The notes under the pieces: model-generated
Database searches by the model: none
Told to the model about the DNA's origin: nothing
Seen by the model: the letters and a program-made list of their open reading frames with translations, nothing else
Assembly (NCBI GenBank): GCA_030041455.1
Contig: JASHNV010000119.1
Location: 19,787-83,786 of the forward strand
Source of the DNA: Spirochaetia bacterium
GTDB lineage: Bacteria; Spirochaetota; Spirochaetia; DAHUYW01
Length of the DNA: 64,000 bases
Direction of reading: 5' to 3'
Position numbers and translations under genes: made by a program
In this document: positions 1 through 64,000 of the stretch, piece by piece
How positions within the stretch are numbered: position 1 is the first letter of the stretch
How the letters are laid out: every line of letters begins with the position of its first letter

Positions 1-86
1 CACGCGAGCCTTCATGACACTCTCTCTATCGGCCGGCGTGGTTGATATTTTACGCTTTTCATCTATACACTTCCCCACGGTAAGCC

Positions 87-1796
87 ATGAGAAGCCTGTT
101 GTACGCATGCTGCGGATGTGTCCTTCTCGCGTCGTGCGCCACGCTCGGCGGGCCTCCGCTCAGCTCGGTCCCCCCGGCGCCTCAAGTCGCCATGCCGACG
201 GTTCCGACCACGCCGAACACCACCACCCCGTCGACGAGCGTCGCCACGATCACCGCCCAGACGCCGGAGCAAGCCGGACAGAGCGCGCCGGGAATCAAGT
301 TCATCTCCGAGCCCGAAGGCGCGCACGTCTACATCAACAACCTCTACATCGGCGACACGCCGCTCTTTTATACCGGCTACCAGCCGGGGCAGGTCAAGAT
401 CTCGATCCAGCTTGACGGGTACCACCCGAGCGATCGCTACATCGACCTCGACCCGACGTCGTACACGACCGTCGACGTCCAGCTCAATCCGATCTCCGGT
501 TTCCTGAACCTCTCGCTGTCGCCGAAGGGGGTCGCCGCGGCGATCTCGGTCGACGATCTCCCGTCGAAGAGCGGCATGACCGAGCTTCCCGTGGGCCAGC
601 ACAGCCTCCATATCGAGGCGTTCGGCTACAAGGATTTCGACGCTCAGTTCGACATCGCCGACAACCGCACGACGCCGCTTGCCGTCGCGCTCGCCGTGGC
701 GCCGTTCAAGCTCTCCAAGCTCGCGATATCCCGCCCCGTCCTCGACCCCGCGAATCCCGGCGTCCTCGGCACCCTCGAGATCTCCTTCCAGGCGAGCGGT
801 CCCGGGAGCGGCTCGGTCTCGATCGCCGATCGGACGGGCCGCCTCGTGTGGACGGACAGGCTTCCGCCGTTCACGGCCCGGCTGCAGGCGGTCGCGTGGA
901 ACGGAAGAGACTCGGGCGGCCGCGAGCTCCCCGACGGCGCCTACTCCGTGACCGTGGAAGGCGCCTCGGGCGGAGCGACGGACCGTCTCGCGGGGGCGGT
1001 CGAGATCTCGCACGCGGCGCTCATCGGCTATCGGAGCATGCTCTCGGGGGTCTCCGGCCTCCTCTTTGTCGGCTCCCCCGAGATCCTGCCTCCGTCGAGC
1101 TTCCAGATCGGCGTGATCAGCCTCGGCCACTTCGAGGCCGCGGGCGAGCTCATTCCCATCCAGCTCAGCGGTCGTTTCGTGCCGGCGAGCGGCGTCGAGC
1201 TCGACGTCCAGGGATCGCTCGAGCTCGGCTCCGTCGCGGTCGCGCCCTATTCCATCGGCGCGGCCGCGAAGCTCAGGCTCCTCGGCGAGGGGGCGAGCGG
1301 CTTCAGCGCGGCGCTCTCGGTCAAGGGGACCTACCTCGACGGCACGACTGCCGACACCCTGACGAACTTCACCGGGCTCTCGGTCGGAGCGCCGCTTGAG
1401 TACCGGATCGGGCCCTTCGGCGTCCTCGTCATGCCGGAAGTGACCGTCTCCCCGTTCTTCGTGAGCTCCTTGGGTCTCACCGCGGACGGCGGAACCGATT
1501 CCGACAACGGCGCGCTGAACGCGTCCCTCAACGTTTGGGGCTACGGGCGCGGCGGCCTCTTCCTCGACTTCGGCTCGATCGTCACCGGCGTCTCGGCGGC
1601 GCTGCGCACCGAGCCGTTCGCCGAGGGCCTCGGGCTCGACACGGTGCCGCTGACCGGCGGCTGGGAGATCCATTGGCTTCCCCCGGAGGGGAATCTCGTC
1701 CTCTCCGCCGACGTCGAAAGCGAGTACAGCCCGTCTCCGGCCGCGGGGGCGACGACGTACCTCCTCGTCGGCGCGGGCATAGGATGGATATTCTGA
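87..1796 (+). CDS. Lipoprotein with PEGA domain and FlgD-Ig-like domain
   Basis: N-terminal signal peptide with lipobox (LLASC). PEGAHVYINNLYIGDTPL motif is typical of the PEGA domain. A later segment (TGRLVWTD...WNGRDSGGRELPDGAYSVTVEG) resembles the FlgD Ig-like fold. The long antisense ORF 63..1673 is judged a GC artefact. Confidence 0.6.
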   Translation: MRSLLYACCGCVLLASCATLGGPPLSSVPPAPQVAMPTVPTTPNTTTPSTSVATITAQTPEQAGQSAPGIKFISEPEGAHVYINNLYIGDTPLFYTGYQPGQVKISIQLDGYHPSDRYIDLDPTSYTTVDVQLNPISGFLNLSLSPKGVAAAISVDDLPSKSGMTELPVGQHSLHIEAFGYKDFDAQFDIADNRTTPLAVALAVAPFKLSKLAISRPVLDPANPGVLGTLEISFQASGPGSGSVSIADRTGRLVWTDRLPPFTARLQAVAWNGRDSGGRELPDGAYSVTVEGASGGATDRLAGAVEISHAALIGYRSMLSGVSGLLFVGSPEILPPSSFQIGVISLGHFEAAGELIPIQLSGRFVPASGVELDVQGSLELGSVAVAPYSIGAAAKLRLLGEGASGFSAALSVKGTYLDGTTADTLTNFTGLSVGAPLEYRIGPFGVLVMPEVTVSPFFVSSLGLTADGGTDSDNGALNASLNVWGYGRGGLFLDFGSIVTGVSAALRTEPFAEGLGLDTVPLTGGWEIHWLPPEGNLVLSADVESEYSPSPAAGATTYLLVGAGIGWIF

Positions 1797-2137
1797 CGCC
1801 GGGGCGACCGCGCGCGACCGACCTCGACGTCGAGCTCCTGCGTCGCCTTCGCGCGCTCGCGCCGGTCCAGGCCGAGAACCGGCTCATGAGAGTCTCCGAT
1901 CGCGAGATCGCCCTCGCGATCTTCGCCATGGGCCCGCAGGAGCGCGGGCGGATCCTCTCGATTCTCGCCGTCGAGAAGCGGCGCCGAGTCGAGCAGGAGA
2001 CGAGGCTCCTCAGGCGTCTCGCGATCCGACCCGAGCAGCGCCGCACGGCGATCGCGCACCTCATCCAGCTCGTCGGAAGCGAGCGCTACACCGGGAGCCT
2101 GAGCGGCTATCTGCGTCCGCTCGCCCGCGGTCGATAG
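1784..2137 (+). CDS. Small hypothetical protein with a FliG-C/MgtE-N-like helical motif
   Basis: ATG overlaps the stop of the upstream lipoprotein gene (ATGGATATTCTGA), suggesting translational coupling. The segment SDREIALAIFAMGPQERGRILSIL resembles the FliG C-terminal / MgtE-N helical repeat. High GC makes a spurious ORF possible. Confidence 0.35.
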   Translation: MDILTPGRPRATDLDVELLRRLRALAPVQAENRLMRVSDREIALAIFAMGPQERGRILSILAVEKRRRVEQETRLLRRLAIRPEQRRTAIAHLIQLVGSERYTGSLSGYLRPLARGR

Positions 2138-2350
2138 CGCGCGGTCTGCGCCACGACGCCGCGCGGCACGGGTGCGCTCTCGTTTTATGGAAAGGTTTAG
2201 CCTGCGCGATCGCCCTTGAGGTGAGGAGCGAGCTCGAGCCTGCGACCCGGGTCTCGGCGTCGTCGGCCGCGACGCGAACCAGTGGTTCGAGACGCGCGAG
2301 GGAATGGAGATCCGAGCCTCGACGCCCGGAGGCTCGCGAAGCCCCGAGCT

Positions 2351-3139
2351 TCAGGCGGAGGGCATCTTGACGCCGATTCTTCCGGTGTAGTCGATCCGGT
2401 TGAGGAGGATGGGATTGCCCCGCTCGGGGGCGAAGAACTCGTCCACCGCCCTTCGCGCCCCTTCGAAGTGACCGTAGTCGTCGACGATGAGGACGCCCCC
2501 CGGGCTCAGGCAAGGGTAGAGCGCTTCGAGCTCCGCCTTCGTCGACTCGTACCAGTCGGTATCGAGCCTGAGGAGCGCGATGCGCGAAGGCTTCTTCTCC
2601 GAAAGCGTGGACGCGACGTCGCCGGGAACGAGCACCGTCGAGCCCCGGGGGAAGCCGGTGGCCGCCATGTTCCCGGCGACCTCCTCCATGCCGACCGACC
2701 AGGCCGTGAAGTTCCGCGTGGCGCCGCTTCGGTCGGCCTCCCACCGCTCGAGGACCCCTGAGCCGTTCCACCGGATCCGATCGACGCTCGTCGGTCGGGT
2801 GGGCCCCGCGAAGGTGTCGTAGAGGTAGATGCTCCGCCTGCCCGCCTCCTCGGCTCGGCCGCCGGAGAGGGCGAGGAGCGTGCGCGCCGCGAGCATGCAC
2901 GAGCCGCCCTTCCACACCCCGCACTCGACGACGTCGCCGGGGATTCCGGCCCCTTCGAGGTATCGGAGCGCCTCATAGAGCGCGTAGCCGCGCTCGAGGG
3001 AGGTCATGGTAAACGGAGAGACGGCGCGCCAGATCTCGAGGAAATCCTCCGGAATATCGACGCGGAACTGGTCGGGGGTCACCACCCCGAAGCCTTTGCG
3101 CGTGAGCTCCTCGACGAGCTCCCGTTCGGACTCGTACAT
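2351..3139 (-). CDS. Class I SAM-dependent O-methyltransferase, TylF/MycF (macrocin O-methyltransferase) family
   Basis: 262 aa. Conserved C-terminal LRLDTDWYESTKAELEALYPCLSPGGVLIVDDYG is typical of the TylF family. Starts 3 nt after the ligA stop on the same strand. The ORF-track extension to 3970 overlaps ligA and is an artefact. Confidence 0.65.
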   Translation of the reverse strand: MYESERELVEELTRKGFGVVTPDQFRVDIPEDFLEIWRAVSPFTMTSLERGYALYEALRYLEGAGIPGDVVECGVWKGGSCMLAARTLLALSGGRAEEAGRRSIYLYDTFAGPTRPTSVDRIRWNGSGVLERWEADRSGATRNFTAWSVGMEEVAGNMAATGFPRGSTVLVPGDVASTLSEKKPSRIALLRLDTDWYESTKAELEALYPCLSPGGVLIVDDYGHFEGARRAVDEFFAPERGNPILLNRIDYTGRIGVKMPSA

Positions 3140-3141
3140 GC

Positions 3142-5226
3142 CTAATCCTCCCGCTTCGGTTCCGGAGCCCGAGCGAGCATGAGGAGGAACTCTTCCTCCG
3201 ACACGATCCGGGCGCCCACCGCGCGCGCCTTCTCGAGCTTGCTTCCGCCGCCCTCCCCCGCGAGGAGGTGCGTCGTCTTTCCGGACACCGAGGCGACGAC
3301 CTTTCCGCCTCGCCGCTTGACCTCCTCCATCGCGAGCTCGCGGGGCGTGAAGCGCTCGAAGCTCCCGGTGACGCACCACGTCTGACCCTTGAAGATCTGC
3401 TCCGCTCCGGCGGCCTCGCCGCGGGCCTCCTCGACGAAGGAGAGTCCCGCCGCGCGCAGGCGCTCGATCTGCTCCCGCACGTCGGGCCGCCTGAGCCCCT
3501 CGAGGACGGTCTGCGCGGTCTTCTCCCCGATTCCCGGGATGACGGTGAGCGCCTCGACGCTCCCGGCGTCGGCGAGGGCGAGGAGCTCGTCGATCGAGCG
3601 GTATCCCGAGTCGACGAGGAGCTCGGCGACCTTTTGACCGAGCTCGGCGAGACCGAGCGACTGCAGGACCACCCGAAAGGGCTGCGCCTTGCTCTTCTCG
3701 ATGCCGGCCCGGATAAGGGAGATCTTCTTCTCGCCGAAGCCGGGCAGCTCCGCGAGCTTGCCGTAGTCGAAGGCGTAGAGATCGGCGGGGGCCCGGAGGC
3801 TTTCGCGCTCCATGAGGACGTCGATCGTTTCCGGCCCGAGGTTCTCGATATCCATCTGACCGCGGCCGACGAAAAAGAGCAGGCGCCCTCGGACCTGCGC
3901 CGGACAATCGCGGTTCGGGCAGAAATGGTGCGCGCCGACCACGACGAGGCCGCTTTCGCACGCGGGACAACGGTCGGGCATTCTCCAGGTGCTGTTCGTA
4001 TCGTTCTTTTCGATCACCCGCTCGACGGCCGGGATCACGTCGCCGCGCCGGGAGACCGCGACGCTGTCGCCGATCGCAAGGTCGAGCATGTTGATGTAGT
4101 CCTGGTTGTGGAGCGTGACGTTCGAGATCGTGGTGCCGCCGACGGCCACCGGCCTCACGCGGGCGACCGGCGTGATCCGTCCGGTGCGCCCCACCTGCAC
4201 GTCGATTCCCTGAACCACCGTGACGCCCTCGGGAGCCTCGAACTTGTAGGCGATCGCCCAGCGCGGGTGGTGGCCCGTGTAGCCGAGGAGCTCCCGGCGA
4301 TCGAGCTCGTTGACCTTGGCGACAAGCCCGTCGATCTCATAGGGGAGCGCTCGCCGGGTCTCCCGCTGCGCGCCGAGATAGCGCACCATCGCGTCGAAGT
4401 CTCCGAAGGTCCACTCCGGGTGCCGCTCCCTCAGGGAGGAGAGCTTGCCCCCGAGCTCGCCGTCCGCGCTGAACAGTCCGATCCTCGTGCTCACCCGCAG
4501 CCCGAGCTCCTCGAGGAGGCTGAGCACCTCGACGTGCGACTTCGGGTCCGCGCCCCCGGTAAAAAAGCCCTCGTAGGCGAAGATCGTGAGGGGAACCGCG
4601 GCGACGTCCGAGCTCCTCACCCTCCGAAGGGTTCCCGCGGCGAGGTTTCGCGGGTTCGCGTAGGGTATCTCCATCGACGAGTTGATCCTCGCGAACTCGT
4701 CGATGGGGAGGAAAACTTCTCCCCGGACCGCCACGCTCACCGCGCGGGCGAGGCGGAGAGGAATCGTTCGGATCGTCTTGACGTTGGCGGTGACGTCGTT
4801 GCCCTTCAGGCCGTTGCCGCGGGTCACGCCGCGGACGAGCACCCCCTTCTCGTAGTAGAGAACCATGGAAGAGCCGTCGATCTTCTCCTCGACGGTGAAG
4901 CTGACCTCGGCGCCGCTCGATCCTTGGATTTTCCGAGCCCAGGCGACGATCTCTTCGTGGGCGTAGGCCTTGTCGAGACTCAAGACGGGAATGGTGTGCT
5001 CGACCTCGGGAAGCTCGGAGGAGAGGTCGGAACCCACGCGGGCGGTCGGGGAATCGGGCGTTCTTAAGTCCGGGAAGTCGCGCTCGAGCGAGGCAAGCTG
5101 GTCGTAGAGGGCGTCGTACTCTCGGTCCGACAGCGTCGGCGCCGCGAGGACGTAGTACTCGTGCTCGTGGCGGCGCAGCAGCTCGGAGAGTCTCTTGATC
5201 TCCCGCGCCGCCTCTTTGCGCGTCAC
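3142..5226 (-). CDS. ligA: NAD-dependent DNA ligase
   Basis: 694 aa. Contains the adenylation domain, OB fold, Zn-finger Cys cluster (CPACESGLVVVGAHHFCPNRDCPAQ), HhH motifs and C-terminal BRCT, all as expected for LigA. Confidence 0.95.
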   Translation of the reverse strand: MTRKEAAREIKRLSELLRRHEHEYYVLAAPTLSDREYDALYDQLASLERDFPDLRTPDSPTARVGSDLSSELPEVEHTIPVLSLDKAYAHEEIVAWARKIQGSSGAEVSFTVEEKIDGSSMVLYYEKGVLVRGVTRGNGLKGNDVTANVKTIRTIPLRLARAVSVAVRGEVFLPIDEFARINSSMEIPYANPRNLAAGTLRRVRSSDVAAVPLTIFAYEGFFTGGADPKSHVEVLSLLEELGLRVSTRIGLFSADGELGGKLSSLRERHPEWTFGDFDAMVRYLGAQRETRRALPYEIDGLVAKVNELDRRELLGYTGHHPRWAIAYKFEAPEGVTVVQGIDVQVGRTGRITPVARVRPVAVGGTTISNVTLHNQDYINMLDLAIGDSVAVSRRGDVIPAVERVIEKNDTNSTWRMPDRCPACESGLVVVGAHHFCPNRDCPAQVRGRLLFFVGRGQMDIENLGPETIDVLMERESLRAPADLYAFDYGKLAELPGFGEKKISLIRAGIEKSKAQPFRVVLQSLGLAELGQKVAELLVDSGYRSIDELLALADAGSVEALTVIPGIGEKTAQTVLEGLRRPDVREQIERLRAAGLSFVEEARGEAAGAEQIFKGQTWCVTGSFERFTPRELAMEEVKRRGGKVVASVSGKTTHLLAGEGGGSKLEKARAVGARIVSEEEFLLMLARAPEPKRED

Positions 5227-5230
5227 GCCT

Positions 5231-6451
5231 TCAGTTGACCTTCCGGAGGAAGGCGTCCCGGTATCCGAGTGCGATGAACTGGTAGAGAAGAGCGCCGCTC
5301 TCGTCCCGCTTCAGCGGGCCGACGAGGACGCGGTAGACCTGCCGGCTGCTCGTCGTCGCGGCGAAGACCGAGACGGGATAGACCTGCGACAGGCTTGCCG
5401 CGAGGCTGAGCGCGTTCCCGGATTCGAAGAACGAGGCGAGCTGGACGTAGTAGGAGTCGGCCGCCATGCTCGCTTCGGGCTGCACGCCCGCGGGAAGGCT
5501 CGCTTGCGTCGGCTGCGTCGCGGCGGCTACCTCGCTTCCGGCGACCGGGACCGGAGCCGTTTGGGCGCTCGGTACCGCCTGCGCGGCCGATGCGGCCAGG
5601 ACGCCCGCAGGAGCGGCGGAGGCCGGAACCGGGAGGCTCCCGGAGAGCGCCAGGGGCTCGCTCCTCGGCGCGGCGGGCTCGGAGAGATCGAGGACGCGCG
5701 GCTCCCCCGCGATCTCCGTGGGCGGCGCCACCGCGCCGGCCTGGGAGAGCGCGGCAGCCTGAGGCGGCTGGATGCCCGCGAGATCCTCGCTCGGCGCCGA
5801 ACCCGCGCTCCGAAGCACGGGGGCCGGGAGAGCCGCGAGCTTGGGAGCTCCGTTGTTGACCGGAGGGGTCGGAAGAGGCTCGATGTCGGGCACCTCGGGC
5901 GTCCCCGCGGAAGAGGAGGGGGCGAGAGCCGCGGACTTCGCGCTCGCCGCGGGGGCGGCTCCCGCCGCCAAGCCCGCGGCGGGGCTTGCCGCCTGGGAGA
6001 CCGAGCTCGTTGCGGTCGTGGCGAGATAGCGGTTCAGGAACGCGAGGCTCGAGGGGTTCCCTACCCCGGCGGCGGGATTGATATCCGAGTCCGGGCTGTA
6101 GGGCAAGTCGCCGGGCGAGCCCGCCGCGTTCGGTCCGCTCGGAAGGGTGATCTCCACCCGCGCCGAGCCCCCGGACGCGACGCCGAGCGCGGCGCCCGCG
6201 TCGTTTGAAAGGAGCAGGAACAGACCGCTTTCGGAGACGCGGTCGATGATGAGCACGCTGGTCTGCTTCCCGTTGTCGAGGTTCTTGACGTTCACGAGGG
6301 TATTCTGCGGAAAGGAGTTCGAGGCGCCGTAGAGACCGCTTGAGGGAAACACTCCGTAGCTGCTCACGGCGGCGGTGCCCTCCCACGTCTGCTGCGCGAA
6401 AAGCGCGCTTGCGCACGTGAGAAATGCCAAGAACGCTCCAAACCGTCTCAT
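5231..6451 (-). CDS. rlpA: Septal ring lytic transglycosylase RlpA-like protein (DPBB domain plus C-terminal SPOR domain)
   Basis: Signal peptide (MRRFGAFLAFLTCASALFAQQ). RlpA-like double-psi beta-barrel segment (NTLVNVKNLDNGKQTSVLIIDRVS). Ala/Pro-rich linker. C-terminal SPOR-like segment (YYVQLASFFESGNALSLA...YRVLVGPL). Confidence 0.7.
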   Translation of the reverse strand: MRRFGAFLAFLTCASALFAQQTWEGTAAVSSYGVFPSSGLYGASNSFPQNTLVNVKNLDNGKQTSVLIIDRVSESGLFLLLSNDAGAALGVASGGSARVEITLPSGPNAAGSPGDLPYSPDSDINPAAGVGNPSSLAFLNRYLATTATSSVSQAASPAAGLAAGAAPAASAKSAALAPSSSAGTPEVPDIEPLPTPPVNNGAPKLAALPAPVLRSAGSAPSEDLAGIQPPQAAALSQAGAVAPPTEIAGEPRVLDLSEPAAPRSEPLALSGSLPVPASAAPAGVLAASAAQAVPSAQTAPVPVAGSEVAAATQPTQASLPAGVQPEASMAADSYYVQLASFFESGNALSLAASLSQVYPVSVFAATTSSRQVYRVLVGPLKRDESGALLYQFIALGYRDAFLRKVN

Positions 6452-6512
6452 TCCCTCGTTCTCCTGATATATCTTCGGGAGACTTTCGCGTGAGTTTGAG
6501 CCTTTTGCGCAA

Positions 6513-7040
6513 TCAAAGCAATGGCTGTTTCCAATCCCTCAGAACGTCGCGCGCGACCTCCTGTCCGAGCGCATAGCAGAGATCGTAGGGAGTTTTGCGG
6601 TCCGCGGCGTTCTTCGGCGGCACCTGGGGAACGAGGCTCCCTTCCGCGATCGTCCGACCCGAGCTCAGGTGGAGGAACTTGTAGTGGATCCCGGTCGGAA
6701 CCACCGACGGGCTCGGCGCGTCGGGAAAGGAGAGCTCGACCTCGAGGAGATAGCTCGCGCCTCCGGTTTTCGCCGTCTCGGCGGCCCACGTCTCCGACGG
6801 ATTGGCCGACGGGGCGCCGCTCTTCGCGCTCTGGGGCAGCCCGGTGTCGAAGATGATGTGGCCGGAATCGAAGAACAGCGCCATGACGCCGTCCTCGATC
6901 GCCACGTAGCGCTCCACGTTCTTGTTCTGCGAGTCGGCGCTCGCCCGCATTTGCGTGTACAGCATGACGGTGTCAGCGAAGGCGGCTCCTCCGGCAAGGA
7001 AGAACGCGCAGAGAAAGGACCCGATTATCCAACGTTTCAT
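6513..7040 (-). CDS. Hypothetical secreted protein
   Basis: 175 aa beginning MKRWIIGSFLCAFFLAGGAAFA (signal peptide). No recognisable domain. The upstream part of ORF 6513..7616 is a low-complexity GC artefact. Confidence 0.45.
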   Translation of the reverse strand: MKRWIIGSFLCAFFLAGGAAFADTVMLYTQMRASADSQNKNVERYVAIEDGVMALFFDSGHIIFDTGLPQSAKSGAPSANPSETWAAETAKTGGASYLLEVELSFPDAPSPSVVPTGIHYKFLHLSSGRTIAEGSLVPQVPPKNAADRKTPYDLCYALGQEVARDVLRDWKQPLL

Positions 7041-7271
7041 GTCGCCATCCTTAGCACGTACTTGATCATAATGTCGGCGCGAATCGGCCTCCAGTTGAAT
7101 GTCTTCGGCGTCCGTGCTACCTTCGTCGCGCGAGGATAAGGAGCGCCGCTTGAAGAGATCGGAGCGCTTCGGGGGCGTGAAGGAGCGGCTTTCCGCTTCC
7201 CGCGATTCGGCGGCGCGGCGGTTCGCCCCCGCCTCGAGCCGCTCGGGCGCCGATCCGGGCCGCGCGCGGAG

Positions 7272-7847
7272 ATGAGCTACTTCGTCATTCAAGTCATGAC
7301 GCGAAGCGAGGATCGATTCATCCGACTCGCGTCGAACGCCCTCCTCGTCGCCGCCTCTTCCGACGGCGAGCCCGGCGCCGAGGAGCTTCGACCCGGGCGC
7401 CTCTTCTGGCCGCGGCGGCGCCTGACGATCCGCAAGGGCGGCGTGAACCGGCTCTCCCTCGCTCCCATCTTCCCGGGCTACGTATTCTACGAGGCCGAGG
7501 GCCTCGACTCCCGCGCCTACTGGGAGATGAAGCGGCAGACCGGCTTCATCCGCTTCCTGAAGGACAACAGCCAGATCGAGCCGCTCGCCGGGACCGGGTT
7601 GGAGCTCCTCGTCCATTTCATCTCCTTCGGGGAGATCGTGGACAAGTCGCAGGCGTATTTCGACGAAAATCAGCGCATCCGCATTACGAGCGGCCCGCTA
7701 AAAGGGCTTGAAGGCCGCATCACGAAGGTCGATAAGAGAAGAGGACGGGCGAAGGTCAGGCTCGCCCTCTACGAGGAAGCGTTCCTCATCGACTTCGGGT
7801 TCGAACTCTTGGAAACGGCGGATGCGAATGAAAAAGGGAAGGCATGA
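7272..7847 (+). CDS. Specialised NusG-family transcription antiterminator paralog (UpxY/LoaP/RfaH-like): NGN domain plus KOW
   Basis: 191 aa. NGN-like N-terminus (YFVIQVMTRSEDRFIRL ... IFPGYVFYEAEGLDSRAYWEMKRQTGFIRFL). C-terminal KOW-like motif (ITSGPLKGLEGRITKVDKRRGRAKVRL). Not in the secE-nusG-rplK context. Lies directly upstream of polysaccharide-type genes. Confidence 0.7.
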   Translation: MSYFVIQVMTRSEDRFIRLASNALLVAASSDGEPGAEELRPGRLFWPRRRLTIRKGGVNRLSLAPIFPGYVFYEAEGLDSRAYWEMKRQTGFIRFLKDNSQIEPLAGTGLELLVHFISFGEIVDKSQAYFDENQRIRITSGPLKGLEGRITKVDKRRGRAKVRLALYEEAFLIDFGFELLETADANEKGKA

Positions 7848-9306
7848 CGGGATCTACATCGTGGGAGCGGGCTTCGCCGGCCGCGCGCTCGCGCGGGAGC
7901 TCAAGGACAAGGGCAACCTCGGAAGCGTGACGGCCTTCTTGGACGACGACCCCGAGAAGATCGGCGGCGCGGTGGACGGCATTCCGGTCTACGGTCCGAT
8001 CGCCGACGTCGAGAAGTTCATGGCGCGCGCTCCGGCGAGCGAGGCGCTCATCGCGCTCCCGTCGAGCGCGCGCGAGCGGCTGAAGAGCATCTACTGCACG
8101 CTCTCGCGCGCCGATTTCGAGCGGATCCGCATCCTTCCGGATTTGAGCCAGATCGTGGACGGCGAGGCGCATCTCATCCAAGCCCGCGAGATCGACGCCG
8201 ACGATCTCCTCGGGCGCAGCCCGGTCAACATCGGCCTGAAGAAAAGCCTCGACTATCTTCGCGGCAGACGGGTCGTCATCACCGGAGCGGGGGGAAGCAT
8301 CGGACGCGAGCTCGCCCGCCAGCTCCTCCACGGCGGCGCCGAGCGGCTCTACCTGCTCGACCACGAAGAGAACAGCATCTACGAAATCGACAAGGAGCTC
8401 CACCTCCTCCAAGAAGAGGGGGTCGGCGAGAAGGCGACGGTCGTCCCGGTTCTCGGGGACCTCCAGGACCGCGACTACGTTCGCTTCATCCTGCGGCGCC
8501 TGCGCGCGGACGTCGTCTTTCACGCCGCCGCCTACAAGCACGTTCCGATGCTCGAGTACAACCCGATCGAGGCCGTCAAGAACAACACGTTCGGCACCAA
8601 GAATCTCGTGGACGCCGCGATCGAGTGCGGAATCCCGCGCTTCGTGTTCATCTCCACCGACAAGGCGGTCCGCCCCAACTCGGTCTACGGCGCGTCGAAA
8701 ATGCTCGCCGAAGAGATCGTGCTCAAGCGGCGGCCCGGCCGCGGCGACTTCATGGTCGTCCGCTTCGGCAACGTGCTCGGCTCGCGCGGGAGCATCGTCC
8801 CGCTGTTCAAGCGCCAAATCCTGAAAGGGGGGCCGGTCACGGTGACCCATCCGGAGATGAGCCGGTTCTTCATGACGATTCCGGAAGCCTCCTCGCTCGT
8901 CCTGAAGGCCGGGGGCGTCGGCAAGGGCGGCGACCTCTACATCCTCGACATGGGCGAGCCTATCCTCATCCGCGACCTCGCCGAGTCCATGATCCGCTTT
9001 TACGGCTTCGAGCCCGAAACGGAGATCCCGATCTCCTACATCGGACTGCGTCCCGGCGAGAAGATGCACGAAACCCTCTGGGACACCGACGAGCGGCCCA
9101 TGCCGACGGGATACTCGCGGATCAACCGGCTTCCGCGGGGAGAGCGGTTCAACGGATCGTTCGACTGCCTCCTCTCGAAGCTCCACGCCGTCTGTTTCTT
9201 CGATCCCGACAAGCCGGCGCTCTATCGCAACCGGCGCGAGCTTCGCGCGGTCCTCCGCGAGTACATCCCCTCGATCGAAGCGCCGCGCGATGAACCCGAA
9301 TACTGA
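7828..9306 (+). CDS. Nucleotide-sugar 4,6-dehydratase, CapD/PglF/WbpM family (soluble form without N-terminal TM domain)
   Basis: Two Rossmann motifs (IVGAGFAGRALAREL and VITGAGGSIGRELARQL). Catalytic region conserved with PglF/CapD (FISTDKAVRPNSVYGASK). Start taken at MKKGRHDG; it overlaps the NusG-paralog stop by about 20 nt. Confidence 0.8.
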   Translation: MKKGRHDGIYIVGAGFAGRALARELKDKGNLGSVTAFLDDDPEKIGGAVDGIPVYGPIADVEKFMARAPASEALIALPSSARERLKSIYCTLSRADFERIRILPDLSQIVDGEAHLIQAREIDADDLLGRSPVNIGLKKSLDYLRGRRVVITGAGGSIGRELARQLLHGGAERLYLLDHEENSIYEIDKELHLLQEEGVGEKATVVPVLGDLQDRDYVRFILRRLRADVVFHAAAYKHVPMLEYNPIEAVKNNTFGTKNLVDAAIECGIPRFVFISTDKAVRPNSVYGASKMLAEEIVLKRRPGRGDFMVVRFGNVLGSRGSIVPLFKRQILKGGPVTVTHPEMSRFFMTIPEASSLVLKAGGVGKGGDLYILDMGEPILIRDLAESMIRFYGFEPETEIPISYIGLRPGEKMHETLWDTDERPMPTGYSRINRLPRGERFNGSFDCLLSKLHAVCFFDPDKPALYRNRRELRAVLREYIPSIEAPRDEPEY

Positions 9307-10522
9307 GCGCTTCATCCCCTTCGCGCTTCCGTCGATCGGCGAAGAGGAGGAGCGCGGCGTCGTCGAGGTCCTCCGATCGGGATGGCTTACGACCGGACCG
9401 GTCGCGAAGCGCTTCGAGGCGGAGGTCGCCGCGCTCGTCGGCTCGCGCCACGCCCTCGCGCTCAATTCGGCGACCGCCGGGCTTCACCTCGCTCTCGAGG
9501 CGGTGGGCGTCGGAGCGGGCGACCGCGTGCTCACGACCCCCTACACCTTCGCGGCATCGGCGGAAGTCATCCGCTATCTCGGGGCGAGCCCGCTGTTCCT
9601 CGATATCGACGGGGAGACGCTCAACATCGATCCGTCCGGGGTCGAGGAGGCGCTCAGCCGGGGGCCTAGCCCGCGGGAGGGCGGCTCCATCCGCGCCGTC
9701 CTTCCCGTGCACGTCGGCGGCCTTCCCTGCCGCATGGAGCGAATCCTCGCGGCCTGCGCGGCGGCGGGGGTTCCGCTCGTCGAGGACGCCGCCCACGCCT
9801 TTCCGGTCCGGACCGAGGGGCTCGGCGGAAGGCGCGCCTACTGCGGAACCCTCGGCGCGGCGGGCGTGTACTCCTTCTACGCGACGAAGACGATCACGAC
9901 CGGCGAAGGGGGCATGCTCGTGACCGACTCCGACGAGATCGCGCGCCGCGTGTCGCTCATGCGCCTGCACGGGATCGACCGCGAGGTCTGGAACCGCTAC
10001 GTATCGCGGGACGCCGAGTGGAGATACGAGATCGTCGAGGCGGGCTACAAATACAATCTCACCGACATCGCCGCCGCGATCGGAAGGGCGCAGCTCGCGA
10101 AAGCGGCGGATTTCCTCGAGCGCCGGAGGTCGATCGCGGCGAGGTACCTCGCCGCGTTCGCCGACGCGGACTACCTCAGGCTTCCCGCGGCCTCCGACGA
10201 TCACGCCTGGCACCTCTTTACTCTCAGGATCGTTGAAGATAGACTCACGATCGACCGCGACGAGATGGTGAGAAGCCTGATGGACCACGGTATCGGTGTG
10301 AGCGTCCATTTCATCCCGCTCCACATCATGCCCTACTACCGAAACGCCTACGGCTTCAAGCCGGAGGACTTCCCGAACGCCTTGCAAGCCTACCGGACGA
10401 TATTCAGCCTCCCCATCTATCCGTCCCTGACAGACGAGCAGGTCGAGAGGGTCGTCGCCGGCGTGAGGTCCGTCGCGGAGCGTCACCGCCGAGGAAGGCC
10501 GGATGCCGGGCGAAGAGGATAG
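9290..10522 (+). CDS. DegT/DnrJ/EryC1/StrS-family PLP-dependent sugar aminotransferase (PglE/PseC-like)
   Basis: 410 aa. Conserved fold throughout (LPSIGEEEERGVVEVLRSGWLTTGPVAKRFE ... YATKTITTGEGGMLVTD). Overlaps the upstream dehydratase gene. Confidence 0.85.
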   Translation: MNPNTERFIPFALPSIGEEEERGVVEVLRSGWLTTGPVAKRFEAEVAALVGSRHALALNSATAGLHLALEAVGVGAGDRVLTTPYTFAASAEVIRYLGASPLFLDIDGETLNIDPSGVEEALSRGPSPREGGSIRAVLPVHVGGLPCRMERILAACAAAGVPLVEDAAHAFPVRTEGLGGRRAYCGTLGAAGVYSFYATKTITTGEGGMLVTDSDEIARRVSLMRLHGIDREVWNRYVSRDAEWRYEIVEAGYKYNLTDIAAAIGRAQLAKAADFLERRRSIAARYLAAFADADYLRLPAASDDHAWHLFTLRIVEDRLTIDRDEMVRSLMDHGIGVSVHFIPLHIMPYYRNAYGFKPEDFPNALQAYRTIFSLPIYPSLTDEQVERVVAGVRSVAERHRRGRPDAGRRG

Positions 10523-12542
10523 GTTCGTCGGCGACTTCCTCGGCGAGAACGCGCTCTCCTGCAACGTCATTCGCTCCGCCGTGGCGCGCGGCAGGATCCT
10601 CTCGGTGAGCCATCCGAGGCTCCCGGAGGGCGTCTTCCTCTGTAGCGCGCGGGACGTTCCCGGCGACAATCGGCTCGCCGCCCTCGGATCCCCCTGCCCG
10701 CTTCTCGCCTCGCGGGAGGTGAGCTACCGGGGCGAGGCCGTGCTGCTCCTGTGCGGAAGCGACGAGCGGGCGCTCGAGGCGATCGCCGAGGAGATCGAGA
10801 TCCGGTACGCCGAGGAGGAGCCGCTCGTCTTCTCCGCGCCGAGCGACGACCAAATCGTCGATCGGCGCGAGGTGGTGGTCGGCGATCCCGACGCGGCGCT
10901 TGCGGAAGCCTTTCAGCTCGCCGAAGGGGAATACTCAACCGGCGCCCAGGAGCACTTCGCGAGCGACCCGCACGGAGCCCTCGTCGTTCCCCGCGAGGGG
11001 GGCTGCCTCGTCTACTGCCCGACCCAGTGGCCCTTCCACGTCCGGCGCACGGTCGCCTCCGCGCTCGGCGTCGCCGAGAAGCACGTCGAGGTCAGGGTGA
11101 CGCGCATGAGCGCGCATCGGGACTCCAAGATCTGGTTTCCTTCGCTCGTCGCGGCGCACGCGGCGTTGGCGGCGCGGAAATCCGGGCGAGCGGTGCGGCT
11201 CCTCGTCGAGCCGAGCGCGACGGCCTCCTTCACTCCGAAGCGGGCGCCGACCCGCGTCTCGATCCGCACGGGACTCGACCGCGAAGGCAACCCCGTCGCC
11301 CACGACATCGGGGTCTTCGTCGACGGAGGAGCCTTCCCCGTGCTCGGCGCCGAGCTCCTCGAGCGGACGATCGAAGGCGCGCTCGGAGGCTACGCGAGCC
11401 TTCCGGTGCGGCTGCGCGGCTTTCTCGTGAAGACGAGCTCCCCTCCGCTCGACGCCTTCGTCGGTCTCGGTCTTTCACAGGGCTTCTTTGCCGCGGAAAC
11501 CCACGCTTCGCGCCTCGCCGAGCTTTCCTCGACCGATCCGTTCACGTGGAAGGAGCGAAACCTCGTGAAGACGGGGGGGCGCCTCGCCTCGGGCGGCACG
11601 CCCTCGCACTACCCTCCGCCGGAGCTCCTCAGGCGCGTCGCCGAGGTCTCGGACTTCACGCGCAAGCACGCCTCCTACGAGATGCACAAGAAGCGCCGCA
11701 CCAAGGTCCCGGAGGAGGCGAAGCCGCTCAGGGGAATCGGCCTCTCGGTCGCCTACCAGGGAAGCGGCCTCGTGGGTCGCGGGGAGGAGCGATCGAGCTC
11801 CTCGGTCGTCGCGCGGCTCGACGCCGACGGAAGCCTCCTCATCCTCACCTCCGCCGTGTCGGTCGAGGGCATGGCCGAGCGCGCGTGGATCGACGCCGCA
11901 AGCAGGATCCTCGGCATCGAGAAAAAGCGGGTCGTGGTAGCGGAGTCGCGAACGGACTCCGTGCCGGACTCCGGGCCCTCGGCGCTCTCGAGGAACGTGA
12001 CGATCGTGAGGGAGCTCGTGGAGAGCTGCTGCAACGCCGTCGTGCGAAAGCGCTTTCGGGCGGCGCTTCCCATCGAGGTCAAGAGGACCTATCGGCCTCC
12101 GCGCGCGGGCCGCTGGGACGAGGAGCGGCGGACGGGCTTCCGGTTTCCGTCTCTTTCCTGGGGCGCGGCGGTCGTCGAGACCGAGGTCGACCCGATAACG
12201 CTCGAGACCTCGATCCGCGGCATCTGGACGGCGATCTCCTGCGGCGCGGTGCTCGACCCTCGCGCGGCTCGGCGTACGATCGAGAACGGAGTTTTCCACG
12301 CCCTGTGGTGGTGCACCTCCGACCACGCCTCGGCGCGACGGCCCCGGGTTCTCGCGATTCCGCCGATCTCGGTCGACTTTCTCCCGGGGGGGCCGAAGGG
12401 CTTCGCGGGCGGGATCGAGGAGCTTGCCGGAAGCGTCATTCCGTCCGCCTACGTTTCGGCGGTCGCGCAGGCGACCGGCCGTTACTTCGACGCCCTCCCG
12501 ATCACCCCCGAGCTCGTTCACCGCTACACGGAGGAGCCATGA
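10503..12542 (+). CDS. Xanthine dehydrogenase/aldehyde oxidase-family molybdopterin-binding large subunit (divergent)
   Basis: 679 aa. Colinear with CoxL/XdhA Mo-binding subunits (for example GLGLSQGFFAAETHASRLAELSSTDPFTWKERNL aligns with the FRGFGxPQ...DP.E.R..N region). Canonical GGGFGGK is replaced by GSGLVGRGE. Overlaps the upstream aminotransferase by 20 nt. Confidence 0.7.
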   Translation: MPGEEDRFVGDFLGENALSCNVIRSAVARGRILSVSHPRLPEGVFLCSARDVPGDNRLAALGSPCPLLASREVSYRGEAVLLLCGSDERALEAIAEEIEIRYAEEEPLVFSAPSDDQIVDRREVVVGDPDAALAEAFQLAEGEYSTGAQEHFASDPHGALVVPREGGCLVYCPTQWPFHVRRTVASALGVAEKHVEVRVTRMSAHRDSKIWFPSLVAAHAALAARKSGRAVRLLVEPSATASFTPKRAPTRVSIRTGLDREGNPVAHDIGVFVDGGAFPVLGAELLERTIEGALGGYASLPVRLRGFLVKTSSPPLDAFVGLGLSQGFFAAETHASRLAELSSTDPFTWKERNLVKTGGRLASGGTPSHYPPPELLRRVAEVSDFTRKHASYEMHKKRRTKVPEEAKPLRGIGLSVAYQGSGLVGRGEERSSSSVVARLDADGSLLILTSAVSVEGMAERAWIDAASRILGIEKKRVVVAESRTDSVPDSGPSALSRNVTIVRELVESCCNAVVRKRFRAALPIEVKRTYRPPRAGRWDEERRTGFRFPSLSWGAAVVETEVDPITLETSIRGIWTAISCGAVLDPRAARRTIENGVFHALWWCTSDHASARRPRVLAIPPISVDFLPGGPKGFAGGIEELAGSVIPSAYVSAVAQATGRYFDALPITPELVHRYTEEP

Positions 12543-13021
12543 CGGTCGCTTTCATGCTGAACGGCCGAAGCGTCACGGTCAACGTCGAACCCGAACGGCG
12601 GCTCGTCGACATCCTCCGCGAGGATTTCGAGCTCACGCGCACGAAAGCCGGCTGCTACGCGGGCGACTGCGGCGCGTGCACCGTGCTGCTCAACGGCGCG
12701 CTCGCGGTGTCGTGCATGCTTCCCGCCTTCGCGCTGCGGGGCGCGAGCGTTCTCACGATCGACGGATTCTCGAGGACCCGGGACTACGGCGACATCCTTC
12801 GCTCGTTCAACGAGGCCGGCTACGCGCCGTGCGGCTACTGCGCGCAGGGGCGGATCCTCTCGGTGCACGTGCTCCTCGAGAAGCACGCCGAGCCGAGCGA
12901 GGAGCAGATCCTCTCGGGCCTCGCGGGGATCGGCTGTCAGTGCGCCGACTACTCGACGCTCCTGCGCGCGGTGAGCCTCGCGGCTTCCGCCCGCAAGAGC
13001 CGCCGGAGGGCGAGGAGGTAG
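12539..13021 (+). CDS. (2Fe-2S)-binding small subunit of the Mo-hydroxylase (CoxS/XdhC-like)
   Basis: 160 aa. Both Cys clusters present (AGCYAGDCGACTV and GYAPCGYCAQG ... GIGCQCADY). ATGA overlap with the large-subunit stop. Ends in an unusual basic tail (SARKSRRRARR) followed by TAG. Confidence 0.8.
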   Translation: MTVAFMLNGRSVTVNVEPERRLVDILREDFELTRTKAGCYAGDCGACTVLLNGALAVSCMLPAFALRGASVLTIDGFSRTRDYGDILRSFNEAGYAPCGYCAQGRILSVHVLLEKHAEPSEEQILSGLAGIGCQCADYSTLLRAVSLAASARKSRRRARR

Positions 13022-13879
13022 CGCACGGCGGAACGGCAGACGGTCATCCACGCGCCCGAGACCCTGAGCGAGCTTCTTTCGCTCTACCGGAGGCTCCCTT
13101 CCGCGCTCCTGTTCAACGGGGGCACGCACATCCTCCGCCTTCAGCCCGTCAAGCACGTCCGCCTTCCCGCGAACGTCATCAACATATCGAGGATCGAGGA
13201 GCTCCACCACATCAGCCGGACCGAGCGGCACATCGACGTGGGCTCCGCGGTGCCGATCAGCCGGATCCTCGACATCGGCGCGAACGTCCTCCCGCGCGTG
13301 ATGCATCTTGCCCTTTCCGAGCTCGGCACCCCCGCGATACGGAATCGCGCCACGCTCGGAGGCAACATCTGCATCCGAGAGCGGCGAATGAGCGCCTTTC
13401 CGGTCTACCTGCTCCTCGACATCCAGCTCGAGCTCAAGCGCGCCGGCACGACGAGGTGGATTCCGCTCAGCCGCTTCGCCCCGGGGGGCGGGAAGATCGA
13501 CCTCCAGCGAAGCGAGGTGCTCACGAGGATACGCATCCCGTTCGCGGCGTGGGATTTCGAGGTCTACCGGAGAATCAACCGGGAGACGAGCGATTCCGCC
13601 GACTTCCTGTCCTTCTGCGGGCTCGCGCGCACCGAAAAGAACGTCATCCAGGACATCCGCATCGCCTACGGGACCGCCGGATCCGAGGTGATCCGAAGCC
13701 GCGAGATCGAGAACGAGCTCGTCGGCCGGAAGCTCCCGATCGGGAAACGGGAGCTCGGCCCGATCATGGAGATCCTCGACGCGGCTCTTGCGCTCGCCGC
13801 CGACGCGCTCACGAGCTTCAAGCGGGAGCGGATTCGGAGCCTCCTCGGCTGGTTTCTCGCGGAGCTCCCGGACCGGTAG
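13022..13879 (+). CDS. FAD-binding subunit of the Mo-hydroxylase (CoxM/XdhB-like); start codon unresolved
   Basis: The conserved FAD-subunit N-terminus (VIHAPETLSELLSLYRRLPSALLFNGGTHILRLQP...) is encoded from 13022, immediately after and in frame with the TAG of the 2Fe-2S gene. No ATG/GTG/TTG occurs before the GTG at 13238. The ORF track calls 13238..13879. The C-terminal CO-dehydrogenase flavoprotein domain is present. Confidence 0.55.
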   Translation, partial: RTAERQTVIHAPETLSELLSLYRRLPSALLFNGGTHILRLQPVKHVRLPANVINISRIEELHHISRTERHIDVGSAVPISRILDIGANVLPRVMHLALSELGTPAIRNRATLGGNICIRERRMSAFPVYLLLDIQLELKRAGTTRWIPLSRFAPGGGKIDLQRSEVLTRIRIPFAAWDFEVYRRINRETSDSADFLSFCGLARTEKNVIQDIRIAYGTAGSEVIRSREIENELVGRKLPIGKRELGPIMEILDAALALAADALTSFKRERIRSLLGWFLAELPDR

Positions 13880-13895
13880 CGCCGCGCTTCGCTTC

Positions 13896-13924
13896 TTTAC
13901 AGAGCCCCGGTTGGAAGCTATAGT
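13896..13924 (+). promoter_or_regulatory. Candidate sigma70-type promoter (TTTACA-N17-TATAGT) upstream of dnaE
   Basis: Read directly from the sequence in the 215-nt intergenic region before dnaE. Spacer is exactly 17 nt. Hand-counted coordinates. Confidence 0.4.
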
Positions 13925-14094
13925 CGTTCGCGGCGGCGCGCTGGCGCCCGGCATCGGCGCGGCGTCCGAGGCGCTTCGCTCAGGGGCCTCAAGGCGGAGC
14001 GCGCGAGCGGGACATCGGAGCGGGCGGGCCGTCCGCGACGCCGGGGGTCGGAGCGTGCTTCCCGCGGGGAGCCCGGCGCGATTCTGGGGGAGCC

Positions 14095-17517
<3,423 letters not shown>

Positions 17518-17526
17518 GAGCTGCAG

Positions 17527-18114
17527 ATGCAAATAGCGATGCGCGTCGTGAGCGCTGTCATCACGGTTTACATGATAGGGATCTTCCTGCGCGTGCTTTT
17601 GACCTGGTTCCAGGGCCCGAGCATGGGGCAGCCTTTCTACCTGCTCGCCGCCGTCACGGACCCGTACCTGAGCCTTTTCCGCCGCATCCGATTCCTGCGC
17701 ACCGACAGGATCGACTTCTCGCCGCTCGTCGCCCTCATCGTGCTGGTCGTCCTCCTGAACATCACCAACACCCTCGCGAGCTACGGGACGATCACGGTCG
17801 GCATCGTGCTCGCGCTCGTTCTGCAGGCCGCGTGGTCGGCGCTCGCATTCGTCATCGTCTTCGTGCTCGTGATCGACGTCATCCGGCTCCTCGGCGAGGT
17901 CTTCAACGTGAACTCGGTTTCCGCCTTCTGGCACACCCTCGACGTCATCCTCCAGCCCTTCCTCGGCTGGGTGGCGCGCGTCGTGTTCCGATCGAGGCCG
18001 CTCACGTACCTCACCGCCCTCGTCGCAGGCGGCGTGCTTCTCCTCATTCTCGTCGTGGCGGGCCGCTTCCTCGCTCACGGGCTCATCAATCTCGTCCAGG
18101 AGCTCCCGTTCTGA
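17527..18114 (+). CDS. YggT-family membrane protein
   Basis: 195 aa, multi-pass hydrophobic. Motif LRVLLTWFQGP...TDPYLSLFRRIRFL matches the YggT signature. Confidence 0.7.
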   Translation: MQIAMRVVSAVITVYMIGIFLRVLLTWFQGPSMGQPFYLLAAVTDPYLSLFRRIRFLRTDRIDFSPLVALIVLVVLLNITNTLASYGTITVGIVLALVLQAAWSALAFVIVFVLVIDVIRLLGEVFNVNSVSAFWHTLDVILQPFLGWVARVVFRSRPLTYLTALVAGGVLLLILVVAGRFLAHGLINLVQELPF

Positions 18115-18154
18115 AGGCCCGGGGGGCCTCGCAAGCCCGGAGGCGTTAGGCGGG

Positions 18155-20233
18155 ATGTTCCTTCGCGAGCTTCGCCACCCCGTCTCGAACCTGAAGGGGG
18201 TGGGCCCCGCGACCGCCCTAGCTTTCAAGAGCGTCGGCGTCGCGACGATCGCCGATCTCCTCCTGTACTTTCCCCGCGACTACGAGGATCGAAGCCTCCC
18301 GCGGCCGCTGTCCCTCGTGTCCCGGGACGCGGAGAGCGCCGTGGTCAATACGACGGTGGTCGTCGAGCGGCAGGCCTGGGTCGGCAGGCGGTCCGGGCGG
18401 ACCCTCAAGGTGATCGTCCGCGAGATCGACGGCGGGCGCGCGTCGCTCGTGTGCTTCGGACGCAATTACCTCGGCAAGACGCTCCTTCCCGGGGAGCGTT
18501 TCTCCCTGTTCGGAAGCTTTACCTGGCGGTACGGCGAGCTCACGAGCTCCAATTTCGAGGTCGAGCTCTCTAGCGAGCGCGCCCCTTCGGCGAACAACAT
18601 CGTGCCGATCTATCCCTTGACCGAAGGCCTGAGCCAAGCCGGCGTGCGGAAGGCGGTCGCGCGCGCGCTTGCCGAGTACGGCGACCACCTCGCCGACGAG
18701 CTCCCTCGCGAGATCATGACTCGGCGGCTCCTCCTCGGCAAGGCGGCCGGACTCCGCGGGCTCCACGTTCCCGACTCGGCGGAGGGCGTCGAGCGGGCCC
18801 GCTTCACCCTTGCCTACGAGGAGCTCTTCTACCTCCAGCTCATCGTCGGCCGGCGCACGCTTCGCCGCCGCGCCCTCGTGCGTCCGCGCAGAGCCTTCTC
18901 CACGCTCCTTCAGGAGAAGCTCGTGACGAGGCTTCCCTTCGCGCTCACCGCGGACCAGCGCACGGCGCTCGACGAGATCAACCGCGATCTCGCCTCCGAT
19001 CGGCCGATGGCGCGCCTGCTGCAGGGGGAAGTCGGCTCGGGCAAGACCCTCGTGTCGCTCCTCTCCGCGCTCGCCGCCGCGGAGTCGGGCCTGCAGGTCG
19101 CCCTCATGGCGCCGACCGAGCTCCTCGCGCGCCAGCACGCCGAGACCGCGGCCGGGCTCCTCGCTCCCCTCGGCGTGCGGCTCGCGTTTCTCAGCGGGAA
19201 CGTGAAGGACGCAAGCCGCTCCCGGCTCCTCGAGGCGCTACGCGCGGGGGAGATCGATCTCGTCGTCGGGACTCACGCGCTTTTCGCCCGGGGCGTCGCG
19301 TTCCGCCGTCTCGGCCTCGTCATCGTCGACGAGCAGCACCGCTTCGGCGTCGCGCAGCGTCTCGCCCTCGTCGAGAAGGGCGAGACGCCCGACCTCCTCC
19401 TCATGACCGCCACGCCGATCCCCCGAACCCTCGCGCTCACGGTGTTCGGCGACCTCGACGTTTCCACGATCCGGACCCTCCCGGCCGGACGGAAGCCGGT
19501 CGCGACCCACCTCGCGAGGGAGGGCAACGAGCAGAAGGTGTACGACTGGGTCCGCTCCGAGATCGGCCGCGGACGGCAGGCCTACTTCGTCTACCCGATC
19601 ATCCGCTCCTCCGAGAGTCTCAACGTGAAGGACGCCGAGTCGACGTTCCTCCACCTGCGCGACACGGTCTTCGCGGGCTTCCGGGTGGCGCTGTGCCACT
19701 CCGAGCTCGGCGAGGAGGAGAAGGCCGACGTCATGAGACGCTTCGCCGAGCGGCAGATCGACGTGCTCGTCGCGACGAGCGTCGTCGAGGTCGGCGTCGA
19801 CGCGCCGAACGCGACGGTCATGGTCGTCGAGCACGCCGAGCGCTTCGGCCTCGCCGCGCTCCACCAGCTGCGCGGCCGGGTCGGACGGGGAAGCGAGCGC
19901 TCCTACGCTTTCCTCGTCTACGGCGAGCCGCTCAGCGAAGAGGGCAAGCGCCGCCTGAAGGCGGTGAAGGAGACGAACGACGGCTTCAAGCTCTCCGAGG
20001 AGGACCTCCGCCTGCGCGGCCCCGGAGAGCTCGCCGGGCGCAGGCAGTCGGGCTACATCAAGCTCTCCGTCGCGAACCTCGTCACCGACCTCCCGATCGT
20101 GAAGCTCGCCCGCGAGGACGCCTTTGATCTCCTCAAGAAGGATCCCGGACTGCTCGCCGACGAGCACGCCTGCGTGCGCGAGGTGCTCGATCGCGCGCCG
20201 CCCTTCGCCGACGACGCGTTTGAGGGAGGCTGA
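18155..20233 (+). CDS. recG: ATP-dependent DNA helicase RecG
   Basis: 692 aa. Helicase motifs present (GEVGSGKT, DEQHRFG, TATPIPRTL). RecG-specific C-terminal region. Confidence 0.9.
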   Translation: MFLRELRHPVSNLKGVGPATALAFKSVGVATIADLLLYFPRDYEDRSLPRPLSLVSRDAESAVVNTTVVVERQAWVGRRSGRTLKVIVREIDGGRASLVCFGRNYLGKTLLPGERFSLFGSFTWRYGELTSSNFEVELSSERAPSANNIVPIYPLTEGLSQAGVRKAVARALAEYGDHLADELPREIMTRRLLLGKAAGLRGLHVPDSAEGVERARFTLAYEELFYLQLIVGRRTLRRRALVRPRRAFSTLLQEKLVTRLPFALTADQRTALDEINRDLASDRPMARLLQGEVGSGKTLVSLLSALAAAESGLQVALMAPTELLARQHAETAAGLLAPLGVRLAFLSGNVKDASRSRLLEALRAGEIDLVVGTHALFARGVAFRRLGLVIVDEQHRFGVAQRLALVEKGETPDLLLMTATPIPRTLALTVFGDLDVSTIRTLPAGRKPVATHLAREGNEQKVYDWVRSEIGRGRQAYFVYPIIRSSESLNVKDAESTFLHLRDTVFAGFRVALCHSELGEEEKADVMRRFAERQIDVLVATSVVEVGVDAPNATVMVVEHAERFGLAALHQLRGRVGRGSERSYAFLVYGEPLSEEGKRRLKAVKETNDGFKLSEEDLRLRGPGELAGRRQSGYIKLSVANLVTDLPIVKLAREDAFDLLKKDPGLLADEHACVREVLDRAPPFADDAFEGG

Positions 20234-20235
20234 CG

Positions 20236-20787
20236 GTGCGGATCACCGGGGGAGCGTACGTGAGGAGAACGATCAAGGTGCCGAAGGGCGAGATCCGGCC
20301 GGCGATGGACCGGATGCGGGTCTCGGTCTTCGCCGCCCTCGGCGATCTCGAAGGGCTCTCGTTTCTCGACCTTTTCAGCGGCTCCGGCGTCGTCGGGATC
20401 GAGGCCGCCTCGCGCGGCGCCGCTCCGGTCACGCTCGTGGAGCGCGACCGGGGCAAGCGGGAGGTCATCCTCGAGAACCTGCGCATCGTCGAGTCGACCA
20501 TACGGCTGAGGATCATGCCGGCCGAGCGGTTCGTCGAGACCTCCCGGGGCGTCTTCGACGTCGTGTTCCTCGATCCGCCCTTCGCCTACGGGTCGAAGGA
20601 GGCGCTCGTCAGGCGGATCGCCGAGCGCGGAATCGTCGGCGGCACGCTGCTCATCCACCTTCCGGCAAGCGAGAGCCTTCCCGAGATGATCGGAGACCTC
20701 GCCCGCTACGACTTCAGGCGTTACGGCCGCTCGACGGTCGCCTTCTACCGCCGGGAGCCGGCCGCCCCGAAAGCCCCGGCGAGGTGA
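20236..20787 (+). CDS. rsmD: 16S rRNA (guanine966-N2)-methyltransferase RsmD
   Basis: 183 aa. GTG start. Motifs DLFSGSGVVGIEAASRGA and VFLDPPFAYG are typical of RsmD. Confidence 0.8.
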   Translation: MRITGGAYVRRTIKVPKGEIRPAMDRMRVSVFAALGDLEGLSFLDLFSGSGVVGIEAASRGAAPVTLVERDRGKREVILENLRIVESTIRLRIMPAERFVETSRGVFDVVFLDPPFAYGSKEALVRRIAERGIVGGTLLIHLPASESLPEMIGDLARYDFRRYGRSTVAFYRREPAAPKAPAR

Positions 20788-20811
20788 CCAAAGCCGTCGA
20801 TATCTGCTATC

Positions 20812-21933
20812 ATGCGTGATGTCGGGAGGAAGGACGTGACGGCCAAGCGACGAACGCTGCTTCAGATACCCCAGGGAACCGAGGGTTTCTATCTCGAGGA
20901 GGCCTTTCGTCACCGGCGAATCGTCGCGCTCCTCGACGGGCTGTACGAGAGCTGGGGCTACCTGCCCGTGCACACCCCGATCTTCGACTTCTTCGACAAC
21001 TACAAGCCGCTCTTGGGCGATCGGGCGCTCGAGAGCGTCTATCGGCTGATCGACCGCGACGGAGACCTTCTCATGCTTCGCTCCGACATCACGCTCTTCC
21101 TCGCGCGCCAGATGGGACTCGCGCTGCGCGCCGAGCACCTGCCCGTGCGCGTCTACTACTCCGACATCATCCTTCGCCATCAGGACCGCGAGGACATCTC
21201 CCGAAACGAGTTCTTTCAGTCGGGCGTCGAGCTGATCGGACGGCAGGGCGAGGCCGCCGACCTTGAGATCCTGCTCCTCCTCGAGCGCACCCTCGCGCTC
21301 GTCGATCTGCGCGCCGTCATCCACCTCGGCTCGCACGCTCTGTTCGCCGCCTGCTCGGCGGGGCTCTCGGAGGCCGACCGCCAAGCGCTCGGCGCGGCGA
21401 TCGGCGGGCGCGACGCCGAGCGCGTAGCCGGGCTCCTGCAGTCGCGGGACGGCGTCTCGGCCGACTACCTGACGCGCCTGTTCCTTTTCATCGGCGACGG
21501 CGCGGAGCTGCGCACCCTCTATCTGGAGGGAAAGCGGAGCGGTTTCCTGCCGGAGGCCGCGCTTCGCGAGCTCCAGCATCTGCACAGCCTCCTCGAAGAG
21601 CTCTCCGCCCTGGCGACGCGCCCGGCCTTCCGCGTCGATTTGTCGGAGATCGGAGGCCAGCCCTACTACACCGGCATCGTGTTCCAGGCCTACCTCGAGA
21701 ACCAGGACTCGGCGATCGCCTCAGGCGGCCGCTACGACCGGCTGCTCGAGTTCTTCGGATTCCCGGCGCCGTCGGTCGGCTTCTCGCTCCTCCTCCGGAA
21801 GGTGGAGCCCGCGATCCGGGACCAGGGCCGATTCGATCGGCCCACGATCGAGCGAGTCGAGGAGGAGAGCTTCGCGAAGGCCTTTCTCCGGGCCGAAGAG
21901 CTGCGCAAGAAAGGAAAGATCGCGGTCCTGTAG
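20812..21933 (+). CDS. hisZ: ATP phosphoribosyltransferase regulatory subunit HisZ (class II aaRS-like)
   Basis: 373 aa. HisRS-like catalytic-core paralog without an anticodon-binding domain. Sits upstream of a short-form hisG. Confidence 0.8.
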   Translation: MRDVGRKDVTAKRRTLLQIPQGTEGFYLEEAFRHRRIVALLDGLYESWGYLPVHTPIFDFFDNYKPLLGDRALESVYRLIDRDGDLLMLRSDITLFLARQMGLALRAEHLPVRVYYSDIILRHQDREDISRNEFFQSGVELIGRQGEAADLEILLLLERTLALVDLRAVIHLGSHALFAACSAGLSEADRQALGAAIGGRDAERVAGLLQSRDGVSADYLTRLFLFIGDGAELRTLYLEGKRSGFLPEAALRELQHLHSLLEELSALATRPAFRVDLSEIGGQPYYTGIVFQAYLENQDSAIASGGRYDRLLEFFGFPAPSVGFSLLLRKVEPAIRDQGRFDRPTIERVEEESFAKAFLRAEELRKKGKIAVL

Positions 21934-22014
21934 GGACTGGCGCGGCCGGTTGACGCGAAGGCGTCCGACGGCCACAATGGCTCGTTTCGTACGGTACGCT
22001 CCCGGGGTGGCGCA

Positions 22015-22260
22015 ATGCGATTTCAAAGAGTAGAAGAGCTTCCGGAGGACCTTGCGGCGCTTTGCCTCTACCTGAGCGAAGAGCTGCAGCCGGGACTCCC
22101 GAAGCTCGAGCTCCTGAGGCGGGCCGGCCCGCCCTGGCTCGCCCTTCCGGCGTCGGCGTCCTCCGACGGCAACGAGCTCTACGTCTATCCGAGCATCGAC
22201 GACGAATCCTGCGTTTTCGTCTATCTGAAAGGCGGGTACGTCTCCACCGCGAGCTGCTGA
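22015..22260 (+). CDS. Hypothetical small protein (81 aa), low support
   Basis: ORF in the hisZ-hisG spacer. No recognisable domain. Could be spurious. Confidence 0.2.
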   Translation: MRFQRVEELPEDLAALCLYLSEELQPGLPKLELLRRAGPPWLALPASASSDGNELYVYPSIDDESCVFVYLKGGYVSTASC

Positions 22261-22353
22261 GCCTGGCGACCGACCGGGCTCGTCGCGGCGATTGACAGGC
22301 CCCGGAGTCGAGTTCACGATGCGGGTACCAACACCAACCATGGCGGCTTTACG

Positions 22354-22992
22354 ATGACGACGCACGACCAGCCGGTCCCCCTCACCATCGCGCTTCCCAA
22401 GGGACGCTTGCTGCCGAAGATTCTCGAGTTCTTCGAGTCCCGCGGCATCGCGCTGACCTTCGAGGACAGGAGGCTCGTCGCCTACGACGAGAACGGCCGA
22501 TTCAAGGCGTTCCTCGTGAAAAACAACGACCTTCCGACGTACGTCAACCACGGCATCGCGGGTCTCGGCGTCTGCGGCTCGGACGTCCTCTACGAGTCCG
22601 GTTTCCGCTTCTTCAAGCTCCTGACCTTCCCCTTCGGCCGAACCCGCATCTGCCTGGCCGGAAGGAAGGGCCTCGGCGCCGAGACCTATCCCCGGCACCT
22701 AGCGGTCGCGACGAAGCTCACGCGCTTTACGCAGGACCATTTTCACTCCCGCGGGGTGCCGGTCCAGGTCATCAAGCTCGAGGGGTCGGTGGAGCTCGCG
22801 CCGGTGCTCGGGCTCGCGCCGTTCATCGTCGACCTCGTCGAGACCGGCGAGACGCTTCGGGCGAACAGCCTCGAGGTCATCGAGAAGCTCGGCGACGTCA
22901 CGGTTCACCTCGTCGCGAACCCCTCCTATTACAAGCTGAACTATCAAAGCATCAACCGGATCGCGGAGCTCCTGAAGGAGAGTGGCGAATGA
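22354..22992 (+). CDS. hisG: ATP phosphoribosyltransferase, short form
   Basis: 212 aa. HisG-S signature conserved throughout. Consistent with the presence of HisZ. Confidence 0.9.
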   Translation: MTTHDQPVPLTIALPKGRLLPKILEFFESRGIALTFEDRRLVAYDENGRFKAFLVKNNDLPTYVNHGIAGLGVCGSDVLYESGFRFFKLLTFPFGRTRICLAGRKGLGAETYPRHLAVATKLTRFTQDHFHSRGVPVQVIKLEGSVELAPVLGLAPFIVDLVETGETLRANSLEVIEKLGDVTVHLVANPSYYKLNYQSINRIAELLKESGE

Positions 22993-23579
22993 AAGACCGC
23001 AGCGTCTCGCACAAGCGGATCACGAAGGAGACCGAGGTCTCCGTCGATCTCAACCTCACGCGCCCCCGAGAGATCGAGATCGACGTCGAGGGGCTGCCCT
23101 TCCTCGCGCACCTCCTCCACGCGCTCGCGTTCCACGGCGGCTTCTCGGTCGGGATCAAGGCGCGCGGCGACGTCGAGGTGGATCCGCATCACCTCGTCGA
23201 GGATGTCGGGCTCGTCCTCGGCGGCGCCTTCGGAAAAATCGTCGCCGACCACGGCAACGTTCGTCGCTTCGGCCACGCCGTCATCCCCATGGACGACGCG
23301 CTCGCCGAGGCCGCGGTCGACGTGTGCGGCAGGCCGTTTCTCGTCTACCGCGCGCCCTATCCGCAGGAGTGGGCGGGCACCTTCGATTTGTCGCTCCTGA
23401 ACGAGTTCTTCACGGCCTTCGCGAACGAGGCGCGGATCAATCTCCACCTCGAGTGCCGCTACGGAGCGAACGGCCACCACATGGCCGAGGCGCTGTTCAA
23501 GGCGACGGGCAAGGCGCTCGCGGAGGCCTACGCGCCGACCGACGAGGAGCCGCTCTCGACGAAGGGCAGGCTCGGATAG
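22989..23579 (+). CDS. hisB: Imidazoleglycerol-phosphate dehydratase
   Basis: 196 aa. IGPD motifs (HHLVEDVGLVLG, HHMAEALFKA). ATGA overlap with hisG. Confidence 0.9.
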   Translation: MKDRSVSHKRITKETEVSVDLNLTRPREIEIDVEGLPFLAHLLHALAFHGGFSVGIKARGDVEVDPHHLVEDVGLVLGGAFGKIVADHGNVRRFGHAVIPMDDALAEAAVDVCGRPFLVYRAPYPQEWAGTFDLSLLNEFFTAFANEARINLHLECRYGANGHHMAEALFKATGKALAEAYAPTDEEPLSTKGRLG

Positions 23580-23641
23580 CGCGCTCGATACGCGGCGGGG
23601 ATTGCTTTTATGACGGGGGTCGACTATAGTCGAATCGTGGA

Positions 23642-23986
23642 ATGAAGAAAGACGATCTGGCTGGAATCCCGCGTGAAGGATTCATAAAAGTAGACAGCCA
23701 CAAGCTCGCGTCCCTTTCCGGAGAGCAGAAGACGGCGCTCATCCGCAAAGGCAACGAGCTCTTCAATGCCGGCGACTTCGAGAAGGCAAAGCGGATCTTC
23801 CTCACCACGGGATACACGGACGGCATCATTCGGATGGGTGACTACTATTTCGGCAAGCGAGACCCTCTTGAAGCGCTTCGGATGTACTGGCTGGCGCCGG
23901 CTCCCGACAAGAAGGACATGATCGTCGAACGGATCGCCAGGGTGCTGCAGAATTTGCTGAAAGAGGAAGGAAGTTCCGGGAAATGA
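23642..23986 (+). CDS. Hypothetical small TPR-like protein
   Basis: 114 aa. One TPR-like helix pair (GNELFNAGDFEKAKRIF). Overlaps the next TPR gene (ATGA). Confidence 0.4.
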   Translation: MKKDDLAGIPREGFIKVDSHKLASLSGEQKTALIRKGNELFNAGDFEKAKRIFLTTGYTDGIIRMGDYYFGKRDPLEALRMYWLAPAPDKKDMIVERIARVLQNLLKEEGSSGK

Positions 23987-25116
23987 GCGGGGCAGTTGAC
24001 CGAGGAGCCGAGAACTCCGGCTCCTCGCTGAAAACCGAGCAGTTGACGGAGATCTCGGAGCTTTCGAGACGGGGCTATCAGCTCCTGAAGGAAAACATGG
24101 TCGAGGAGGCCGAGGAGGCCTTCAAGAAGATCATGGAGGTCGACGAGAACAACAACTACGCGCTCGTCGGGATGGGGGATGCCGAGCGAAAGCGCCGACG
24201 CTTCCGGCAGGCGGTCGAGTTCTACCTGCAGTGCCTGCAGCACCACCCAGGCAACAACTACGCGCTCTTCGGGCTTGCCGACTGCTATAAGGCGCTCAAT
24301 CAGTACAACCAAGCGATCAAGATCTGGGAGCAGTATCTCCTTCACGACGACTCGAACGTCACGGTCCTCACTCGCGTCGCCGACGCCTATCGGAAGGTGC
24401 GCGACTTCAAGCGGTCGAAGGAGATCTACCTGCGCGTGCTCGCGAAGGAGAAGGACAACGCCTACGCGCTCATCGGCCTCGGCCACCTTCACTACGACTT
24501 CAAGGAGTACGCGGAGGCGCTGAAATATTGGGAGCGGATGATCGAGGTCGATCCCGAGAACGTCGATATCCGCGTCCTCACCTCCATCGGCAACTGCCAC
24601 CGGAAGCTCAGGACCTTCGAGAGGGGGCTCTACTATTTCGGGCGCGCGCTGCAGGCGGAGCCGAACAACTTCTACGCGTTGTTCGGCATGGCGGACTGCT
24701 ACCGCGGTCTCGACGACCAGCGCAAGTGCCTGGAGTACTGGAACAAGATCCTCGTCCTCGATCCCGGGAACAAGGTGATCCTCACGCGGGCGGGCGACGC
24801 GTACCGCAGCATGTCGAACTACCAGGACGCCGAGCGGTACTATCGCAAGGCGCTCAATATCGAGTTCGACGGCTTCGCGATCCTCGGCCTCGCGCTCATC
24901 AACAAGGAGCGCGGGAATTATCAGGAGGCGATCGACAGCCTCCAAGCCCTCCTCAAGAACGATCCGAAGAACTTTCGCCTCTATGTGGAAATCGCCGAGT
25001 GCTACGCCGCGCTCGGCAAGAAAGACAGGGCGACGGCCATCCTCCTGCAGTTTCAGAGGCTCGGCATACGGAACAGCTCCGTGACTCGCCTCCTCGACGC
25101 GCTGCAGAGAGCCTGA
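23983..25116 (+). CDS. Tetratricopeptide-repeat protein
   Basis: 377 aa. About nine tandem TPR units (repeated NNYALxGLADCYxxLxxYxxAIxxWEQ pattern). Confidence 0.7.
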   Translation: MSGAVDRGAENSGSSLKTEQLTEISELSRRGYQLLKENMVEEAEEAFKKIMEVDENNNYALVGMGDAERKRRRFRQAVEFYLQCLQHHPGNNYALFGLADCYKALNQYNQAIKIWEQYLLHDDSNVTVLTRVADAYRKVRDFKRSKEIYLRVLAKEKDNAYALIGLGHLHYDFKEYAEALKYWERMIEVDPENVDIRVLTSIGNCHRKLRTFERGLYYFGRALQAEPNNFYALFGMADCYRGLDDQRKCLEYWNKILVLDPGNKVILTRAGDAYRSMSNYQDAERYYRKALNIEFDGFAILGLALINKERGNYQEAIDSLQALLKNDPKNFRLYVEIAECYAALGKKDRATAILLQFQRLGIRNSSVTRLLDALQRA

Positions 25117-25137
25117 GGAGCGCGATGCGGGCGCCGG

Positions 25138-26931
25138 CTATTCGAGAACCGCGCGGATGCGCCGGACGCCGGCGGAGGAGGACTGCTCCTTCGTGATCTT
25201 GAAGCGGCCGAGCACTCCGGTATGCTCGACGTGCGGCCCGCCGCAGACCTCCTCCGAGAAGTCCCCGATGGAGTAGACCTTCACCTTCTCGCCGTATTTC
25301 TCGTCGAAGAACGCGTAGGCGCCCCGCGCCCTCGCCTCGTCGAGGGTCATGACCTCCATCACCACGGGGAGGTCGGCCTTGATCTCGGCGTTCACGATGT
25401 CCTCGACCCGGCCGATCTGCCCTTCGGTCATCTTCTCCGGATGGGTGAAATCGAAACGCAGCCGCTCGGCGGTGATGTTGCTGCCCATCTGCCGGACGTG
25501 GTCGCCGAGCGTCATGTGAAGCGCCTTGTGGAGGAGATGGGTCGCCGTGTGGAGCTTCGTGGTCATCTCCGAGTGATCGGCGAGCCCGCCCTTGAAGGTC
25601 CGCTCCGAGCCGACCTTGGAAAGCTCCTGGTGGCGCGAGAACGCCTCGTCGAAGCCCGCGGAATCGACCGAAAGGCCGTGCTCGGCCGCGAGCTCCTGGG
25701 TGATCTCGAGGGGAAAGCCGTAGGTGTCGTAGAGCCTGAAGGCGACGCGCCCGGGAATGGTCTTCGCGGGGTCGTCGAGCAGCTCGGGAAGCATTTTCTC
25801 GAACTCGCCCTCCCCCACTCTGAGCGTCTTCAGGAAGCGCTCCTCCTCGAGGGCAAGCTCTTCCATGATGGTCGCGCGGCCCGCGGCAAGCTCCGGATAG
25901 GCTCCCTCGTAGAGATCGACGACGACGCTGGCCGGCTTCTCGAGGAACTTGCCCTCGATGCCGAGCTTGCGGCCGTGGCGAAGCGCGCGTCGGATGAGAC
26001 GGCGCAGGATGTATCCGGCGCCGAGATTGGAGGGCGTCACGGCCCGCTGGTCGCCGAGGATGAAGCTCGCCGTGCGAACGTGGTCGGAGATGATGCGGAT
26101 GGAGCGGTCGGTCGGCTCGTCTCTTCCGAACCGAGCGCCCGAAACCCTCTCGATCTCGGCGATGACGGGCGAGAAGACCTCCGTCTCGTAGACCGACTTC
26201 TTGCGCTGGAGCATCGCCACGGTCCGCTCGATGCCCATGCCGGTATCGACGTTCGGCCGGGGAAGCCGCTCGTAGCTGCCGTCGGCGCGCTTGTTGTACT
26301 CCATGAAGACGTCGTTCCAGATCTCGAAGTACTTCCCGCACGAGCAACCCGGCCGGCAATCGGGTCCGCAGGCCGGCTCTCCGGTGTCGATGAACATCTC
26401 GGAATCCGGCCCGCAGGGCCCGGTCTCCCCCGCGGGTCCCCACCAGTTGTCCTTTCGAGGAAGGAAATAGATGCGCTCTGCGGGGACCCCGAGCGACCGC
26501 CAAACCTCGGCGCTCTCCGCGTCGCGGGCGACCTCTCGGTCTCCCGCGAAGCAGGTGACCGAGAGGGCCTCAGGATCGAGCCCGAGCCATCGCGGCGAGG
26601 TGAGAAACTCGTAGCTCATCTCGATCGCTTCTTTCTTGAAATAATCGCCGAGGGACCAGTTGCCGAGCATCTCGAAGAAGGTGAGGTGGCCCGAGTCGCC
26701 GACCGCCTCGATGTCGCCGGTTCGAATGCATTTCTGATAGTCGGTGAGCCGCGTGCCGGCCGGGTGGCGCTCGCCGAGGAGGTAGGGCACGAGGGGATGC
26801 ATCCCGGCGGTCGTGAAGAGCACCGTCGGATCGTTGTCCGGGATGAGCGACTTGCCGGAGATCTGGGCGTGACCCTTGGAGACGAAGAACTCGATGTATT
26901 TCGTGCGGAGGTCGTTCGCCGTGCGTATCAT
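25138..26931 (-). CDS. alaS: Alanine--tRNA ligase, short form lacking the C-Ala domain
   Basis: About 597 aa from MIRTANDLRTKYIEFF. Class II catalytic core, tRNA-recognition and editing domain (HTATHLL...CGGPHV). No C-terminal C-Ala domain, as in spirochaete AlaRS. The ORF-track start at 27009 is upstream of the likely ATG. Confidence 0.9.
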   Translation of the reverse strand: MIRTANDLRTKYIEFFVSKGHAQISGKSLIPDNDPTVLFTTAGMHPLVPYLLGERHPAGTRLTDYQKCIRTGDIEAVGDSGHLTFFEMLGNWSLGDYFKKEAIEMSYEFLTSPRWLGLDPEALSVTCFAGDREVARDAESAEVWRSLGVPAERIYFLPRKDNWWGPAGETGPCGPDSEMFIDTGEPACGPDCRPGCSCGKYFEIWNDVFMEYNKRADGSYERLPRPNVDTGMGIERTVAMLQRKKSVYETEVFSPVIAEIERVSGARFGRDEPTDRSIRIISDHVRTASFILGDQRAVTPSNLGAGYILRRLIRRALRHGRKLGIEGKFLEKPASVVVDLYEGAYPELAAGRATIMEELALEEERFLKTLRVGEGEFEKMLPELLDDPAKTIPGRVAFRLYDTYGFPLEITQELAAEHGLSVDSAGFDEAFSRHQELSKVGSERTFKGGLADHSEMTTKLHTATHLLHKALHMTLGDHVRQMGSNITAERLRFDFTHPEKMTEGQIGRVEDIVNAEIKADLPVVMEVMTLDEARARGAYAFFDEKYGEKVKVYSIGDFSEEVCGGPHVEHTGVLGRFKITKEQSSSAGVRRIRAVLE

Positions 26932-26989
26932 AGAGAAAATATAGTAATTGGAGCGGCAGGCCATGTCAAGTTTCGGATACCTGTCCGCG

Positions 26990-27018
26990 TTGACAATGCC
27001 AAGGTGCATCTATATACT
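26990..27018 (+). promoter_or_regulatory. Candidate sigma70-type promoter (TTGACA-N17-TATACT) for the alpha-oxoamine synthase gene
   Basis: Consensus -35 hexamer, 17-nt spacer and near-consensus -10 in the AT-richer alaS/SPT divergent intergenic region, about 35 nt upstream of the ATG at 27058. Hand-counted coordinates. Confidence 0.45.
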
Positions 27019-27057
27019 GCGAGCATCTCAGCACCCCAGGCGTAGGAAACAGAAGGC

Positions 27058-28266
27058 ATGGACATATTCGAGAAATGCACGACTTCCCCCATCACGAAGC
27101 TAGCCCATGAGTACATAGACTCGGCATTGTACCCCTATTTCAGGCCGATCGAGACCGGTCAGGATACCGAGGTTTACATCCAGGGGAAAAAGTTCCTCAT
27201 GCTCGGATCCAACAGCTACCTCGGCCTTACCTCCGACCTTCGCGTCATCGAGGCGGCGAACGAGGCGACGAGGAAATACGGCACCGGCAACGCGGGATCG
27301 CGCTTTCTCAACGGCACCCTCGATATCCACGAGAAGCTCGAGGCGAAAATCGCCCGCCTGATGAACCGCGAGAAGGCGATTCTCTATTCGACCGGCTACC
27401 AGACGAACCTCGGGGTCATCTCGGGGCTCGTCGGCAAGGGCGACGTCGTCATCACGGACAAGGCCGATCACGCCTCGATCATCGACGGCTGCAAGCTCTC
27501 CTACGGCGAGATGCTGCGCTTCCGCCACCAGGACATCGACCACCTCGACAAGGTCCTCGAAAAGATCCCCGAGGAGAAGGGGAAGCTGATCGTCGTCGAC
27601 GGCGTCTACTCCATGGAGGGCGACATCGCGGACCTGCCGGGAATCATTCCGGTCGCGAAGAAGCACGGCGCGCGCGTCATGGTCGACGACGCGCACGCGA
27701 TCGGGGTCATCGGCCGCCAGGGCCGCGGGACCGCCTCCTACTGGGCGGAGAAGAAGCGAATCAACGAGCAGGACGTGGACATCATCACCGGGACTTTCTC
27801 GAAGTCCTGGGCCTCCCTCGGCGGCTTCTGCGCCTGCAGCGAAGAGGTCATGCTCTATCTCAGGCACGTGTCGCGCTCCCTCATATTCTCGGCGAGCATG
27901 ACGCCGGGAGCGGTCGCCTCGGTCTCGAAGGCGATCGATATCATGGTCGAAGAGCCCGAGCGCATCGAGCACCTGTGGCACATCACGAACAAGATGCACG
28001 ACGCCTTCCTGAAAATGGGGTTCAAGATCGGGCGGAGCGAGACGCCCATCCTTCCGATCTACGTCGGCCAGCTCCACGACGCCCTGACCTTCTGGAAGGA
28101 GCTTACGAACAACGGCCTGTTCGTGAATCCCGCGGTTCCCCCCGCGGTACCGGAAGGCGAGTGCCTTATGCGCACGAGCTACATGGCGACGCACACCGAC
28201 GAGCAGATGGATTACGCCCTCGACGTGTTCGAGCGGGTGGGCAAGAGCATCGGAATCATTCCGTAG
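27058..28266 (+). CDS. Alpha-oxoamine synthase-family PLP enzyme (serine palmitoyltransferase / BioF / Kbl-like)
   Basis: 402 aa. Fold-type I aminotransferase with the conserved lysine region (ITGTFSKSWASLGGF) and GxxGTGxxGSR motif typical of the AOS family. Subfamily cannot be assigned from sequence alone. Confidence 0.8.
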   Translation: MDIFEKCTTSPITKLAHEYIDSALYPYFRPIETGQDTEVYIQGKKFLMLGSNSYLGLTSDLRVIEAANEATRKYGTGNAGSRFLNGTLDIHEKLEAKIARLMNREKAILYSTGYQTNLGVISGLVGKGDVVITDKADHASIIDGCKLSYGEMLRFRHQDIDHLDKVLEKIPEEKGKLIVVDGVYSMEGDIADLPGIIPVAKKHGARVMVDDAHAIGVIGRQGRGTASYWAEKKRINEQDVDIITGTFSKSWASLGGFCACSEEVMLYLRHVSRSLIFSASMTPGAVASVSKAIDIMVEEPERIEHLWHITNKMHDAFLKMGFKIGRSETPILPIYVGQLHDALTFWKELTNNGLFVNPAVPPAVPEGECLMRTSYMATHTDEQMDYALDVFERVGKSIGIIP

Positions 28267-28286
28267 GGCCGGTTCGCGCCCGAAGC

Positions 28287-28778
28287 CTAGAAGTCCTCAA
28301 GGTCGAGATCGGCGGGGTTCGTCACGAAGTCTTGGAAGACGTAGACGATCGTGCCGCTCTTGCTCACCCTCATCTCGGAGTGACCCTTTTTCACGAGGCC
28401 GTCGAGCTCGCGCTTCGCCTCCTCGATCGGGATGTCGGCCTCAAGCGCCACCTCGGAGGGCGTTACCCGCCCGCGGTTCGCCTTCGCGGTGCGGAGGATC
28501 ACCCGTTCCGTCGAGTCCTTCTTTGGCGCCTGAGCGCCGCGCTCCGGGACGATCCCGCTCAAGAGCGCCTCGCGGTAGCGGACGCGCAGGTTCGCCTCGC
28601 GCACCTGCGTCGGGATCGTGAACAGGTCGTAGATGCTCCCGACCATGAAAAGGCCGCCCGTGAGAAGATAGAGCACGCCGCTTCCGAACTTCCCGAGGTA
28701 GAAGCGGTGGAAGCCCGCGGCGCCGAACCCGGAGAAGAACCACAGAAGGTAGGCGATCGCCGTCGAGTACACGGTCAA
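28287..28778 (-). CDS. TM2-domain membrane protein
   Basis: 163 aa. N-terminal TM2 motif (YLLWFFSGFGAAGFHRFYLGKFGSGVLYLLTGGLFMVGSIYDL). Soluble C-terminal tail. Confidence 0.65.
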   Translation of the reverse strand: MTVYSTAIAYLLWFFSGFGAAGFHRFYLGKFGSGVLYLLTGGLFMVGSIYDLFTIPTQVREANLRVRYREALLSGIVPERGAQAPKKDSTERVILRTAKANRGRVTPSEVALEADIPIEEAKRELDGLVKKGHSEMRVSKSGTIVYVFQDFVTNPADLDLEDF

Positions 28779-28781
28779 CCC

Positions 28782-30020
28782 TCAATCGACAAAATTGTCG
28801 TCCCAGTGAATCGAGATCTTGCGCTGCCCGTCGAGCTCGAGGAGATAATCGACGAACTCTTTGGTCGCCTTGTCCACGTCGCTCTTTCGCATCTTGCCGA
28901 GGTGCTCGAGCTCCTCGGCGACGATCGTCCGACGGCGCGCGGAGAGGTTCGCGAGCAGCTTTGCGCCGATCGCTTCGTCCTTGCCCTTGAGCAGGACCGC
29001 GATCTCCCGGTCGTCGTACTCCCTGAGGATCGACTGCAAGTCCTGGTCGTCCACTTTGAGCAGGATCTCGACGGTGTACACCCGATCCTTCACGTTGCGC
29101 GAGAGCTCCGGATCGAACTCGGCGAGATCCCCGAGGATCTTCTCCTCCGATGCGATGTCCATGTGCTTGAGGATCTCCGCGAGCGCGGCCTTTCCGTCGA
29201 GGTCGCGCGAGACGACGGTGCCCTGGGTCCTGATGCGCTCCTTCAGGACCTCCTCGATGCGGTTGATGACCTCGGGATCCACCTTCTCCATCTTCGCGAT
29301 GCGCTTGACAACCTGGCTCTGAATGTCGGGCGGGAGGTGCTCCACGATCTTGGCGGCCTTCTTCGGATCGAGGCTCGCGAGGACGATGCTCACCGCGCGC
29401 GCCGACTCGCTCTTCAGGAGGAGAAGAATCTGCTCGTAGTCGATGTCGGCGAGGAATCCGAAGGGGGATTGGCCCGAGCGCGGGAGCGCGCGGCGGATGA
29501 GCGACGCCGCGCGCTCCTCGCCGAACGCCGCCCTCAGCATCGCCTTCGCGGTCTCGGGGCCGGCCTTCACCGAGTGCGCCTGCCGCTTCGCCGCGCCGAA
29601 CTCCTTCAGGAGCTGCTTCGCCTCGCCGTCGTCGATCCGGCGGACCCGCGCGATCTCGGCGGTGATGCCCTCGATCTCCTCGCGGGTGAAGTGCTTGAGA
29701 ATCTTCGCGGCTTCTTCCTGGCCGAGAAGGAGCAGGAAGCGCGCGACCTTCCGGTAGCCGCGCTCGCCCGCCCGGGCTTTGAGGAGACCCTCGGTCTTCG
29801 CCGTCCCCGCGGGGGCGGGATCGCTTCGGACGCCCTTCGCGGCGCTCGGGGCTCGAGAGCGGTCCGCGGGCGCTGTACGCCGCGCGCCGTGCGCCGCATG
29901 CTTTCCTGAAAGCTCGACGGTGGCCTGCAGCGCGTCCTTCGGTCTCGGCTTCGCGCCCGATCCCTTCCCCTTCCCGCTCGCCGCGCGGTAGGCCGCGATG
30001 CCCCTCTCCGCCTCGTTCAT
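28782..30020 (-). CDS. fliG: Flagellar motor switch protein FliG paralog with low-complexity N-terminal extension (FliG1-like)
   Basis: 412 aa. About 90-aa Ala/Gly/Lys/Arg-rich N-terminal extension followed by complete FliG N, M and C domains (LILLLKSESARAVSIVLASL ... MRKSDVDKATKEFVDYLLEL). Confidence 0.8.
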   Translation of the reverse strand: MNEAERGIAAYRAASGKGKGSGAKPRPKDALQATVELSGKHAAHGARRTAPADRSRAPSAAKGVRSDPAPAGTAKTEGLLKARAGERGYRKVARFLLLLGQEEAAKILKHFTREEIEGITAEIARVRRIDDGEAKQLLKEFGAAKRQAHSVKAGPETAKAMLRAAFGEERAASLIRRALPRSGQSPFGFLADIDYEQILLLLKSESARAVSIVLASLDPKKAAKIVEHLPPDIQSQVVKRIAKMEKVDPEVINRIEEVLKERIRTQGTVVSRDLDGKAALAEILKHMDIASEEKILGDLAEFDPELSRNVKDRVYTVEILLKVDDQDLQSILREYDDREIAVLLKGKDEAIGAKLLANLSARRRTIVAEELEHLGKMRKSDVDKATKEFVDYLLELDGQRKISIHWDDNFVD

Positions 30021-30088
30021 GCCCCATCATACCAGCGCGCAATTCGGCGGTCAATCGACGCGGACCTCCCGGGATCGTCGAGCTTCTT

Positions 30089-30117
30089 GACTTTTTCCCC
30101 GGGTGAGGCTATAGATG
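30089..30117 (+). promoter_or_regulatory. Candidate sigma70-type promoter (TTGACT-N17-TATAGA) for tRNA-Phe
   Basis: Read from the sequence. The -10 box ends about 15 nt before the mature tRNA 5' end. Hand-counted coordinates. Confidence 0.45.
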
Positions 30118-30132
30118 AGCATTCGTAACGAA

Positions 30133-30205
30133 GCCGCTGTAGCTCAGTTGGTAGAGCAATGGACTGAAAATCCATGTGTCGACGGTTCGATTCCGTCTGG
30201 CGGCA
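30133..30205 (+). tRNA. tRNA-Phe (anticodon GAA)
   Basis: 73-nt cloverleaf. Acceptor GCCGCTG/TGGCGGC, D-arm AGCTCAGTTGGTAGAGC, anticodon stem ATGGA/TCCAT with loop CTGAAAA, T-arm GACGGTTCGATTCCGTC, discriminator A. CCA not encoded. ORFs 30017..30316(-) and 30115..30480(+) overlapping it are artefacts. Confidence 0.85.
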
Positions 30206-30400
30206 GCCTCCGTCCTGGCGCCGGAGTCTTTTCCGGCTTTCAGGCTTCCCGGTCGATGCCCCGAAATGCCGCCTTCGGCGCCGCGAGGAAGAATCGAGCG
30301 TCGGCCGAATGCGCACGACGCGCGCTGAATCGACGCGAACCGGGACCAGCGCCGTGTCGAGCTCGTCCGCTCACGCCGAGGACACTCCTCCCAAGAGTCC

Positions 30401-31120
30401 TCATGGACGAGTCGCGCAGTACGCGGCAAAGACCCCGTTCTTGTGGAGCACCTCCGGCCCGTCGAATCCGGCGGCGGTGAGCAGCGCGAACTGAAAGCCG
30501 AGCGACCTCGGGGTGTCCTCGCGCTCGACGTACCGAAAGACCTTCCGTTGATAGTCCTCTCCGCCGAGCCCGATCAGGTACTGGCGGTAGCGCTCCCACT
30601 GGACCCCTTGAAGCGCGGGCGACTCGTGCGACACGAGGTCGGCGACCCACAGGGTGCCTTTCGGCCTGAGCGAGCGAAAGATCGCGGCGAAAACGGTCCG
30701 CCACTCCGCCGGTTCGCGCAAATGGTGGAGCACCGCGGCCGCGACGCACAGATCGTAGGCCGCTTCGGGAAGCGCGATCGTCCTGATATCGTCTTGTATC
30801 GTCTCGACGCGACCCGAGGTCTCCCGAGATACCCGCTCGCGAGCCCGCTCGAGCATGGGCGCGCTCAGGTCGACGAGCGTACAGTCGAGCCCGCCGATTT
30901 TTCGGAGCATCTTGAGCGTGAAATTGCCGGCGCCGCAGCCGATGTCGAGGATCCCGGTGGCGCTCGGATTCGTCCGCGCCGCCGAGTCGGCGACCAGGTC
31001 GAGGACGAGCGCCGCGTCCATCGTCGAGGTCTGGCCGGTCTCGATGCTGGAGAAACGCTCGACCTCTCCGTCGAAACGCCGCCGTATCTCCTCGACGTCG
31101 GACTTTTCAGGGGCGTTCAT
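30401..31120 (-). CDS. Class I SAM-dependent methyltransferase
   Basis: 239 aa. SAM-binding motif I (ILDIGCGAGNFTL) and downstream acidic residue pattern. Confidence 0.7.
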   Translation of the reverse strand: MNAPEKSDVEEIRRRFDGEVERFSSIETGQTSTMDAALVLDLVADSAARTNPSATGILDIGCGAGNFTLKMLRKIGGLDCTLVDLSAPMLERARERVSRETSGRVETIQDDIRTIALPEAAYDLCVAAAVLHHLREPAEWRTVFAAIFRSLRPKGTLWVADLVSHESPALQGVQWERYRQYLIGLGGEDYQRKVFRYVEREDTPRSLGFQFALLTAAGFDGPEVLHKNGVFAAYCATRP

Positions 31121-31216
31121 CGCGGATTCACCCTATCGAACGTTTCCGCCGAGCGCAAGCGCCCCGCTCGAGCGCGGGCTCCTCGCCGAGGAGCCTCGTC
31201 GGCTTGAAACGTCGTG

Positions 31217-31870
31217 CTACGCCCGGCGCATCTCGACGGCGACGCTCCCGTCCTCCCCGACCGAGAGCAGCGCGTACCTTCCGCTCAGGAAAGGGCCTGG
31301 ATTGACGATTCGCGTGACGCCGAGCGTGTCGACGCCCTCCGATTCGTGAATGTGGCCGCACAGGCAGGCTATCGGCTGTCTCTCGGCGAGAAACTCCCGT
31401 ACCCGGGAGCTCCCGACGTGGCGGCCGCTCTGGATGACGTCGGCGGCGGTGCCGAACGGCGGCTGGTGGGAGACGAGCACGAAGGGACCCGAGAGTCCTT
31501 CGGCCGCGCTCCGAAGCCGTTCTCCGAGCTCCTCTTCGCTTCGGGTAAAGGGCGTGAAAGCGGGCCCGGAAAGCGAGGCGCCGAGGCCCGCGAAGGTGAG
31601 CCCGCCGAGGGTGCGGCTGCGCCCGTCGAGGTTGATCCCGATCTCGTCGAGATACTCGTCGACCTCGGGGAGATCGCAGTTGCCGCACACCGCGAGCACC
31701 CGGGGATTGAGCGCGCTTGCCTCCTCCACGATCGACTGCGCCTCGCGCCTTCCGCCGAAGTTCGTCAAGTCTCCCGCGAGAACGAGGATGTCGGCCGCCT
31801 TGATGTCGCCCGCCGCGGCGGTGAAGTGGGTCGCGCTCCCGTGAAGGTCGGCCAAAACAGCGATTGTCAT
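31217..31870 (-). CDS. Metallophosphoesterase (YfcE/calcineurin-like phosphodiesterase family)
   Basis: 217 aa. Metal-ligand motifs present (LADLHG, LAGDLTN, GNCD, SHQPP, GHIHE). Confidence 0.75.
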   Translation of the reverse strand: MTIAVLADLHGSATHFTAAAGDIKAADILVLAGDLTNFGGRREAQSIVEEASALNPRVLAVCGNCDLPEVDEYLDEIGINLDGRSRTLGGLTFAGLGASLSGPAFTPFTRSEEELGERLRSAAEGLSGPFVLVSHQPPFGTAADVIQSGRHVGSSRVREFLAERQPIACLCGHIHESEGVDTLGVTRIVNPGPFLSGRYALLSVGEDGSVAVEMRRA

Positions 31871-31916
31871 TCCGGACTCTCCTCCCGAGCCGTCTCCGAG
31901 CCCGCCGGACGCCGCG

Positions 31917-33152
31917 CTACCGAACGACCGCCCTGGAATAGCGCTTCTTTCCCGCGCGAAGGACGATCTCGCCGTCTCGGATCCAGCCGCGCTCCACCTT
32001 CGCTTCGACGTCGGCGACGTTCTCGTCGTTGACGAAGGCGCCGCCCTGCTGGATGAGCCGCCGCGCCTCGGCCTTCGAGGCGCAGAGCGCCGCGCGGACG
32101 AACAGTTCCGTGACCGTCATACCTTCCACCTCCGCGCGGCCGAGCTCGACGGCGGGGATGCCGCCGAGGCCGGCCTCAGCGGAGCCGCGCGCGTCGAAGG
32201 CCGCGTGCGAGGCCTCCCGCGCCTTGTCGGCCTCTTCGCGGCCGTGGACGAGCGTCGTGAGCTCGTGGGCGAGGATCTCTTTCGCGAGATTGATCTCTCG
32301 GTCGCGGAGCGCGCCGAGCCTCCGCGCCTCGTCTGAGGGCAGGAAGGTGAAGAGGAGGAGAAAGCGACCGACGTCCGGGTCCGGCACGTTCCTCCAATAC
32401 TGGAAGAACTCGTAGGGGCTCACGAGCTCCGGATCGAGGTAGACCGCACCCTTCTCCGACTTTCCCATCTTCTTGCCGTCGGAGCGGGTGATAAGCGGCG
32501 AGGTGAGCGCGAAGACCTCGGCGCCCTCGACGCGGCGGATGAGGTCCATGCCCGAGACGATGTTGCCCCACTGGTCGTCCCCGCCCATCTGCAGCATGCA
32601 CCCGTGTCTCCGATAGAGCACGAGGAAATCGTACGACTGCAGGACCTGGTAGTTGAACTCGATGAAGGAAAGCCCGGTCTCAAGGCGCGTCTTATAGGTC
32701 TCGAAGCTCAGCATCCGATTCACCGAGAAATGCACGCCGATGTCGCGAAGAAACTCGATGTAGTGAAGCGGCGCGAGCCACTCGCTGTTGTCGAGCATGA
32801 GCGCCTTTCCGGGACCGAAATCGAGGAGCTTGCCGATCTGCCGGCGAAAAGCCTCGGAGTTGGCGAGGATGGTCTCCGGCGACAGAATCTTCCGCTCCTC
32901 GGTCTTGCCGGACGGGTCGCCGATTCGCGAGGTGCCGCCCCCGACGAGCGCGATGGGCCGGTGGCCGAGGCGCTGGAGATGCGCCATGAACATGAGCTGG
33001 AGCAGGTTCCCCGCCGAGAGGCTCCGCGCCGTCGGATCGAAGCCGATGTAGAACGTCACGGGCCCGCGCTCGAAGAGCCGCCTGAGACCCTCCTCGTTCG
33101 AGCACTGGCTGACGAAACCCCGCTCTTTCAAGAGCGAGAGCGCGTCGCTCAT
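31917..33152 (-). CDS. tyrS: Tyrosine--tRNA ligase
   Basis: 411 aa. HIGH-type motif region (GFDPTARSLSAGNL), KMSKS (KMGKS) and C-terminal S4 domain. Confidence 0.95.
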   Translation of the reverse strand: MSDALSLLKERGFVSQCSNEEGLRRLFERGPVTFYIGFDPTARSLSAGNLLQLMFMAHLQRLGHRPIALVGGGTSRIGDPSGKTEERKILSPETILANSEAFRRQIGKLLDFGPGKALMLDNSEWLAPLHYIEFLRDIGVHFSVNRMLSFETYKTRLETGLSFIEFNYQVLQSYDFLVLYRRHGCMLQMGGDDQWGNIVSGMDLIRRVEGAEVFALTSPLITRSDGKKMGKSEKGAVYLDPELVSPYEFFQYWRNVPDPDVGRFLLLFTFLPSDEARRLGALRDREINLAKEILAHELTTLVHGREEADKAREASHAAFDARGSAEAGLGGIPAVELGRAEVEGMTVTELFVRAALCASKAEARRLIQQGGAFVNDENVADVEAKVERGWIRDGEIVLRAGKKRYSRAVVR

Positions 33153-34504
33153 GAGCCGACCCGCTTGTAGGCCTTGATCTCCGTGCGAATACGCTCGGAG
33201 AGCTCCGAGATCGGGACGCGGATCTGCTCCATCGAGTCGCGGAAGCGCAGGGTGACGGTCTTGTCCTCCTTGGTCTGGTAGTCGACGGTGAGGCAGTAGG
33301 GCGTTCCGATCTCGTCCTGGCGGCGATACCTGCGGCCGATCGCGCCGCCTTGATCGTAGAAGGTGGAGAAGTCCTCGCGGAGGCCTTTCTCGATCTCCCT
33401 CGCGATCTCCGCAAGCCCGTCCTTCTTGACGAGCGGGAAAACCCCCACGGTGATCGGGGCTATCTTCGGGTGAAAGTGCATGACCACGCGCGACTCCTCC
33501 TCTCCGGGAACCTCCTGCTCTTCGTACGCGTCGGCGAGGATCATGAGAACGGTCCGGGTCAGCCCCGCGGAGGTCTCGATGATGTAGGGGATGTAGCGCT
33601 CGTGACTCTCCTCGTCCAAGAAGTTCAGGTCCTTTCCGGAGTACTCCGCGTGGCGCGACAGATCGTAGTTCGTGCGGTCGTGGATGCCCTCGAGCTCCTT
33701 CCAGCCGAAGGGGAATTCGTACTCGATGTCGAAGGCGATCTTCGCGTAGAAGGCGAGCTCATCGGCGCCGTGCTGGCGGAAGCGCAGCTTCTCGGGCCGC
33801 ACGCCGAGCTTCGCGTAATAGGCCATGCGCTCGCTCTTCCAGTGCTCGAACCAGCGGCCGTCCTCGTCGGGTTTGACGAAAAACTGCATCTCCATCTGCT
33901 CGAACTCGCACGTCCGGAAGATGAAGTTCTTCGTCGTTATCTCGTTGCGGAAGGCCTTTCCGATCTGCGCGATGCCGAACGGAATCTTCACCCGGCTCGA
34001 CTGGACGACGTTCCTGAAGTTCACGTAGATGCCCTGGGCGGTCTCCGGTCGGAGGTAGACGACCGAGGCCTCGTCCTCGACCGGTCCGATGTGCGTCTTG
34101 AACATGAGGTTGAAGTTCCGAGGCTCGGTGAGCGGGCCGCCGCACTCCGGGCACCTTCGGGCGCGGCGGTTGTCTTCCGGCAGCTGATCCTCGCGGAAGC
34201 GGTTCTTGCAGTTCTTGCAGTCGACGAGCGGGTCGGTGAAGTTCGCGACGTGCCCGGACGCCTCCCACACCCTCGGGTGCATCATGATCGCGGCGTCGAG
34301 CCCGACAATGTCGTCGTGAAGCTGGGTCATTTCCCGCCACCAGAAATCGCGGACGCGATTCTTAAGCTCCACCCCGAGGGGACCGTAATCCCACGCGGAG
34401 GAGAGCCCGCCGTAGATCTCGCTCGACTGAAAGACGAACCCGCGCCTCTTCGCGAGGGAGACCAGCTTTTCCATCGTTACCGCGTTGTTCACCGTATCGG
34501 CCAT
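33149..34504 (-). CDS. glyQS: Glycine--tRNA ligase (dimeric GlyQS type)
   Basis: 451 aa. Class II motifs and a GlyRS-specific insertion with Cys cluster (CKNCKNRF...CPECGG). ATGA overlap with tyrS. Confidence 0.95.
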   Translation of the reverse strand: MADTVNNAVTMEKLVSLAKRRGFVFQSSEIYGGLSSAWDYGPLGVELKNRVRDFWWREMTQLHDDIVGLDAAIMMHPRVWEASGHVANFTDPLVDCKNCKNRFREDQLPEDNRRARRCPECGGPLTEPRNFNLMFKTHIGPVEDEASVVYLRPETAQGIYVNFRNVVQSSRVKIPFGIAQIGKAFRNEITTKNFIFRTCEFEQMEMQFFVKPDEDGRWFEHWKSERMAYYAKLGVRPEKLRFRQHGADELAFYAKIAFDIEYEFPFGWKELEGIHDRTNYDLSRHAEYSGKDLNFLDEESHERYIPYIIETSAGLTRTVLMILADAYEEQEVPGEEESRVVMHFHPKIAPITVGVFPLVKKDGLAEIAREIEKGLREDFSTFYDQGGAIGRRYRRQDEIGTPYCLTVDYQTKEDKTVTLRFRDSMEQIRVPISELSERIRTEIKAYKRVGS

Positions 34505-34537
34505 TGGACACTCCAGCGTGCGCCGCCCGAGCGGCGG

Positions 34538-36007
34538 TCACTTCGATAGCAGGCTCATCGCGCGCTCGATGCGCGATCGGGTCTTCTCGATCCCGAGGAG
34601 CCGGATCGAGCCGAAAAGAGGCGGCGAGACCCGGCTCCCGGTCACGGCCACCCGAACCGGCATGAGGAGATCGCCGAGCTTGACTCCCATCTCGTCGGCC
34701 TTCCCCCGAAAGAGCCGCTCCGCCTCCTCTTCGCTCCGCGAAGCGAGCCCTTCGAGGAGACCTGCCGCCTCGCCGAGCGCCGCGCGGGCGCCCTTCGCGT
34801 CGAGCTTCTTCGGCACGAGCTCCTCGGCGGGATATTCGGCCGGCTCGGCGAAGAGGAAGCGGAGGAGCCCGCTTGCGTCGTTGAGGACGCGCATGCGCTC
34901 CTTTATGAGCGGCATCGCCTCGCGCACGAGCGCGAGCTCGCTGGCCTGAGGATTCTCGGCGAGCACGCCGTCCCGCTTGAGGACGGGAACGACCAATTCC
35001 GCGAGCTCCTCGTCGCTCTTCATCCGGATGTAGTGGCCGTTGAACCAGTCGAGCTTCTTGTAATCGAAGACCGCGGGCGCCTTGTTGAGCCGGTCGAGGG
35101 TGAAGAGCCTCTCGAGATCGGACGTGCTGAAGAACTCGCGGGTATCGTCGTACGACCAGCCGAGGAGCGAGACGTAGTTGATGACCGCCTCCGGGAGATA
35201 GCCCGCGTCGCGAAACTCGCGCACGCTCGTCGAGCCGTGCCGCTTCGAGAGCTTCTGGCCGTCGGACCCCATGACCATGGGAAGGTGGCAGTAGATCGGC
35301 GGGGTCCAGCCGAAGGATTCGTAGAGAAGCACGTGCAGCGGCGCCGAGGGCACCCACTCCTGCGCCCTCAGGATGTGGGAGATCTCCATGAGGTGATCGT
35401 CGACGACGTTTGCGAGATGATAGGTGGGAAAGCCGTCCGACTTCAGGAGCACCGGATCGGGATTGATATCCTCGTTCTTCCGCTCGATGTCGCCGAGGAG
35501 CACGTCGTGCATGGTCGTGCCGCCCTCAAGCGGCACCTTGAACCTGATGACCGGCTTGATGCCCTCCGCCCGACTCTCGGCGATTTCGGCGGCGGAGAGA
35601 CTTCGGCAGTGGCGGTCGTAGCCCGGCGCCATCTTGTTCGCCGTCTGGATGCGCCGGATACGATCGAGGCGCGCCTCGCTGCAGAAGCATTCGTAGGCCT
35701 TGCCCTCCGCGAGCAACCGCATGGCGTGCTCCCGGTAGATCGCGGAGCGCGCCGATTGCACGTAGGGCGCAAAGGGGCCGCCGCAATCGGGCCCCTCGTC
35801 CCACCGAACGCCGAGCCATGCGAAGGTGTCGTAGAGGTCCTGGAGCGCTTCGTCGGAATAGCGGCCCTGATCGGTGTCCTCGATGCGCAGAACGAAGGCG
35901 CCCCGATTCGCGCGCGCGAAAAAATAGTTGAACAACGCGGACCGCACGCCGCCGATGTGCTGAAGGCCCGTCGGCGAGGGCGCGTACCGCACGCGGACAC
36001 TCATCAT
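34538..36007 (-). CDS. gltX: Glutamate--tRNA ligase
   Basis: 489 aa. HIGH (PSPTGLQHIGG) and KMSKS (KLSKRHG) motifs. Confidence 0.95.
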   Translation of the reverse strand: MMSVRVRYAPSPTGLQHIGGVRSALFNYFFARANRGAFVLRIEDTDQGRYSDEALQDLYDTFAWLGVRWDEGPDCGGPFAPYVQSARSAIYREHAMRLLAEGKAYECFCSEARLDRIRRIQTANKMAPGYDRHCRSLSAAEIAESRAEGIKPVIRFKVPLEGGTTMHDVLLGDIERKNEDINPDPVLLKSDGFPTYHLANVVDDHLMEISHILRAQEWVPSAPLHVLLYESFGWTPPIYCHLPMVMGSDGQKLSKRHGSTSVREFRDAGYLPEAVINYVSLLGWSYDDTREFFSTSDLERLFTLDRLNKAPAVFDYKKLDWFNGHYIRMKSDEELAELVVPVLKRDGVLAENPQASELALVREAMPLIKERMRVLNDASGLLRFLFAEPAEYPAEELVPKKLDAKGARAALGEAAGLLEGLASRSEEEAERLFRGKADEMGVKLGDLLMPVRVAVTGSRVSPPLFGSIRLLGIEKTRSRIERAMSLLSK

Positions 36008-36110
36008 GCTCCCTTGCGATATGGTTTCGCGGCCGGAGAGGAAATCACGTCTATGCGCGTTCTTCAGTATACGAGTTTGTCCGGCACCTGGGCAAGGGGC
36101 CCGATTCGGC

Positions 36111-37331
36111 TCAGGCCCCCTGCCGATACTGCCCGAGGAAGTCCCGCAGGCTCTTCATCGCGCTGCCGAGCTCGTCCTTGCGGGGAAGGAACACGACGCG
36201 AAAATGGTCGGGACGCGGCCAGTTGAAGCCCGAGCCCTGGACGAGGAGAACCCTCTTCGCGTGGAGGAAGTCGAGGACAAACTGCTGGTCGTTCGTGATG
36301 CCGAACTTCTCGACGTCGATCCTCGGAAACATGTACAGCGCGCCTTTCGGCTTGACGCAGCTCAGGCCCGGGATGTCGGCGAGGAGATTGTAGCAGAAGT
36401 CGCGTTGGTCCCGCAGGCGCCCGCCGGGGCGGACGAGGTCGTCGATGCTCTGGTAGCCGTGGAGCGCCGTTTGAATCGCGAACTGCGAAGGAACGTTGCT
36501 GCACAGGCGCATGTTGGAGAGCATCTCGATGCCCTCAAGATAGTCTTTCACGTGCGAACGACGCCCGCTCAAGACCATCCACCCCGCGCGGAATCCGGCG
36601 GCTCGGTAGGCCTTGGAGAGCCCGTTGAAGGTGACGGTGAAGACGTCGCTCGACACGGTGGCCGCCGATACGTGGCGCGCGTCCTCGTAGAGGATCTTCT
36701 CGTAGATCTCGTCGGAGAAAAGGATGAGCTCGTGCCGCGCGGCGAGCCTCGCGATCGCCTCGACGATCTCGCGGGGGTACACCGACCCCGTCGGGTTGTT
36801 CGGGTTGATGACGACGATGCCCTTCGTCCGCGCGGTGATCTTCTTCTCGATGTCCTCGAGGTCGGGATACCAGTCCGACGACTCGTCGCAGAGGTAGTGA
36901 ACCGCCCGGCCGCCGGCGAGGTTCACCGCCGCCGTCCACAGCGGATAGTCGGGCGCCGGAACGAGCATCTCGTCCCCGTCGTCGAGAAGGCCCTGCATCG
37001 ACATGACGATGAGCTCGCTCACGCCGTTCCCGATGTAGACGTCGTCGATGCCGACGTCCAGCAGGCCCTTCTCCTGGTAGTACTGCATGATCGCCTTGCG
37101 CGCGGCGAAAAGACCTTTCGAGTCGACGTAGCCCTGAGCGTTCCGGAGGTTGACGATCACGTCGTGGAGAATCTCCTCCGGCGCGTCGAATCCGAAAGGC
37201 GCGGGGTTTCCGAGGTTGAGCTTCAGGACCCGCAGCCCCTCCTCCTCGAGCTTCTTCGCCGCCTCGAGGACGGGCCCCCGGATGTCGTAGAGAACGTCGT
37301 CGAGCTTGTGAGATTTCTTGAACTCGCGCAT
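36111..37331 (-). CDS. PLP-dependent aminotransferase, AlaA/alanine aminotransferase-like (class I)
   Basis: About 406 aa from MREFKKSHKLDDVLYDIRGPV. Conserved LNLGNP and SKAY/RAAGFRAGW lysine region. The ORF-track extension to 38330 overlaps the next gene and is an artefact. Confidence 0.85.
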   Translation of the reverse strand: MREFKKSHKLDDVLYDIRGPVLEAAKKLEEEGLRVLKLNLGNPAPFGFDAPEEILHDVIVNLRNAQGYVDSKGLFAARKAIMQYYQEKGLLDVGIDDVYIGNGVSELIVMSMQGLLDDGDEMLVPAPDYPLWTAAVNLAGGRAVHYLCDESSDWYPDLEDIEKKITARTKGIVVINPNNPTGSVYPREIVEAIARLAARHELILFSDEIYEKILYEDARHVSAATVSSDVFTVTFNGLSKAYRAAGFRAGWMVLSGRRSHVKDYLEGIEMLSNMRLCSNVPSQFAIQTALHGYQSIDDLVRPGGRLRDQRDFCYNLLADIPGLSCVKPKGALYMFPRIDVEKFGITNDQQFVLDFLHAKRVLLVQGSGFNWPRPDHFRVVFLPRKDELGSAMKSLRDFLGQYRQGA

Positions 37332-37387
37332 GCGCTGCACCTCGTCTGTCGATCGCCACGCAAAATCGAGCGGAGAGCCGCTCCGCC

Positions 37388-38221
37388 CTAGTGGATGACC
37401 TTCGGGTCTCCTACGGCTCCGAAAGCGAAGAGCCATTCGGTCGCCTCCTGAACGAGCTTCGACAGGAGGACGACTTCGACTTCGTCCTTCGCCCGGTCGA
37501 GCTCCTTCTGCCACAGGATCGGACTGAAGCGCTTCTTCAGCGAGGCTTTTCCTTCCTCGAGCAGCCTCTCGACCCGCGGATCGTCGTTCGAAAAGGCGTC
37601 GAGCAGATAGTAGGAGAGCAGGAGCAGGACCGGCTCCCGCGAGCGTCGCGCGACGCCTACGAGCGTCTCGCGCGCCTCCTCGCGGCGCTTGAGGAGCATG
37701 AGCGCGAAGGCATGGTTCCACGAGATCCAGTTCTCCTTCGCGACGCGCTTGTTCCCCACAAACGCGCCGAAATAGCGCTCCATCTCCGCCGGCTCGTTCT
37801 TCAGGAGATAGGGAATACCCAGGGAAAGGGCAAAGGCGCCGACCAACGCGGGCTTTTTCTCGCGAATGAGCCGCTCGAGCCTCCCGATACCCTCCGTATT
37901 GGAATTGACCAGATAGCCGTTTATCAGTATTCTGACGTACTGGCGTCGGAGCCTGTTCTTTTCGAAGACTTGCGTCTCCAGGTAGCGCACGATGCCCGCC
38001 CAATCCTCCCGCTCGAGCAGGATGAACAGGCGCCAGTTGAGCGCGAAATAGAGGTTCAGGGCTCCGATGATCGCAAAAAAGATGACCGGAAGGTACCAGT
38101 CGCTGGCCCAGAACAGCTTCGCGTAGTCCCAGCCGATGACGAACAGGGGCATGAGGTAGATGACGAGGAACGCCACCACCAGCACAGCGTTGAATAAGAG
38201 AAAAATCACCTTGAATTTCAC
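37388..38221 (-). CDS. Hypothetical integral membrane protein
   Basis: 277 aa. Three N-terminal TM helices and a soluble helical C-terminal part. Codon usage is slightly AT-richer than neighbours. Confidence 0.5.
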   Translation of the reverse strand: MKFKVIFLLFNAVLVVAFLVIYLMPLFVIGWDYAKLFWASDWYLPVIFFAIIGALNLYFALNWRLFILLEREDWAGIVRYLETQVFEKNRLRRQYVRILINGYLVNSNTEGIGRLERLIREKKPALVGAFALSLGIPYLLKNEPAEMERYFGAFVGNKRVAKENWISWNHAFALMLLKRREEARETLVGVARRSREPVLLLLSYYLLDAFSNDDPRVERLLEEGKASLKKRFSPILWQKELDRAKDEVEVVLLSKLVQEATEWLFAFGAVGDPKVIH

Positions 38222-38295
38222 CAGCGGCGGCTCCTATGAGGCGTGCTCGGAGGAGTTTAGTTGAATAATCGCGAGGGGTCAACGGGAGACCGGCC

Positions 38296-39468
38296 GTGAA
38301 CCAGCTGCCCGTCCGGGAGCTTCCCGTCAACTCCTATATCGACGCGCCGGTTTTCCTCGACGAGAGCTACATTCTCCTCGCGCCCGATATTCCCGTGAGC
38401 CCCGCCCTCGTCAAGCGGCTCGGCGACTGGGAGTTCCGCGAGGTCTTTACCTCCGGGAGCGCCTCGGGCGCTCCTTCCGTCGAGACCGGCGCGGCGCCCC
38501 AGGCGAACCTCAACAAGAACCTCAAGGAAGAGGAGACCTCGAACGAGGTCTTCAAGAGCTACCGGCAGATCCTCGCGGCGGTCTCCCAGATCTTTGAGCG
38601 CTTCAAGACGAAGGACGAGATCAAGATCGCGGACACCTCCGATCTCGTGAAGCAGCTCATCGCGCTCGTGAAGGCGCAGCCGCGCTACGCGCTGAACCTG
38701 CCGGACATCGAGACGCCCGAGCAGGGCTTTCTCGTGAGCCACGCGGTGAAGACCTCGCTCCTTGCCGTCGCGCTCGCGGAGTTCCTGAAGCTCCCGCCGC
38801 ACCGGGTGATCGAGATCGGGATCGCAGGCCTGCTCCACATGATCGGGATGATGCGCATCCCGTCGGAGATCTATTTGAGCGATCGCCAGTTGGACCCGAA
38901 GGAGCGCCAGATGATCATGGCGCAGCCGATCCTCGGCTTCCGCGCCCTGAAGGCCGCGGGCTTCCCGATCCAGATCGCCGTCGCGATCCTCGAGCACCAC
39001 GAGCGCATCGACGGCTCGGGCTACCCGCGAAAGCTCACCGGCGACAAGCTCTCGCCCTACGGCAAGATCCTCGCGGTCGCGTCCTCCTACGTCGCCGCCG
39101 TTTCCGAGCGTCCGTTCCGCCAGGCTCGAGACGGGCACTCGGGAATCATGGATCTCCTCCGCGACATGGGGAAGAAGTACGACGAGAGCGTGCTTCGCGC
39201 CCTGGTGTTCACGCTGTCGGTCTACCCGATCGGAACCCACGTGGAGCTCGGAAACCGCTCGCGCGGAGTCGTCGTGAGCACGAACCCCGAGACCCCGAAG
39301 CTCCCGACGGTGAGGCTCCTCGTGAACGCGAAGGGCGAGCCGTTCCTCGACCAGCCGGTCGTGCAGGTCGAGGAGTCGGGCGAGCTCCAAATCGTCCGGC
39401 CCCTGAGCGCCGAGGAGATCGGCCGCATCAGGGAAAACAAGGCCCCCGGCGCCGCTCAGGCGCCCTGA
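38296..39468 (+). CDS. HD-GYP domain phosphodiesterase (c-di-GMP hydrolase family)
   Basis: 390 aa. GTG start. HD motif (GLLHMIGMM) and HHERIDGSGYP signature. Confidence 0.8.
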   Translation: MNQLPVRELPVNSYIDAPVFLDESYILLAPDIPVSPALVKRLGDWEFREVFTSGSASGAPSVETGAAPQANLNKNLKEEETSNEVFKSYRQILAAVSQIFERFKTKDEIKIADTSDLVKQLIALVKAQPRYALNLPDIETPEQGFLVSHAVKTSLLAVALAEFLKLPPHRVIEIGIAGLLHMIGMMRIPSEIYLSDRQLDPKERQMIMAQPILGFRALKAAGFPIQIAVAILEHHERIDGSGYPRKLTGDKLSPYGKILAVASSYVAAVSERPFRQARDGHSGIMDLLRDMGKKYDESVLRALVFTLSVYPIGTHVELGNRSRGVVVSTNPETPKLPTVRLLVNAKGEPFLDQPVVQVEESGELQIVRPLSAEEIGRIRENKAPGAAQAP

Positions 39469-39555
39469 GGGAGGCTGCCGGTCGGAAAGCTTCGTTCCCG
39501 GAAGCAGCGCGCCCGCCTGCGCTCCGCCGAGGGAGGCGCGGAACGTCGCCCCGGC

Positions 39556-40101
39556 TCAGCCGTCGGCAATCTTCGTCGCCCTCGTTATGCCGGGATTGGC
39601 GAAGCAGTCGGTCTCGTCGCGAGCGACGCTCGAAAAGCTGAACAGGATCGCGCCGCTTCGCCCCGCCTGAAACCAATGCTTCTGACCCGGCTTGCAGAGG
39701 AGCTGGTCCCCCGGCTTCATGACGATTTCGTGCCGCAGGCGGTAGTATGCGGCCGAAACCGCCGGGATCGCGCCCAAGCTCAGGGTATCCTCCCCCTCCA
39801 CGTAAAAGCGGAGAGTTCCGTCGAGAAGCCGCACGGTCTCCTCTTTTCCCGGGTCGTCTCCGACCGGCGGGTGCCAATGCTCCGGTTCCGTCTGATCGGG
39901 GAAAAGACAGAGAAGCTTTACGCTGATCCGGCCCGTGTGAACGAGCGTGAGGATCTGCACGCCCTCGATCTCGAGGCGGCCCAGGCCGAAATCCACGACC
40001 TCGATATTCTCGCACTCCCGCTCGCTGATCGCGAATCCGATCCTTCGGAATTCCGCGGCCGCCCTTCGCTGCGCCTCGCGCTGCTCCTTTCGCGTGATCA
40101 T
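39556..40101 (-). CDS. Cupin-fold sugar isomerase (D-lyxose/D-mannose isomerase-like)
   Basis: 181 aa. Motif TEPEHWHPPVGDDPGKEETVRLLDGTLRFYVEGE is consistent with metal-binding cupin sugar isomerases. Family-level call only. Confidence 0.5.
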   Translation of the reverse strand: MITRKEQREAQRRAAAEFRRIGFAISERECENIEVVDFGLGRLEIEGVQILTLVHTGRISVKLLCLFPDQTEPEHWHPPVGDDPGKEETVRLLDGTLRFYVEGEDTLSLGAIPAVSAAYYRLRHEIVMKPGDQLLCKPGQKHWFQAGRSGAILFSFSSVARDETDCFANPGITRATKIADG

Positions 40102-40430
40102 CCCTCACCCCTCCCCGATCGGCCCGCCCGTCTCGACGCCTCGCCTCTCCGCGTCGAAAAGAGCCGCGCCCTGTCGATCAAGCGGGCGCACGATCCCGTG
40201 CGCCCGCCGATGGTCTCGCCTCGTTCCCGCCTCCCGCGTGTCCGGGTTCCCTCCGCGCGCGTCACGACCTCTCACGCGGTCGTCAGACCGACCCGGATCC
40301 TCCTTAGGGCGCCCGAGGCGGACCGCCTCATGCCCGCAAGGAGGCGCAAGGCCGCCTTTCTTCGTTACGCTCCGCGGCCTAGGCCTTCCCGCTCCCGTGA
40401 GCGGGAGCATCGCCTGAATCCCGGAATTGC

Positions 40431-41495
40431 TCAGTGGAGGTCCTGCGGCAGCAGCGGCTTCTCCTTGAAACTGAACGAGCTCCAAAGCTGGTTCATGGCC
40501 TGCGGCGTTATCGACTGCTGGTCTCCCACCATTTCCGGCTGGGGCGTGACGATCCCGAGCCCCGTGTTCACGAACTTCGGATATTTCAGATGGTTTTTCA
40601 CGATCTGATAGAGCACCTGGATACCCTGGTAACCCCAGCCGTAGTAGGTCTGCCCGACGAGCCCGATGACCGACCCGTTCGTGACGTATTGAATCTCGGG
40701 CGGAAGGGTGTCGAATGACACGACGGTAAGCGCCCCCGATTGAACCTTGCTCGTCATGACCGGAAGGTTGCTGGGATCCACGAGGAGCGACCACGGCCCG
40801 TCGAAGAAGAAACCGTTGATGCTCGGGTTGCCTCGGAGGGTATCTTCAACCGCCGTCACCGATTTCGCCAGGTCCTCGTAGCAGGGAACGGTGGTCACGA
40901 TCTTGTAGGGGATTTGCTGGTCGTCGAGCGCCTTCGTGAACCCTTGGTCGCGCTGCTGGAGATTGGAGGCGCCCGGCGTTCCCGTGAGAATCGCCACGTT
41001 CTGTTGACCCTTTCCTTGGACCGCCTTGGCGTAGAGCAGCCCCGCGGCGTACCCGCCCTTGAAGTTGTCGGATCCGACGTAGGCGTTTCGCTCGCTGTCC
41101 GGACAGTCCGAATCCCACATGACGACCGGGATGCCGGCCTTTATCGCCTCGTTCACCGCCCCGCACGCGGAGGGCCCGAGGCTGTCCACCAGAATGCCGT
41201 CGACGTGCTTTGCGATGAATCCTTCGATCATCTGGACCTCTTCGGCGGCGTCCGCGTTCGTGGGAGCCGTCCAGGTGATGCCCACGTCTCCGAGCTCCGC
41301 CGCGCGATCGTTCGCCCCCTTCTCCGCGACCTGAAAAGCCGGGTTGTTCAGGCTCTTCGCGACGACCGCGAAGTTCAGGAAGCCCGGTTTACTCGACGCC
41401 GCTTCGTTCTGCCCGCCCGCGAAGGCGGAGACTCCGAGGAGCGCGGAGAGGACCGGGACAAGCGCGAAACGAATGAACCATCTACAACTGCTCAT
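40431..41495 (-). CDS. Sugar ABC transporter periplasmic substrate-binding protein (CUT2/ribose-type)
   Basis: 354 aa from MSSCRWFIRFALVPVLSALLG (signal peptide). Periplasmic-binding-protein type I fold. The ORF-track extension to 42602 is an artefact. Confidence 0.85.
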   Translation of the reverse strand: MSSCRWFIRFALVPVLSALLGVSAFAGGQNEAASSKPGFLNFAVVAKSLNNPAFQVAEKGANDRAAELGDVGITWTAPTNADAAEEVQMIEGFIAKHVDGILVDSLGPSACGAVNEAIKAGIPVVMWDSDCPDSERNAYVGSDNFKGGYAAGLLYAKAVQGKGQQNVAILTGTPGASNLQQRDQGFTKALDDQQIPYKIVTTVPCYEDLAKSVTAVEDTLRGNPSINGFFFDGPWSLLVDPSNLPVMTSKVQSGALTVVSFDTLPPEIQYVTNGSVIGLVGQTYYGWGYQGIQVLYQIVKNHLKYPKFVNTGLGIVTPQPEMVGDQQSITPQAMNQLWSSFSFKEKPLLPQDLH

Positions 41496-41560
41496 ATAAC
41501 CTCCTAACAAACAGCTTTCAAGACTTTTTTGACGAAAACGGGCTCCGTCGCGCGAGGAGC

Positions 41561-42562
41561 TCACGCGAAGTTCTTCGCGCGGATGCGATCGATCGACACC
41601 GCGAGAATGATCACCGCGCCGATCACGAGCTGCTGAAGGTACTCGCCGACGCCGAGGAGCACGAGCCCGTTGTTGAGAACGCCGATGAGCGCCGCGCCCA
41701 AAACCGCGCTGAACGCCGAGCCCTGGCCTCCTTTCAAGCTCACGCCTCCGATGACCGCGGCGGCGATGACGTTCAGCTCGTAGCCGAGCCCGGCGGTCGA
41801 CTCCCCGACCCCGAGCCTCGCGACGAGGAGGAGGCCTCCGATCGCCCCCATGAGCCCCGCGATGACGTAGACGAGCACCTTGACCCGGTCGACCGGCAGC
41901 CCCGACAGTCGCGCGGCCTCCTCGTTGCCTCCGATGGAGTAGGCGTACCATCCGAGCCGCATCCTGCGGAGCACGAAAGTGAGCAGGATCCAGAAGACGA
42001 CCATGATCCAAACGGGCATCGGTATCCCGATGAAAAAGCCCTGTCCGAGCCACAACAGCGAAGGGCCGAACCCCTGCATCGGGAACCCCCCCGTCACGAT
42101 GTAGACGAAGCTTCGAAAGATACTCAACGTGCCGAGGGTCACGATGAAGGGCGCCAGCCCCCCCTTCGCTATCAAGAGACCGTTGAGGAGGCCCGAGACC
42201 GTGCCGACAAGCAGGGCGCCGACGACCGACGGGATGGTCCCGTAGCCGTGCGAGCTGAGGAACGCGGCGACCACCCCCGCGAGCCCCATGACGGAGCCGA
42301 CGGACAGGTCGATGCCTCCGACGATGATGACGAAACAGGCTCCCATGGCGGCGATCGCGATGAAGGAGAACGACCGGGCGGTGAAGATCAGGTTGTCGCG
42401 CGTGAGAAACTGGTTGTTCGCGAAGGTCAGGAGCACCATGAGCAAAACGACCGCGGCGAGCGTCCCCGCCTCGGAACTGCGATAGAACCGCTCGAAGGCG
42501 AGAAGCGCCGTTCTCCGGCGCGGAGCCCCGGGGACGGTCGCGTCGCGTCGCTCGTCGCTCAC
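41561..42562 (-). CDS. Sugar ABC transporter permease (RbsC/branched-type)
   Basis: 333 aa, about 10 TM helices. Ribose/xylose-type permease signature. Confidence 0.85.
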   Translation of the reverse strand: MSDERRDATVPGAPRRRTALLAFERFYRSSEAGTLAAVVLLMVLLTFANNQFLTRDNLIFTARSFSFIAIAAMGACFVIIVGGIDLSVGSVMGLAGVVAAFLSSHGYGTIPSVVGALLVGTVSGLLNGLLIAKGGLAPFIVTLGTLSIFRSFVYIVTGGFPMQGFGPSLLWLGQGFFIGIPMPVWIMVVFWILLTFVLRRMRLGWYAYSIGGNEEAARLSGLPVDRVKVLVYVIAGLMGAIGGLLLVARLGVGESTAGLGYELNVIAAAVIGGVSLKGGQGSAFSAVLGAALIGVLNNGLVLLGVGEYLQQLVIGAVIILAVSIDRIRAKNFA

Positions 42563-44100
42563 CGCGCGCCTCCTTCGAGCGCCGCCTTGCCCATGCTCGC
42601 AAGCCTCATGACCGTCTCGGGCGTCGCCTCTCGCCGGTCGAGCACGCCGACCAACCGCCCTTCCGACATGACGCCGACGCGGTCGCTCATGCCGAGAAGC
42701 TCGGGCAGCTCGGAGCTGATCATGACGATGGCGATCCCGGTGGAGGCGAGGCGGTCGATGAGCGCGTAGATCTCAGCCTTCGCTCCCACGTCGATTCCTC
42801 GCGTCGGCTCGTCGAGAATGAGGATTCGCGGGGACAGCATCAGCCATTTCGCGAGCACGACCTTCTGCTGGTTGCCTCCGCTCAGGAAGCGCACGTGCTG
42901 GGAGGCGGAGCGCAGCTGGACGTTGAGGTCGCGCACGTACGCGCCAACGCTCCGCTCGATCGCCTTCCGCCTGATCACTCCGCCGCGTGAGAAGCTCCTG
43001 AGCGAGGCAAGCACCATGTTCTGCCGGACCGCAAGATCGAGGATGAGGGCCTGGAGCTTCCGATCCTCGGGGACGAAGCCGACGCCGAGGGCGACCGCGT
43101 CTTCTGGCGACGCGATCCGAGCCTTCCTGCCGTTCAGGACGATGTCGCCGCGCTCCGCTCGGTCGGCGCCGAAAAGGAGCCGCGCGACCTCCGTCCTGCC
43201 CGAGCCCATGAGGCCGCCGAGGCCGAATACCTCGCCGCGGCGGACCGCGAAGCTCACCTCCCTCACCTTTCCCCCCGACAGCCCGTTCACCTGGAGCAGG
43301 TCCTTGTGCGGCGCGGAGGAGCGCTCGGGAAACAGCTGGCCGACGGGGCGGCCCACCATCCATTGAATGACCTCCTGGGGGCGAGTCTCTTTGGCGGGCC
43401 GGTCGGCGACGAGCTTGCCGTCGCGGAGGATCACGATTCGGTCGGCGATCTCGAAGGCTTCCTCGATCCGGTGCGTCGTGAGAATCACGCCCAACCCTCC
43501 GCTCCGCAGCCTCCTCATCAACTGAAAGAGAGACTCGACCTGGGCCGCCGAGAGGGAGGAGGTCGGCTCGTCCATGAGGATGATCTTCGACTCCGTCGAG
43601 ATCGCCCGCGCGATCTCGACGAGCTGTTGCTGGGCGGTGGACAACTCGGCGCATCGAGCCGACGGGGCAAGCGACGCGAGGCCGACCTCGCGAAGGAGGC
43701 CTTGCGCGTCGGCATTCATGCGCGCGATGTCGATCCAGCCCGACCACGCCGGCAGCCAGGTCGCGGGCGGCTCGCGCCCGAGAAAGATATTCTGGGCTAC
43801 GGTCCGGTTGGCGACGATATTGAGCTCCTGATGGATGATGTTGATGCCGAGCGCTTGCGCCTGTTTGGGGCCTCGGAGCTCGATCTCCCGGCCGAAAAAC
43901 TCGATCCTGCCGTCGTCCGGTCGATGAATCCCGGACAGGATCTTCATGAGCGTCGATTTCCCCGCGCCGTTCTCGCCGAGCAGCGCGAGAATCTCGCCCG
44001 GGCGGACCGAAAGGTCGACGCGGTCGAGAACGGTGACGCCCGAGTATTTCTTCGTGAGGTGATGCACGCTGAGTGCGGATAAAGCGTCAAGGTGCGCCAT
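42559..44100 (-). CDS. Sugar ABC transporter ATP-binding protein (duplicated ABC domains, RbsA/MglA-like)
   Basis: 513 aa. Two Walker A motifs (GENGAGKST and GLMGSGRT) and two LSGGNQQK-type signatures. ATGA overlap with the permease gene. Confidence 0.9.
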   Translation of the reverse strand: MAHLDALSALSVHHLTKKYSGVTVLDRVDLSVRPGEILALLGENGAGKSTLMKILSGIHRPDDGRIEFFGREIELRGPKQAQALGINIIHQELNIVANRTVAQNIFLGREPPATWLPAWSGWIDIARMNADAQGLLREVGLASLAPSARCAELSTAQQQLVEIARAISTESKIILMDEPTSSLSAAQVESLFQLMRRLRSGGLGVILTTHRIEEAFEIADRIVILRDGKLVADRPAKETRPQEVIQWMVGRPVGQLFPERSSAPHKDLLQVNGLSGGKVREVSFAVRRGEVFGLGGLMGSGRTEVARLLFGADRAERGDIVLNGRKARIASPEDAVALGVGFVPEDRKLQALILDLAVRQNMVLASLRSFSRGGVIRRKAIERSVGAYVRDLNVQLRSASQHVRFLSGGNQQKVVLAKWLMLSPRILILDEPTRGIDVGAKAEIYALIDRLASTGIAIVMISSELPELLGMSDRVGVMSEGRLVGVLDRREATPETVMRLASMGKAALEGGAR

Positions 44101-44226
44101 ACGAAACGTTCTGCCCTCTTCGAACTCGGGAGGTGCGATGACCGGAAGGTGCCGGATCTCTGGGTCGGTAGCACCCGTTACATTTCAGAACAGTACACCC
44201 GGTCTACGACTCCTGTCAACCAAAAA

Positions 44227-44418
44227 TTGTAACGACTTTCATAAGTTCCGCAGGTCTTAGTCGGACCATTCGAAGGATTCATCCAATTCGATTTTTTAGA
44301 ACCGCGTAACGAGCGCAAGATGTGCGTTTTCCGCTTGCAAAGGTTCTCTCTCTCATTGTATACTTCCCGAGGCGGATGTAACACATGCTGTAACGATCGT
44401 GGAAGCCGTAACATCTCG
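44227..44418. promoter_or_regulatory. Cluster of GTAAC(G/A) repeats: candidate LacI-family operator half-sites in the lacI / ABC-transporter divergent region
   Basis: Seen in sequence: TTGTAACGAC, GCGTAACGAG and TGTAACACATGCTGTAACGATCG, CCGTAACATCTCGTACA. One more copy lies in reverse orientation at about 44176 (CCGTTACA). The region is markedly AT-richer than the flanks. Confidence 0.35.
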
Positions 44419-44463
44419 TACATCGCGAGCGGATCGGGGACGCGCTCGGAAGGAGTTTGAACT

Positions 44464-45492
44464 GTGCCGGTGACGATCAGGGACATCGCAAGGTTTTCGC
44501 GGGTCTCCACGGCGACCGTTTCGCGGGTGATCAACAACTCGCCCAACGTGACCGAGCAAACCCGCAAGGCCGTTCAAAGGGCGCTGCGGGAGCTCGACTA
44601 TCGGCCGCCGGTCATCGCGAGGGCGCTGACTCGGCAGAGCTTGAAGACGATCGGCCTCATGATCCCGGAGATCGCAAACCTCTACTACCCGGTCGTCATA
44701 AAGGCCATCGAAGACGAGCTGTCGAAGCTGAACTTCAACATCCTGCTCTGCATCAGCGAGGAGAGCGTCGCGAAGGAGCGACGATACATCGATAACCTGC
44801 TCACGAAGGGCGTGGACGGGATGATCTTCCTCGGCACCCGTCCGGCCCTGACCCGCGACGAGCACATCGTACGACTCAGCGACAAGATCCCCGTGCTCCT
44901 CGTGAACGATTACATCCTCGGGTCGAACGTCCATTCCGTCATGGCGGACGAGGTGGAGGGCTCCTACAAGGCTACCTGTTACCTGATCGGCCTCGGCCAC
45001 CGCCGAATCGGCTTCGTGACCGGAAATGTCGACTTTACGACCTACAAATATAAACGGACGGGTTTCGAGCGCGCGATGGCCGACAACCGAATCGAGGTCG
45101 AGGAGCGCTTCGTCGTCGAAGAGGACCCGCACGAGCGGGGCGGCTACCGGGCCGGCATTCGGCTCCTCGACCTGCCGGAGCGGCCGACGGCGCTGTTTAC
45201 GGTGAGCGATCAGGTCGCGATCGGTATCATGCAGGCCTACTACGAGCGCGGGCTGTCCATTCCTACGGACCTCTCGCTCGTGGGCTTCGGCGACATGCCG
45301 ATCGCCGCGGCTCTCCATCCGCCCCTGACGACGGTCAATCAATTTCCCGAACGGACGGGGCAGATCGCCGCCCAGACCATTATCAAGATGATCAGGAACG
45401 AAGAGCTCGAGCAAAAACGGATCATTCTCGATCCCCAGCTTACGATTCGGCGGTCGTGCGCGCCGATCGGCGAGACCGGGAAAGGCGAGTAA
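44464..45492 (+). CDS. LacI-family transcriptional regulator
   Basis: 342 aa. GTG start. N-terminal HTH (VTIRDIARFSRVSTATVSRVINN) and periplasmic-binding-like effector domain. Confidence 0.9.
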   Translation: MPVTIRDIARFSRVSTATVSRVINNSPNVTEQTRKAVQRALRELDYRPPVIARALTRQSLKTIGLMIPEIANLYYPVVIKAIEDELSKLNFNILLCISEESVAKERRYIDNLLTKGVDGMIFLGTRPALTRDEHIVRLSDKIPVLLVNDYILGSNVHSVMADEVEGSYKATCYLIGLGHRRIGFVTGNVDFTTYKYKRTGFERAMADNRIEVEERFVVEEDPHERGGYRAGIRLLDLPERPTALFTVSDQVAIGIMQAYYERGLSIPTDLSLVGFGDMPIAAALHPPLTTVNQFPERTGQIAAQTIIKMIRNEELEQKRIILDPQLTIRRSCAPIGETGKGE

Positions 45493-45599
45493 GCGGGCAG
45501 GCGCGGGGCTCTTCGGAGCGGCGCGGGACGAGCGCGCGAGGCGATTTCGATTCGAAAAAACCCCGTTCGGAAGGTGTCGAACAGGTTGGAGGTACACAG

Positions 45600-46394
45600 A
45601 TGAACTTGGAGCTCGACGGGAAGGTCGCCCTCGTTACCGGAGGCAGCATCGGAATCGGCTACGCCGTCGCGGAAGCGCTCGCGGCGGAAGGCGCCATGGT
45701 GGCGATCTGCGCGCGCGACGAGCGGAGGCTCGAGGAGGCCGTCGGCAAGATTCAGGGCGCGGCGAAACGAAAGGTCATCGGCATCCGCGCCGACGTGACG
45801 CGAGCCGACGATCTTCGGGAGCTCGTCGCGCGCACGGAGCAGGCCTTTCACGGAATCGATATCCTCGTCAACAACGCCGGCACGGGGTCGGCGGAAAAGA
45901 TCGAGGACGCTTCCGACGAGAAGTGGTATCGGTACTGGGACCTGCACGTCATGGCGGCGGTGAGGCTCGCGCGCCTGTGCGCCCCTGTGATGAGAGCCCG
46001 AGGGGGCGGGGTCATCGTGAACACCGCCTCCATTTGCGCGAAGCAGCCGCTCGACTACGAGCCCATCTACAACGTGACGAAGGCGGCGCTCGTCATGCTT
46101 TCCAAATGCATGGCGAACGAGCTCATCGCCCACAACATCCGGGTCAATACGGTCAGCCCCGGGCTGATCCGCACGCCGGACTGGGACAAGACCGCCGCCA
46201 TCGTGGCGAAGCAGAAGGGCATATCGAGCGACGCCTACCTCGAGGGCATCGCCAAGGAGAACGCGCCGATCGGACGCTTCGCGACCCCGGCCGAGCTCGC
46301 GAAGCTCTACTGCTTCCTCTGCTCGCCCCTCGCAAGCTACTGCGTCGGCTCCAACTACTACGTCGACGGCGGTTGGCTGAAGGTCGCCGAGTAG
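45600..46394 (+). CDS. SDR-family oxidoreductase
   Basis: 264 aa. TGGSIGIG cofactor motif, NNAG, and catalytic YxxxK (YNVTK). Confidence 0.85.
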   Translation: MNLELDGKVALVTGGSIGIGYAVAEALAAEGAMVAICARDERRLEEAVGKIQGAAKRKVIGIRADVTRADDLRELVARTEQAFHGIDILVNNAGTGSAEKIEDASDEKWYRYWDLHVMAAVRLARLCAPVMRARGGGVIVNTASICAKQPLDYEPIYNVTKAALVMLSKCMANELIAHNIRVNTVSPGLIRTPDWDKTAAIVAKQKGISSDAYLEGIAKENAPIGRFATPAELAKLYCFLCSPLASYCVGSNYYVDGGWLKVAE

Positions 46395-46438
46395 CCGGTC
46401 CGCGGCAGCCCGCCCCGGAGGCTCAGGAGGAACGGAAC

Positions 46439-47245
46439 ATGTACGTCAGGAAGAATCTGCTCAAGGAGAAGGTCAAGAACGGCCGTCTCGTTATCGGCCT
46501 TGAGATCTGGCTCCGGAATCCGCGGGTGATCGAGATCGCCGGACAGGCGGGTTTCGACTTCGCCCATATCGAGAACGAGCACGTCGCCCATGATTGGGAG
46601 ACGGTGGAGAGCCTCGTCCGCGCGGCGGAGCTCGCCGGCCTGACGCCGCTCTTCAGAACCGAGCAATGCATCGCCGGCCAGCCGCCGGTCAACCAGATCG
46701 TCAAGGCGCTCAAATGCGGCGCGCAGATCATCATGGTGCCCCACGTCGATACTCCCGAGGCGGCGCGCAAGATCGTCGAAGCCGCGAAGTTTCCCCCGAA
46801 CGGCAAGCGCGGCTTCGTCACCTACGATCGCAGCGCGACGGAGTTCTTCCCGAACGAAACCGCTCCCCTCGACCTCCAGCGGTTCATCCGGGAAGCGAAC
46901 GAGGAGACGATGCTGTGGGTCCTGATCGAGTCGCCTGAGGGCGTCAAGAACGTCGACGCCATCCTCGACGTCGACGGAATCGACGCCGTCGGGTTCGGCT
47001 ACCAAGACTACGCGATCGCGATAGGGCTCTCGACCTTCTCGGGCGCCGAGCTCGAGCGGGCGCGGGAGAGGGTCAGGGAGGCGGCGGAGCGAAAGGGAAA
47101 ACCGATGTGGCGGTATACCCTCGATCCGAAATCGGTCGAGGAGGAGAGGAGAAAGGGAGCCCGGATTTTCGTGATGGGCGGCGACATCATTCACCTGAAC
47201 TCCCTGCTTCGCTCGATGAACAGGGAGATCAGGGGGCTCGGGTGA
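46439..47245 (+). CDS. HpcH/HpaI-family aldolase (2-keto-3-deoxy-acid aldolase)
   Basis: 268 aa. TIM-barrel class II aldolase pattern (GLEIWLRNPRVIEIAGQAGFDFAHIENEH ... MVPHVDT). Confidence 0.75.
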   Translation: MYVRKNLLKEKVKNGRLVIGLEIWLRNPRVIEIAGQAGFDFAHIENEHVAHDWETVESLVRAAELAGLTPLFRTEQCIAGQPPVNQIVKALKCGAQIIMVPHVDTPEAARKIVEAAKFPPNGKRGFVTYDRSATEFFPNETAPLDLQRFIREANEETMLWVLIESPEGVKNVDAILDVDGIDAVGFGYQDYAIAIGLSTFSGAELERARERVREAAERKGKPMWRYTLDPKSVEEERRKGARIFVMGGDIIHLNSLLRSMNREIRGLG

Positions 47246-47334
47246 GCCCGCCGGGGTCGGTCGAGGGCAGCCGATCCGCCGCGGGGCCGACGGCGTTCTC
47301 GCGCGGTACCGAGTCCGAGAGGAGGACCGTAAGG

Positions 47335-48213
47335 ATGATTTTCGCGCGAGGTCTTCGGGAGCCCGAGACTCCCCGGCTGCTCCCCGACGGAGACTGGCTC
47401 GTCGTCGAGATGACCCGACCCGGGAGCATTACACGGGTCAGTCGGGACGGGAGGACCGTGCGCCGCCTCGCGACCGTGGATCGGCCGAACGGCCTTGCCG
47501 TCGGCTCACACGGCGTTCTCTGGGTCGCGGCGACCCATCCCGAGCCCGCCCTCCTCAGGGTGACCTCCGACGGCCGCGTGGACACGTTTCTCACCGCCGC
47601 CTGCGGCCGGCCGCTTCTCCTCCCGAACGATCTCTGCTTTGCTCCGAGCGGCAAGCTCTTTCTCACCGACTCCGGCATCTCCTATCGCGAATGGGAATCG
47701 ATCTGGGCGCAGCGCCCCGACTACGCGGACGCGCCGGTGGACGGGTGCGTCTTCGAGATCGACGTGGACACCGGCGAGGCGTCGCTCGTCGACCGCGGAA
47801 TGAGGTTCGCGAACGGAATCGCCGTCGGTTCGGACGGCAATCTCTACGCGAACGAGACGATCACCGGCTTCCTGTTCGGCTACGCCCTCGAGCCGGGCGG
47901 GGCGGTCGGCCCGCGAAGAATTGCCGGCAACTTCCTCGATCCCGATTGGCGGGGAGCGGGATTTCGAGGCCCCGACGGCATGGCCTTCGGCGAGGACGGC
48001 AGCTGTTACTGCGCGATCCTCGGCGAGGGAGGCGTCGCCGTGACGAACGCCGCGGGAGACCGCGTGGGATGGATCAAGACGGAGGGGAGATTCCCCACGA
48101 ACGTCAGCTTCGGTCCGAACGGCGAGAACGTCATCTACGTGACCGAGAAGGAGCGCGGGACCATCGAATGCTTTTCCGTCGAGACCGGCGGCGCCGCGGT
48201 GTATAGGGGCTAA
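47335..48213 (+). CDS. SMP-30/gluconolactonase/LRE-family protein (sugar lactonase-like)
   Basis: 292 aa. Six-bladed beta-propeller sequence pattern (PNGLAV, FANGIAV, PDGMAF). RBS AGGAGG precedes the ATG. Confidence 0.7.
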   Translation: MIFARGLREPETPRLLPDGDWLVVEMTRPGSITRVSRDGRTVRRLATVDRPNGLAVGSHGVLWVAATHPEPALLRVTSDGRVDTFLTAACGRPLLLPNDLCFAPSGKLFLTDSGISYREWESIWAQRPDYADAPVDGCVFEIDVDTGEASLVDRGMRFANGIAVGSDGNLYANETITGFLFGYALEPGGAVGPRRIAGNFLDPDWRGAGFRGPDGMAFGEDGSCYCAILGEGGVAVTNAAGDRVGWIKTEGRFPTNVSFGPNGENVIYVTEKERGTIECFSVETGGAAVYRG

Positions 48214-48400
48214 AGCGCCGCCCGGTCCGCTTGCCCGCATCCTGAGTCTCGATCCGATTTCGCGAGGCGGTCTCGCCCCGCTGCCGGGCGAGCGGCGCGG
48301 CACGGGCGATCCGGCCGGGGTCCCACCTCCCACCTTGCGCGTCGTTTCGGAAAATTGGTACGCTTTTCCCTCGCACACGGCGGGACGATCAGGAGACGGC

Positions 48401-50065
48401 ATGCAGGAAATCACGGTAAGGCTCCCGAGCGGAAAGACGCTCGCGGTTCCCTACGGGACGCGAGTGAGCGAGCTCCTCGGGGAGAAAGAGTTCGCCGATA
48501 CTCCCTTTCCGATCGTCGCCGCCCTCGTGAACAACGAGCCGACGAGCCTCTCGTTCAAGATCGAGGTGAACTCGGAGCTCAAGCCGGTGACCGTCGAGAC
48601 CGATCAGGGCGCGAGGATCTACCGGCGCTCGCTCTGCTTCCTCCTCACGATCGCCGTCAGGCAGCTCTTCCCCGACCGGCGTCTCGTGATCGGCCACTCT
48701 CTCGGCGACAGCTATTTCTACCACTTCGACGACGGCAGCCGGTCGGTCGACCGGGCCGACCTCGATCGGATCGCCTCGCGCATGCGGGAGATCGTTCGGC
48801 AGGATCTGCCGATCTGTCGAGGCGTGGTCTCCTACCCGGAGGCCGTCGACTATTTCCGCCGCGAGGGGCTTCAGGCGACCGAGCTCCTCCTGCGCTACCG
48901 AAACGACAGCAAGATCGCGGTCTACGAGTGCGGCGGGCTCACCGACCTCTCGCACGGCCCCCTCGCGCCTTCCACCGGGCTCCTCTCGGTGTTCTCAGTC
49001 GAGCCCTACCCTCCCGGATTTCTCCTCCGCTACCCGGCGCAGCGCGAGCCCCTCGCGCTTTCGGCCTTCGAGGACAATCCGGTTCTCTTCGCGGTCTACC
49101 AGGAGTACAAGACGTGGGGGAAGATCCTGAACGTCCACTGCGTCGGCAACCTGAACGAGCTGGGCTCCCGGAAGGGAGCCCAGGAGTTCATCCGTATCGC
49201 CGAGGCGCTCCACGACAAGAAGATCGCCGAGATCGCCGACCAGATCCAGGAACGGCGAGCCGAGGTGAAAGCGGTCCTCATCGCCGGCCCCTCCTCGTCG
49301 GGCAAGACGACCTTCGCGAAGAAGCTCGCGATCCAGCTGCGGGTGAACGGCTTCGATCCGGTTCCCATATCCCTCGACGACTACTTTCTCAGCCGCGAGC
49401 GCACGCCCCGCGACGCGAGCGGCGAGTACGACTTCGAGGCGCTTGAGGCGATCGACATCGAGCTGCTCAATCGGCACCTGCTCGAGCTATTTCGCGGCGA
49501 GACCGTGGAGGTTCCCGATTTCGACTTCAAACGAGGCGACCGGCGGTCCCGCGGGAGGACGCTGAGGTTGCCCGACCGCGGAATCCTCGTGATCGAGGGC
49601 ATTCACGGCCTGAACGACCGGCTCACGCCGCTCGTGACCCGAAGCCAGAAGCACACCGTGTACGTGTCGGCGCTGACCCAGCTCAACCTCGACGACCACC
49701 ACCGGGTCTCCACGACCGACAATCGCCTCATTCGGAGAATCGTGCGGGACTACAACTTCCGCGGCTACGACGCGCTCACCACGCTCGCCCGGTGGCCCTC
49801 GGTGCGAAGGGGCGAGGACCGCAACATTTTTCCGTTCCAAAACAACGCGGATTCCGCGTTCAACTCGGCGCTCGACTACGAGCTCGCGGTCCTGAAGACC
49901 TACGCCGAGCCGCTCCTTCGCACCGTGAAGCCGGTTCACGCCGAGTATCCCGAAGCGGTTCACCTCCTCGCCTTTCTCGCCAACTTCGCGCCGATCCCCG
50001 CCACCTATGTGCCCGACGACTCGATCCTCCGGGAGTTCATCGGCAACTCCGCCTTCAAGTACTGA
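48401..50065 (+). CDS. udk: Uridine/cytidine kinase-family nucleoside kinase with N-terminal TGS (ThrRS-like) domain
   Basis: About 554 aa from MQEITVRLPSGK (alternative upstream start at 48335). TGS-like N-terminus. P-loop (AGPSSSGKTT) and uridine-kinase core. Confidence 0.75.
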   Translation: MQEITVRLPSGKTLAVPYGTRVSELLGEKEFADTPFPIVAALVNNEPTSLSFKIEVNSELKPVTVETDQGARIYRRSLCFLLTIAVRQLFPDRRLVIGHSLGDSYFYHFDDGSRSVDRADLDRIASRMREIVRQDLPICRGVVSYPEAVDYFRREGLQATELLLRYRNDSKIAVYECGGLTDLSHGPLAPSTGLLSVFSVEPYPPGFLLRYPAQREPLALSAFEDNPVLFAVYQEYKTWGKILNVHCVGNLNELGSRKGAQEFIRIAEALHDKKIAEIADQIQERRAEVKAVLIAGPSSSGKTTFAKKLAIQLRVNGFDPVPISLDDYFLSRERTPRDASGEYDFEALEAIDIELLNRHLLELFRGETVEVPDFDFKRGDRRSRGRTLRLPDRGILVIEGIHGLNDRLTPLVTRSQKHTVYVSALTQLNLDDHHRVSTTDNRLIRRIVRDYNFRGYDALTTLARWPSVRRGEDRNIFPFQNNADSAFNSALDYELAVLKTYAEPLLRTVKPVHAEYPEAVHLLAFLANFAPIPATYVPDDSILREFIGNSAFKY

Positions 50066-52311
50066 GGCCCGGGATCGAGCCTCGCGCGCTGCAGGGCGAA
50101 GGAGCTCGCGATCACGGTGATCGAGCTGAGCGCCATCGCCGCCTCGGCAAGGACCGGGTGCAGCAGGCCGAGCGCCGCGGCGGGAACGCAGACGAGGTTA
50201 TAGAGCGCCGCCCAGAGCAGGTTCCGCTTGATCGTGCGGAGCGTCGCGCGGCTCAGGCGCACGGCCTTCGCGACGGCGCTCAAGGAGGCCTGAGCGAGCA
50301 CGATGTCGCCGGCCTCAACGGCGATGTCCGCTCCGGTCGCGAGCGCCATGCCGACGTCGGCCTGCGCGAGCGCGGGGGCGTCGTTGACGCCGTCGCCGAC
50401 CATCGCGACGAGCCTCCCCGCCTCCTGGAGGCGCTTCACCTCCTCGGCCTTGTCCCCGGGAAGAAGTCCGGCCGAGATCCGCTCAATTCCGACCTCGCAC
50501 GCGATCGAGCGGGCGGAGCGAACGCCGTCTCCGGTGAGCATCACCGGCTCGATGCCGAGCGCCTTGAGCTCCTCGATCGCGCGAGCGGCACCGGGTCTCA
50601 CCCGGTCCGCGACCGCGATGAGGCCTGAGAGCGCGCCGTCGAGCGCGACGAGCGCGACGGTCTTTCCCTGCGACTCGGCTCGCGCGCGTTCGCTCGCCTG
50701 CGCGGAGGAGACCGGCACGCCCTCCTCGGCGAGGAGCGCCGAGCCCCCGACGAGCATCGCCCGTCCCTCCACGACCGCGCGGACCCCCCTGCCCGGGATC
50801 GCCGCGAAACGCGTGGGCGCGGACAGCTCCGCGCCGGCCTCGCGCGCGTGCTCCCGGACGGCGCGCCCGATCGGGTGCTCCGAGCCCCGCTCGGCGGAGG
50901 CCGCGAGGCGAAGGAGCTCGGAGGCCGGCTCGACGCCGAGCGGCACCACGTCGGTCACGCGGGGCGCCCCCTCGGTGATGGTGCCGGTCTTGTCGAAGAC
51001 GACCGTCGTCACGTCCCTCAACGTCTGGAGCGCCGCTCCGCGCCTGAGGAGGATTCCGTTCCGAGCGCCGAGCGCCGTCCCCGCCACGAGCGCCGTGGGG
51101 GTCGCGAGAGCGAGCGCGCAGGGGCACGCGATGACGAGCACGGCGATCGCCGCGAACAGAGCGCGCGAGGACGACCCCGCGGCGCCCGCCCACGGCACGA
51201 AGGCGGCCGCGCGCTCCGCCGCCGCTCCCATGACCGAAGGGGCCGAGAGCCACGCGACAAGCGTGCCGAGCGCAAGGAGGAAGATCCCGGGAACGAACAG
51301 CGCGACGACCCGGTCGGCGAAGCGCTGGACCGGGACCTTCGAGCCCTGCGCCTCCTCGATGAGCCCCGCCACCCGGGCGAGGAAGGTGTCCTCCCCGACC
51401 TTCGTGACCCGTATCTTCAGAAAGCCGTCCAAGCTCATCGTCGAGCCGATCACCGCGTCGCCCGGCCGCTTCGCGATCGGCATCGGCTCCCCCGTCGCCA
51501 CCGATTCGTCGACCGCCCCTCCCCCCTCGACGATCACGCCGTCGAGGGGAATCCGGGAGCCCGGCCTTGCGATCACGACGTCGCCGGGGACGACCTCCTC
51601 GATCGGGAGCGTGAGCTCCGCTCCGTCGCGCTCGACGAGCGCCTCGCGGACCCGTACCGTCGAGAGCCGTCCGATCGCCCGGGAGGCGCGGCGCCTCGCG
51701 AGGGTCTCGATCGAGCGGCCGGTGAGGAAGACCGCCATGATCATTCCCGAAATGTCGGCGAAGCCCTCGAAGCCCGATCCGATCCCGAGGAAGCGGAGAA
51801 GCGCCGGCGCTCCGGAGGCGAGGGAGACGAGGGTACCGATCGCGACGAGGGAGTTCATGTCCGGGGCACGACGCGCGATCGAGCGAAGCCCGCCCAAGAG
51901 CGTCGGCCGGCCGCACGTCGAAAGGACGAGCGCGCTCGAGGCGAAGGCGACGAGACCGTACCACGCCGCTGGAACGATCTCCGCGCCGACCAACATCCGC
52001 GCGGCCATCAGGACGACGAGCGGCGTCGTCAGGGCCCAGGCGACGAGGGCCCGCCGCGCCTCGGCGCGGTCGGCTCCGGCGAGGGGCTCCGAGCCGCCCG
52101 AGCGCGCCGTATAGCCTGCGCGGTCGACCGCCCGCATGAGATCCCGCACGTCCGCCGTTCCGGGATCGAAGCGGACGAGCGCGCGCTCCGTCGCGAGGTT
52201 CACGCTCGCCCGCGAGACGCCGCTCACCCCGGCAAGCGCTTTTTCCACCGTGGCCGCGCAGCTTGCGCAGTGCATGCCCTCGATCCTGAGCGTCTCGACC
52301 TCCTCCGCCAT
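50005..52311 (-). CDS. copA: Copper-translocating P-type ATPase
   Basis: 768 aa. N-terminal MBD GMHCASCAATVE. CPC motif (ACPCALALATP). DKTGT phosphorylation site. GDGVNDAPAL hinge. Confidence 0.9.
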   Translation of the reverse strand: MAEEVETLRIEGMHCASCAATVEKALAGVSGVSRASVNLATERALVRFDPGTADVRDLMRAVDRAGYTARSGGSEPLAGADRAEARRALVAWALTTPLVVLMAARMLVGAEIVPAAWYGLVAFASSALVLSTCGRPTLLGGLRSIARRAPDMNSLVAIGTLVSLASGAPALLRFLGIGSGFEGFADISGMIMAVFLTGRSIETLARRRASRAIGRLSTVRVREALVERDGAELTLPIEEVVPGDVVIARPGSRIPLDGVIVEGGGAVDESVATGEPMPIAKRPGDAVIGSTMSLDGFLKIRVTKVGEDTFLARVAGLIEEAQGSKVPVQRFADRVVALFVPGIFLLALGTLVAWLSAPSVMGAAAERAAAFVPWAGAAGSSSRALFAAIAVLVIACPCALALATPTALVAGTALGARNGILLRRGAALQTLRDVTTVVFDKTGTITEGAPRVTDVVPLGVEPASELLRLAASAERGSEHPIGRAVREHAREAGAELSAPTRFAAIPGRGVRAVVEGRAMLVGGSALLAEEGVPVSSAQASERARAESQGKTVALVALDGALSGLIAVADRVRPGAARAIEELKALGIEPVMLTGDGVRSARSIACEVGIERISAGLLPGDKAEEVKRLQEAGRLVAMVGDGVNDAPALAQADVGMALATGADIAVEAGDIVLAQASLSAVAKAVRLSRATLRTIKRNLLWAALYNLVCVPAAALGLLHPVLAEAAMALSSITVIASSFALQRARLDPGPQYLKAELPMNSRRIESSGT

Positions 52312-52339
52312 ACCCCACCTCCTTTCCCAGGCCTGCGCT

Positions 52340-52621
52340 TTAGCCGCGCTTACGAAACCTCGAGAGCACCGCCATCACCTCGTCGATCTTCTGCTCTTTC
52401 AGCCGGGGCTCGTCGCCTCGCATCGCCTCGGCGACGCAGGTCTGGAGGTGATGCTCGAGCACGAGATCCTCCACCCCGCGCAGCGCCGACACGACCGACG
52501 CTGTCTGGGTGAGGATATCGATGCAGTACCGCTCTTCGCCGATCATCTTGGCGATCCCGCGGATCTGCCCCTCGATCCTCCCGACCCGGCTCAGAATGCT
52601 CGCCTTGTGCGCCTCGTCCAT
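52340..52621 (-). CDS. csoR: CsoR/RcnR-family metal-sensing transcriptional repressor
   Basis: 93 aa. Conserved C-x(n)-H-x3-C arrangement (YCIDIL ... HHLQTC). Immediately upstream of copA on the same strand. Confidence 0.85.
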   Translation of the reverse strand: MDEAHKASILSRVGRIEGQIRGIAKMIGEERYCIDILTQTASVVSALRGVEDLVLEHHLQTCVAEAMRGDEPRLKEQKIDEVMAVLSRFRKRG

Positions 52622-52640
52622 CTGGTTCCTCCTTGCTCAA

Positions 52641-52662
52641 TATACCCTACCCCCCTATGGTA
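52641..52662. promoter_or_regulatory. Candidate CsoR operator: GC-tract pseudo-palindrome ATACCCTACCCCCCTATGGTAT
   Basis: Outer arms ATACC / GGTAT flank a C-rich core. Lies about 20 nt upstream of the csoR start and overlaps the expected promoter. Resembles published CsoR operators (TACC-N-GGTA type). Confidence 0.4.
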
Positions 52663-52862
52663 TGTCAAGGATTCCGCGCGGAAGGACGGGCGCCCGTGGC
52701 CGCCCGTCCACGAAGACGCATCCAGGAGCCTTCGTGCGGAAGACGCCCGCGATAGGACCCGTCCGCCCGATCGGGAGGGGTTCCCCGCCGACCGACGGCG
52801 GGAACGGCCGCGCAGTCGCCCGTCGAGCTGTCATGCGTCACGAAATCCGGTAGAATGCCGGG

Positions 52863-54539
52863 GTGGACAGCCTCACGAACGCGGTGAGCTTGCTCTACCC
52901 TGACGGGACCCCGGCGGCGGGCGAGCGGCTTTCCGAGCGGTGCGTCTCCGATCTCTCCCTCGGCGACATCGCGAGCGCGATCGCCTCGGAGGGCATCGGC
53001 AGGGACGAGGTGCTCGCGATTCTCACCCGCCTGTGCACCGACCCCCGCGTGATCGAGTACCGGCAGGCGACCATCGAGGAGCTCACCGCCGCGCCCGATC
53101 TCGTGGCGGGGCTCAAGAAGGCGCTGCCGAAAATCGCGGAGCTCGGCTGGTATGCGGACTCCCACCGCGTCGAAGGGAGCCCGCTCAAGCAGGCGGTCTG
53201 GCGCCTCGGCGAGCTCGAGCTCTACGTCGACTGCCTGAACGGTCTTCACGATCTCTTCGCGAAGCGCTCCGGCGCGATCGAGTCGCCGGGGCTTCGGCGC
53301 CTTCTCGATGCGGTCGAGGAGAGGCGCGGACGGCCGGCCTTCGCGTCGCTCAGCCGCGAGCTCCCCAAGCTCGCGGAGGGCCTTCGAAAGCGCAAGAGCG
53401 TCACCGTGGGGATCAACCTCGACGAGCGCTTGAGGCCCGTGGAAGCGGCGCTCCTCTCGGTGAACGAGCGCCCCTTCTCGCAGCAGTCCCTCATCGACCG
53501 GCTCCTCGGGAAGCAAGCCGAGTCGGAGCGCTTCGAGTCGGCCGTCCCGCTCCGCCAGACCCCGAGACCGGCGAACGCCGAGCTCTATCCGACCGGCGCC
53601 TTTCCGCTCGCCCCGCTCTTCCAGGACCTCGATCGGATGCTCAGCTCGCTCACGCGGCCGCTCGCGGCGGCGCTCCGCACGTACATCCAGGTGAATACGA
53701 GCTTTCTCCAGGAGCTTCGCCCCGAGATCGCCTTCTTCATCGGGGCGGCCGATCTGCTCGGCCGCCTCAAGGCCGCCGGGCTCCCGCTCTGCCGGCCGGA
53801 GATCCTCGATCGGGAGGCGCGGGAAACCCTGTTCCGCGGGTTTTACAACCTCCCGCTCGCGCTCCACATGCTCGAAGAGGGAGCCACGGACCTCCGGGAG
53901 CGCGTGGTGACCAACGACGTCGATTTCGGCGAGCGCGGGCGCATCTTCATTCTCACCGGACCCAACCAGGGCGGCAAGACGACCTTCACCCAGGGGGTCG
54001 GGATCGCGCAGGTCTTCTCCCAGGTCGGGCTCCTCGCGCCGGCGCAGTCCGCCGGGATCAGCCCGGCCGACCTCGTCATCACGCACTTTCCGATCGAGGA
54101 GAAAGGCACCTTCGATCAAGGGCGACTCGCGGAGGAGGCGGCCCGGCTCTCCGCGCTGTTCGCGGAGGTAACCCGCCACAGCCTCATCCTGCTGAACGAG
54201 TCCCTGTCGAGCACGAGCCCCGGGGAGAGCCTCTACCTCGCCGAGGACATCGTGAGCGCGCTCAGGCTCCTCGGAACGAGGGCGATTTTCGCGACGCACC
54301 TCCACGAGCTCGCCTACCGGATCGACGAGATCAACCGAAACGTCGCGGGAGCGAGCAGCCTCGCGAGCCTCGTCGCCGAGGCGGACGCGACGGGAAACGG
54401 CTCGCACGGCGCGCAGAGGACCTTTCGGATCGCGGCGGGGCCCCCGATCGGAAAGAGCTACGCGCGCGACATCGCCGAGCGCTTCGGCATCAGCCTCGCG
54501 AGCATCTCGGCGAAGCTGAAGGCCCGCAAGGTGCTGTGA
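52863..54539 (+). CDS. MutS-domain V ATPase protein (MutS2-related, no Smr domain detected)
   Basis: 558 aa. GTG start. Walker A (TGPNQGGKTTF) and MutS ABC-ATPase signature (LLNESLSSTSP, ATHLHEL). Mismatch-binding and Smr nuclease domains not recognised. Confidence 0.75.
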   Translation: MDSLTNAVSLLYPDGTPAAGERLSERCVSDLSLGDIASAIASEGIGRDEVLAILTRLCTDPRVIEYRQATIEELTAAPDLVAGLKKALPKIAELGWYADSHRVEGSPLKQAVWRLGELELYVDCLNGLHDLFAKRSGAIESPGLRRLLDAVEERRGRPAFASLSRELPKLAEGLRKRKSVTVGINLDERLRPVEAALLSVNERPFSQQSLIDRLLGKQAESERFESAVPLRQTPRPANAELYPTGAFPLAPLFQDLDRMLSSLTRPLAAALRTYIQVNTSFLQELRPEIAFFIGAADLLGRLKAAGLPLCRPEILDREARETLFRGFYNLPLALHMLEEGATDLRERVVTNDVDFGERGRIFILTGPNQGGKTTFTQGVGIAQVFSQVGLLAPAQSAGISPADLVITHFPIEEKGTFDQGRLAEEAARLSALFAEVTRHSLILLNESLSSTSPGESLYLAEDIVSALRLLGTRAIFATHLHELAYRIDEINRNVAGASSLASLVAEADATGNGSHGAQRTFRIAAGPPIGKSYARDIAERFGISLASISAKLKARKVL

Positions 54540-54896
54540 GACGCTCCGCGCACGAGACCGGGACAACGGTCGCTCTTATCTCCAAAATATCCACCAGATC
54601 GCGGGGATTGACGGGCTATGGAAACACGGCAGGGGGAGCGGGGCGAACATCGGTTCCTTGGGGGGCATAAAAATGCCCCCGGAAAAAAGGAGGTAAAACT
54701 CCGGGGGCGATGGGTGATTCAGAAAAGAACAGGTGAAGGAGAGCGTTTTTGGCCGCAGGCCGAGGCCCGCGTCCGCTCCCCCTCGCTTATGGGGAAATAA
54801 CACCGCTCCGCCTGAATGGTTACAGCCGTCGGGCCCTTTGTTCCCGGCTCTCTCTCCTCGCCTGCTCCGCGCCTCCCGAGAGCGCGCGGGCCTCGC

Positions 54897-55691
54897 TCAC
54901 GCGCCGTCAATCACCTCGGTTCTCGCGAGCCTCCGGTAGCCGGCCGTCCACATGACCGGCCCGAGCAGCGCCCAATAGACCACCTGCACGACGATGAAGA
55001 GGGTATGCGCCGCGGATTCCATCTTTCCCCGGACGGCGATGAAGGTATTCCATCCGCCGATCGTGACCGTCCCGGCCGACTGACCGAAGGCGATCGCCTC
55101 CACGACGGTCGCGAGGATCCAGAGGAGGAGGAACGCGCCGCTCACCGCGAGAACGCTCTTCATGAAATGGTTGCGCTTGAAGAAGATCGCTCCGAAGACG
55201 AACAGCGACTGAACGACGACGTAGTCCGCGGCCGCGAGCCAGACCTTGCCGGTGAGCGGATCGAACAGCACCATGAACTCCCCGACGATCACCTTCGCGA
55301 GGAGCGAGGCGAGGAGGCTGAACAGAAAGTAGTAGGCGATCGTACCCACGGCCCAGCCGACGGTCGCGAGGAGCACGCGCACGAGGAACTTCTCGAAAAG
55401 CTGGGTCGGAAGCATGAACCACTCGGCGTTTCTCGCCTTCGTGTGGATCTCGACGAACGAGCGGCTCGACAGGAAGAGCCCGCCCCCGAAAAGCAACAGC
55501 ACGAACGGCGTCATGTGCACCGTCGCCGTCGCGGCGCTCACCGTGCCCGCGTCGTCGCGGAAGCCCGAGAGGTCGCGGAGGCAATAGACGACGAACAGGA
55601 CTCCGGTGACGGCTCCGATCGGCGCGAGGAACGTCCGATATCCCTCTTCGATGTCCTTGCGCAGGAGTCCGAGAATCCCCGATCCGCTCAT
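54897..55691 (-). CDS. ABC-2 type transporter permease
   Basis: 264 aa, 6 predicted TM segments. ATGA overlap with the upstream ABC ATPase gene. The ORF-track extension to 56111 is an artefact. Confidence 0.6.
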   Translation of the reverse strand: MSGSGILGLLRKDIEEGYRTFLAPIGAVTGVLFVVYCLRDLSGFRDDAGTVSAATATVHMTPFVLLLFGGGLFLSSRSFVEIHTKARNAEWFMLPTQLFEKFLVRVLLATVGWAVGTIAYYFLFSLLASLLAKVIVGEFMVLFDPLTGKVWLAAADYVVVQSLFVFGAIFFKRNHFMKSVLAVSGAFLLLWILATVVEAIAFGQSAGTVTIGGWNTFIAVRGKMESAAHTLFIVVQVVYWALLGPVMWTAGYRRLARTEVIDGA

Positions 55692-56545
55692 CGCTTCTCC
55701 TCCCCGGCGGGAGAGCCGAGGAGCTCTTCGCCCCGCCCGCCGCGCGCTATCGTCATGTTGAACAGCGTCTCCAGATCGATCGCCGGCTCGTCGGCGTCGC
55801 GCCGCTCGGTGACGACCGCGTAGCCCCCGACGACCTTCTCGACGTAGAGCGCTCGAGCGGGATCGGGCTCCTGCGCCGAGAGGCGCATGGCGAAGCGGCC
55901 GGCCGCGCCGCGGAGATCCCTGCTGAGGATGACCCGACCTCCGTCCACGATGATGATCGACTCGAGGAGGCCCTCCATGTCCCTCACCTGGTGGGTCGAT
56001 ATCAGGAAGGTGCGCTTGTCGCGCGACGCCGAGGCGATGAGGCGCCTCAGCTGACTCTTCGAGGGAATGTCGAGGCCGTTGGTCGGCTCGTCGAGAATGA
56101 CGAGGCGGCACCCCGAGGCGAGCGCGAAGGCGAGGAGGAACTTTCTCTTTTGACCGTAGGAGAGGGTCGCGAGCCGTTCCCGGTCGTCGACTTCCAGCTC
56201 CCGCAGGCAGCGCTTGAGCTCGTCCGGGTCGAACAGGGGGTAGAATCGCCCGTAGAGATCGGCGTAGCTCGCCGCGTCGAGGCGCGGGAGGTAGAGCTCC
56301 TCAGGCACGTAGTAGATCTGCTTGAGGAGCTCGGGGGAGCGGCGTCGGGGATTCTCGTCGAGCACGGTGCATGCGCCCGCGCGCGGAAAGAGCAGCCCGC
56401 AGATCAGCTTGAGCAGCGTGGTCTTTCCGGCGCCGTTCTTGCCGAGAAGCCCGTAGATGACCCCGTCCGACAGATCGAGATCGAGACCCGTGAACAACGG
56501 CGGCTTGCGCCGGTACGCGAAGCCGAGCCCCCGGATTGCAACCAT
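55688..56545 (-). CDS. ABC transporter ATP-binding protein (ABC-2 exporter partner)
   Basis: About 285 aa from MVAIRGLGFAYRR. Walker A (GKNGAGKTT), signature (LSYGQKRK), Walker B (LVILDEPTNGLD). Confidence 0.85.
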   Translation of the reverse strand: MVAIRGLGFAYRRKPPLFTGLDLDLSDGVIYGLLGKNGAGKTTLLKLICGLLFPRAGACTVLDENPRRRSPELLKQIYYVPEELYLPRLDAASYADLYGRFYPLFDPDELKRCLRELEVDDRERLATLSYGQKRKFLLAFALASGCRLVILDEPTNGLDIPSKSQLRRLIASASRDKRTFLISTHQVRDMEGLLESIIIVDGGRVILSRDLRGAAGRFAMRLSAQEPDPARALYVEKVVGGYAVVTERRDADEPAIDLETLFNMTIARGGRGEELLGSPAGEEKR

Positions 56546-56709
56546 GCGTTCCCTCGCTCGCCCGCGGCGCTGCGCGAGCTTGTGCGCTAAGCGTACCACA
56601 TTCGGCCGAACAATCAAGTTCGCGCTCCGCACGCCGCTTTCCGGTTGACGATCCGCCGGGATGCGTCTACCTTTGACGCAGTTCGCATCCAAAAAAAGAG
56701 GAGAGCGCC

Positions 56710-57660
56710 ATGAAAAAGAGGTATGGCGGGCTCGCGGCACTCGTCGCGGCCGGGCTGCTGCTGCTCGGACCCGCCGCGTGGGCGGCGGGATCCCACGAGG
56801 CGGCGAAAGGTCCGATCGTGGTGGCCTCGAAGATCGACACCGAAGGCGGCGTGATCGGCGAGATGATCGTGCTCATGCTGAGGGACCACGGCTTCAAGGT
56901 CGTCGACAAAACCGAGTTCGGACCGACCGACGTCATTCGCAAGGCGATCATGAGCGGGGAAATCGACATCTATCCCGAATACACGGGGAACGGCGCCTTC
57001 TTCTTCCAGGGCGTCGATCCGGACATCTGGAAGGATCCGGCGAAGGGCTATGCGGAGGTCAAGCAGCTCGATTTCCAGAAAAACGGGATCGTGTGGCTTT
57101 CCCCCGCTCCCGCGAACAACACCTGGGCGATCGCCGTGCGAAAGGATCTCGCCGACGCGAAGGGACTGAAGAGCCTCGACGATCTCGCCGGGTACCTGAG
57201 CGGCGGCGGCGCCTTCAAGCTTGCTGCCTCCGAGGAGTTCGTGTCGCGTCCCGACGTTCTTCCCGCCTTCGAGCAGGCCTACGGCTTCAGCCTGACGAGC
57301 GATCAGCTGCTCGTGGTGTCCGGCGGAAACACGGCGCAGACCGAGAAGGCCGCCGCCGACGGGACCAACGGCGTGAACGCCGCCATGGCGTACGGCACCG
57401 ACGGCGCCCTCGCCGCGCTCGGGCTCGTGGTGCTCGCCGACTCGAAGGAGGTCGAGCCGGTCTACGAGCCGGCGCCGATCGTCCGCGGCGCGGTCTATGC
57501 CGAGTACCCCGAAATCGCGGGGATCCTCGCGCCGGTGTTCGCCTCCCTCAGCCTCCAGACGCTCCAGGGTCTGAACGCGAAGGTCGCGATCGGCGGCGCG
57601 GAAGCGAGCGCCGTCGCCGAGGCCTATCTGAAGGCGAACGGCTTCCTCGGCGCCAAGTAG
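56710..57660 (+). CDS. Glycine betaine/choline/osmoprotectant ABC transporter substrate-binding protein (OpuAC/OpuCC-like)
   Basis: 316 aa. Signal peptide. Aromatic-box residues pattern (YPEYTG, NTWAIAV) typical of quaternary-amine SBPs. Confidence 0.85.
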   Translation: MKKRYGGLAALVAAGLLLLGPAAWAAGSHEAAKGPIVVASKIDTEGGVIGEMIVLMLRDHGFKVVDKTEFGPTDVIRKAIMSGEIDIYPEYTGNGAFFFQGVDPDIWKDPAKGYAEVKQLDFQKNGIVWLSPAPANNTWAIAVRKDLADAKGLKSLDDLAGYLSGGGAFKLAASEEFVSRPDVLPAFEQAYGFSLTSDQLLVVSGGNTAQTEKAAADGTNGVNAAMAYGTDGALAALGLVVLADSKEVEPVYEPAPIVRGAVYAEYPEIAGILAPVFASLSLQTLQGLNAKVAIGGAEASAVAEAYLKANGFLGAK

Positions 57661-57709
57661 CCTCCCGAGCTCGCATGGAAGATCTCAGGCGACGGGCGGA
57701 CCGGCCGAC

Positions 57710-58888
57710 GTGAGCGGGCCGCGCTCCGACCGGGTGTCGCTCTTCGCCGCGGCGGTCGGCCTCCTCGCGGCGCTCTTCCCTTTCCTGATCGTGAGGCCGA
57801 ATCGGATCGCCTCCGGGATCCCCTACCACGTGTGGGCCGCGTTTCTTCCCGCGGAGACGCTCGCCTATGCGGCGCTCCTCCTCGCGGCGGTCGCGATCGC
57901 GCTTCGCGCGGGCGATCGGTCGTGGGGCGGGGTGGCGCTCGGCGTCGCGGGCAACCTCCTCATCGTCCTCGTCGTTCTTGCGTGCGCGGAGCGGGCGGCG
58001 GGCCTGAGGCCGGCGGACGGCGCCTTCGCCCGCGTCTCCCTCGCTCCGGGAAGCTGGCTTGCCGCGCTCTCAGGCTACCTCCTCATCCTCGCGTCCTACC
58101 GCCGCGCTCCCGGCGCCTATCGGATCCTCGTGGGCGGCCTCGCCGTCGCGCTCCTCGCGGCGCTCGCCTCCGCCGGGGCTCTCAACGGTCTTTCGCTCGT
58201 TCAAGAGTACCTTGCGAGGCGCGATCGCTTCGCCGACCAGCTCGGCTACCACGTGGCGCTCTCGCTTGCCGCCACCGCGATCGCGACCGTCCTCGGCGTC
58301 CCGCTCGGCGTCTGGGCCTTCAGGCGGAAAAGCTCCGAGCGGTCCATCTTCCTCTTCGTCAACACCGTCCAGACGATCCCGAGCCTCGCGCTCTTCGGCC
58401 TCCTGATCGCGCCGCTCGCCTATCTCGCCCACGCCTCGCCGTTCCTCCGCGACCTCGGCGTCTCGGGGATCGGAACGACGCCCGCCGTGATCGCGCTCAC
58501 GCTCTACGCGCTCCTTCCGATCGTCCGAAACACCCACGCGAGCCTGCGGGTGATCGACCCCGGCGCGATGGCGGCGGGGAGCGGCATGGGGATGAGCAGG
58601 GCTCAGCTCCTCGCCTCCGTGCAGCTCCCCCTCGCCCTTCCCGTCATCCTCTCGGGCGTTCGGACCTCCCTCGTCCAAGCCATCGGGAACACGACGATCG
58701 CCGCGCTGATCGGAGCGGGCGGCTTCGGCGTCTTCATCTTCCAGGGCCTCGGCCAAGGGGCCCCCGACTTGATTCTCCTCGGCACCATTCCGGTGATTCT
58801 GCTCGCGCTCGCCGCCGACCGGGCCGCGAGCGCGATCATCTGGATCGTCACGCCGCGAGGCGTGCGCGCCGCCGGGAGGGACGCGTGA
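57710..58888 (+). CDS. Osmoprotectant ABC transporter permease with about 180-aa N-terminal membrane extension
   Basis: 392 aa. GTG start. C-terminal about 210 aa is an OpuCB-type BPD-transport domain (EAA-like loop LLPIVRNTHASLRVIDPGAMAAGSGMGMS). The N-terminal half adds about 5 extra TM helices. Confidence 0.75.
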   Translation: MSGPRSDRVSLFAAAVGLLAALFPFLIVRPNRIASGIPYHVWAAFLPAETLAYAALLLAAVAIALRAGDRSWGGVALGVAGNLLIVLVVLACAERAAGLRPADGAFARVSLAPGSWLAALSGYLLILASYRRAPGAYRILVGGLAVALLAALASAGALNGLSLVQEYLARRDRFADQLGYHVALSLAATAIATVLGVPLGVWAFRRKSSERSIFLFVNTVQTIPSLALFGLLIAPLAYLAHASPFLRDLGVSGIGTTPAVIALTLYALLPIVRNTHASLRVIDPGAMAAGSGMGMSRAQLLASVQLPLALPVILSGVRTSLVQAIGNTTIAALIGAGGFGVFIFQGLGQGAPDLILLGTIPVILLALAADRAASAIIWIVTPRGVRAAGRDA

Positions 58889-59976
58889 TCGAGCTCGAGG
58901 GGGTCACGAAGCGCTACGGCGACGTCGTGGCGGTCGAGGATCTCTCGTTCTCGGTCGCCGACGGGGAGGTCTGCGTCCTGATCGGGCCGTCGGGCTGCGG
59001 GAAGTCGACGACGATCAAGATGATCAACCGCGTGATCGAGCCGAGCTCGGGGAGGATCCTCATCGACGGGAAGCCCGCGGGCGGCGAGCGGCCCGAGGTC
59101 CTGCGGAGGCGGATCGGCTACGTCATCCAGAGCATCGGACTTTTTCCCCACATGAGCGTCGCCGAGAACATCGCGGTCGTCCCGAAGCTCCTGCGCTGGG
59201 ACGCCGCGCGGATCCGCTTCCGGGTCGACGAGCTCCTCGCCCTGATCGGCTTGAATCCCGAGAGCTACCGCGGGAAATACCCGCGGGATCTCTCAGGCGG
59301 CGAGGCGCAGCGGATCGGCGTCGCGCGGGCGCTCGCCGCCGACCCCCCGCTCCTCCTCATGGACGAGCCGTTCGGCGCGGTCGACCCCCTCGGCAGGCTC
59401 GGCCTCCAGAGCGAGTTCCTCAAGATCCAGCGCCGCCTGCGCAAGACCGTGATCTTCGTCACCCACGACCTCGACGAGGCGATCCGCATCGCCGACAGGA
59501 TCGTCCTGCTCGACCGCGGAAGGCTCGTTCAGGAGGACACCCCCGAGCGGCTCCTCTCGGAGCCCCGGAACGGCTTCGTGAAGAGCTTCGTCGGCACCGA
59601 CCGCGCGCTGAAGCGGCTTTCGAGGTTCCTCGTCGCCGATCACCTTCGCCCGGCGCGCTCGCTCTCCGTCGACGACCCGGAGCTCGCCTCCCGCGCCGGA
59701 GCGCTGAAGGAGGAGGGAGCGCGCTTCGCGTGGATCTCCGACCGAGCCGGCAGGCTCTTCGGGTGGCTCGATCTCGCCGAGGCGCTCGGCGACCCCACGC
59801 GCTCCCTGACGCGCGCGGCGCCCTCCGAGACCGGAGTCCTCCCGACCGACAGCCTGCGCGACGCCCTGTCGAGGATGCTCGGCCAGGGGATCACGGTGGT
59901 TCCCGTCGTGGACGACGACGGAAGGCTCGTAGGCGAGCTCTCGCTCGCCGACGTCGAGCGGCTCACCGAGGTTTGA
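58885..59976 (+). CDS. Osmoprotectant ABC transporter ATP-binding protein with C-terminal CBS pair (OpuCA/ProV-like)
   Basis: 363 aa. GTG start overlapping the permease stop (GTGA). Walker A (GPSGCGKST), signature (LSGGEAQR). CBS-like C-terminal region. Confidence 0.85.
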   Translation: MIELEGVTKRYGDVVAVEDLSFSVADGEVCVLIGPSGCGKSTTIKMINRVIEPSSGRILIDGKPAGGERPEVLRRRIGYVIQSIGLFPHMSVAENIAVVPKLLRWDAARIRFRVDELLALIGLNPESYRGKYPRDLSGGEAQRIGVARALAADPPLLLMDEPFGAVDPLGRLGLQSEFLKIQRRLRKTVIFVTHDLDEAIRIADRIVLLDRGRLVQEDTPERLLSEPRNGFVKSFVGTDRALKRLSRFLVADHLRPARSLSVDDPELASRAGALKEEGARFAWISDRAGRLFGWLDLAEALGDPTRSLTRAAPSETGVLPTDSLRDALSRMLGQGITVVPVVDDDGRLVGELSLADVERLTEV

Positions 59977-59981
59977 GCACG

Positions 59982-60731
59982 TTGAAGCGCGCGAGGCGAC
60001 CGCTCCTTCCCTGGGTTCTCACCGCCGCGCTCGCGGCGGCGTTCTGCCTCCTCGCCGCCGACACCGAGATCTGGAAGGCGGGCCTTGCGCTCCTTTTTCC
60101 GGGCGCCTCGGAGCTTGTCTTCCCGCGGGAGAGCGTCGGCTCGCTCGTGGCGGAGCACCTCCTCCTCGTCGCCGTCTCGACGGCGCTCGCCGCGGCGCTC
60201 GGCATCGGAATCGGAACGTTGGTCACTCGAGGCCGGGGCAGGGCCTTCCTCGGCATCGTCGGGGATCTGACCGCGCTCGGCCAGACCGTCCCCCCGGTCG
60301 CCGTCCTCGCGCTCTCGGTCCCCCTCCTCGGTTTCGGCGCGGCGCCGACGGTGCTCGCGCTCTTTCTCTACGGCCTCCTTCCGATCCTCCGCAATACGGT
60401 CGCCGGCCTCGGCGGCGTGCCGCCTGAGGTGATCGAGGCGGCGCGGGGCATGGGGATGACCTCCCGGCAGTGCCTGTTCAAGGCGGAGCTTCCGCTCGCG
60501 ATCCCGGTCATCATGGCGGGCGTTCGAACCGCCGGGGTCGTCAACGTGGGCACCGCGGCGATCGGCGCGGTGGTCGGCGCCGGAGGTCTCGGCGCTCCGA
60601 TCATATCGGGGCTCGTCCGCGAGAACCCCTCGTTCGTGACCGAGGGCGCCGTCGCGGCGGGGCTCCTCGCGCTCGTCGTGGACCAGATTCTCGCGCGCGT
60701 CGAGTCGGCGCTCGGCGCCGTGTCGCGGTAG
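59982..60731 (+). CDS. Osmoprotectant ABC transporter permease (OpuCD-like)
   Basis: About 250 aa. Only available start is a TTG 6 nt after the ATPase stop. BPD-transport domain (LLPILRNTVAGLGGVPPEVIEAARGMGMT). Confidence 0.7.
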   Translation: MKRARRPLLPWVLTAALAAAFCLLAADTEIWKAGLALLFPGASELVFPRESVGSLVAEHLLLVAVSTALAAALGIGIGTLVTRGRGRAFLGIVGDLTALGQTVPPVAVLALSVPLLGFGAAPTVLALFLYGLLPILRNTVAGLGGVPPEVIEAARGMGMTSRQCLFKAELPLAIPVIMAGVRTAGVVNVGTAAIGAVVGAGGLGAPIISGLVRENPSFVTEGAVAAGLLALVVDQILARVESALGAVSR

Positions 60732-60737
60732 CGTCCG

Positions 60738-61595
60738 TTAGGAGGGGATCGGCGGCTCGAGCGAGTCGATGTCGATCGCCTGAGGCTGCGCCTGAGGCAC
60801 CTTCACGGCCTGGATCCTGCGGTCCATGTCGGCCTGCAGCACCCCGTAGATGAAAGCGTGGAGCCGCTCGGTGGTCTTGCTGTCGATGTCCTTGTCGAAC
60901 AGGACGACGTAGAGCTCGCCGTCCTGCGGGGAGCTGCGCCTCCCGGCGACCGTGCCGGTCACCCTGCACAGCCTCCCGCGGAGCTTGAGCTGGATGTCGG
61001 GGAAGCGCGTGCTCGGCTCGAAGCGCGCGGAGCGCGCGTCGAAGACGCAGGCCATCCCCGCCGAGCTGATGTCGCGGATCACGCCGGCGTGGTAGCTGCC
61101 GTTGTACTTGACGTTGAACGCCGCGAGGGAGCCGTCGTTGCAGACGGCGCGGACGAATCTCCGCTTGTCCTCCGCGTGGATCGCTTTCAGGGCGGCGAGC
61201 ACGAGCTTCGTCGATTCCTCGGCGCCCGCCCGCAGCCGGATGAAACCGCAGGGAACCTTGAGCTCGACGAGGTACTTCCGCAGGAGCTCCCGCTCCTCCC
61301 TGAACGAGACGACCCCGATCTGAACGCCCGCCGTCTCGGCGGAGCCCATGAGCGAGCGCACGTACTCGGCGCAGTCGAGCCCCTTCACCTCGTTATCGAC
61401 GTTCACGAACAGGACCGAGCGCTCGAACTGCCGCAGGAGCGGCACGAGCTTCACGTGGTCCTGGATCATGTAGACCTCGTACTCGCTCTGGATGATGCTC
61501 TGGACCATCTCCTCCAGGATCACCTTCGGCGGGTAGAGGAAGAACACCTTGCGGCCCCAGCCGTCGGCCGCCTGACTCGCGGGTCGATCTGCCAA
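60738..61595 (-). CDS. PilZ-domain c-di-GMP receptor, two-domain PlzA/YcgR-like architecture
   Basis: 285 aa. C-terminal half carries the PilZ motifs RxxxR (KRRFVR) and DxSxxG (DISSAGM) at canonical spacing. N-terminal half is a second beta-rich domain. Confidence 0.55.
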   Translation of the reverse strand: MADRPASQAADGWGRKVFFLYPPKVILEEMVQSIIQSEYEVYMIQDHVKLVPLLRQFERSVLFVNVDNEVKGLDCAEYVRSLMGSAETAGVQIGVVSFREERELLRKYLVELKVPCGFIRLRAGAEESTKLVLAALKAIHAEDKRRFVRAVCNDGSLAAFNVKYNGSYHAGVIRDISSAGMACVFDARSARFEPSTRFPDIQLKLRGRLCRVTGTVAGRRSSPQDGELYVVLFDKDIDSKTTERLHAFIYGVLQADMDRRIQAVKVPQAQPQAIDIDSLEPPIPS

Positions 61596-61609
61596 GCGCT
61601 ACCTCCCGA

Positions 61610-62302
61610 TCACGAGATCCACCGCCCGGGCGCCATCCCGGCCGAAAGGCCCCTGCGGAGGTGGGCGAGATACTCGCGGCGCCCGATCTCCCGGGCGCCG
61701 AAGCGCTCGAGGTGGTCGGTTCGCACCTGACAATCGATCAGGGAAAGGCCCGCCGCCTTCAGGCGCTCCGCGAGGGCGACGAACGCGACTTTCGAGGCGT
61801 CCGGCGCGCTGCTGAACATCGATTCTCCCATGAACAGGCTCCCGAGGGAGACGCCGTACAGCCCTCCGGCGAGCCGCTCTCCGTCGAACGCCTCGGCGCT
61901 GTGGGCGTAGCCGAGGCGGTGCAGCTCGACGTAGGCCGATATGATCTCCGGAACGATCCAGGTTCCGCTCTGGCCCGCTCGCGGCGCCCCGGCGCACGCC
62001 CTGATGACCTCCTCGAAGCGGGTGTCGAAGGCGACGCGGTAGATCCCGCGGCGGATCGTCCTCGCGAGCGATCTCGGGACGTGCAGCTCGGCGGGAAACA
62101 GGACGAACCTCGGATCGGGGCTCCACCACAGGATGGGCTCGCCGTCAGAATACCACGGAAAGATCCCCTGCCGGTAGGCGGAAAGGAGCATACCGGGGGA
62201 GAGATTTCCGCCGACCGCCACGATGCCCTCGGGGCTCGCGCCGTCGACGGACGGAAAGCGAAAGCTCGCGTGCTCGTCGAGATAGGGGATCTTACGATCC
62301 AC
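61610..62302 (-). CDS. aat: Leucyl/phenylalanyl-tRNA--protein transferase
   Basis: 230 aa. GTG start. Conserved GIFPWYS, WWSPDPR and LHxPRSL motifs. Confidence 0.9.
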   Translation of the reverse strand: MDRKIPYLDEHASFRFPSVDGASPEGIVAVGGNLSPGMLLSAYRQGIFPWYSDGEPILWWSPDPRFVLFPAELHVPRSLARTIRRGIYRVAFDTRFEEVIRACAGAPRAGQSGTWIVPEIISAYVELHRLGYAHSAEAFDGERLAGGLYGVSLGSLFMGESMFSSAPDASKVAFVALAERLKAAGLSLIDCQVRTDHLERFGAREIGRREYLAHLRRGLSAGMAPGRWIS

Positions 62303-64000
62303 GCTTCTCCGTCCGGATCACCACCTTGCCGTCCGCGACGTCGGCGATCGCCTTGCCGCCTCCCGACAGGTCGCCGAAGAGGACCGCGTCGACAAAGTAA
62401 TGCTTGATCTCGTCCTGGACAAGCCTCGCGATGTTGCGGGCGCCGAAGTCCGGCGAGTATCCCTCGCGGGCGATCCACTCGCGCGCCGCGTCGCTCACCT
62501 CGAGGACGACCGATTTCTCGGCTAGCTGCTTTTGGAAGGCGCGGATCTCCTTGTCGACGATCTCGAGAACGATCCGCTCGTCGAGCCTGCCGAAGGCGAC
62601 GACCTTGTCGAGCCGGTTGCGGAACTCGGGAGCGAAGGTGCGCTCCACCGCCTCCTTCACCGCCGACTCGGTCACGACCCGCTGGCCGAAGCCGATGAGC
62701 GGCTTGCCGAGCTCGCGGGCGCCGGCGTTGGAGGTCATGATGATGATCACGTTGCGGAAGTCGGCCTTCCGCCCCGTGTTGTCGGTGAGGGTGGCGTAGT
62801 CCATGACCTGCAGCAGCACGTTGAAGATGTCCGGATGCGCCTTCTCCACCTCGTCGAGGAGGAGCACCGCATGGGGGGTCTTGCGGATCGCGTCGGTAAG
62901 CTGGCCGCCCTCCTCGTATCCCACGTAGCCCGGCGGCGAGCCGATCAGGCGCGCGACCGTGTGCTTCTCCTGGTACTCGCTCATGTCGAAGCGGAGAAGC
63001 GACACGCCGAGGATGTCCGCAAGCTGCCGGGCGAGCTCGGTCTTGCCGACGCCGGTCGGCCCGACGAACAGGAAGGAGGCGACCGGCTTGTTCGGCTCGC
63101 GAAAGCCGGCCCTCGACCGCTTGACCGCGGCGACCACCGCCTCGATCGCGGCGTCCTGGCCGAAGATTCGCGCCTTCAGCTGCGCGTCGAGATCCTTCAG
63201 ACGGGTCACCTCGGTCGCGCCGACCGACTTCTCCGGGATCCTCGCGATCTTGGCGACGACCTTCTCGATCTCGCCGGCCTCGATGACCGTCTCCGCCTGC
63301 TCCGCTTTGTCACGGCCCTCCTTATACGCGAGAATCCGCATGTAGGCGCCCGCTTCGTCCATGACGTCGATCGCTTTGTCGGGAAGCATCCGGTCGTTGA
63401 TGAACTGCGCGGAGAGATCGACCGCGGCGCGCAGCGCCTCGTCGGTGTACCTCACCTCGTGGTACTTCTCGTAGCGATCGCGCAGGCCGAGGAGGATCTC
63501 ATAGGTTTCGTCGGGGGTGGTCTCGTTCACCTCGATCTTCTGGAAGCGCCGGGAGAGCGCGCGATCCTTGTCGAAGAACTTCTTGAACTCGTCGTAGGTG
63601 GTCGAGCCCATACAGCGGAGCTTGCCGGAGGCGAGCGCCGGTTTCAGGAGATTGGAAGCGTCCATCGAGCCTCCGGAGACCGCGCCCGCGCCGACGACCG
63701 TGTGAATCTCGTCGATGAAAAGGATGACCTGCTCCTGCTCCTCGAGCTCCTTGAGAACCTTCTTGATGCGCTCCTCGAAGTCCCCGCGGAACTTGGTCCC
63801 CGCGAGAAGCCCGCCCATGTCGAGGGAGTAGACCCGGTAGCCGCGCAGGAGCGACGGCACCTTCGCGGCGGCGATCCGCTGGGCAAGCCCTTCGGCGACG
63901 GCAGTCTTTCCGACCCCGGGGTCGCCCACGAGCACGGGGTTGTTCTTCAACCGCCGGCAGAGCACCTGGATCGTGCGCTCGAGGATGTCCTCGCGGCCGA
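62292..64000 (-). CDS. clpA: ATP-dependent Clp protease ATP-binding subunit ClpA (5' end beyond window)
   Basis: Two AAA+ modules (GDPGVGKTA; GPTGVGKTE), sensor and C-terminal D2-small domain. The reading frame continues without a start through position 64000. Overlaps aat by 11 nt. Confidence 0.9.

Follow-up and report, generated by a model that had tools for sequence, protein, structure and literature searches.

A conserved LoaP-headed gene block of spirochaetes joins amino-sugar enzymes to a remodelled xanthine dehydrogenase-like trio

The window, a stretch of 64,000 nucleotides, raises the question why three genes of the xanthine dehydrogenase (XDH) family should follow two amino-sugar enzymes and a NusG paralog, and whether these genes work together. 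The preliminary description had presented the region 7272-13879 as six packed plus-strand genes. The ORF check confirmed all six, with overlapping or abutting ends, and the following features were defined.

7044-7271, plus strand: presumed promoter/leader, intergenic, between a divergent secreted-protein gene and the LoaP-like gene
7272-7847, plus strand: LoaP-type NusG paralog, 191 aa, Pfam NusG and KOW
7828-9306, plus strand: soluble PglF/CapD-type UDP-GlcNAc 4,6-dehydratase, 492 aa, Polysacc_synt_2
9290-10522, plus strand: DegT-family PLP-dependent sugar aminotransferase, 410 aa, PF01041
10503-12542, plus strand: XDH-family large subunit with remodelled cofactor and substrate site, 679 aa, MoCoBD_1, MoCoBD_2 and Ald_Xan_dh_C
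12539-13021, plus strand: two-[2Fe-2S] small subunit, 160 aa, Fer2 and Fer2_2
13022-13879 (open frame), plus strand: FAD-binding medium subunit, about 280 aa, FAD_binding_5 and CO_deh_flav_C
13896-13924, plus strand: promoter-like site 3' of the operon, TTTACA-17-TATAGT, 10/12 matches

Successive ORFs of the first five genes overlap by 20, 17, 20 and 4 nt, as described previously. Scanning positions 6900-14300 revealed neither a promoter-like nor a terminator-like site inside the block on the plus strand. The sole promoter-like match on that strand was the one at 13896-13924, which is probably the promoter of dnaE, marking the 3' boundary of the operon. From the sequence, the six genes are predicted to be co-transcribed.

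The product of the first gene displays the NusG (PF02357, 26.8 bits) and KOW (PF00467, 25.5 bits) domains, each above the Pfam cutoff. Its best NCBIfam model is LoaP (NF033641) with 123.4 bits against a cutoff of 125, while the models for NusG (41 bits), UpxY (34 bits) and RfaH (19 bits) scored far lower. Nine of 10 orthologs pass the LoaP model with scores of 128-156 bits, bearing out the initial proposal of a specialised NusG paralog. Most orthologs lack a segment of about 13 residues (roughly 29-41) that is inserted in the N-terminal domain of the window protein, and its score shortfall coincides with this insertion. By analogy with the LoaP family, this protein would keep RNA polymerase elongating along the operon.

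The presumed leader at 7044-7271 showed no strong fold (z +1.7), no sigma-70-like site in the promoter scan of 6900-14300 and no match in the Rfam scan of 6400-14300. In two close relatives that were aligned (L003 and L087), a promoter-like pair (TTGAA-N17-TGGTAnGGT) is located about 10 nt 5' of the ATG and the 5' leader is almost absent; the window leader contains an additional GC-rich stretch of about 90 nt. Within the 350 nt upstream of the LoaP-type gene, UNCG hairpins with stems of 5 bp or more were not enriched, occurring in 3 of 60 orthologous leaders vs 2.5 expected from shuffles.

The assignment of the next two genes to a dehydratase/aminotransferase pair was upheld. The dehydratase, whose gene has in-frame ATGs at 7822 and 7828, matches Polysacc_synt_2 with an E-value of 1e-109 (366 bits, Pfam), and its best solved relative is PglF/WlaL of C. 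jejuni (255 bits), followed by CapD (179), FnlA (154) and PseB (148). Its catalytic motif ISTDKAV (Thr-Asp-Lys) aligns with that of PglF. Sequence and Pfam domain positions indicate that the membrane domain of full-length PglF/WbpM is absent from its N-terminus; the protein starts directly with a Rossmann-like MKKGRHDGIYIVGAGFAG segment, and a CoA_binding_3-like domain begins at the N-terminus. The aminotransferase matches DegT_DnrJ_EryC1 (PF01041) with an E-value of 5e-117 (392 bits). It remains below the equivalog cutoffs of PseC (354/423.5 bits), ArnB (329/631) and LegC (234/420); among solved relatives ArnB ranks first (282 bits). The PLP Schiff-base lysine is conserved (SFYATK vs SFHAIK) and aligns with K188 of ArnB. 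Sugar 3-deoxygenation of the E1/E3 type, which involves a PMP dehydrase and a flavo-FeS reductase, is not supported: there, a DegT-family enzyme has His instead of the PLP Lys and a [2Fe-2S] motif of its own, but the window protein keeps Lys; RfbH is only the seventh-best model for this protein (149 bits vs 423).

Close homology suggests that the PglF-type enzyme would convert UDP-GlcNAc to a 4-keto-6-deoxy intermediate, to which the PLP aminotransferase would add an amino group, giving UDP-4-amino-4,6-dideoxy-HexNAc. The initial observation that no acetyltransferase or glycosyltransferase follows the pair held true: the genes 3' of the block are dnaE, yggT, recG, rsmD and hisZGB. No acetyltransferase, glycosyltransferase or flippase was found in or near the block, and a NeuB-type synthase is located near it in two loci only.

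The large subunit of the trio matches MoCoBD_1 and MoCoBD_2 above the cutoff and Ald_Xan_dh_C with 28.2 vs a cutoff of 31.3 (Pfam). Its AlphaFold model (pLDDT 88) reaches TM values of 0.86-0.89 to XDH/aldehyde oxidoreductase structures (1JRO, 1FIQ, 1SIJ) at 21-23% identity, the XDH fold being retained. The cofactor-binding motifs are replaced. GGGFGGKE reads MSAHRDSKIW in the window protein (clade consensus G-V/I-H-L-D-G-K-L/I-W), and GGGFG occurs in 0/48 clade members vs 48/52 other XDH-family matches. AFRGFG, which includes R912, reads AFVGLG with Val at the R912 position, where none of the 75 orthologs has Arg, and E(M/F)GQG is replaced by VSVEGMAER. New near-invariant residues were identified among the 75 orthologs, namely Asp207 (in 74), Trp211 (in 75) and Glu284 (in 74; Val in canonical XDHs), beside which His205 is usual in the clade.

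Regarding the substrate site, the equivalents of Q767, R880 and E1261 (bovine numbering) are retained in the window protein. The position of the xanthine-binding E802 is occupied by Ile in the window and by Leu or Ile in 75/75 orthologs, and the R880 equivalent, Arg in the window, is Gln in 22/75. The catalytic Glu (bovine E1261) corresponds to E640 in GIEELA; of the 75 orthologs, 65 have Glu at this position, 8 have Asp and 2 a different residue, and the catalytic Glu is lost in the relative P0047. All XDH equivalog models (NCBIfam) score far below their cutoffs on the window protein, and neither the 64-kb window nor the recurrent flank families yielded any purine genes. A strict xanthine dehydrogenase (EC 1.17.1.4) is not supported, given the Leu/Ile at the E802 equivalent and the lack of a purine-catabolism context. 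The rebuilt metal site also suggests that the enzyme does not act on xanthine.

In the small subunit all eight cluster cysteines are present (39, 44, 47, 59, 98, 101, 133 and 135), and they are kept in 75-78 of 78 orthologs; in one lineage (L082/L083) the small subunit lacks cysteines at all eight positions. The medium subunit matches FAD_binding_5 (E-value 4e-33, Pfam) over residues 9-174 of its frame. The FAD and FeS genes share one reading frame, with just the TAG at 13019-13021 between them. No ATG, GTG or TTG was found in the FAD gene before 13238, yet its FAD domain starts near 13046. By eye, the predicted start of the FAD gene in one ortholog (L001) lines up with an ACG at 13025, and in the relatives the FAD gene starts 14-17 nt 5' of the FeS stop in a different frame. 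As both [2Fe-2S] clusters and the FAD site are retained, electrons can probably still pass between FAD and the large subunit. The label of molybdenum hydroxylase given in the preliminary description stands only in part: the fold, the FAD domain, the FeS cysteines and the catalytic Glu agree with it, but the label is uncertain because the three cofactor-binding motifs GGGFGGK, AFRGFG and EMGQG are lost throughout the clade.

Conservation of the gene order was analysed with two anchors. Searching with the large subunit yielded 247 relatives, all kept ones belonging to Spirochaetota, and 60 loci with enough flanking DNA were counted; the order LoaP, PglF, DegT, large, FeS and FAD subunit was found in 53 of them. 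With LoaP as the anchor, 24 metagenome loci had sufficient flanking sequence, and 20 of these showed the same six-gene order. The gap between the DegT and large-subunit genes has a median of +2.5 nt and measures 20 nt or less in 54/64 loci, and both the PglF-DegT and the FeS-FAD junctions display a median overlap of 17 nt. Within the block, the dehydratase gene is conserved best (57-80% identity between loci). Genes flanking the block differ among loci (dnaE, queA/ruvABC, DHQ synthase, mfd or secA), and the block itself is therefore the conserved unit. A wider neighbourhood is partly conserved, with ligA, a SPOR gene and a small secreted protein on one side and dnaE, yggT and recG on the other, so that part of the linkage could reflect inherited order and not shared function.

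The block can be split into two modules, the sugar genes and the trio: a few lineages keep just one of them or lack DegT. The trio occurs alone in L037/L039 (with a Wadjet insertion), L043, L076, L080 and L082/L083, the sugar genes occur without the trio in L130, L104 and L162, and L137 has the trio without DegT. Synteny showing mere chance adjacency had been named at the outset as a possible outcome; what was found favours a link, and the adjacency of the sugar genes and the trio is not due to chance. Literature searches returned no description of the six-gene arrangement, in line with the initial claim that it is undescribed.

Our best reading, to which we give about an even chance of being right, is that of a single LoaP-headed Spirochaetota operon in which the trio is not an XDH and serves as a repurposed redox enzyme in the pathway of the sugar enzymes. 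The XDH-fold heterotrimer, a flavo-iron-sulfur enzyme with a remodelled large subunit, would act on the amino-sugar nucleotide or a derivative of it, as suggested by gene linkage, and the pathway may end in an envelope or flagellar glycoconjugate of the spirochaetes. Several findings speak against this reading, among them the separable modules, the partly conserved wider neighbourhood, the missing acetyltransferase, glycosyltransferase and flippase genes and the absence of an enriched UNCG leader hairpin. Moreover, to our knowledge, no XDH-family chemistry on UDP-amino sugars has been described.

A self-standing function of the trio, in oxidative-stress defence or in the oxidation of purines or aldehydes, like that suggested for xdhACB of Borrelia, with the shared transcript reflecting ancestral order, is considered possible, if rather unlikely. 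It agrees with the lineages that carry either the trio or the sugar genes and with the conserved extended housekeeping neighbourhood. Moreover, Borrelia requires bb_0554-bb_0556, which have the same order and similar sizes, to resist H2O2 and to survive in ticks and mice (PMC9993122). However, the loss of the cofactor motifs and the substitutions at the E802 and R880 equivalents argue against it, as do the overlapping or abutting DegT and large-subunit genes in most loci and the absence of the purine-catabolism genes that accompany the canonical sister XDHs. Even in Borrelia, XDH activity was never demonstrated biochemically and production of uric acid was never detected (PMC9993122). It is quite improbable that the trio is an XDH-fold pseudoenzyme which has lost catalysis and acts as a non-redox scaffold, sensor or regulator: the clade-wide loss of three Moco-binding motifs, the cysteine-free small subunit of L082/L083 and the missing catalytic Glu of P0047 would fit, but in the main clade the FAD domain and the complete set of FeS cysteines are kept, the catalytic position is acidic in 73/75, and the replaced loop is near-invariant, which indicates selection on the active site. 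The idea that chance alone placed these genes side by side in this single genome has nothing in its favour except the lack of an obvious shared chemistry, and it is refuted by the 53/60 and 20/24 loci with the same order in many spirochaete families.

The proposed repurposed enzyme can be compared with several known systems. Its nearest canonical relatives are XDHs of the PucD/XdhA type (P0050, P0051 and P0053), which resemble the window trio in their subunits, fold and order of large, small and medium subunit, with 28-34% identity and the catalytic Glu in common. As these enzymes share the gene order, its earlier designation as atypical was withdrawn. In contrast to the window clade, the canonical XDHs keep GGGFGGKE, AFRGFG and E(M/F)GQG, and the genes of P0051 and P0053 are located among guanine deaminase, uricase and allantoin-pathway genes, which the window clade lacks; the purine-catabolism clusters of the nearest canonical relatives comprise guanine deaminase, uricase, HIU hydrolase, OHCU decarboxylase and allantoicase.

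The sugar pair resembles PglF/PglE of the Campylobacter bacillosamine pathway and PseB/PseC, where a UDP-GlcNAc 4,6-dehydratase is likewise followed by a PLP-dependent 4-aminotransferase. Unlike in the bacillosamine and pseudaminic acid pathways, no PglD/PseH acetyltransferase, PseG, synthase or transferase comes after the pair; the window dehydratase differs from PglF in lacking the membrane domain, and the aminotransferase is nearer to ArnB and PseC than to PglE and reaches none of the equivalog cutoffs. According to the NCBIfam model, the NusG paralog belongs to the same family as LoaP of Bacillus velezensis and relatives, and as in B. velezensis its gene adjoins the presumed target operon. 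The family has been reported in Spirochaetota, and its described targets are long polyketide operons whose 5' leader contains a UNCG hairpin as well as terminators (Goodson et al., 2017; PMC12691694). Unlike in these targets, the window gene is itself the first cistron of a 6.6-kb operon.

In T. pallidum Nichols, we take TP0077 to be cap5D, TP0078 to be spsC and TP0080 to be annotated as 'quinoline 2-oxidoreductase'; if these annotations are right, TP0077-TP0081 would presumably show a five-gene order matching that of the window. TPASS_0079 and TPASS_0081 are predicted XDH Mo-binding and FAD-binding proteins, and a NusG-like hypothetical protein, TPASS_1032, is encoded elsewhere in the genome (PMC5951579).

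The closest described system, likened by gene order and sizes, is bb_0554-bb_0556 ("xdhACB") of Borrelia burgdorferi, a co-transcribed three-gene operon in the order large, FeS-like and FAD subunit, whose large and small subunits have diverged so far that they had been given hypothetical annotations (Phelan et al., 2023; PMC9993122). Experimental data on a possibly related trio come only from these Borrelia genes and concern peroxide resistance, not glycans (PMC9993122). No adjoining LoaP, PglF or DegT gene has been reported for the Borrelia trio, whose phenotype comprises sensitivity to peroxide and lost infectivity. Translation of the published Borrelia primers gave peptides that matched the window trio ambiguously, and the matches listed in homology searches for the trio came only from spirochaetes other than Borrelia. 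The subunits measure 622, 155 and 289 aa in Borrelia vs 679, 160 and about 280 aa in the window; the window enzyme is perhaps related to this virulence factor of Lyme disease.

The six genes of the block lie on the + strand at 7272-13879 of the window, whose G+C content is approximately 66%, and their reading frames overlap by 20, 17, 20 and 4 nt. Reading frames, overlaps and domain assignments were found to be as the preliminary description had given them. The block and its surroundings comprise the following features.

Features of the six-gene block and its flanks
Upstream of the block, - strand: ligA, beyond the small secreted protein and the SPOR-domain protein
5231-6451, - strand: SPOR-domain protein, divergent upstream of the operon
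6513-7043, - strand: small secreted protein of about 176 aa, without Pfam match, divergent upstream of the operon
First gene of the block, + strand: NusG paralog (referred to as LoaP type) with NusG N-terminal and KOW domains (Pfam, NCBIfam)
Second gene, + strand: dehydratase, Polysacc_synt_2 (Pfam)
Third gene, + strand: aminotransferase, DegT (Pfam, NCBIfam)
Fourth to sixth genes, + strand: XDH-family large, two-[2Fe-2S] and FAD subunits, the trio (Pfam, NCBIfam)
Downstream of the block: dnaE, yggT, recG, rsmD and hisZGB

Many related loci have homologs of the small secreted and SPOR-domain proteins at this position. Among the larger ORFs scanned across the 64-kb window, neither a glycosyltransferase, an acetyltransferase or a purine-catabolism gene nor any gene for Moco biosynthesis or XdhC was detected. 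A scan of positions 6900-14300 revealed a sole + strand promoter-like site, located just 3' of the last gene of the block, and no + strand terminator-like site within the block. Elsewhere in the window, the alanyl-tRNA synthetase ORF (25138-27009, - strand) has just 623 aa and stops after the second additional domain, while the usual bacterial enzyme is longer, and a FliG homolog (28782-30026, - strand) displays an N-terminal extension of about 90 residues ahead of its FliG_N domain. Four sizeable ORFs gave no Pfam match at E 1e-5 (36006-37391 on the + strand; 37388-38221, 39556-40101 and 60738-61595 on the - strand); third-position GC is coding-like in the latter three, not in the first.

Species-representative genomes were searched with a pattern built from an alignment of large-subunit relatives, yielding 247 relatives, from which the best 80 were kept. 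Every taxon-named locus among these 80 belongs to Spirochaetota (Treponema, Breznakiellaceae, Rectinemataceae, Spirochaetaceae and others), and among the kept loci are those of Breznakiella homolactica RmG30, which is in culture, and of an assembly bearing the label Gracilinema caldarium. Using the window proteins in tblastn, all six genes were identified in the same order in 53 loci out of the 60 that had sufficient flanking DNA, while the trio only was found in four of the 60 and DegT with the trio in two. Junctions are tight, with a median gap of +2.5 nt between the DegT and large-subunit genes. An independent metagenome search anchored on the NusG paralog showed the complete order at 20 of the 24 loci that were informative. 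Clustering of all flank ORFs from the 80 genome loci showed that the flanks differ between loci, that the recurrent families are housekeeping genes only, and that no further sugar-pathway gene recurs. Since the same order is retained across loci with varying flanks, the link between the genes is no local accident. The preliminary description had proposed a non-accidental coupling of the sugar enzymes to an XDH-family enzyme and had named synteny as the check; the comparative evidence supports the coupling, and chance adjacency of sugar genes and trio is ruled out by the genome and metagenome counts alike. The wider neighbourhood (ligA ... dnaE, yggT, recG) is also partly conserved, and either module is absent in a few lineages. 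As judged from gene order and sequence, the six genes form an operon-like unit that is real and widely conserved in Spirochaetota. No published description of this arrangement was found in the literature searched, a scope outside which Goodson et al. (2017) lies.

Several loci depart from the common order. In the low-GC lineage GCA_054040095.1 (L082, 10180-10665, and similarly L083), the trio stands directly before dnaE without LoaP, PglF and DegT; cysteines are gone from all eight [2Fe-2S] positions of the small subunit, so that the complex there cannot carry the usual clusters. In two termite-gut treponemes (L037, 5265-9772; L039, 4927-9386) the sugar genes are absent and genes for an SbcC/RAD50-type ATPase (JetC-like) and a JetD domain protein are located directly upstream of the large-subunit gene, which suggests a Wadjet-type defence system. 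Among the metagenome loci, LoaP-PglF-DegT is directly followed by dnaE in L130, LoaP-PglF by dnaE in L104, and LoaP-PglF by the trio, without DegT, in L137. A GNVR (Wzz-like) gene precedes LoaP in L162, where TetR/efflux genes stand behind DegT, and in L129 LoaP lies ahead of a STAS gene and a mraZ-murE-mraY-ftsW cluster.

The NusG paralog of the window scores best with the NCBIfam model LoaP, reaching 123.4 bits where the cutoff is 125 (1.6 bits short), and nine of ten orthologs lie above this curated cutoff (128-156 bits). The N-terminal domain of the window protein carries an insertion. LoaP has been reported from Bacillota, Actinomycetota and Spirochaetota, and that of Bacillus velezensis counteracts NusA and binds the operon leader at a UNCG hairpin (PMC12691694). 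In contrast to the B. velezensis system, such a hairpin was not found here: it showed no enrichment across 60 related leaders, and for the window leader neither folding nor Rfam delivered a structure or a match. Promoter-like elements were detected approximately 10 nt ahead of the start codon in the aligned leaders of two close relatives (L003, L087). If the LoaP-type protein acts on its own operon, the recruitment signal would be other than the described one, or would be located elsewhere. In 29 of 60 related loci (e.g. L014, L047, L055, L071) the leader has a recurrent CTATCGG / TTGACTATCGG motif adjoining the start of the divergent gene; a promoter-like pair, CTTCCATTGC ... GTGCTAGTAT, comes after it in several Rectinemataceae-type loci, just before the LoaP gene. 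The exact motif is absent from the window.

For the dehydratase the best match is C. jejuni PglF (255 bits), with CapD, FnlA and PseB scoring lower. The enzyme has retained the Thr-Asp-Lys motif and has no membrane domain. The aminotransferase has ArnB and the PseC model as its closest matches, scores under every equivalog cutoff and keeps the PLP lysine. From these similarities, the two enzymes together should produce a UDP-4-amino-4,6-dideoxy-HexNAc. Since the PLP lysine is present, an E1/E3-like deoxygenation, in which a DegT-type dehydrase would be reduced by the FeS and FAD subunits, is rejected. The nonulosonic acid on T. denticola flagellins is of pseudaminic type and has an unusual acyl group at N7 (PMC13439194). 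A pathway of this kind could draw on a PglF/DegT-type pair, as a lead only; a gene for a NeuB-type nonulosonic acid synthase lies 6-8 kb 3' of the block in only two related loci (L085, 15987-17135; L075, 19837-20952).

The large subunit has kept its fold intact: the predicted structure (pLDDT 88) matches XDH and aldehyde oxidoreductase structures with TM values of 0.86-0.89. In the trio, the eight FeS cysteines are all conserved, as is the FAD domain, from which the electron-transfer path looks functional. Three canonical cofactor-binding elements of the large subunit are missing throughout the spirochaete clade: G-(V/I)-H-L-D-G-K-(L/I)-W stands in place of the canonical GGGFGGKE, Ala, Gly or Ser occupies the arginine position of AFRGFG, and E(M/F)GQG is absent. 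Of 48 clade members none has GGGFG, which 48 of 52 other family matches contain. The replacement residues are near-invariant among 75 orthologs (Asp207 in 74, Trp211 in 75, Glu284 in 74, the last being Val in canonical enzymes), a pattern that points to a remodelled site under selection, not to decay. The equivalent of the xanthine-binding Glu802 (bovine XDH numbering) is Leu or Ile in 75/75 orthologs, that of Arg880 is Gln in 22/75, and the catalytic Glu is retained in 65/75 and replaced by Asp in 8/75. In the canonical relatives that lie nearest (28-34% identity), the genes for the large, small and medium subunits follow in the same order, and two of these relatives sit within complete purine-degradation clusters. 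The order was thus inherited, while context and active site have changed. The most fitting description of the enzyme is a remodelled flavo-iron-sulfur protein of XDH fold; xanthine oxidation is unlikely, and whether molybdenum is still bound is uncertain.

The FAD gene of the window has no canonical start codon and is in frame with the FeS gene after a single TAG (13019-13021). Its frame contains no ATG, GTG or TTG for 216 nt, up to 13238, and the FAD domain starts at about 13046. In relatives, the FAD gene begins 14-17 nt upstream of the FeS stop in a different frame. Alignment by eye matched an ACG at 13025 to the predicted start of the FAD gene in the related locus L001. A rare start codon, stop-codon read-through giving a FeS-FAD fusion, or an assembly error are possible explanations; XdhA of R. 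capsulatus is a FeS-FAD fusion.

No named homolog from T. pallidum, T. denticola or Borrelia was among the matches listed in three protein searches. The second, with E cut at 1e-20, added little, and the best 120 of 2414 matches listed in the third were all from environmental or termite-gut spirochaetes. A look-up for an exact copy of the window protein gave no record. In T. pallidum, TP0077 is presumably annotated as cap5D, TP0078 as spsC and TP0080 as a quinoline 2-oxidoreductase, and by this annotation TP0077-TP0081 would have the same order as the window genes. TPASS_0079 and TPASS_0081 were predicted to be XDH-like in an annotation study (PMC5951579). By description, the nearest system is bb_0554-0556 of Borrelia burgdorferi, with the same subunit order and similar sizes as the trio. 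These genes are co-transcribed and needed for peroxide resistance and survival in ticks and mice; the name xdhACB rests on modelling, allopurinol sensitivity and uric acid rescue, and uric acid formation was never detected (PMC9993122). Peptides translated from the Borrelia RT-PCR primers gave matches to the trio that were too short and ambiguous. A speculative proposal, to which we give a low probability, is that the trio may no longer be a molybdenum enzyme: the former cofactor cleft, with near-invariant Asp207, Trp211 and Glu284 and usually His205, would bind either a UDP-4-amino sugar or another metal or cofactor, FAD and two [2Fe-2S] clusters would drive a new redox tailoring of an amino-sugar nucleotide, and Borrelia 'XdhACB' and T. 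pallidum TP0079-0081 would descend from this system in reduced form, misnamed as xanthine dehydrogenases. If the linkage is functional, an operon present across the phylum would tie the chemistry of nucleotide sugars to a redox enzyme of XDH fold that has been repurposed, and this well-studied family would gain a new activity. Under the same condition, LoaP-type antiterminators would also be found to serve a short, housekeeping-like operon that lacks the known leader hairpin. The block may further bear on pathogen loci: it would then offer a concrete alternative hypothesis for the Borrelia locus essential in ticks and mice, and possibly also for five genes that the syphilis agent has kept in its minimal genome.

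Follow-up and report, generated by a model that had tools for sequence, protein, structure and literature searches.

An ACG codon at the start position of a molybdenum hydroxylase FAD-subunit gene, three nucleotides behind an in-frame stop, in a Spirochaetia bacterium

Introduction

How is the FAD-binding subunit of a molybdenum hydroxylase made if its reading frame opens directly behind the stop codon of the preceding gene and offers no canonical start codon? The question is raised by a locus in the window, a 64,000-nucleotide stretch of the genome of a Spirochaetia bacterium (assembly GCA_030041455.1, contig JASHNV010000119.1) with a GC content of about 66%. The gene for the 2Fe-2S (FeS) subunit ends with a TAG at positions 13019 to 13021 of the forward strand, and the codon that follows, at 13022, is in the same frame. 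Direct reading and translation show that this frame is open for 285 codons, from 13022 to a TAG at 13877-13879, and that it encodes the FAD subunit. The first ATG, GTG or TTG in it is the GTG at 13238, so that 72 start-less codons precede any canonical start, both in the open reading frame listing and in our own count. A sequence-only reading of the same DNA had given this count correctly. It took the arrangement for an FeS-FAD fusion gene with an amber codon in its frame, and listed stop-codon readthrough, a recent nonsense mutation, a sequencing error and initiation at a non-canonical codon as possible causes.

Both separate and fused arrangements of the two subunits are known. The three-subunit molybdenum hydroxylases (CoxSML/CutSML, PucCDE, E. 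coli XdhABC and the nicotinate and quinoline oxidoreductases) encode their molybdenum cofactor, 2Fe-2S and FAD subunits by separate genes of one operon, and the Pfam domains are those found here. In XdhA, the FeS-FAD subunit of the Rhodobacter capsulatus and Pseudomonas xanthine dehydrogenases (1jro_A), and in the eukaryotic XDH and AOX proteins, the FeS and FAD parts follow one another in an order colinear with the window frames and with a linker of similar length. XdhA is a single uninterrupted frame, however, whereas in the window a functional stop lies between the two parts and the close relatives have two genes, mostly in different frames.

The Operon and Its FAD-Subunit Reading Frame

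The three genes lie on the forward strand in the order large, small and medium subunit (L-S-M), 3' of sugar-modifying genes. The first (10503-12542) encodes a molybdopterin-binding large subunit of 679 aa, with matches to Pfam MoCoBD_1 (1.5e-42) and MoCoBD_2 (1.4e-24) and only a sub-threshold match to the hammerhead domain. Its length is conserved, the orthologues having 677-680 aa. The TGA of this gene overlaps the ATG of the FeS gene as ATGA. The FeS gene (12539-13021, from the ATG at 12539 to the TAG) encodes a 160-aa small subunit with Pfam domains Fer2 and Fer2_2, which matches the NCBIfam pucE-like family at 2.3e-37, under the curated cut-off, and is present as an identical copy in four other assemblies. 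No NCBIfam equivalog reaches its cut-off for any part of the operon, and the best matches of the FAD frame (xdhA, XdhB, glyceraldDH_beta and pucC) are far below theirs. The solved chains nearest by sequence are the FeS chain of nicotinate dehydrogenase (3hrd_D, 7.8e-31) and the CutM flavoprotein (1ffv_C, 8e-15). By its domains and its similarity to solved structures the operon belongs to the three-subunit enzymes of the xanthine dehydrogenase / CO dehydrogenase family. It differs from the known three-subunit enzymes in its short large subunit, in the L-S-M order and in a FAD gene that has no canonical start.

The start-less frame has the domain content of a complete FAD subunit. Residues 9-174 after the TAG match Pfam FAD_binding_5 (PF00941, 3.8e-33) and residues 181-281 match CO_deh_flav_C (PF03450, 6e-07), both above the gathering score, which is the domain order of the family at its usual length of about 280-290 aa. 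The FAD_binding_5 match begins at profile position 5, so that the N-terminal end of the domain falls only a few codons behind the TAG. Residues G33, G34 and T35 and residues T111, G113, G114 and N115 (the GGT and TLGGN motifs) are invariant in 23 sequences, the window included. The 72 start-less codons have the composition of coding DNA (GC1/2/3 = 0.65/0.40/0.90), and across the window no second frame with a long start-less leader of coding composition was found. The sequence-only reading had the conserved N-terminus begin immediately after the TAG. It is indeed in the same frame and near the TAG, but six codons (RTAERQ) intervene before the conserved TVIHAPETL.

The gene-caller product for this locus is a 213-aa frame from the GTG (13238-13879), held in public collections (P0001). 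It is without the first 71 residues, and the invariant G33-G34-T35, which lie upstream of residue 72, are hence missing. The 213-aa product is probably an annotation artefact. Public collections thus hold a product without the GGT motif, and the FAD locus should be annotated either from the ACG at 13025 described below or as a pseudogene.

Comparison with Related Loci

The junction was compared in 35 related loci of the Spirochaete clade, with a survey of 34 at its core, and the FeS gene was detectable in 33. The closest FAD orthologues, from Spirochaetia metagenome-assembled genomes (MAGs), are separate proteins of 286-289 aa that share 59-64% identity with the window frame and align with it without frame breaks. 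All 35 loci have a canonical ATG or GTG start for the FAD gene at the equivalent position, that is, at window-equivalent residue -3 to +6, with the exception of one distant locus (L020, 32% identity) where it lies at +11. Eleven of the more distant loci have an ATG exactly at the codon equivalent to the ACG at 13025. The FAD proteins of the orthologues begin with M-A-E, V-A-E, V-A-D or M-I-E.

The window shares the order of its MoCoBD, FeS and FAD genes with the orthologous loci L085-L090, where the genes run Polysacc_synt_2, DegT aminotransferase, MoCoBD, Fer2 and FAD, with dnaE next in some. The junction between the last two genes is labile. The FeS stop and the FAD gene are out of frame in 31 of the 33 loci, usually with an overlap of about 14-20 nt with the FAD start. 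The overlap is 17 nt in L087 and L090, while spacers of +27, +36 and +28 nt are found in L085, L089 and L005, respectively. The two genes are in frame, as in the window, in L085 and L089, yet both of these loci have ordinary ATG or GTG starts. Thus an in-frame stop at this place is not conserved among the orthologues. No FeS-FAD fusion was found among the 35 related loci, and fused FeS-FAD proteins appear only as distant matches of about 27-34% identity.

Two apparent start-less orthologues were set aside, since P0041 is a partial sequence at a contig edge and P0043 has a start in a GTGA overlap that the gene caller overlooked. When closer relatives and an allele with ATG were sought, the FAD protein gave no homologue between 64% and 100% identity, a degenerate pattern of the junction had no match in the JGI metagenomes, and a look-up of P0001 gave no further strains. 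Among the matches listed by the profile-based locus searches, one was a close relative (L005, 64%) and the others were 25-40% identical.

The comparison shows that separate genes encode the predicted FeS and FAD subunits, an arrangement shared by all the relatives examined. It further shows, at the level of aligned codons, that the FAD start codon, ATG or GTG in the relatives, is the ACG at 13025 in this species, a change best described as an ATG-to-ACG substitution. The FeS stop happens by chance to be in frame three nucleotides upstream, and this gives the locus the look of one interrupted frame. Comparison with orthologues had been named beforehand as a test that could overturn a fused gene with an in-frame amber codon. 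The relatives have separate genes and proper FAD starts, so that this test speaks against the fusion.

The Stop Codon Between the Two Genes

If some ribosomes decoded the FeS TAG as sense, a 446-aa FeS-FAD protein resembling XdhA would result. The two frames are in register, with just seven codons from the stop to the conserved region, and the concatenated protein is colinear with XdhA in a single stretch (query 1-398 against 1jro_A 1-405, E = 3e-30), which makes such a fusion structurally plausible. The constraint on the FAD frame described below would also be compatible with any route of expression. However, the relatives include no fused gene, and in 31 of the 33 loci the two genes are in different frames. 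A shared frame is expected by chance in one of three cases, and L085 and L089, whose starts are normal, show it as well.

The TAG itself is an ordinary stop in this genome. It terminates 12 of the 38 high-GC3 frames of the window. Among these are dnaE and the FAD frame, whose own TAG end matches the C-terminus of the orthologues. No suppressor tRNA is encoded in the window, where the sole tRNA is a tRNA-Phe. No significant RNA structure is present at the junction (fold z = 0.71) and Rfam gave no match there. Thus, within the window, none of the marks of programmed recoding (a stop rarely used as terminator, a recoding signal or a suppressor tRNA) was found. Background readthrough of UAG is not known to be more efficient than near-cognate initiation. 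Readthrough, which the sequence-only reading had placed first among its possibilities, is very improbable as the route to the FAD subunit.

The same reading had suggested that the basic tail of the FeS protein (SARKSRRRARR), which ends at the TAG, might be a linker between fused domains. This suggestion fails because the basic C-terminal tail is common to the unfused relatives. In the window the AGG codons of the tail form the Shine-Dalgarno sequence of the FAD gene.

The Junction and the ACG Codon

The last arginine codons of the FeS gene contain a GGAGG (13006-13010) and a GAGGAGG (13012-13018), both on the forward strand (13006-13018 together). Of the arginine codons in 21 window genes 12% are AGG, as against three of the last five in the FeS gene (P = 0.015). 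The end of GAGGAGG is 6 nt from the ACG at 13025-13027, which is the proposed near-cognate start. The sequence after the TAG reads CGC ACG GCG GAA (R-T-A-E), where orthologues have ATG GCT GAA (M-A-E) or GTG GCC GAA (V-A-E), and the T-A-E-R of the window aligns with the M-A-E, V-A-E and V-A-D of the closest orthologues. The ACG is thus one transition from ATG, lies at Shine-Dalgarno spacing and occupies the start position of the orthologues. From it the FAD gene (13025-13879, forward strand) comprises 284 codons, a delimitation that draws on the Pfam matches and the orthologue alignment.

The near-cognacy of the ACG is not in itself independent evidence of its use, since every single mutation of ATG yields a near-cognate codon. 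Three other codons were considered as starts. The ACG at 13040, the ATC at 13046 and the CTG at 13064 have no Shine-Dalgarno sequence at usable spacing, and a start at CTG 13064 would in addition delete the conserved P12. Non-canonical initiation, which the sequence-only reading had left without a location, survives as an alternative that can be placed, by its Shine-Dalgarno sequence and the orthologue alignment, at the ACG at 13025.

Strain Comparison at the Junction and in the FAD Frame

The window was compared with four other assemblies, namely the NCBI MAGs GCA_030049285.1, GCA_030051855.1 and GCA_030048495.1 and the independent Logan assembly of run SRR21679850. These are 99.8-99.9% identical to the window and differ from it at 1-13 positions each, mostly synonymous. 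A 401-nt stretch across the junction, the ACG included, is 100% identical in all five. It might be supposed that ATG stands at 13025, or a sense codon at 13019, in the true sequence, since assemblies from metagenomes, of which this is one, are not free of single-base errors. However, the five assemblies are distinct in their SNPs and share the junction, so that the explanation by sequencing or assembly error, also raised by the sequence-only reading, can be given hardly any weight. Since all five strains have the ACG, the change is older than their split.

A different explanation is that the substitution silenced the FAD gene, so that no useful product is made and the locus is a young pseudogene whose decay has only begun. 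The molybdenum and FeS subunits would then use another electron acceptor or would be next to decay. This extends the pseudogenisation envisaged in the sequence-only reading, although the lesion would be the loss of a start codon and not a nonsense mutation. Genes are commonly inactivated by loss of the start codon. In E. coli ACG initiates very poorly, it does not figure among annotated bacterial starts, and of the 35 related loci compared none shares it with this species. In addition, one of the assemblies (L003, GCA_030048495.1) lacks one G of a GGG run (13579-13581, forward strand; the deletion is aligned at 13581). The deletion is the only indel in the 18.7 kb compared and shifts the FAD frame, so that the product has 221 aa and lacks the C-terminal domain. 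It is because of this frameshifted assembly that the pseudogene is the main rival explanation. The open frame as such says little about function, because in a genome of 68% GC open frames are weak functional evidence and spurious ones of more than 400 aa abound.

The pattern of substitutions points the other way. Two of the strain lineages (L001 and L002) have no shared differences from the window and were therefore counted as independent. In these the FAD frame has one SNP, which is synonymous, in 1704 sites, as compared with 19 SNPs in 3226 synonymous and intergenic sites nearby. The density in the FAD frame is about one tenth of neutral, one SNP being observed as against an expectation of about 10 for a neutral frame (binomial/Fisher P = 0.0024; against synonymous sites alone, P = 0.0031), although the SNPs in the test number 20, and a local sweep or a recent recombination tract over 12650-13990 could mimic constraint. 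In this small two-lineage sample the FAD frame does not evolve neutrally as a pseudogene would. As all the strains have the ACG, the deficit favours continued expression of the FAD frame after the substitution. Nor is the FAD protein more diverged than its partners, its identity to the orthologues being 0.59-0.64 as compared with 0.54-0.59 for MoCoBD and 0.56-0.62 for FeS. The frame is intact in four of the five assemblies, and the deletion in L003 may stem from faulty assembly or be confined to that one strain. On balance a silenced gene is unlikely, though it deserves to be taken seriously.

Proposed Expression from the ACG Codon

The explanation that we prefer, with a probability of roughly one half, is that the FAD subunit is still expressed, through weak initiation at the ACG that is coupled to termination of the FeS gene. 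The subunit would be made as a separate polypeptide, with the initiator tRNA pairing at the ACG and a methionine at the N-terminus, and its predicted sequence would begin (f)MAERQTVIHAPE... Initiation may be aided by the GAGGAGG 6 nt upstream and by the operon context. Ribosomes that terminate at the FeS TAG, 3 nt away, could reinitiate at the ACG. The output of FAD subunit would probably be far below that from an ATG, and the subunit would then limit the amount of enzyme.

Starts of this kind have precedents among near-cognate codons. The AUU starts of E. coli infC and pcnB are, like the ACG at 13025, one base from AUG and at correct Shine-Dalgarno spacing. The AUU of infC is conserved and autoregulatory. 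In contrast, the ACG of the window was found in none of the other lineages examined and is confined to five strains no more than 0.2% apart, which suggests a young change and not a conserved regulatory device. An ACG-started sfGFP is made in E. coli and carries an N-terminal methionine by mass spectrometry, and non-canonical codons as a class support 0.01-3% of AUG initiation in that organism (bioRxiv 10.1101/063800). ACG is absent from the annotated start codons of the 79 model bacterial replicons surveyed, and for natural bacterial ACG starts the literature search found experimental data only.

Precedents also exist for coupling. Huber et al. 2023 (PMC10666635) take distances of -8 to +10 nt between stop and start to predict termination-reinitiation, and such distances are enriched among genes for subunits of complexes. 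The galT/galK pair is coupled at +3 nt (PMC12548453), and the window junction shares with such pairs the +3-nt spacing, genes for subunits of one complex and a Shine-Dalgarno sequence inside the upstream gene. In the coupled pairs known so far translation resumes at a canonical codon, whereas the candidate restart codon here is ACG. A stronger proposal may be advanced tentatively, as a little less than an even bet: that this is a natural enzyme-subunit gene translated from ACG and under purifying selection, its translation enabled by the strong Shine-Dalgarno sequence and the +3-nt termination-reinitiation junction. That an FeS-FAD readthrough fusion contributes as well, so that a fusion of the XdhA type has been caught emerging, has a very low probability.

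Significance

The feature is real but modest, consisting of a start-codon substitution in a separate FAD gene and a coincidental in-frame stop upstream of it. The junction of TAG and ACG has no bearing on a change of the genetic code and is no evidence of an emerging FeS-FAD fusion. If the ACG is used, it would be a rare natural example of an ACG start in a bacterium. If translation is indeed sustained by the preceding gene, the locus would demonstrate the rescue of a start-codon mutation by coupling. The operon would then test, in nature, to what extent a near-cognate start can be offset by stop-start coupling together with a strong Shine-Dalgarno sequence.

Other start-codon assignments

The start of the FAD subunit gene is also mis-called in the locus of a low-GC relative (JGI Ga0376442_01742), adding another case among the FAD subunit genes of the XDH/CODH family. 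The true start of this gene is a GTG located in a GTGA overlap with the stop codon of the FeS gene (positions 1426-1429 of the locus), whereas the public call (260 aa) begins at an ATG 25 codons downstream of the GTG. In the window, a high-GC3 open reading frame on the minus strand (59640-60737) has 193 codons preceding its first canonical start. The composition of this leader (GC1 of 0.90 and GC3 of 0.76) suggests that the frame is the shadow of a gene in another frame or on the other strand rather than a second gene lacking a start codon.

Variation among strains

The FAD gene of one same-species assembly (GCA_030048495.1, L003) has lost 1 nt from a GGG run (CCGGGAG to CCGGAG; window 13581, about position 1424 of L003), which truncates the product to 221 aa. 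The deletion may be a genuine loss allele, or it may stem from an error in the assembly. L003 groups with different same-species assemblies at different sites, sharing the SNP at 12601 with L002 and L004 and the SNP at 15624 with L001. This incompatible pattern suggests that recombination among strains of the species, or recurrent mutation, has occurred.

The FAD gene and dnaE are separated by 215 nt, and three of the among-strain SNPs fall there. This gap holds a predicted sigma-70-like promoter (13896-13924), a good match (10/12) consisting of TTTACA and TATAGT separated by 17 nt. The predicted promoter is consistent with an operon that would end at the FAD gene and a separate promoter for dnaE.

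The molybdenum enzyme and its possible role

The Mo-binding large subunit (10503-12542) is 679 aa, which is short relative to the NCBIfam equivalog models (about 740-785 aa); its orthologues are 677-680 aa, so the length is conserved. Its match to the a/b-hammerhead domain (28.2 bits) is below the Pfam threshold of 31.3, and none of the Mo operon proteins of the window attains an NCBIfam equivalog cut-off. The gene arrangement at 7708-13879, with the Mo operon downstream of sugar-modifying genes, was compared with that of four orthologous Spirochaete loci with listed gene calls (L085, L087, L089 and L090) and is present in all four. This shared arrangement suggests that the role of the Mo enzyme is linked to amino-sugar or nucleotide-sugar metabolism and not to purine or CO oxidation.
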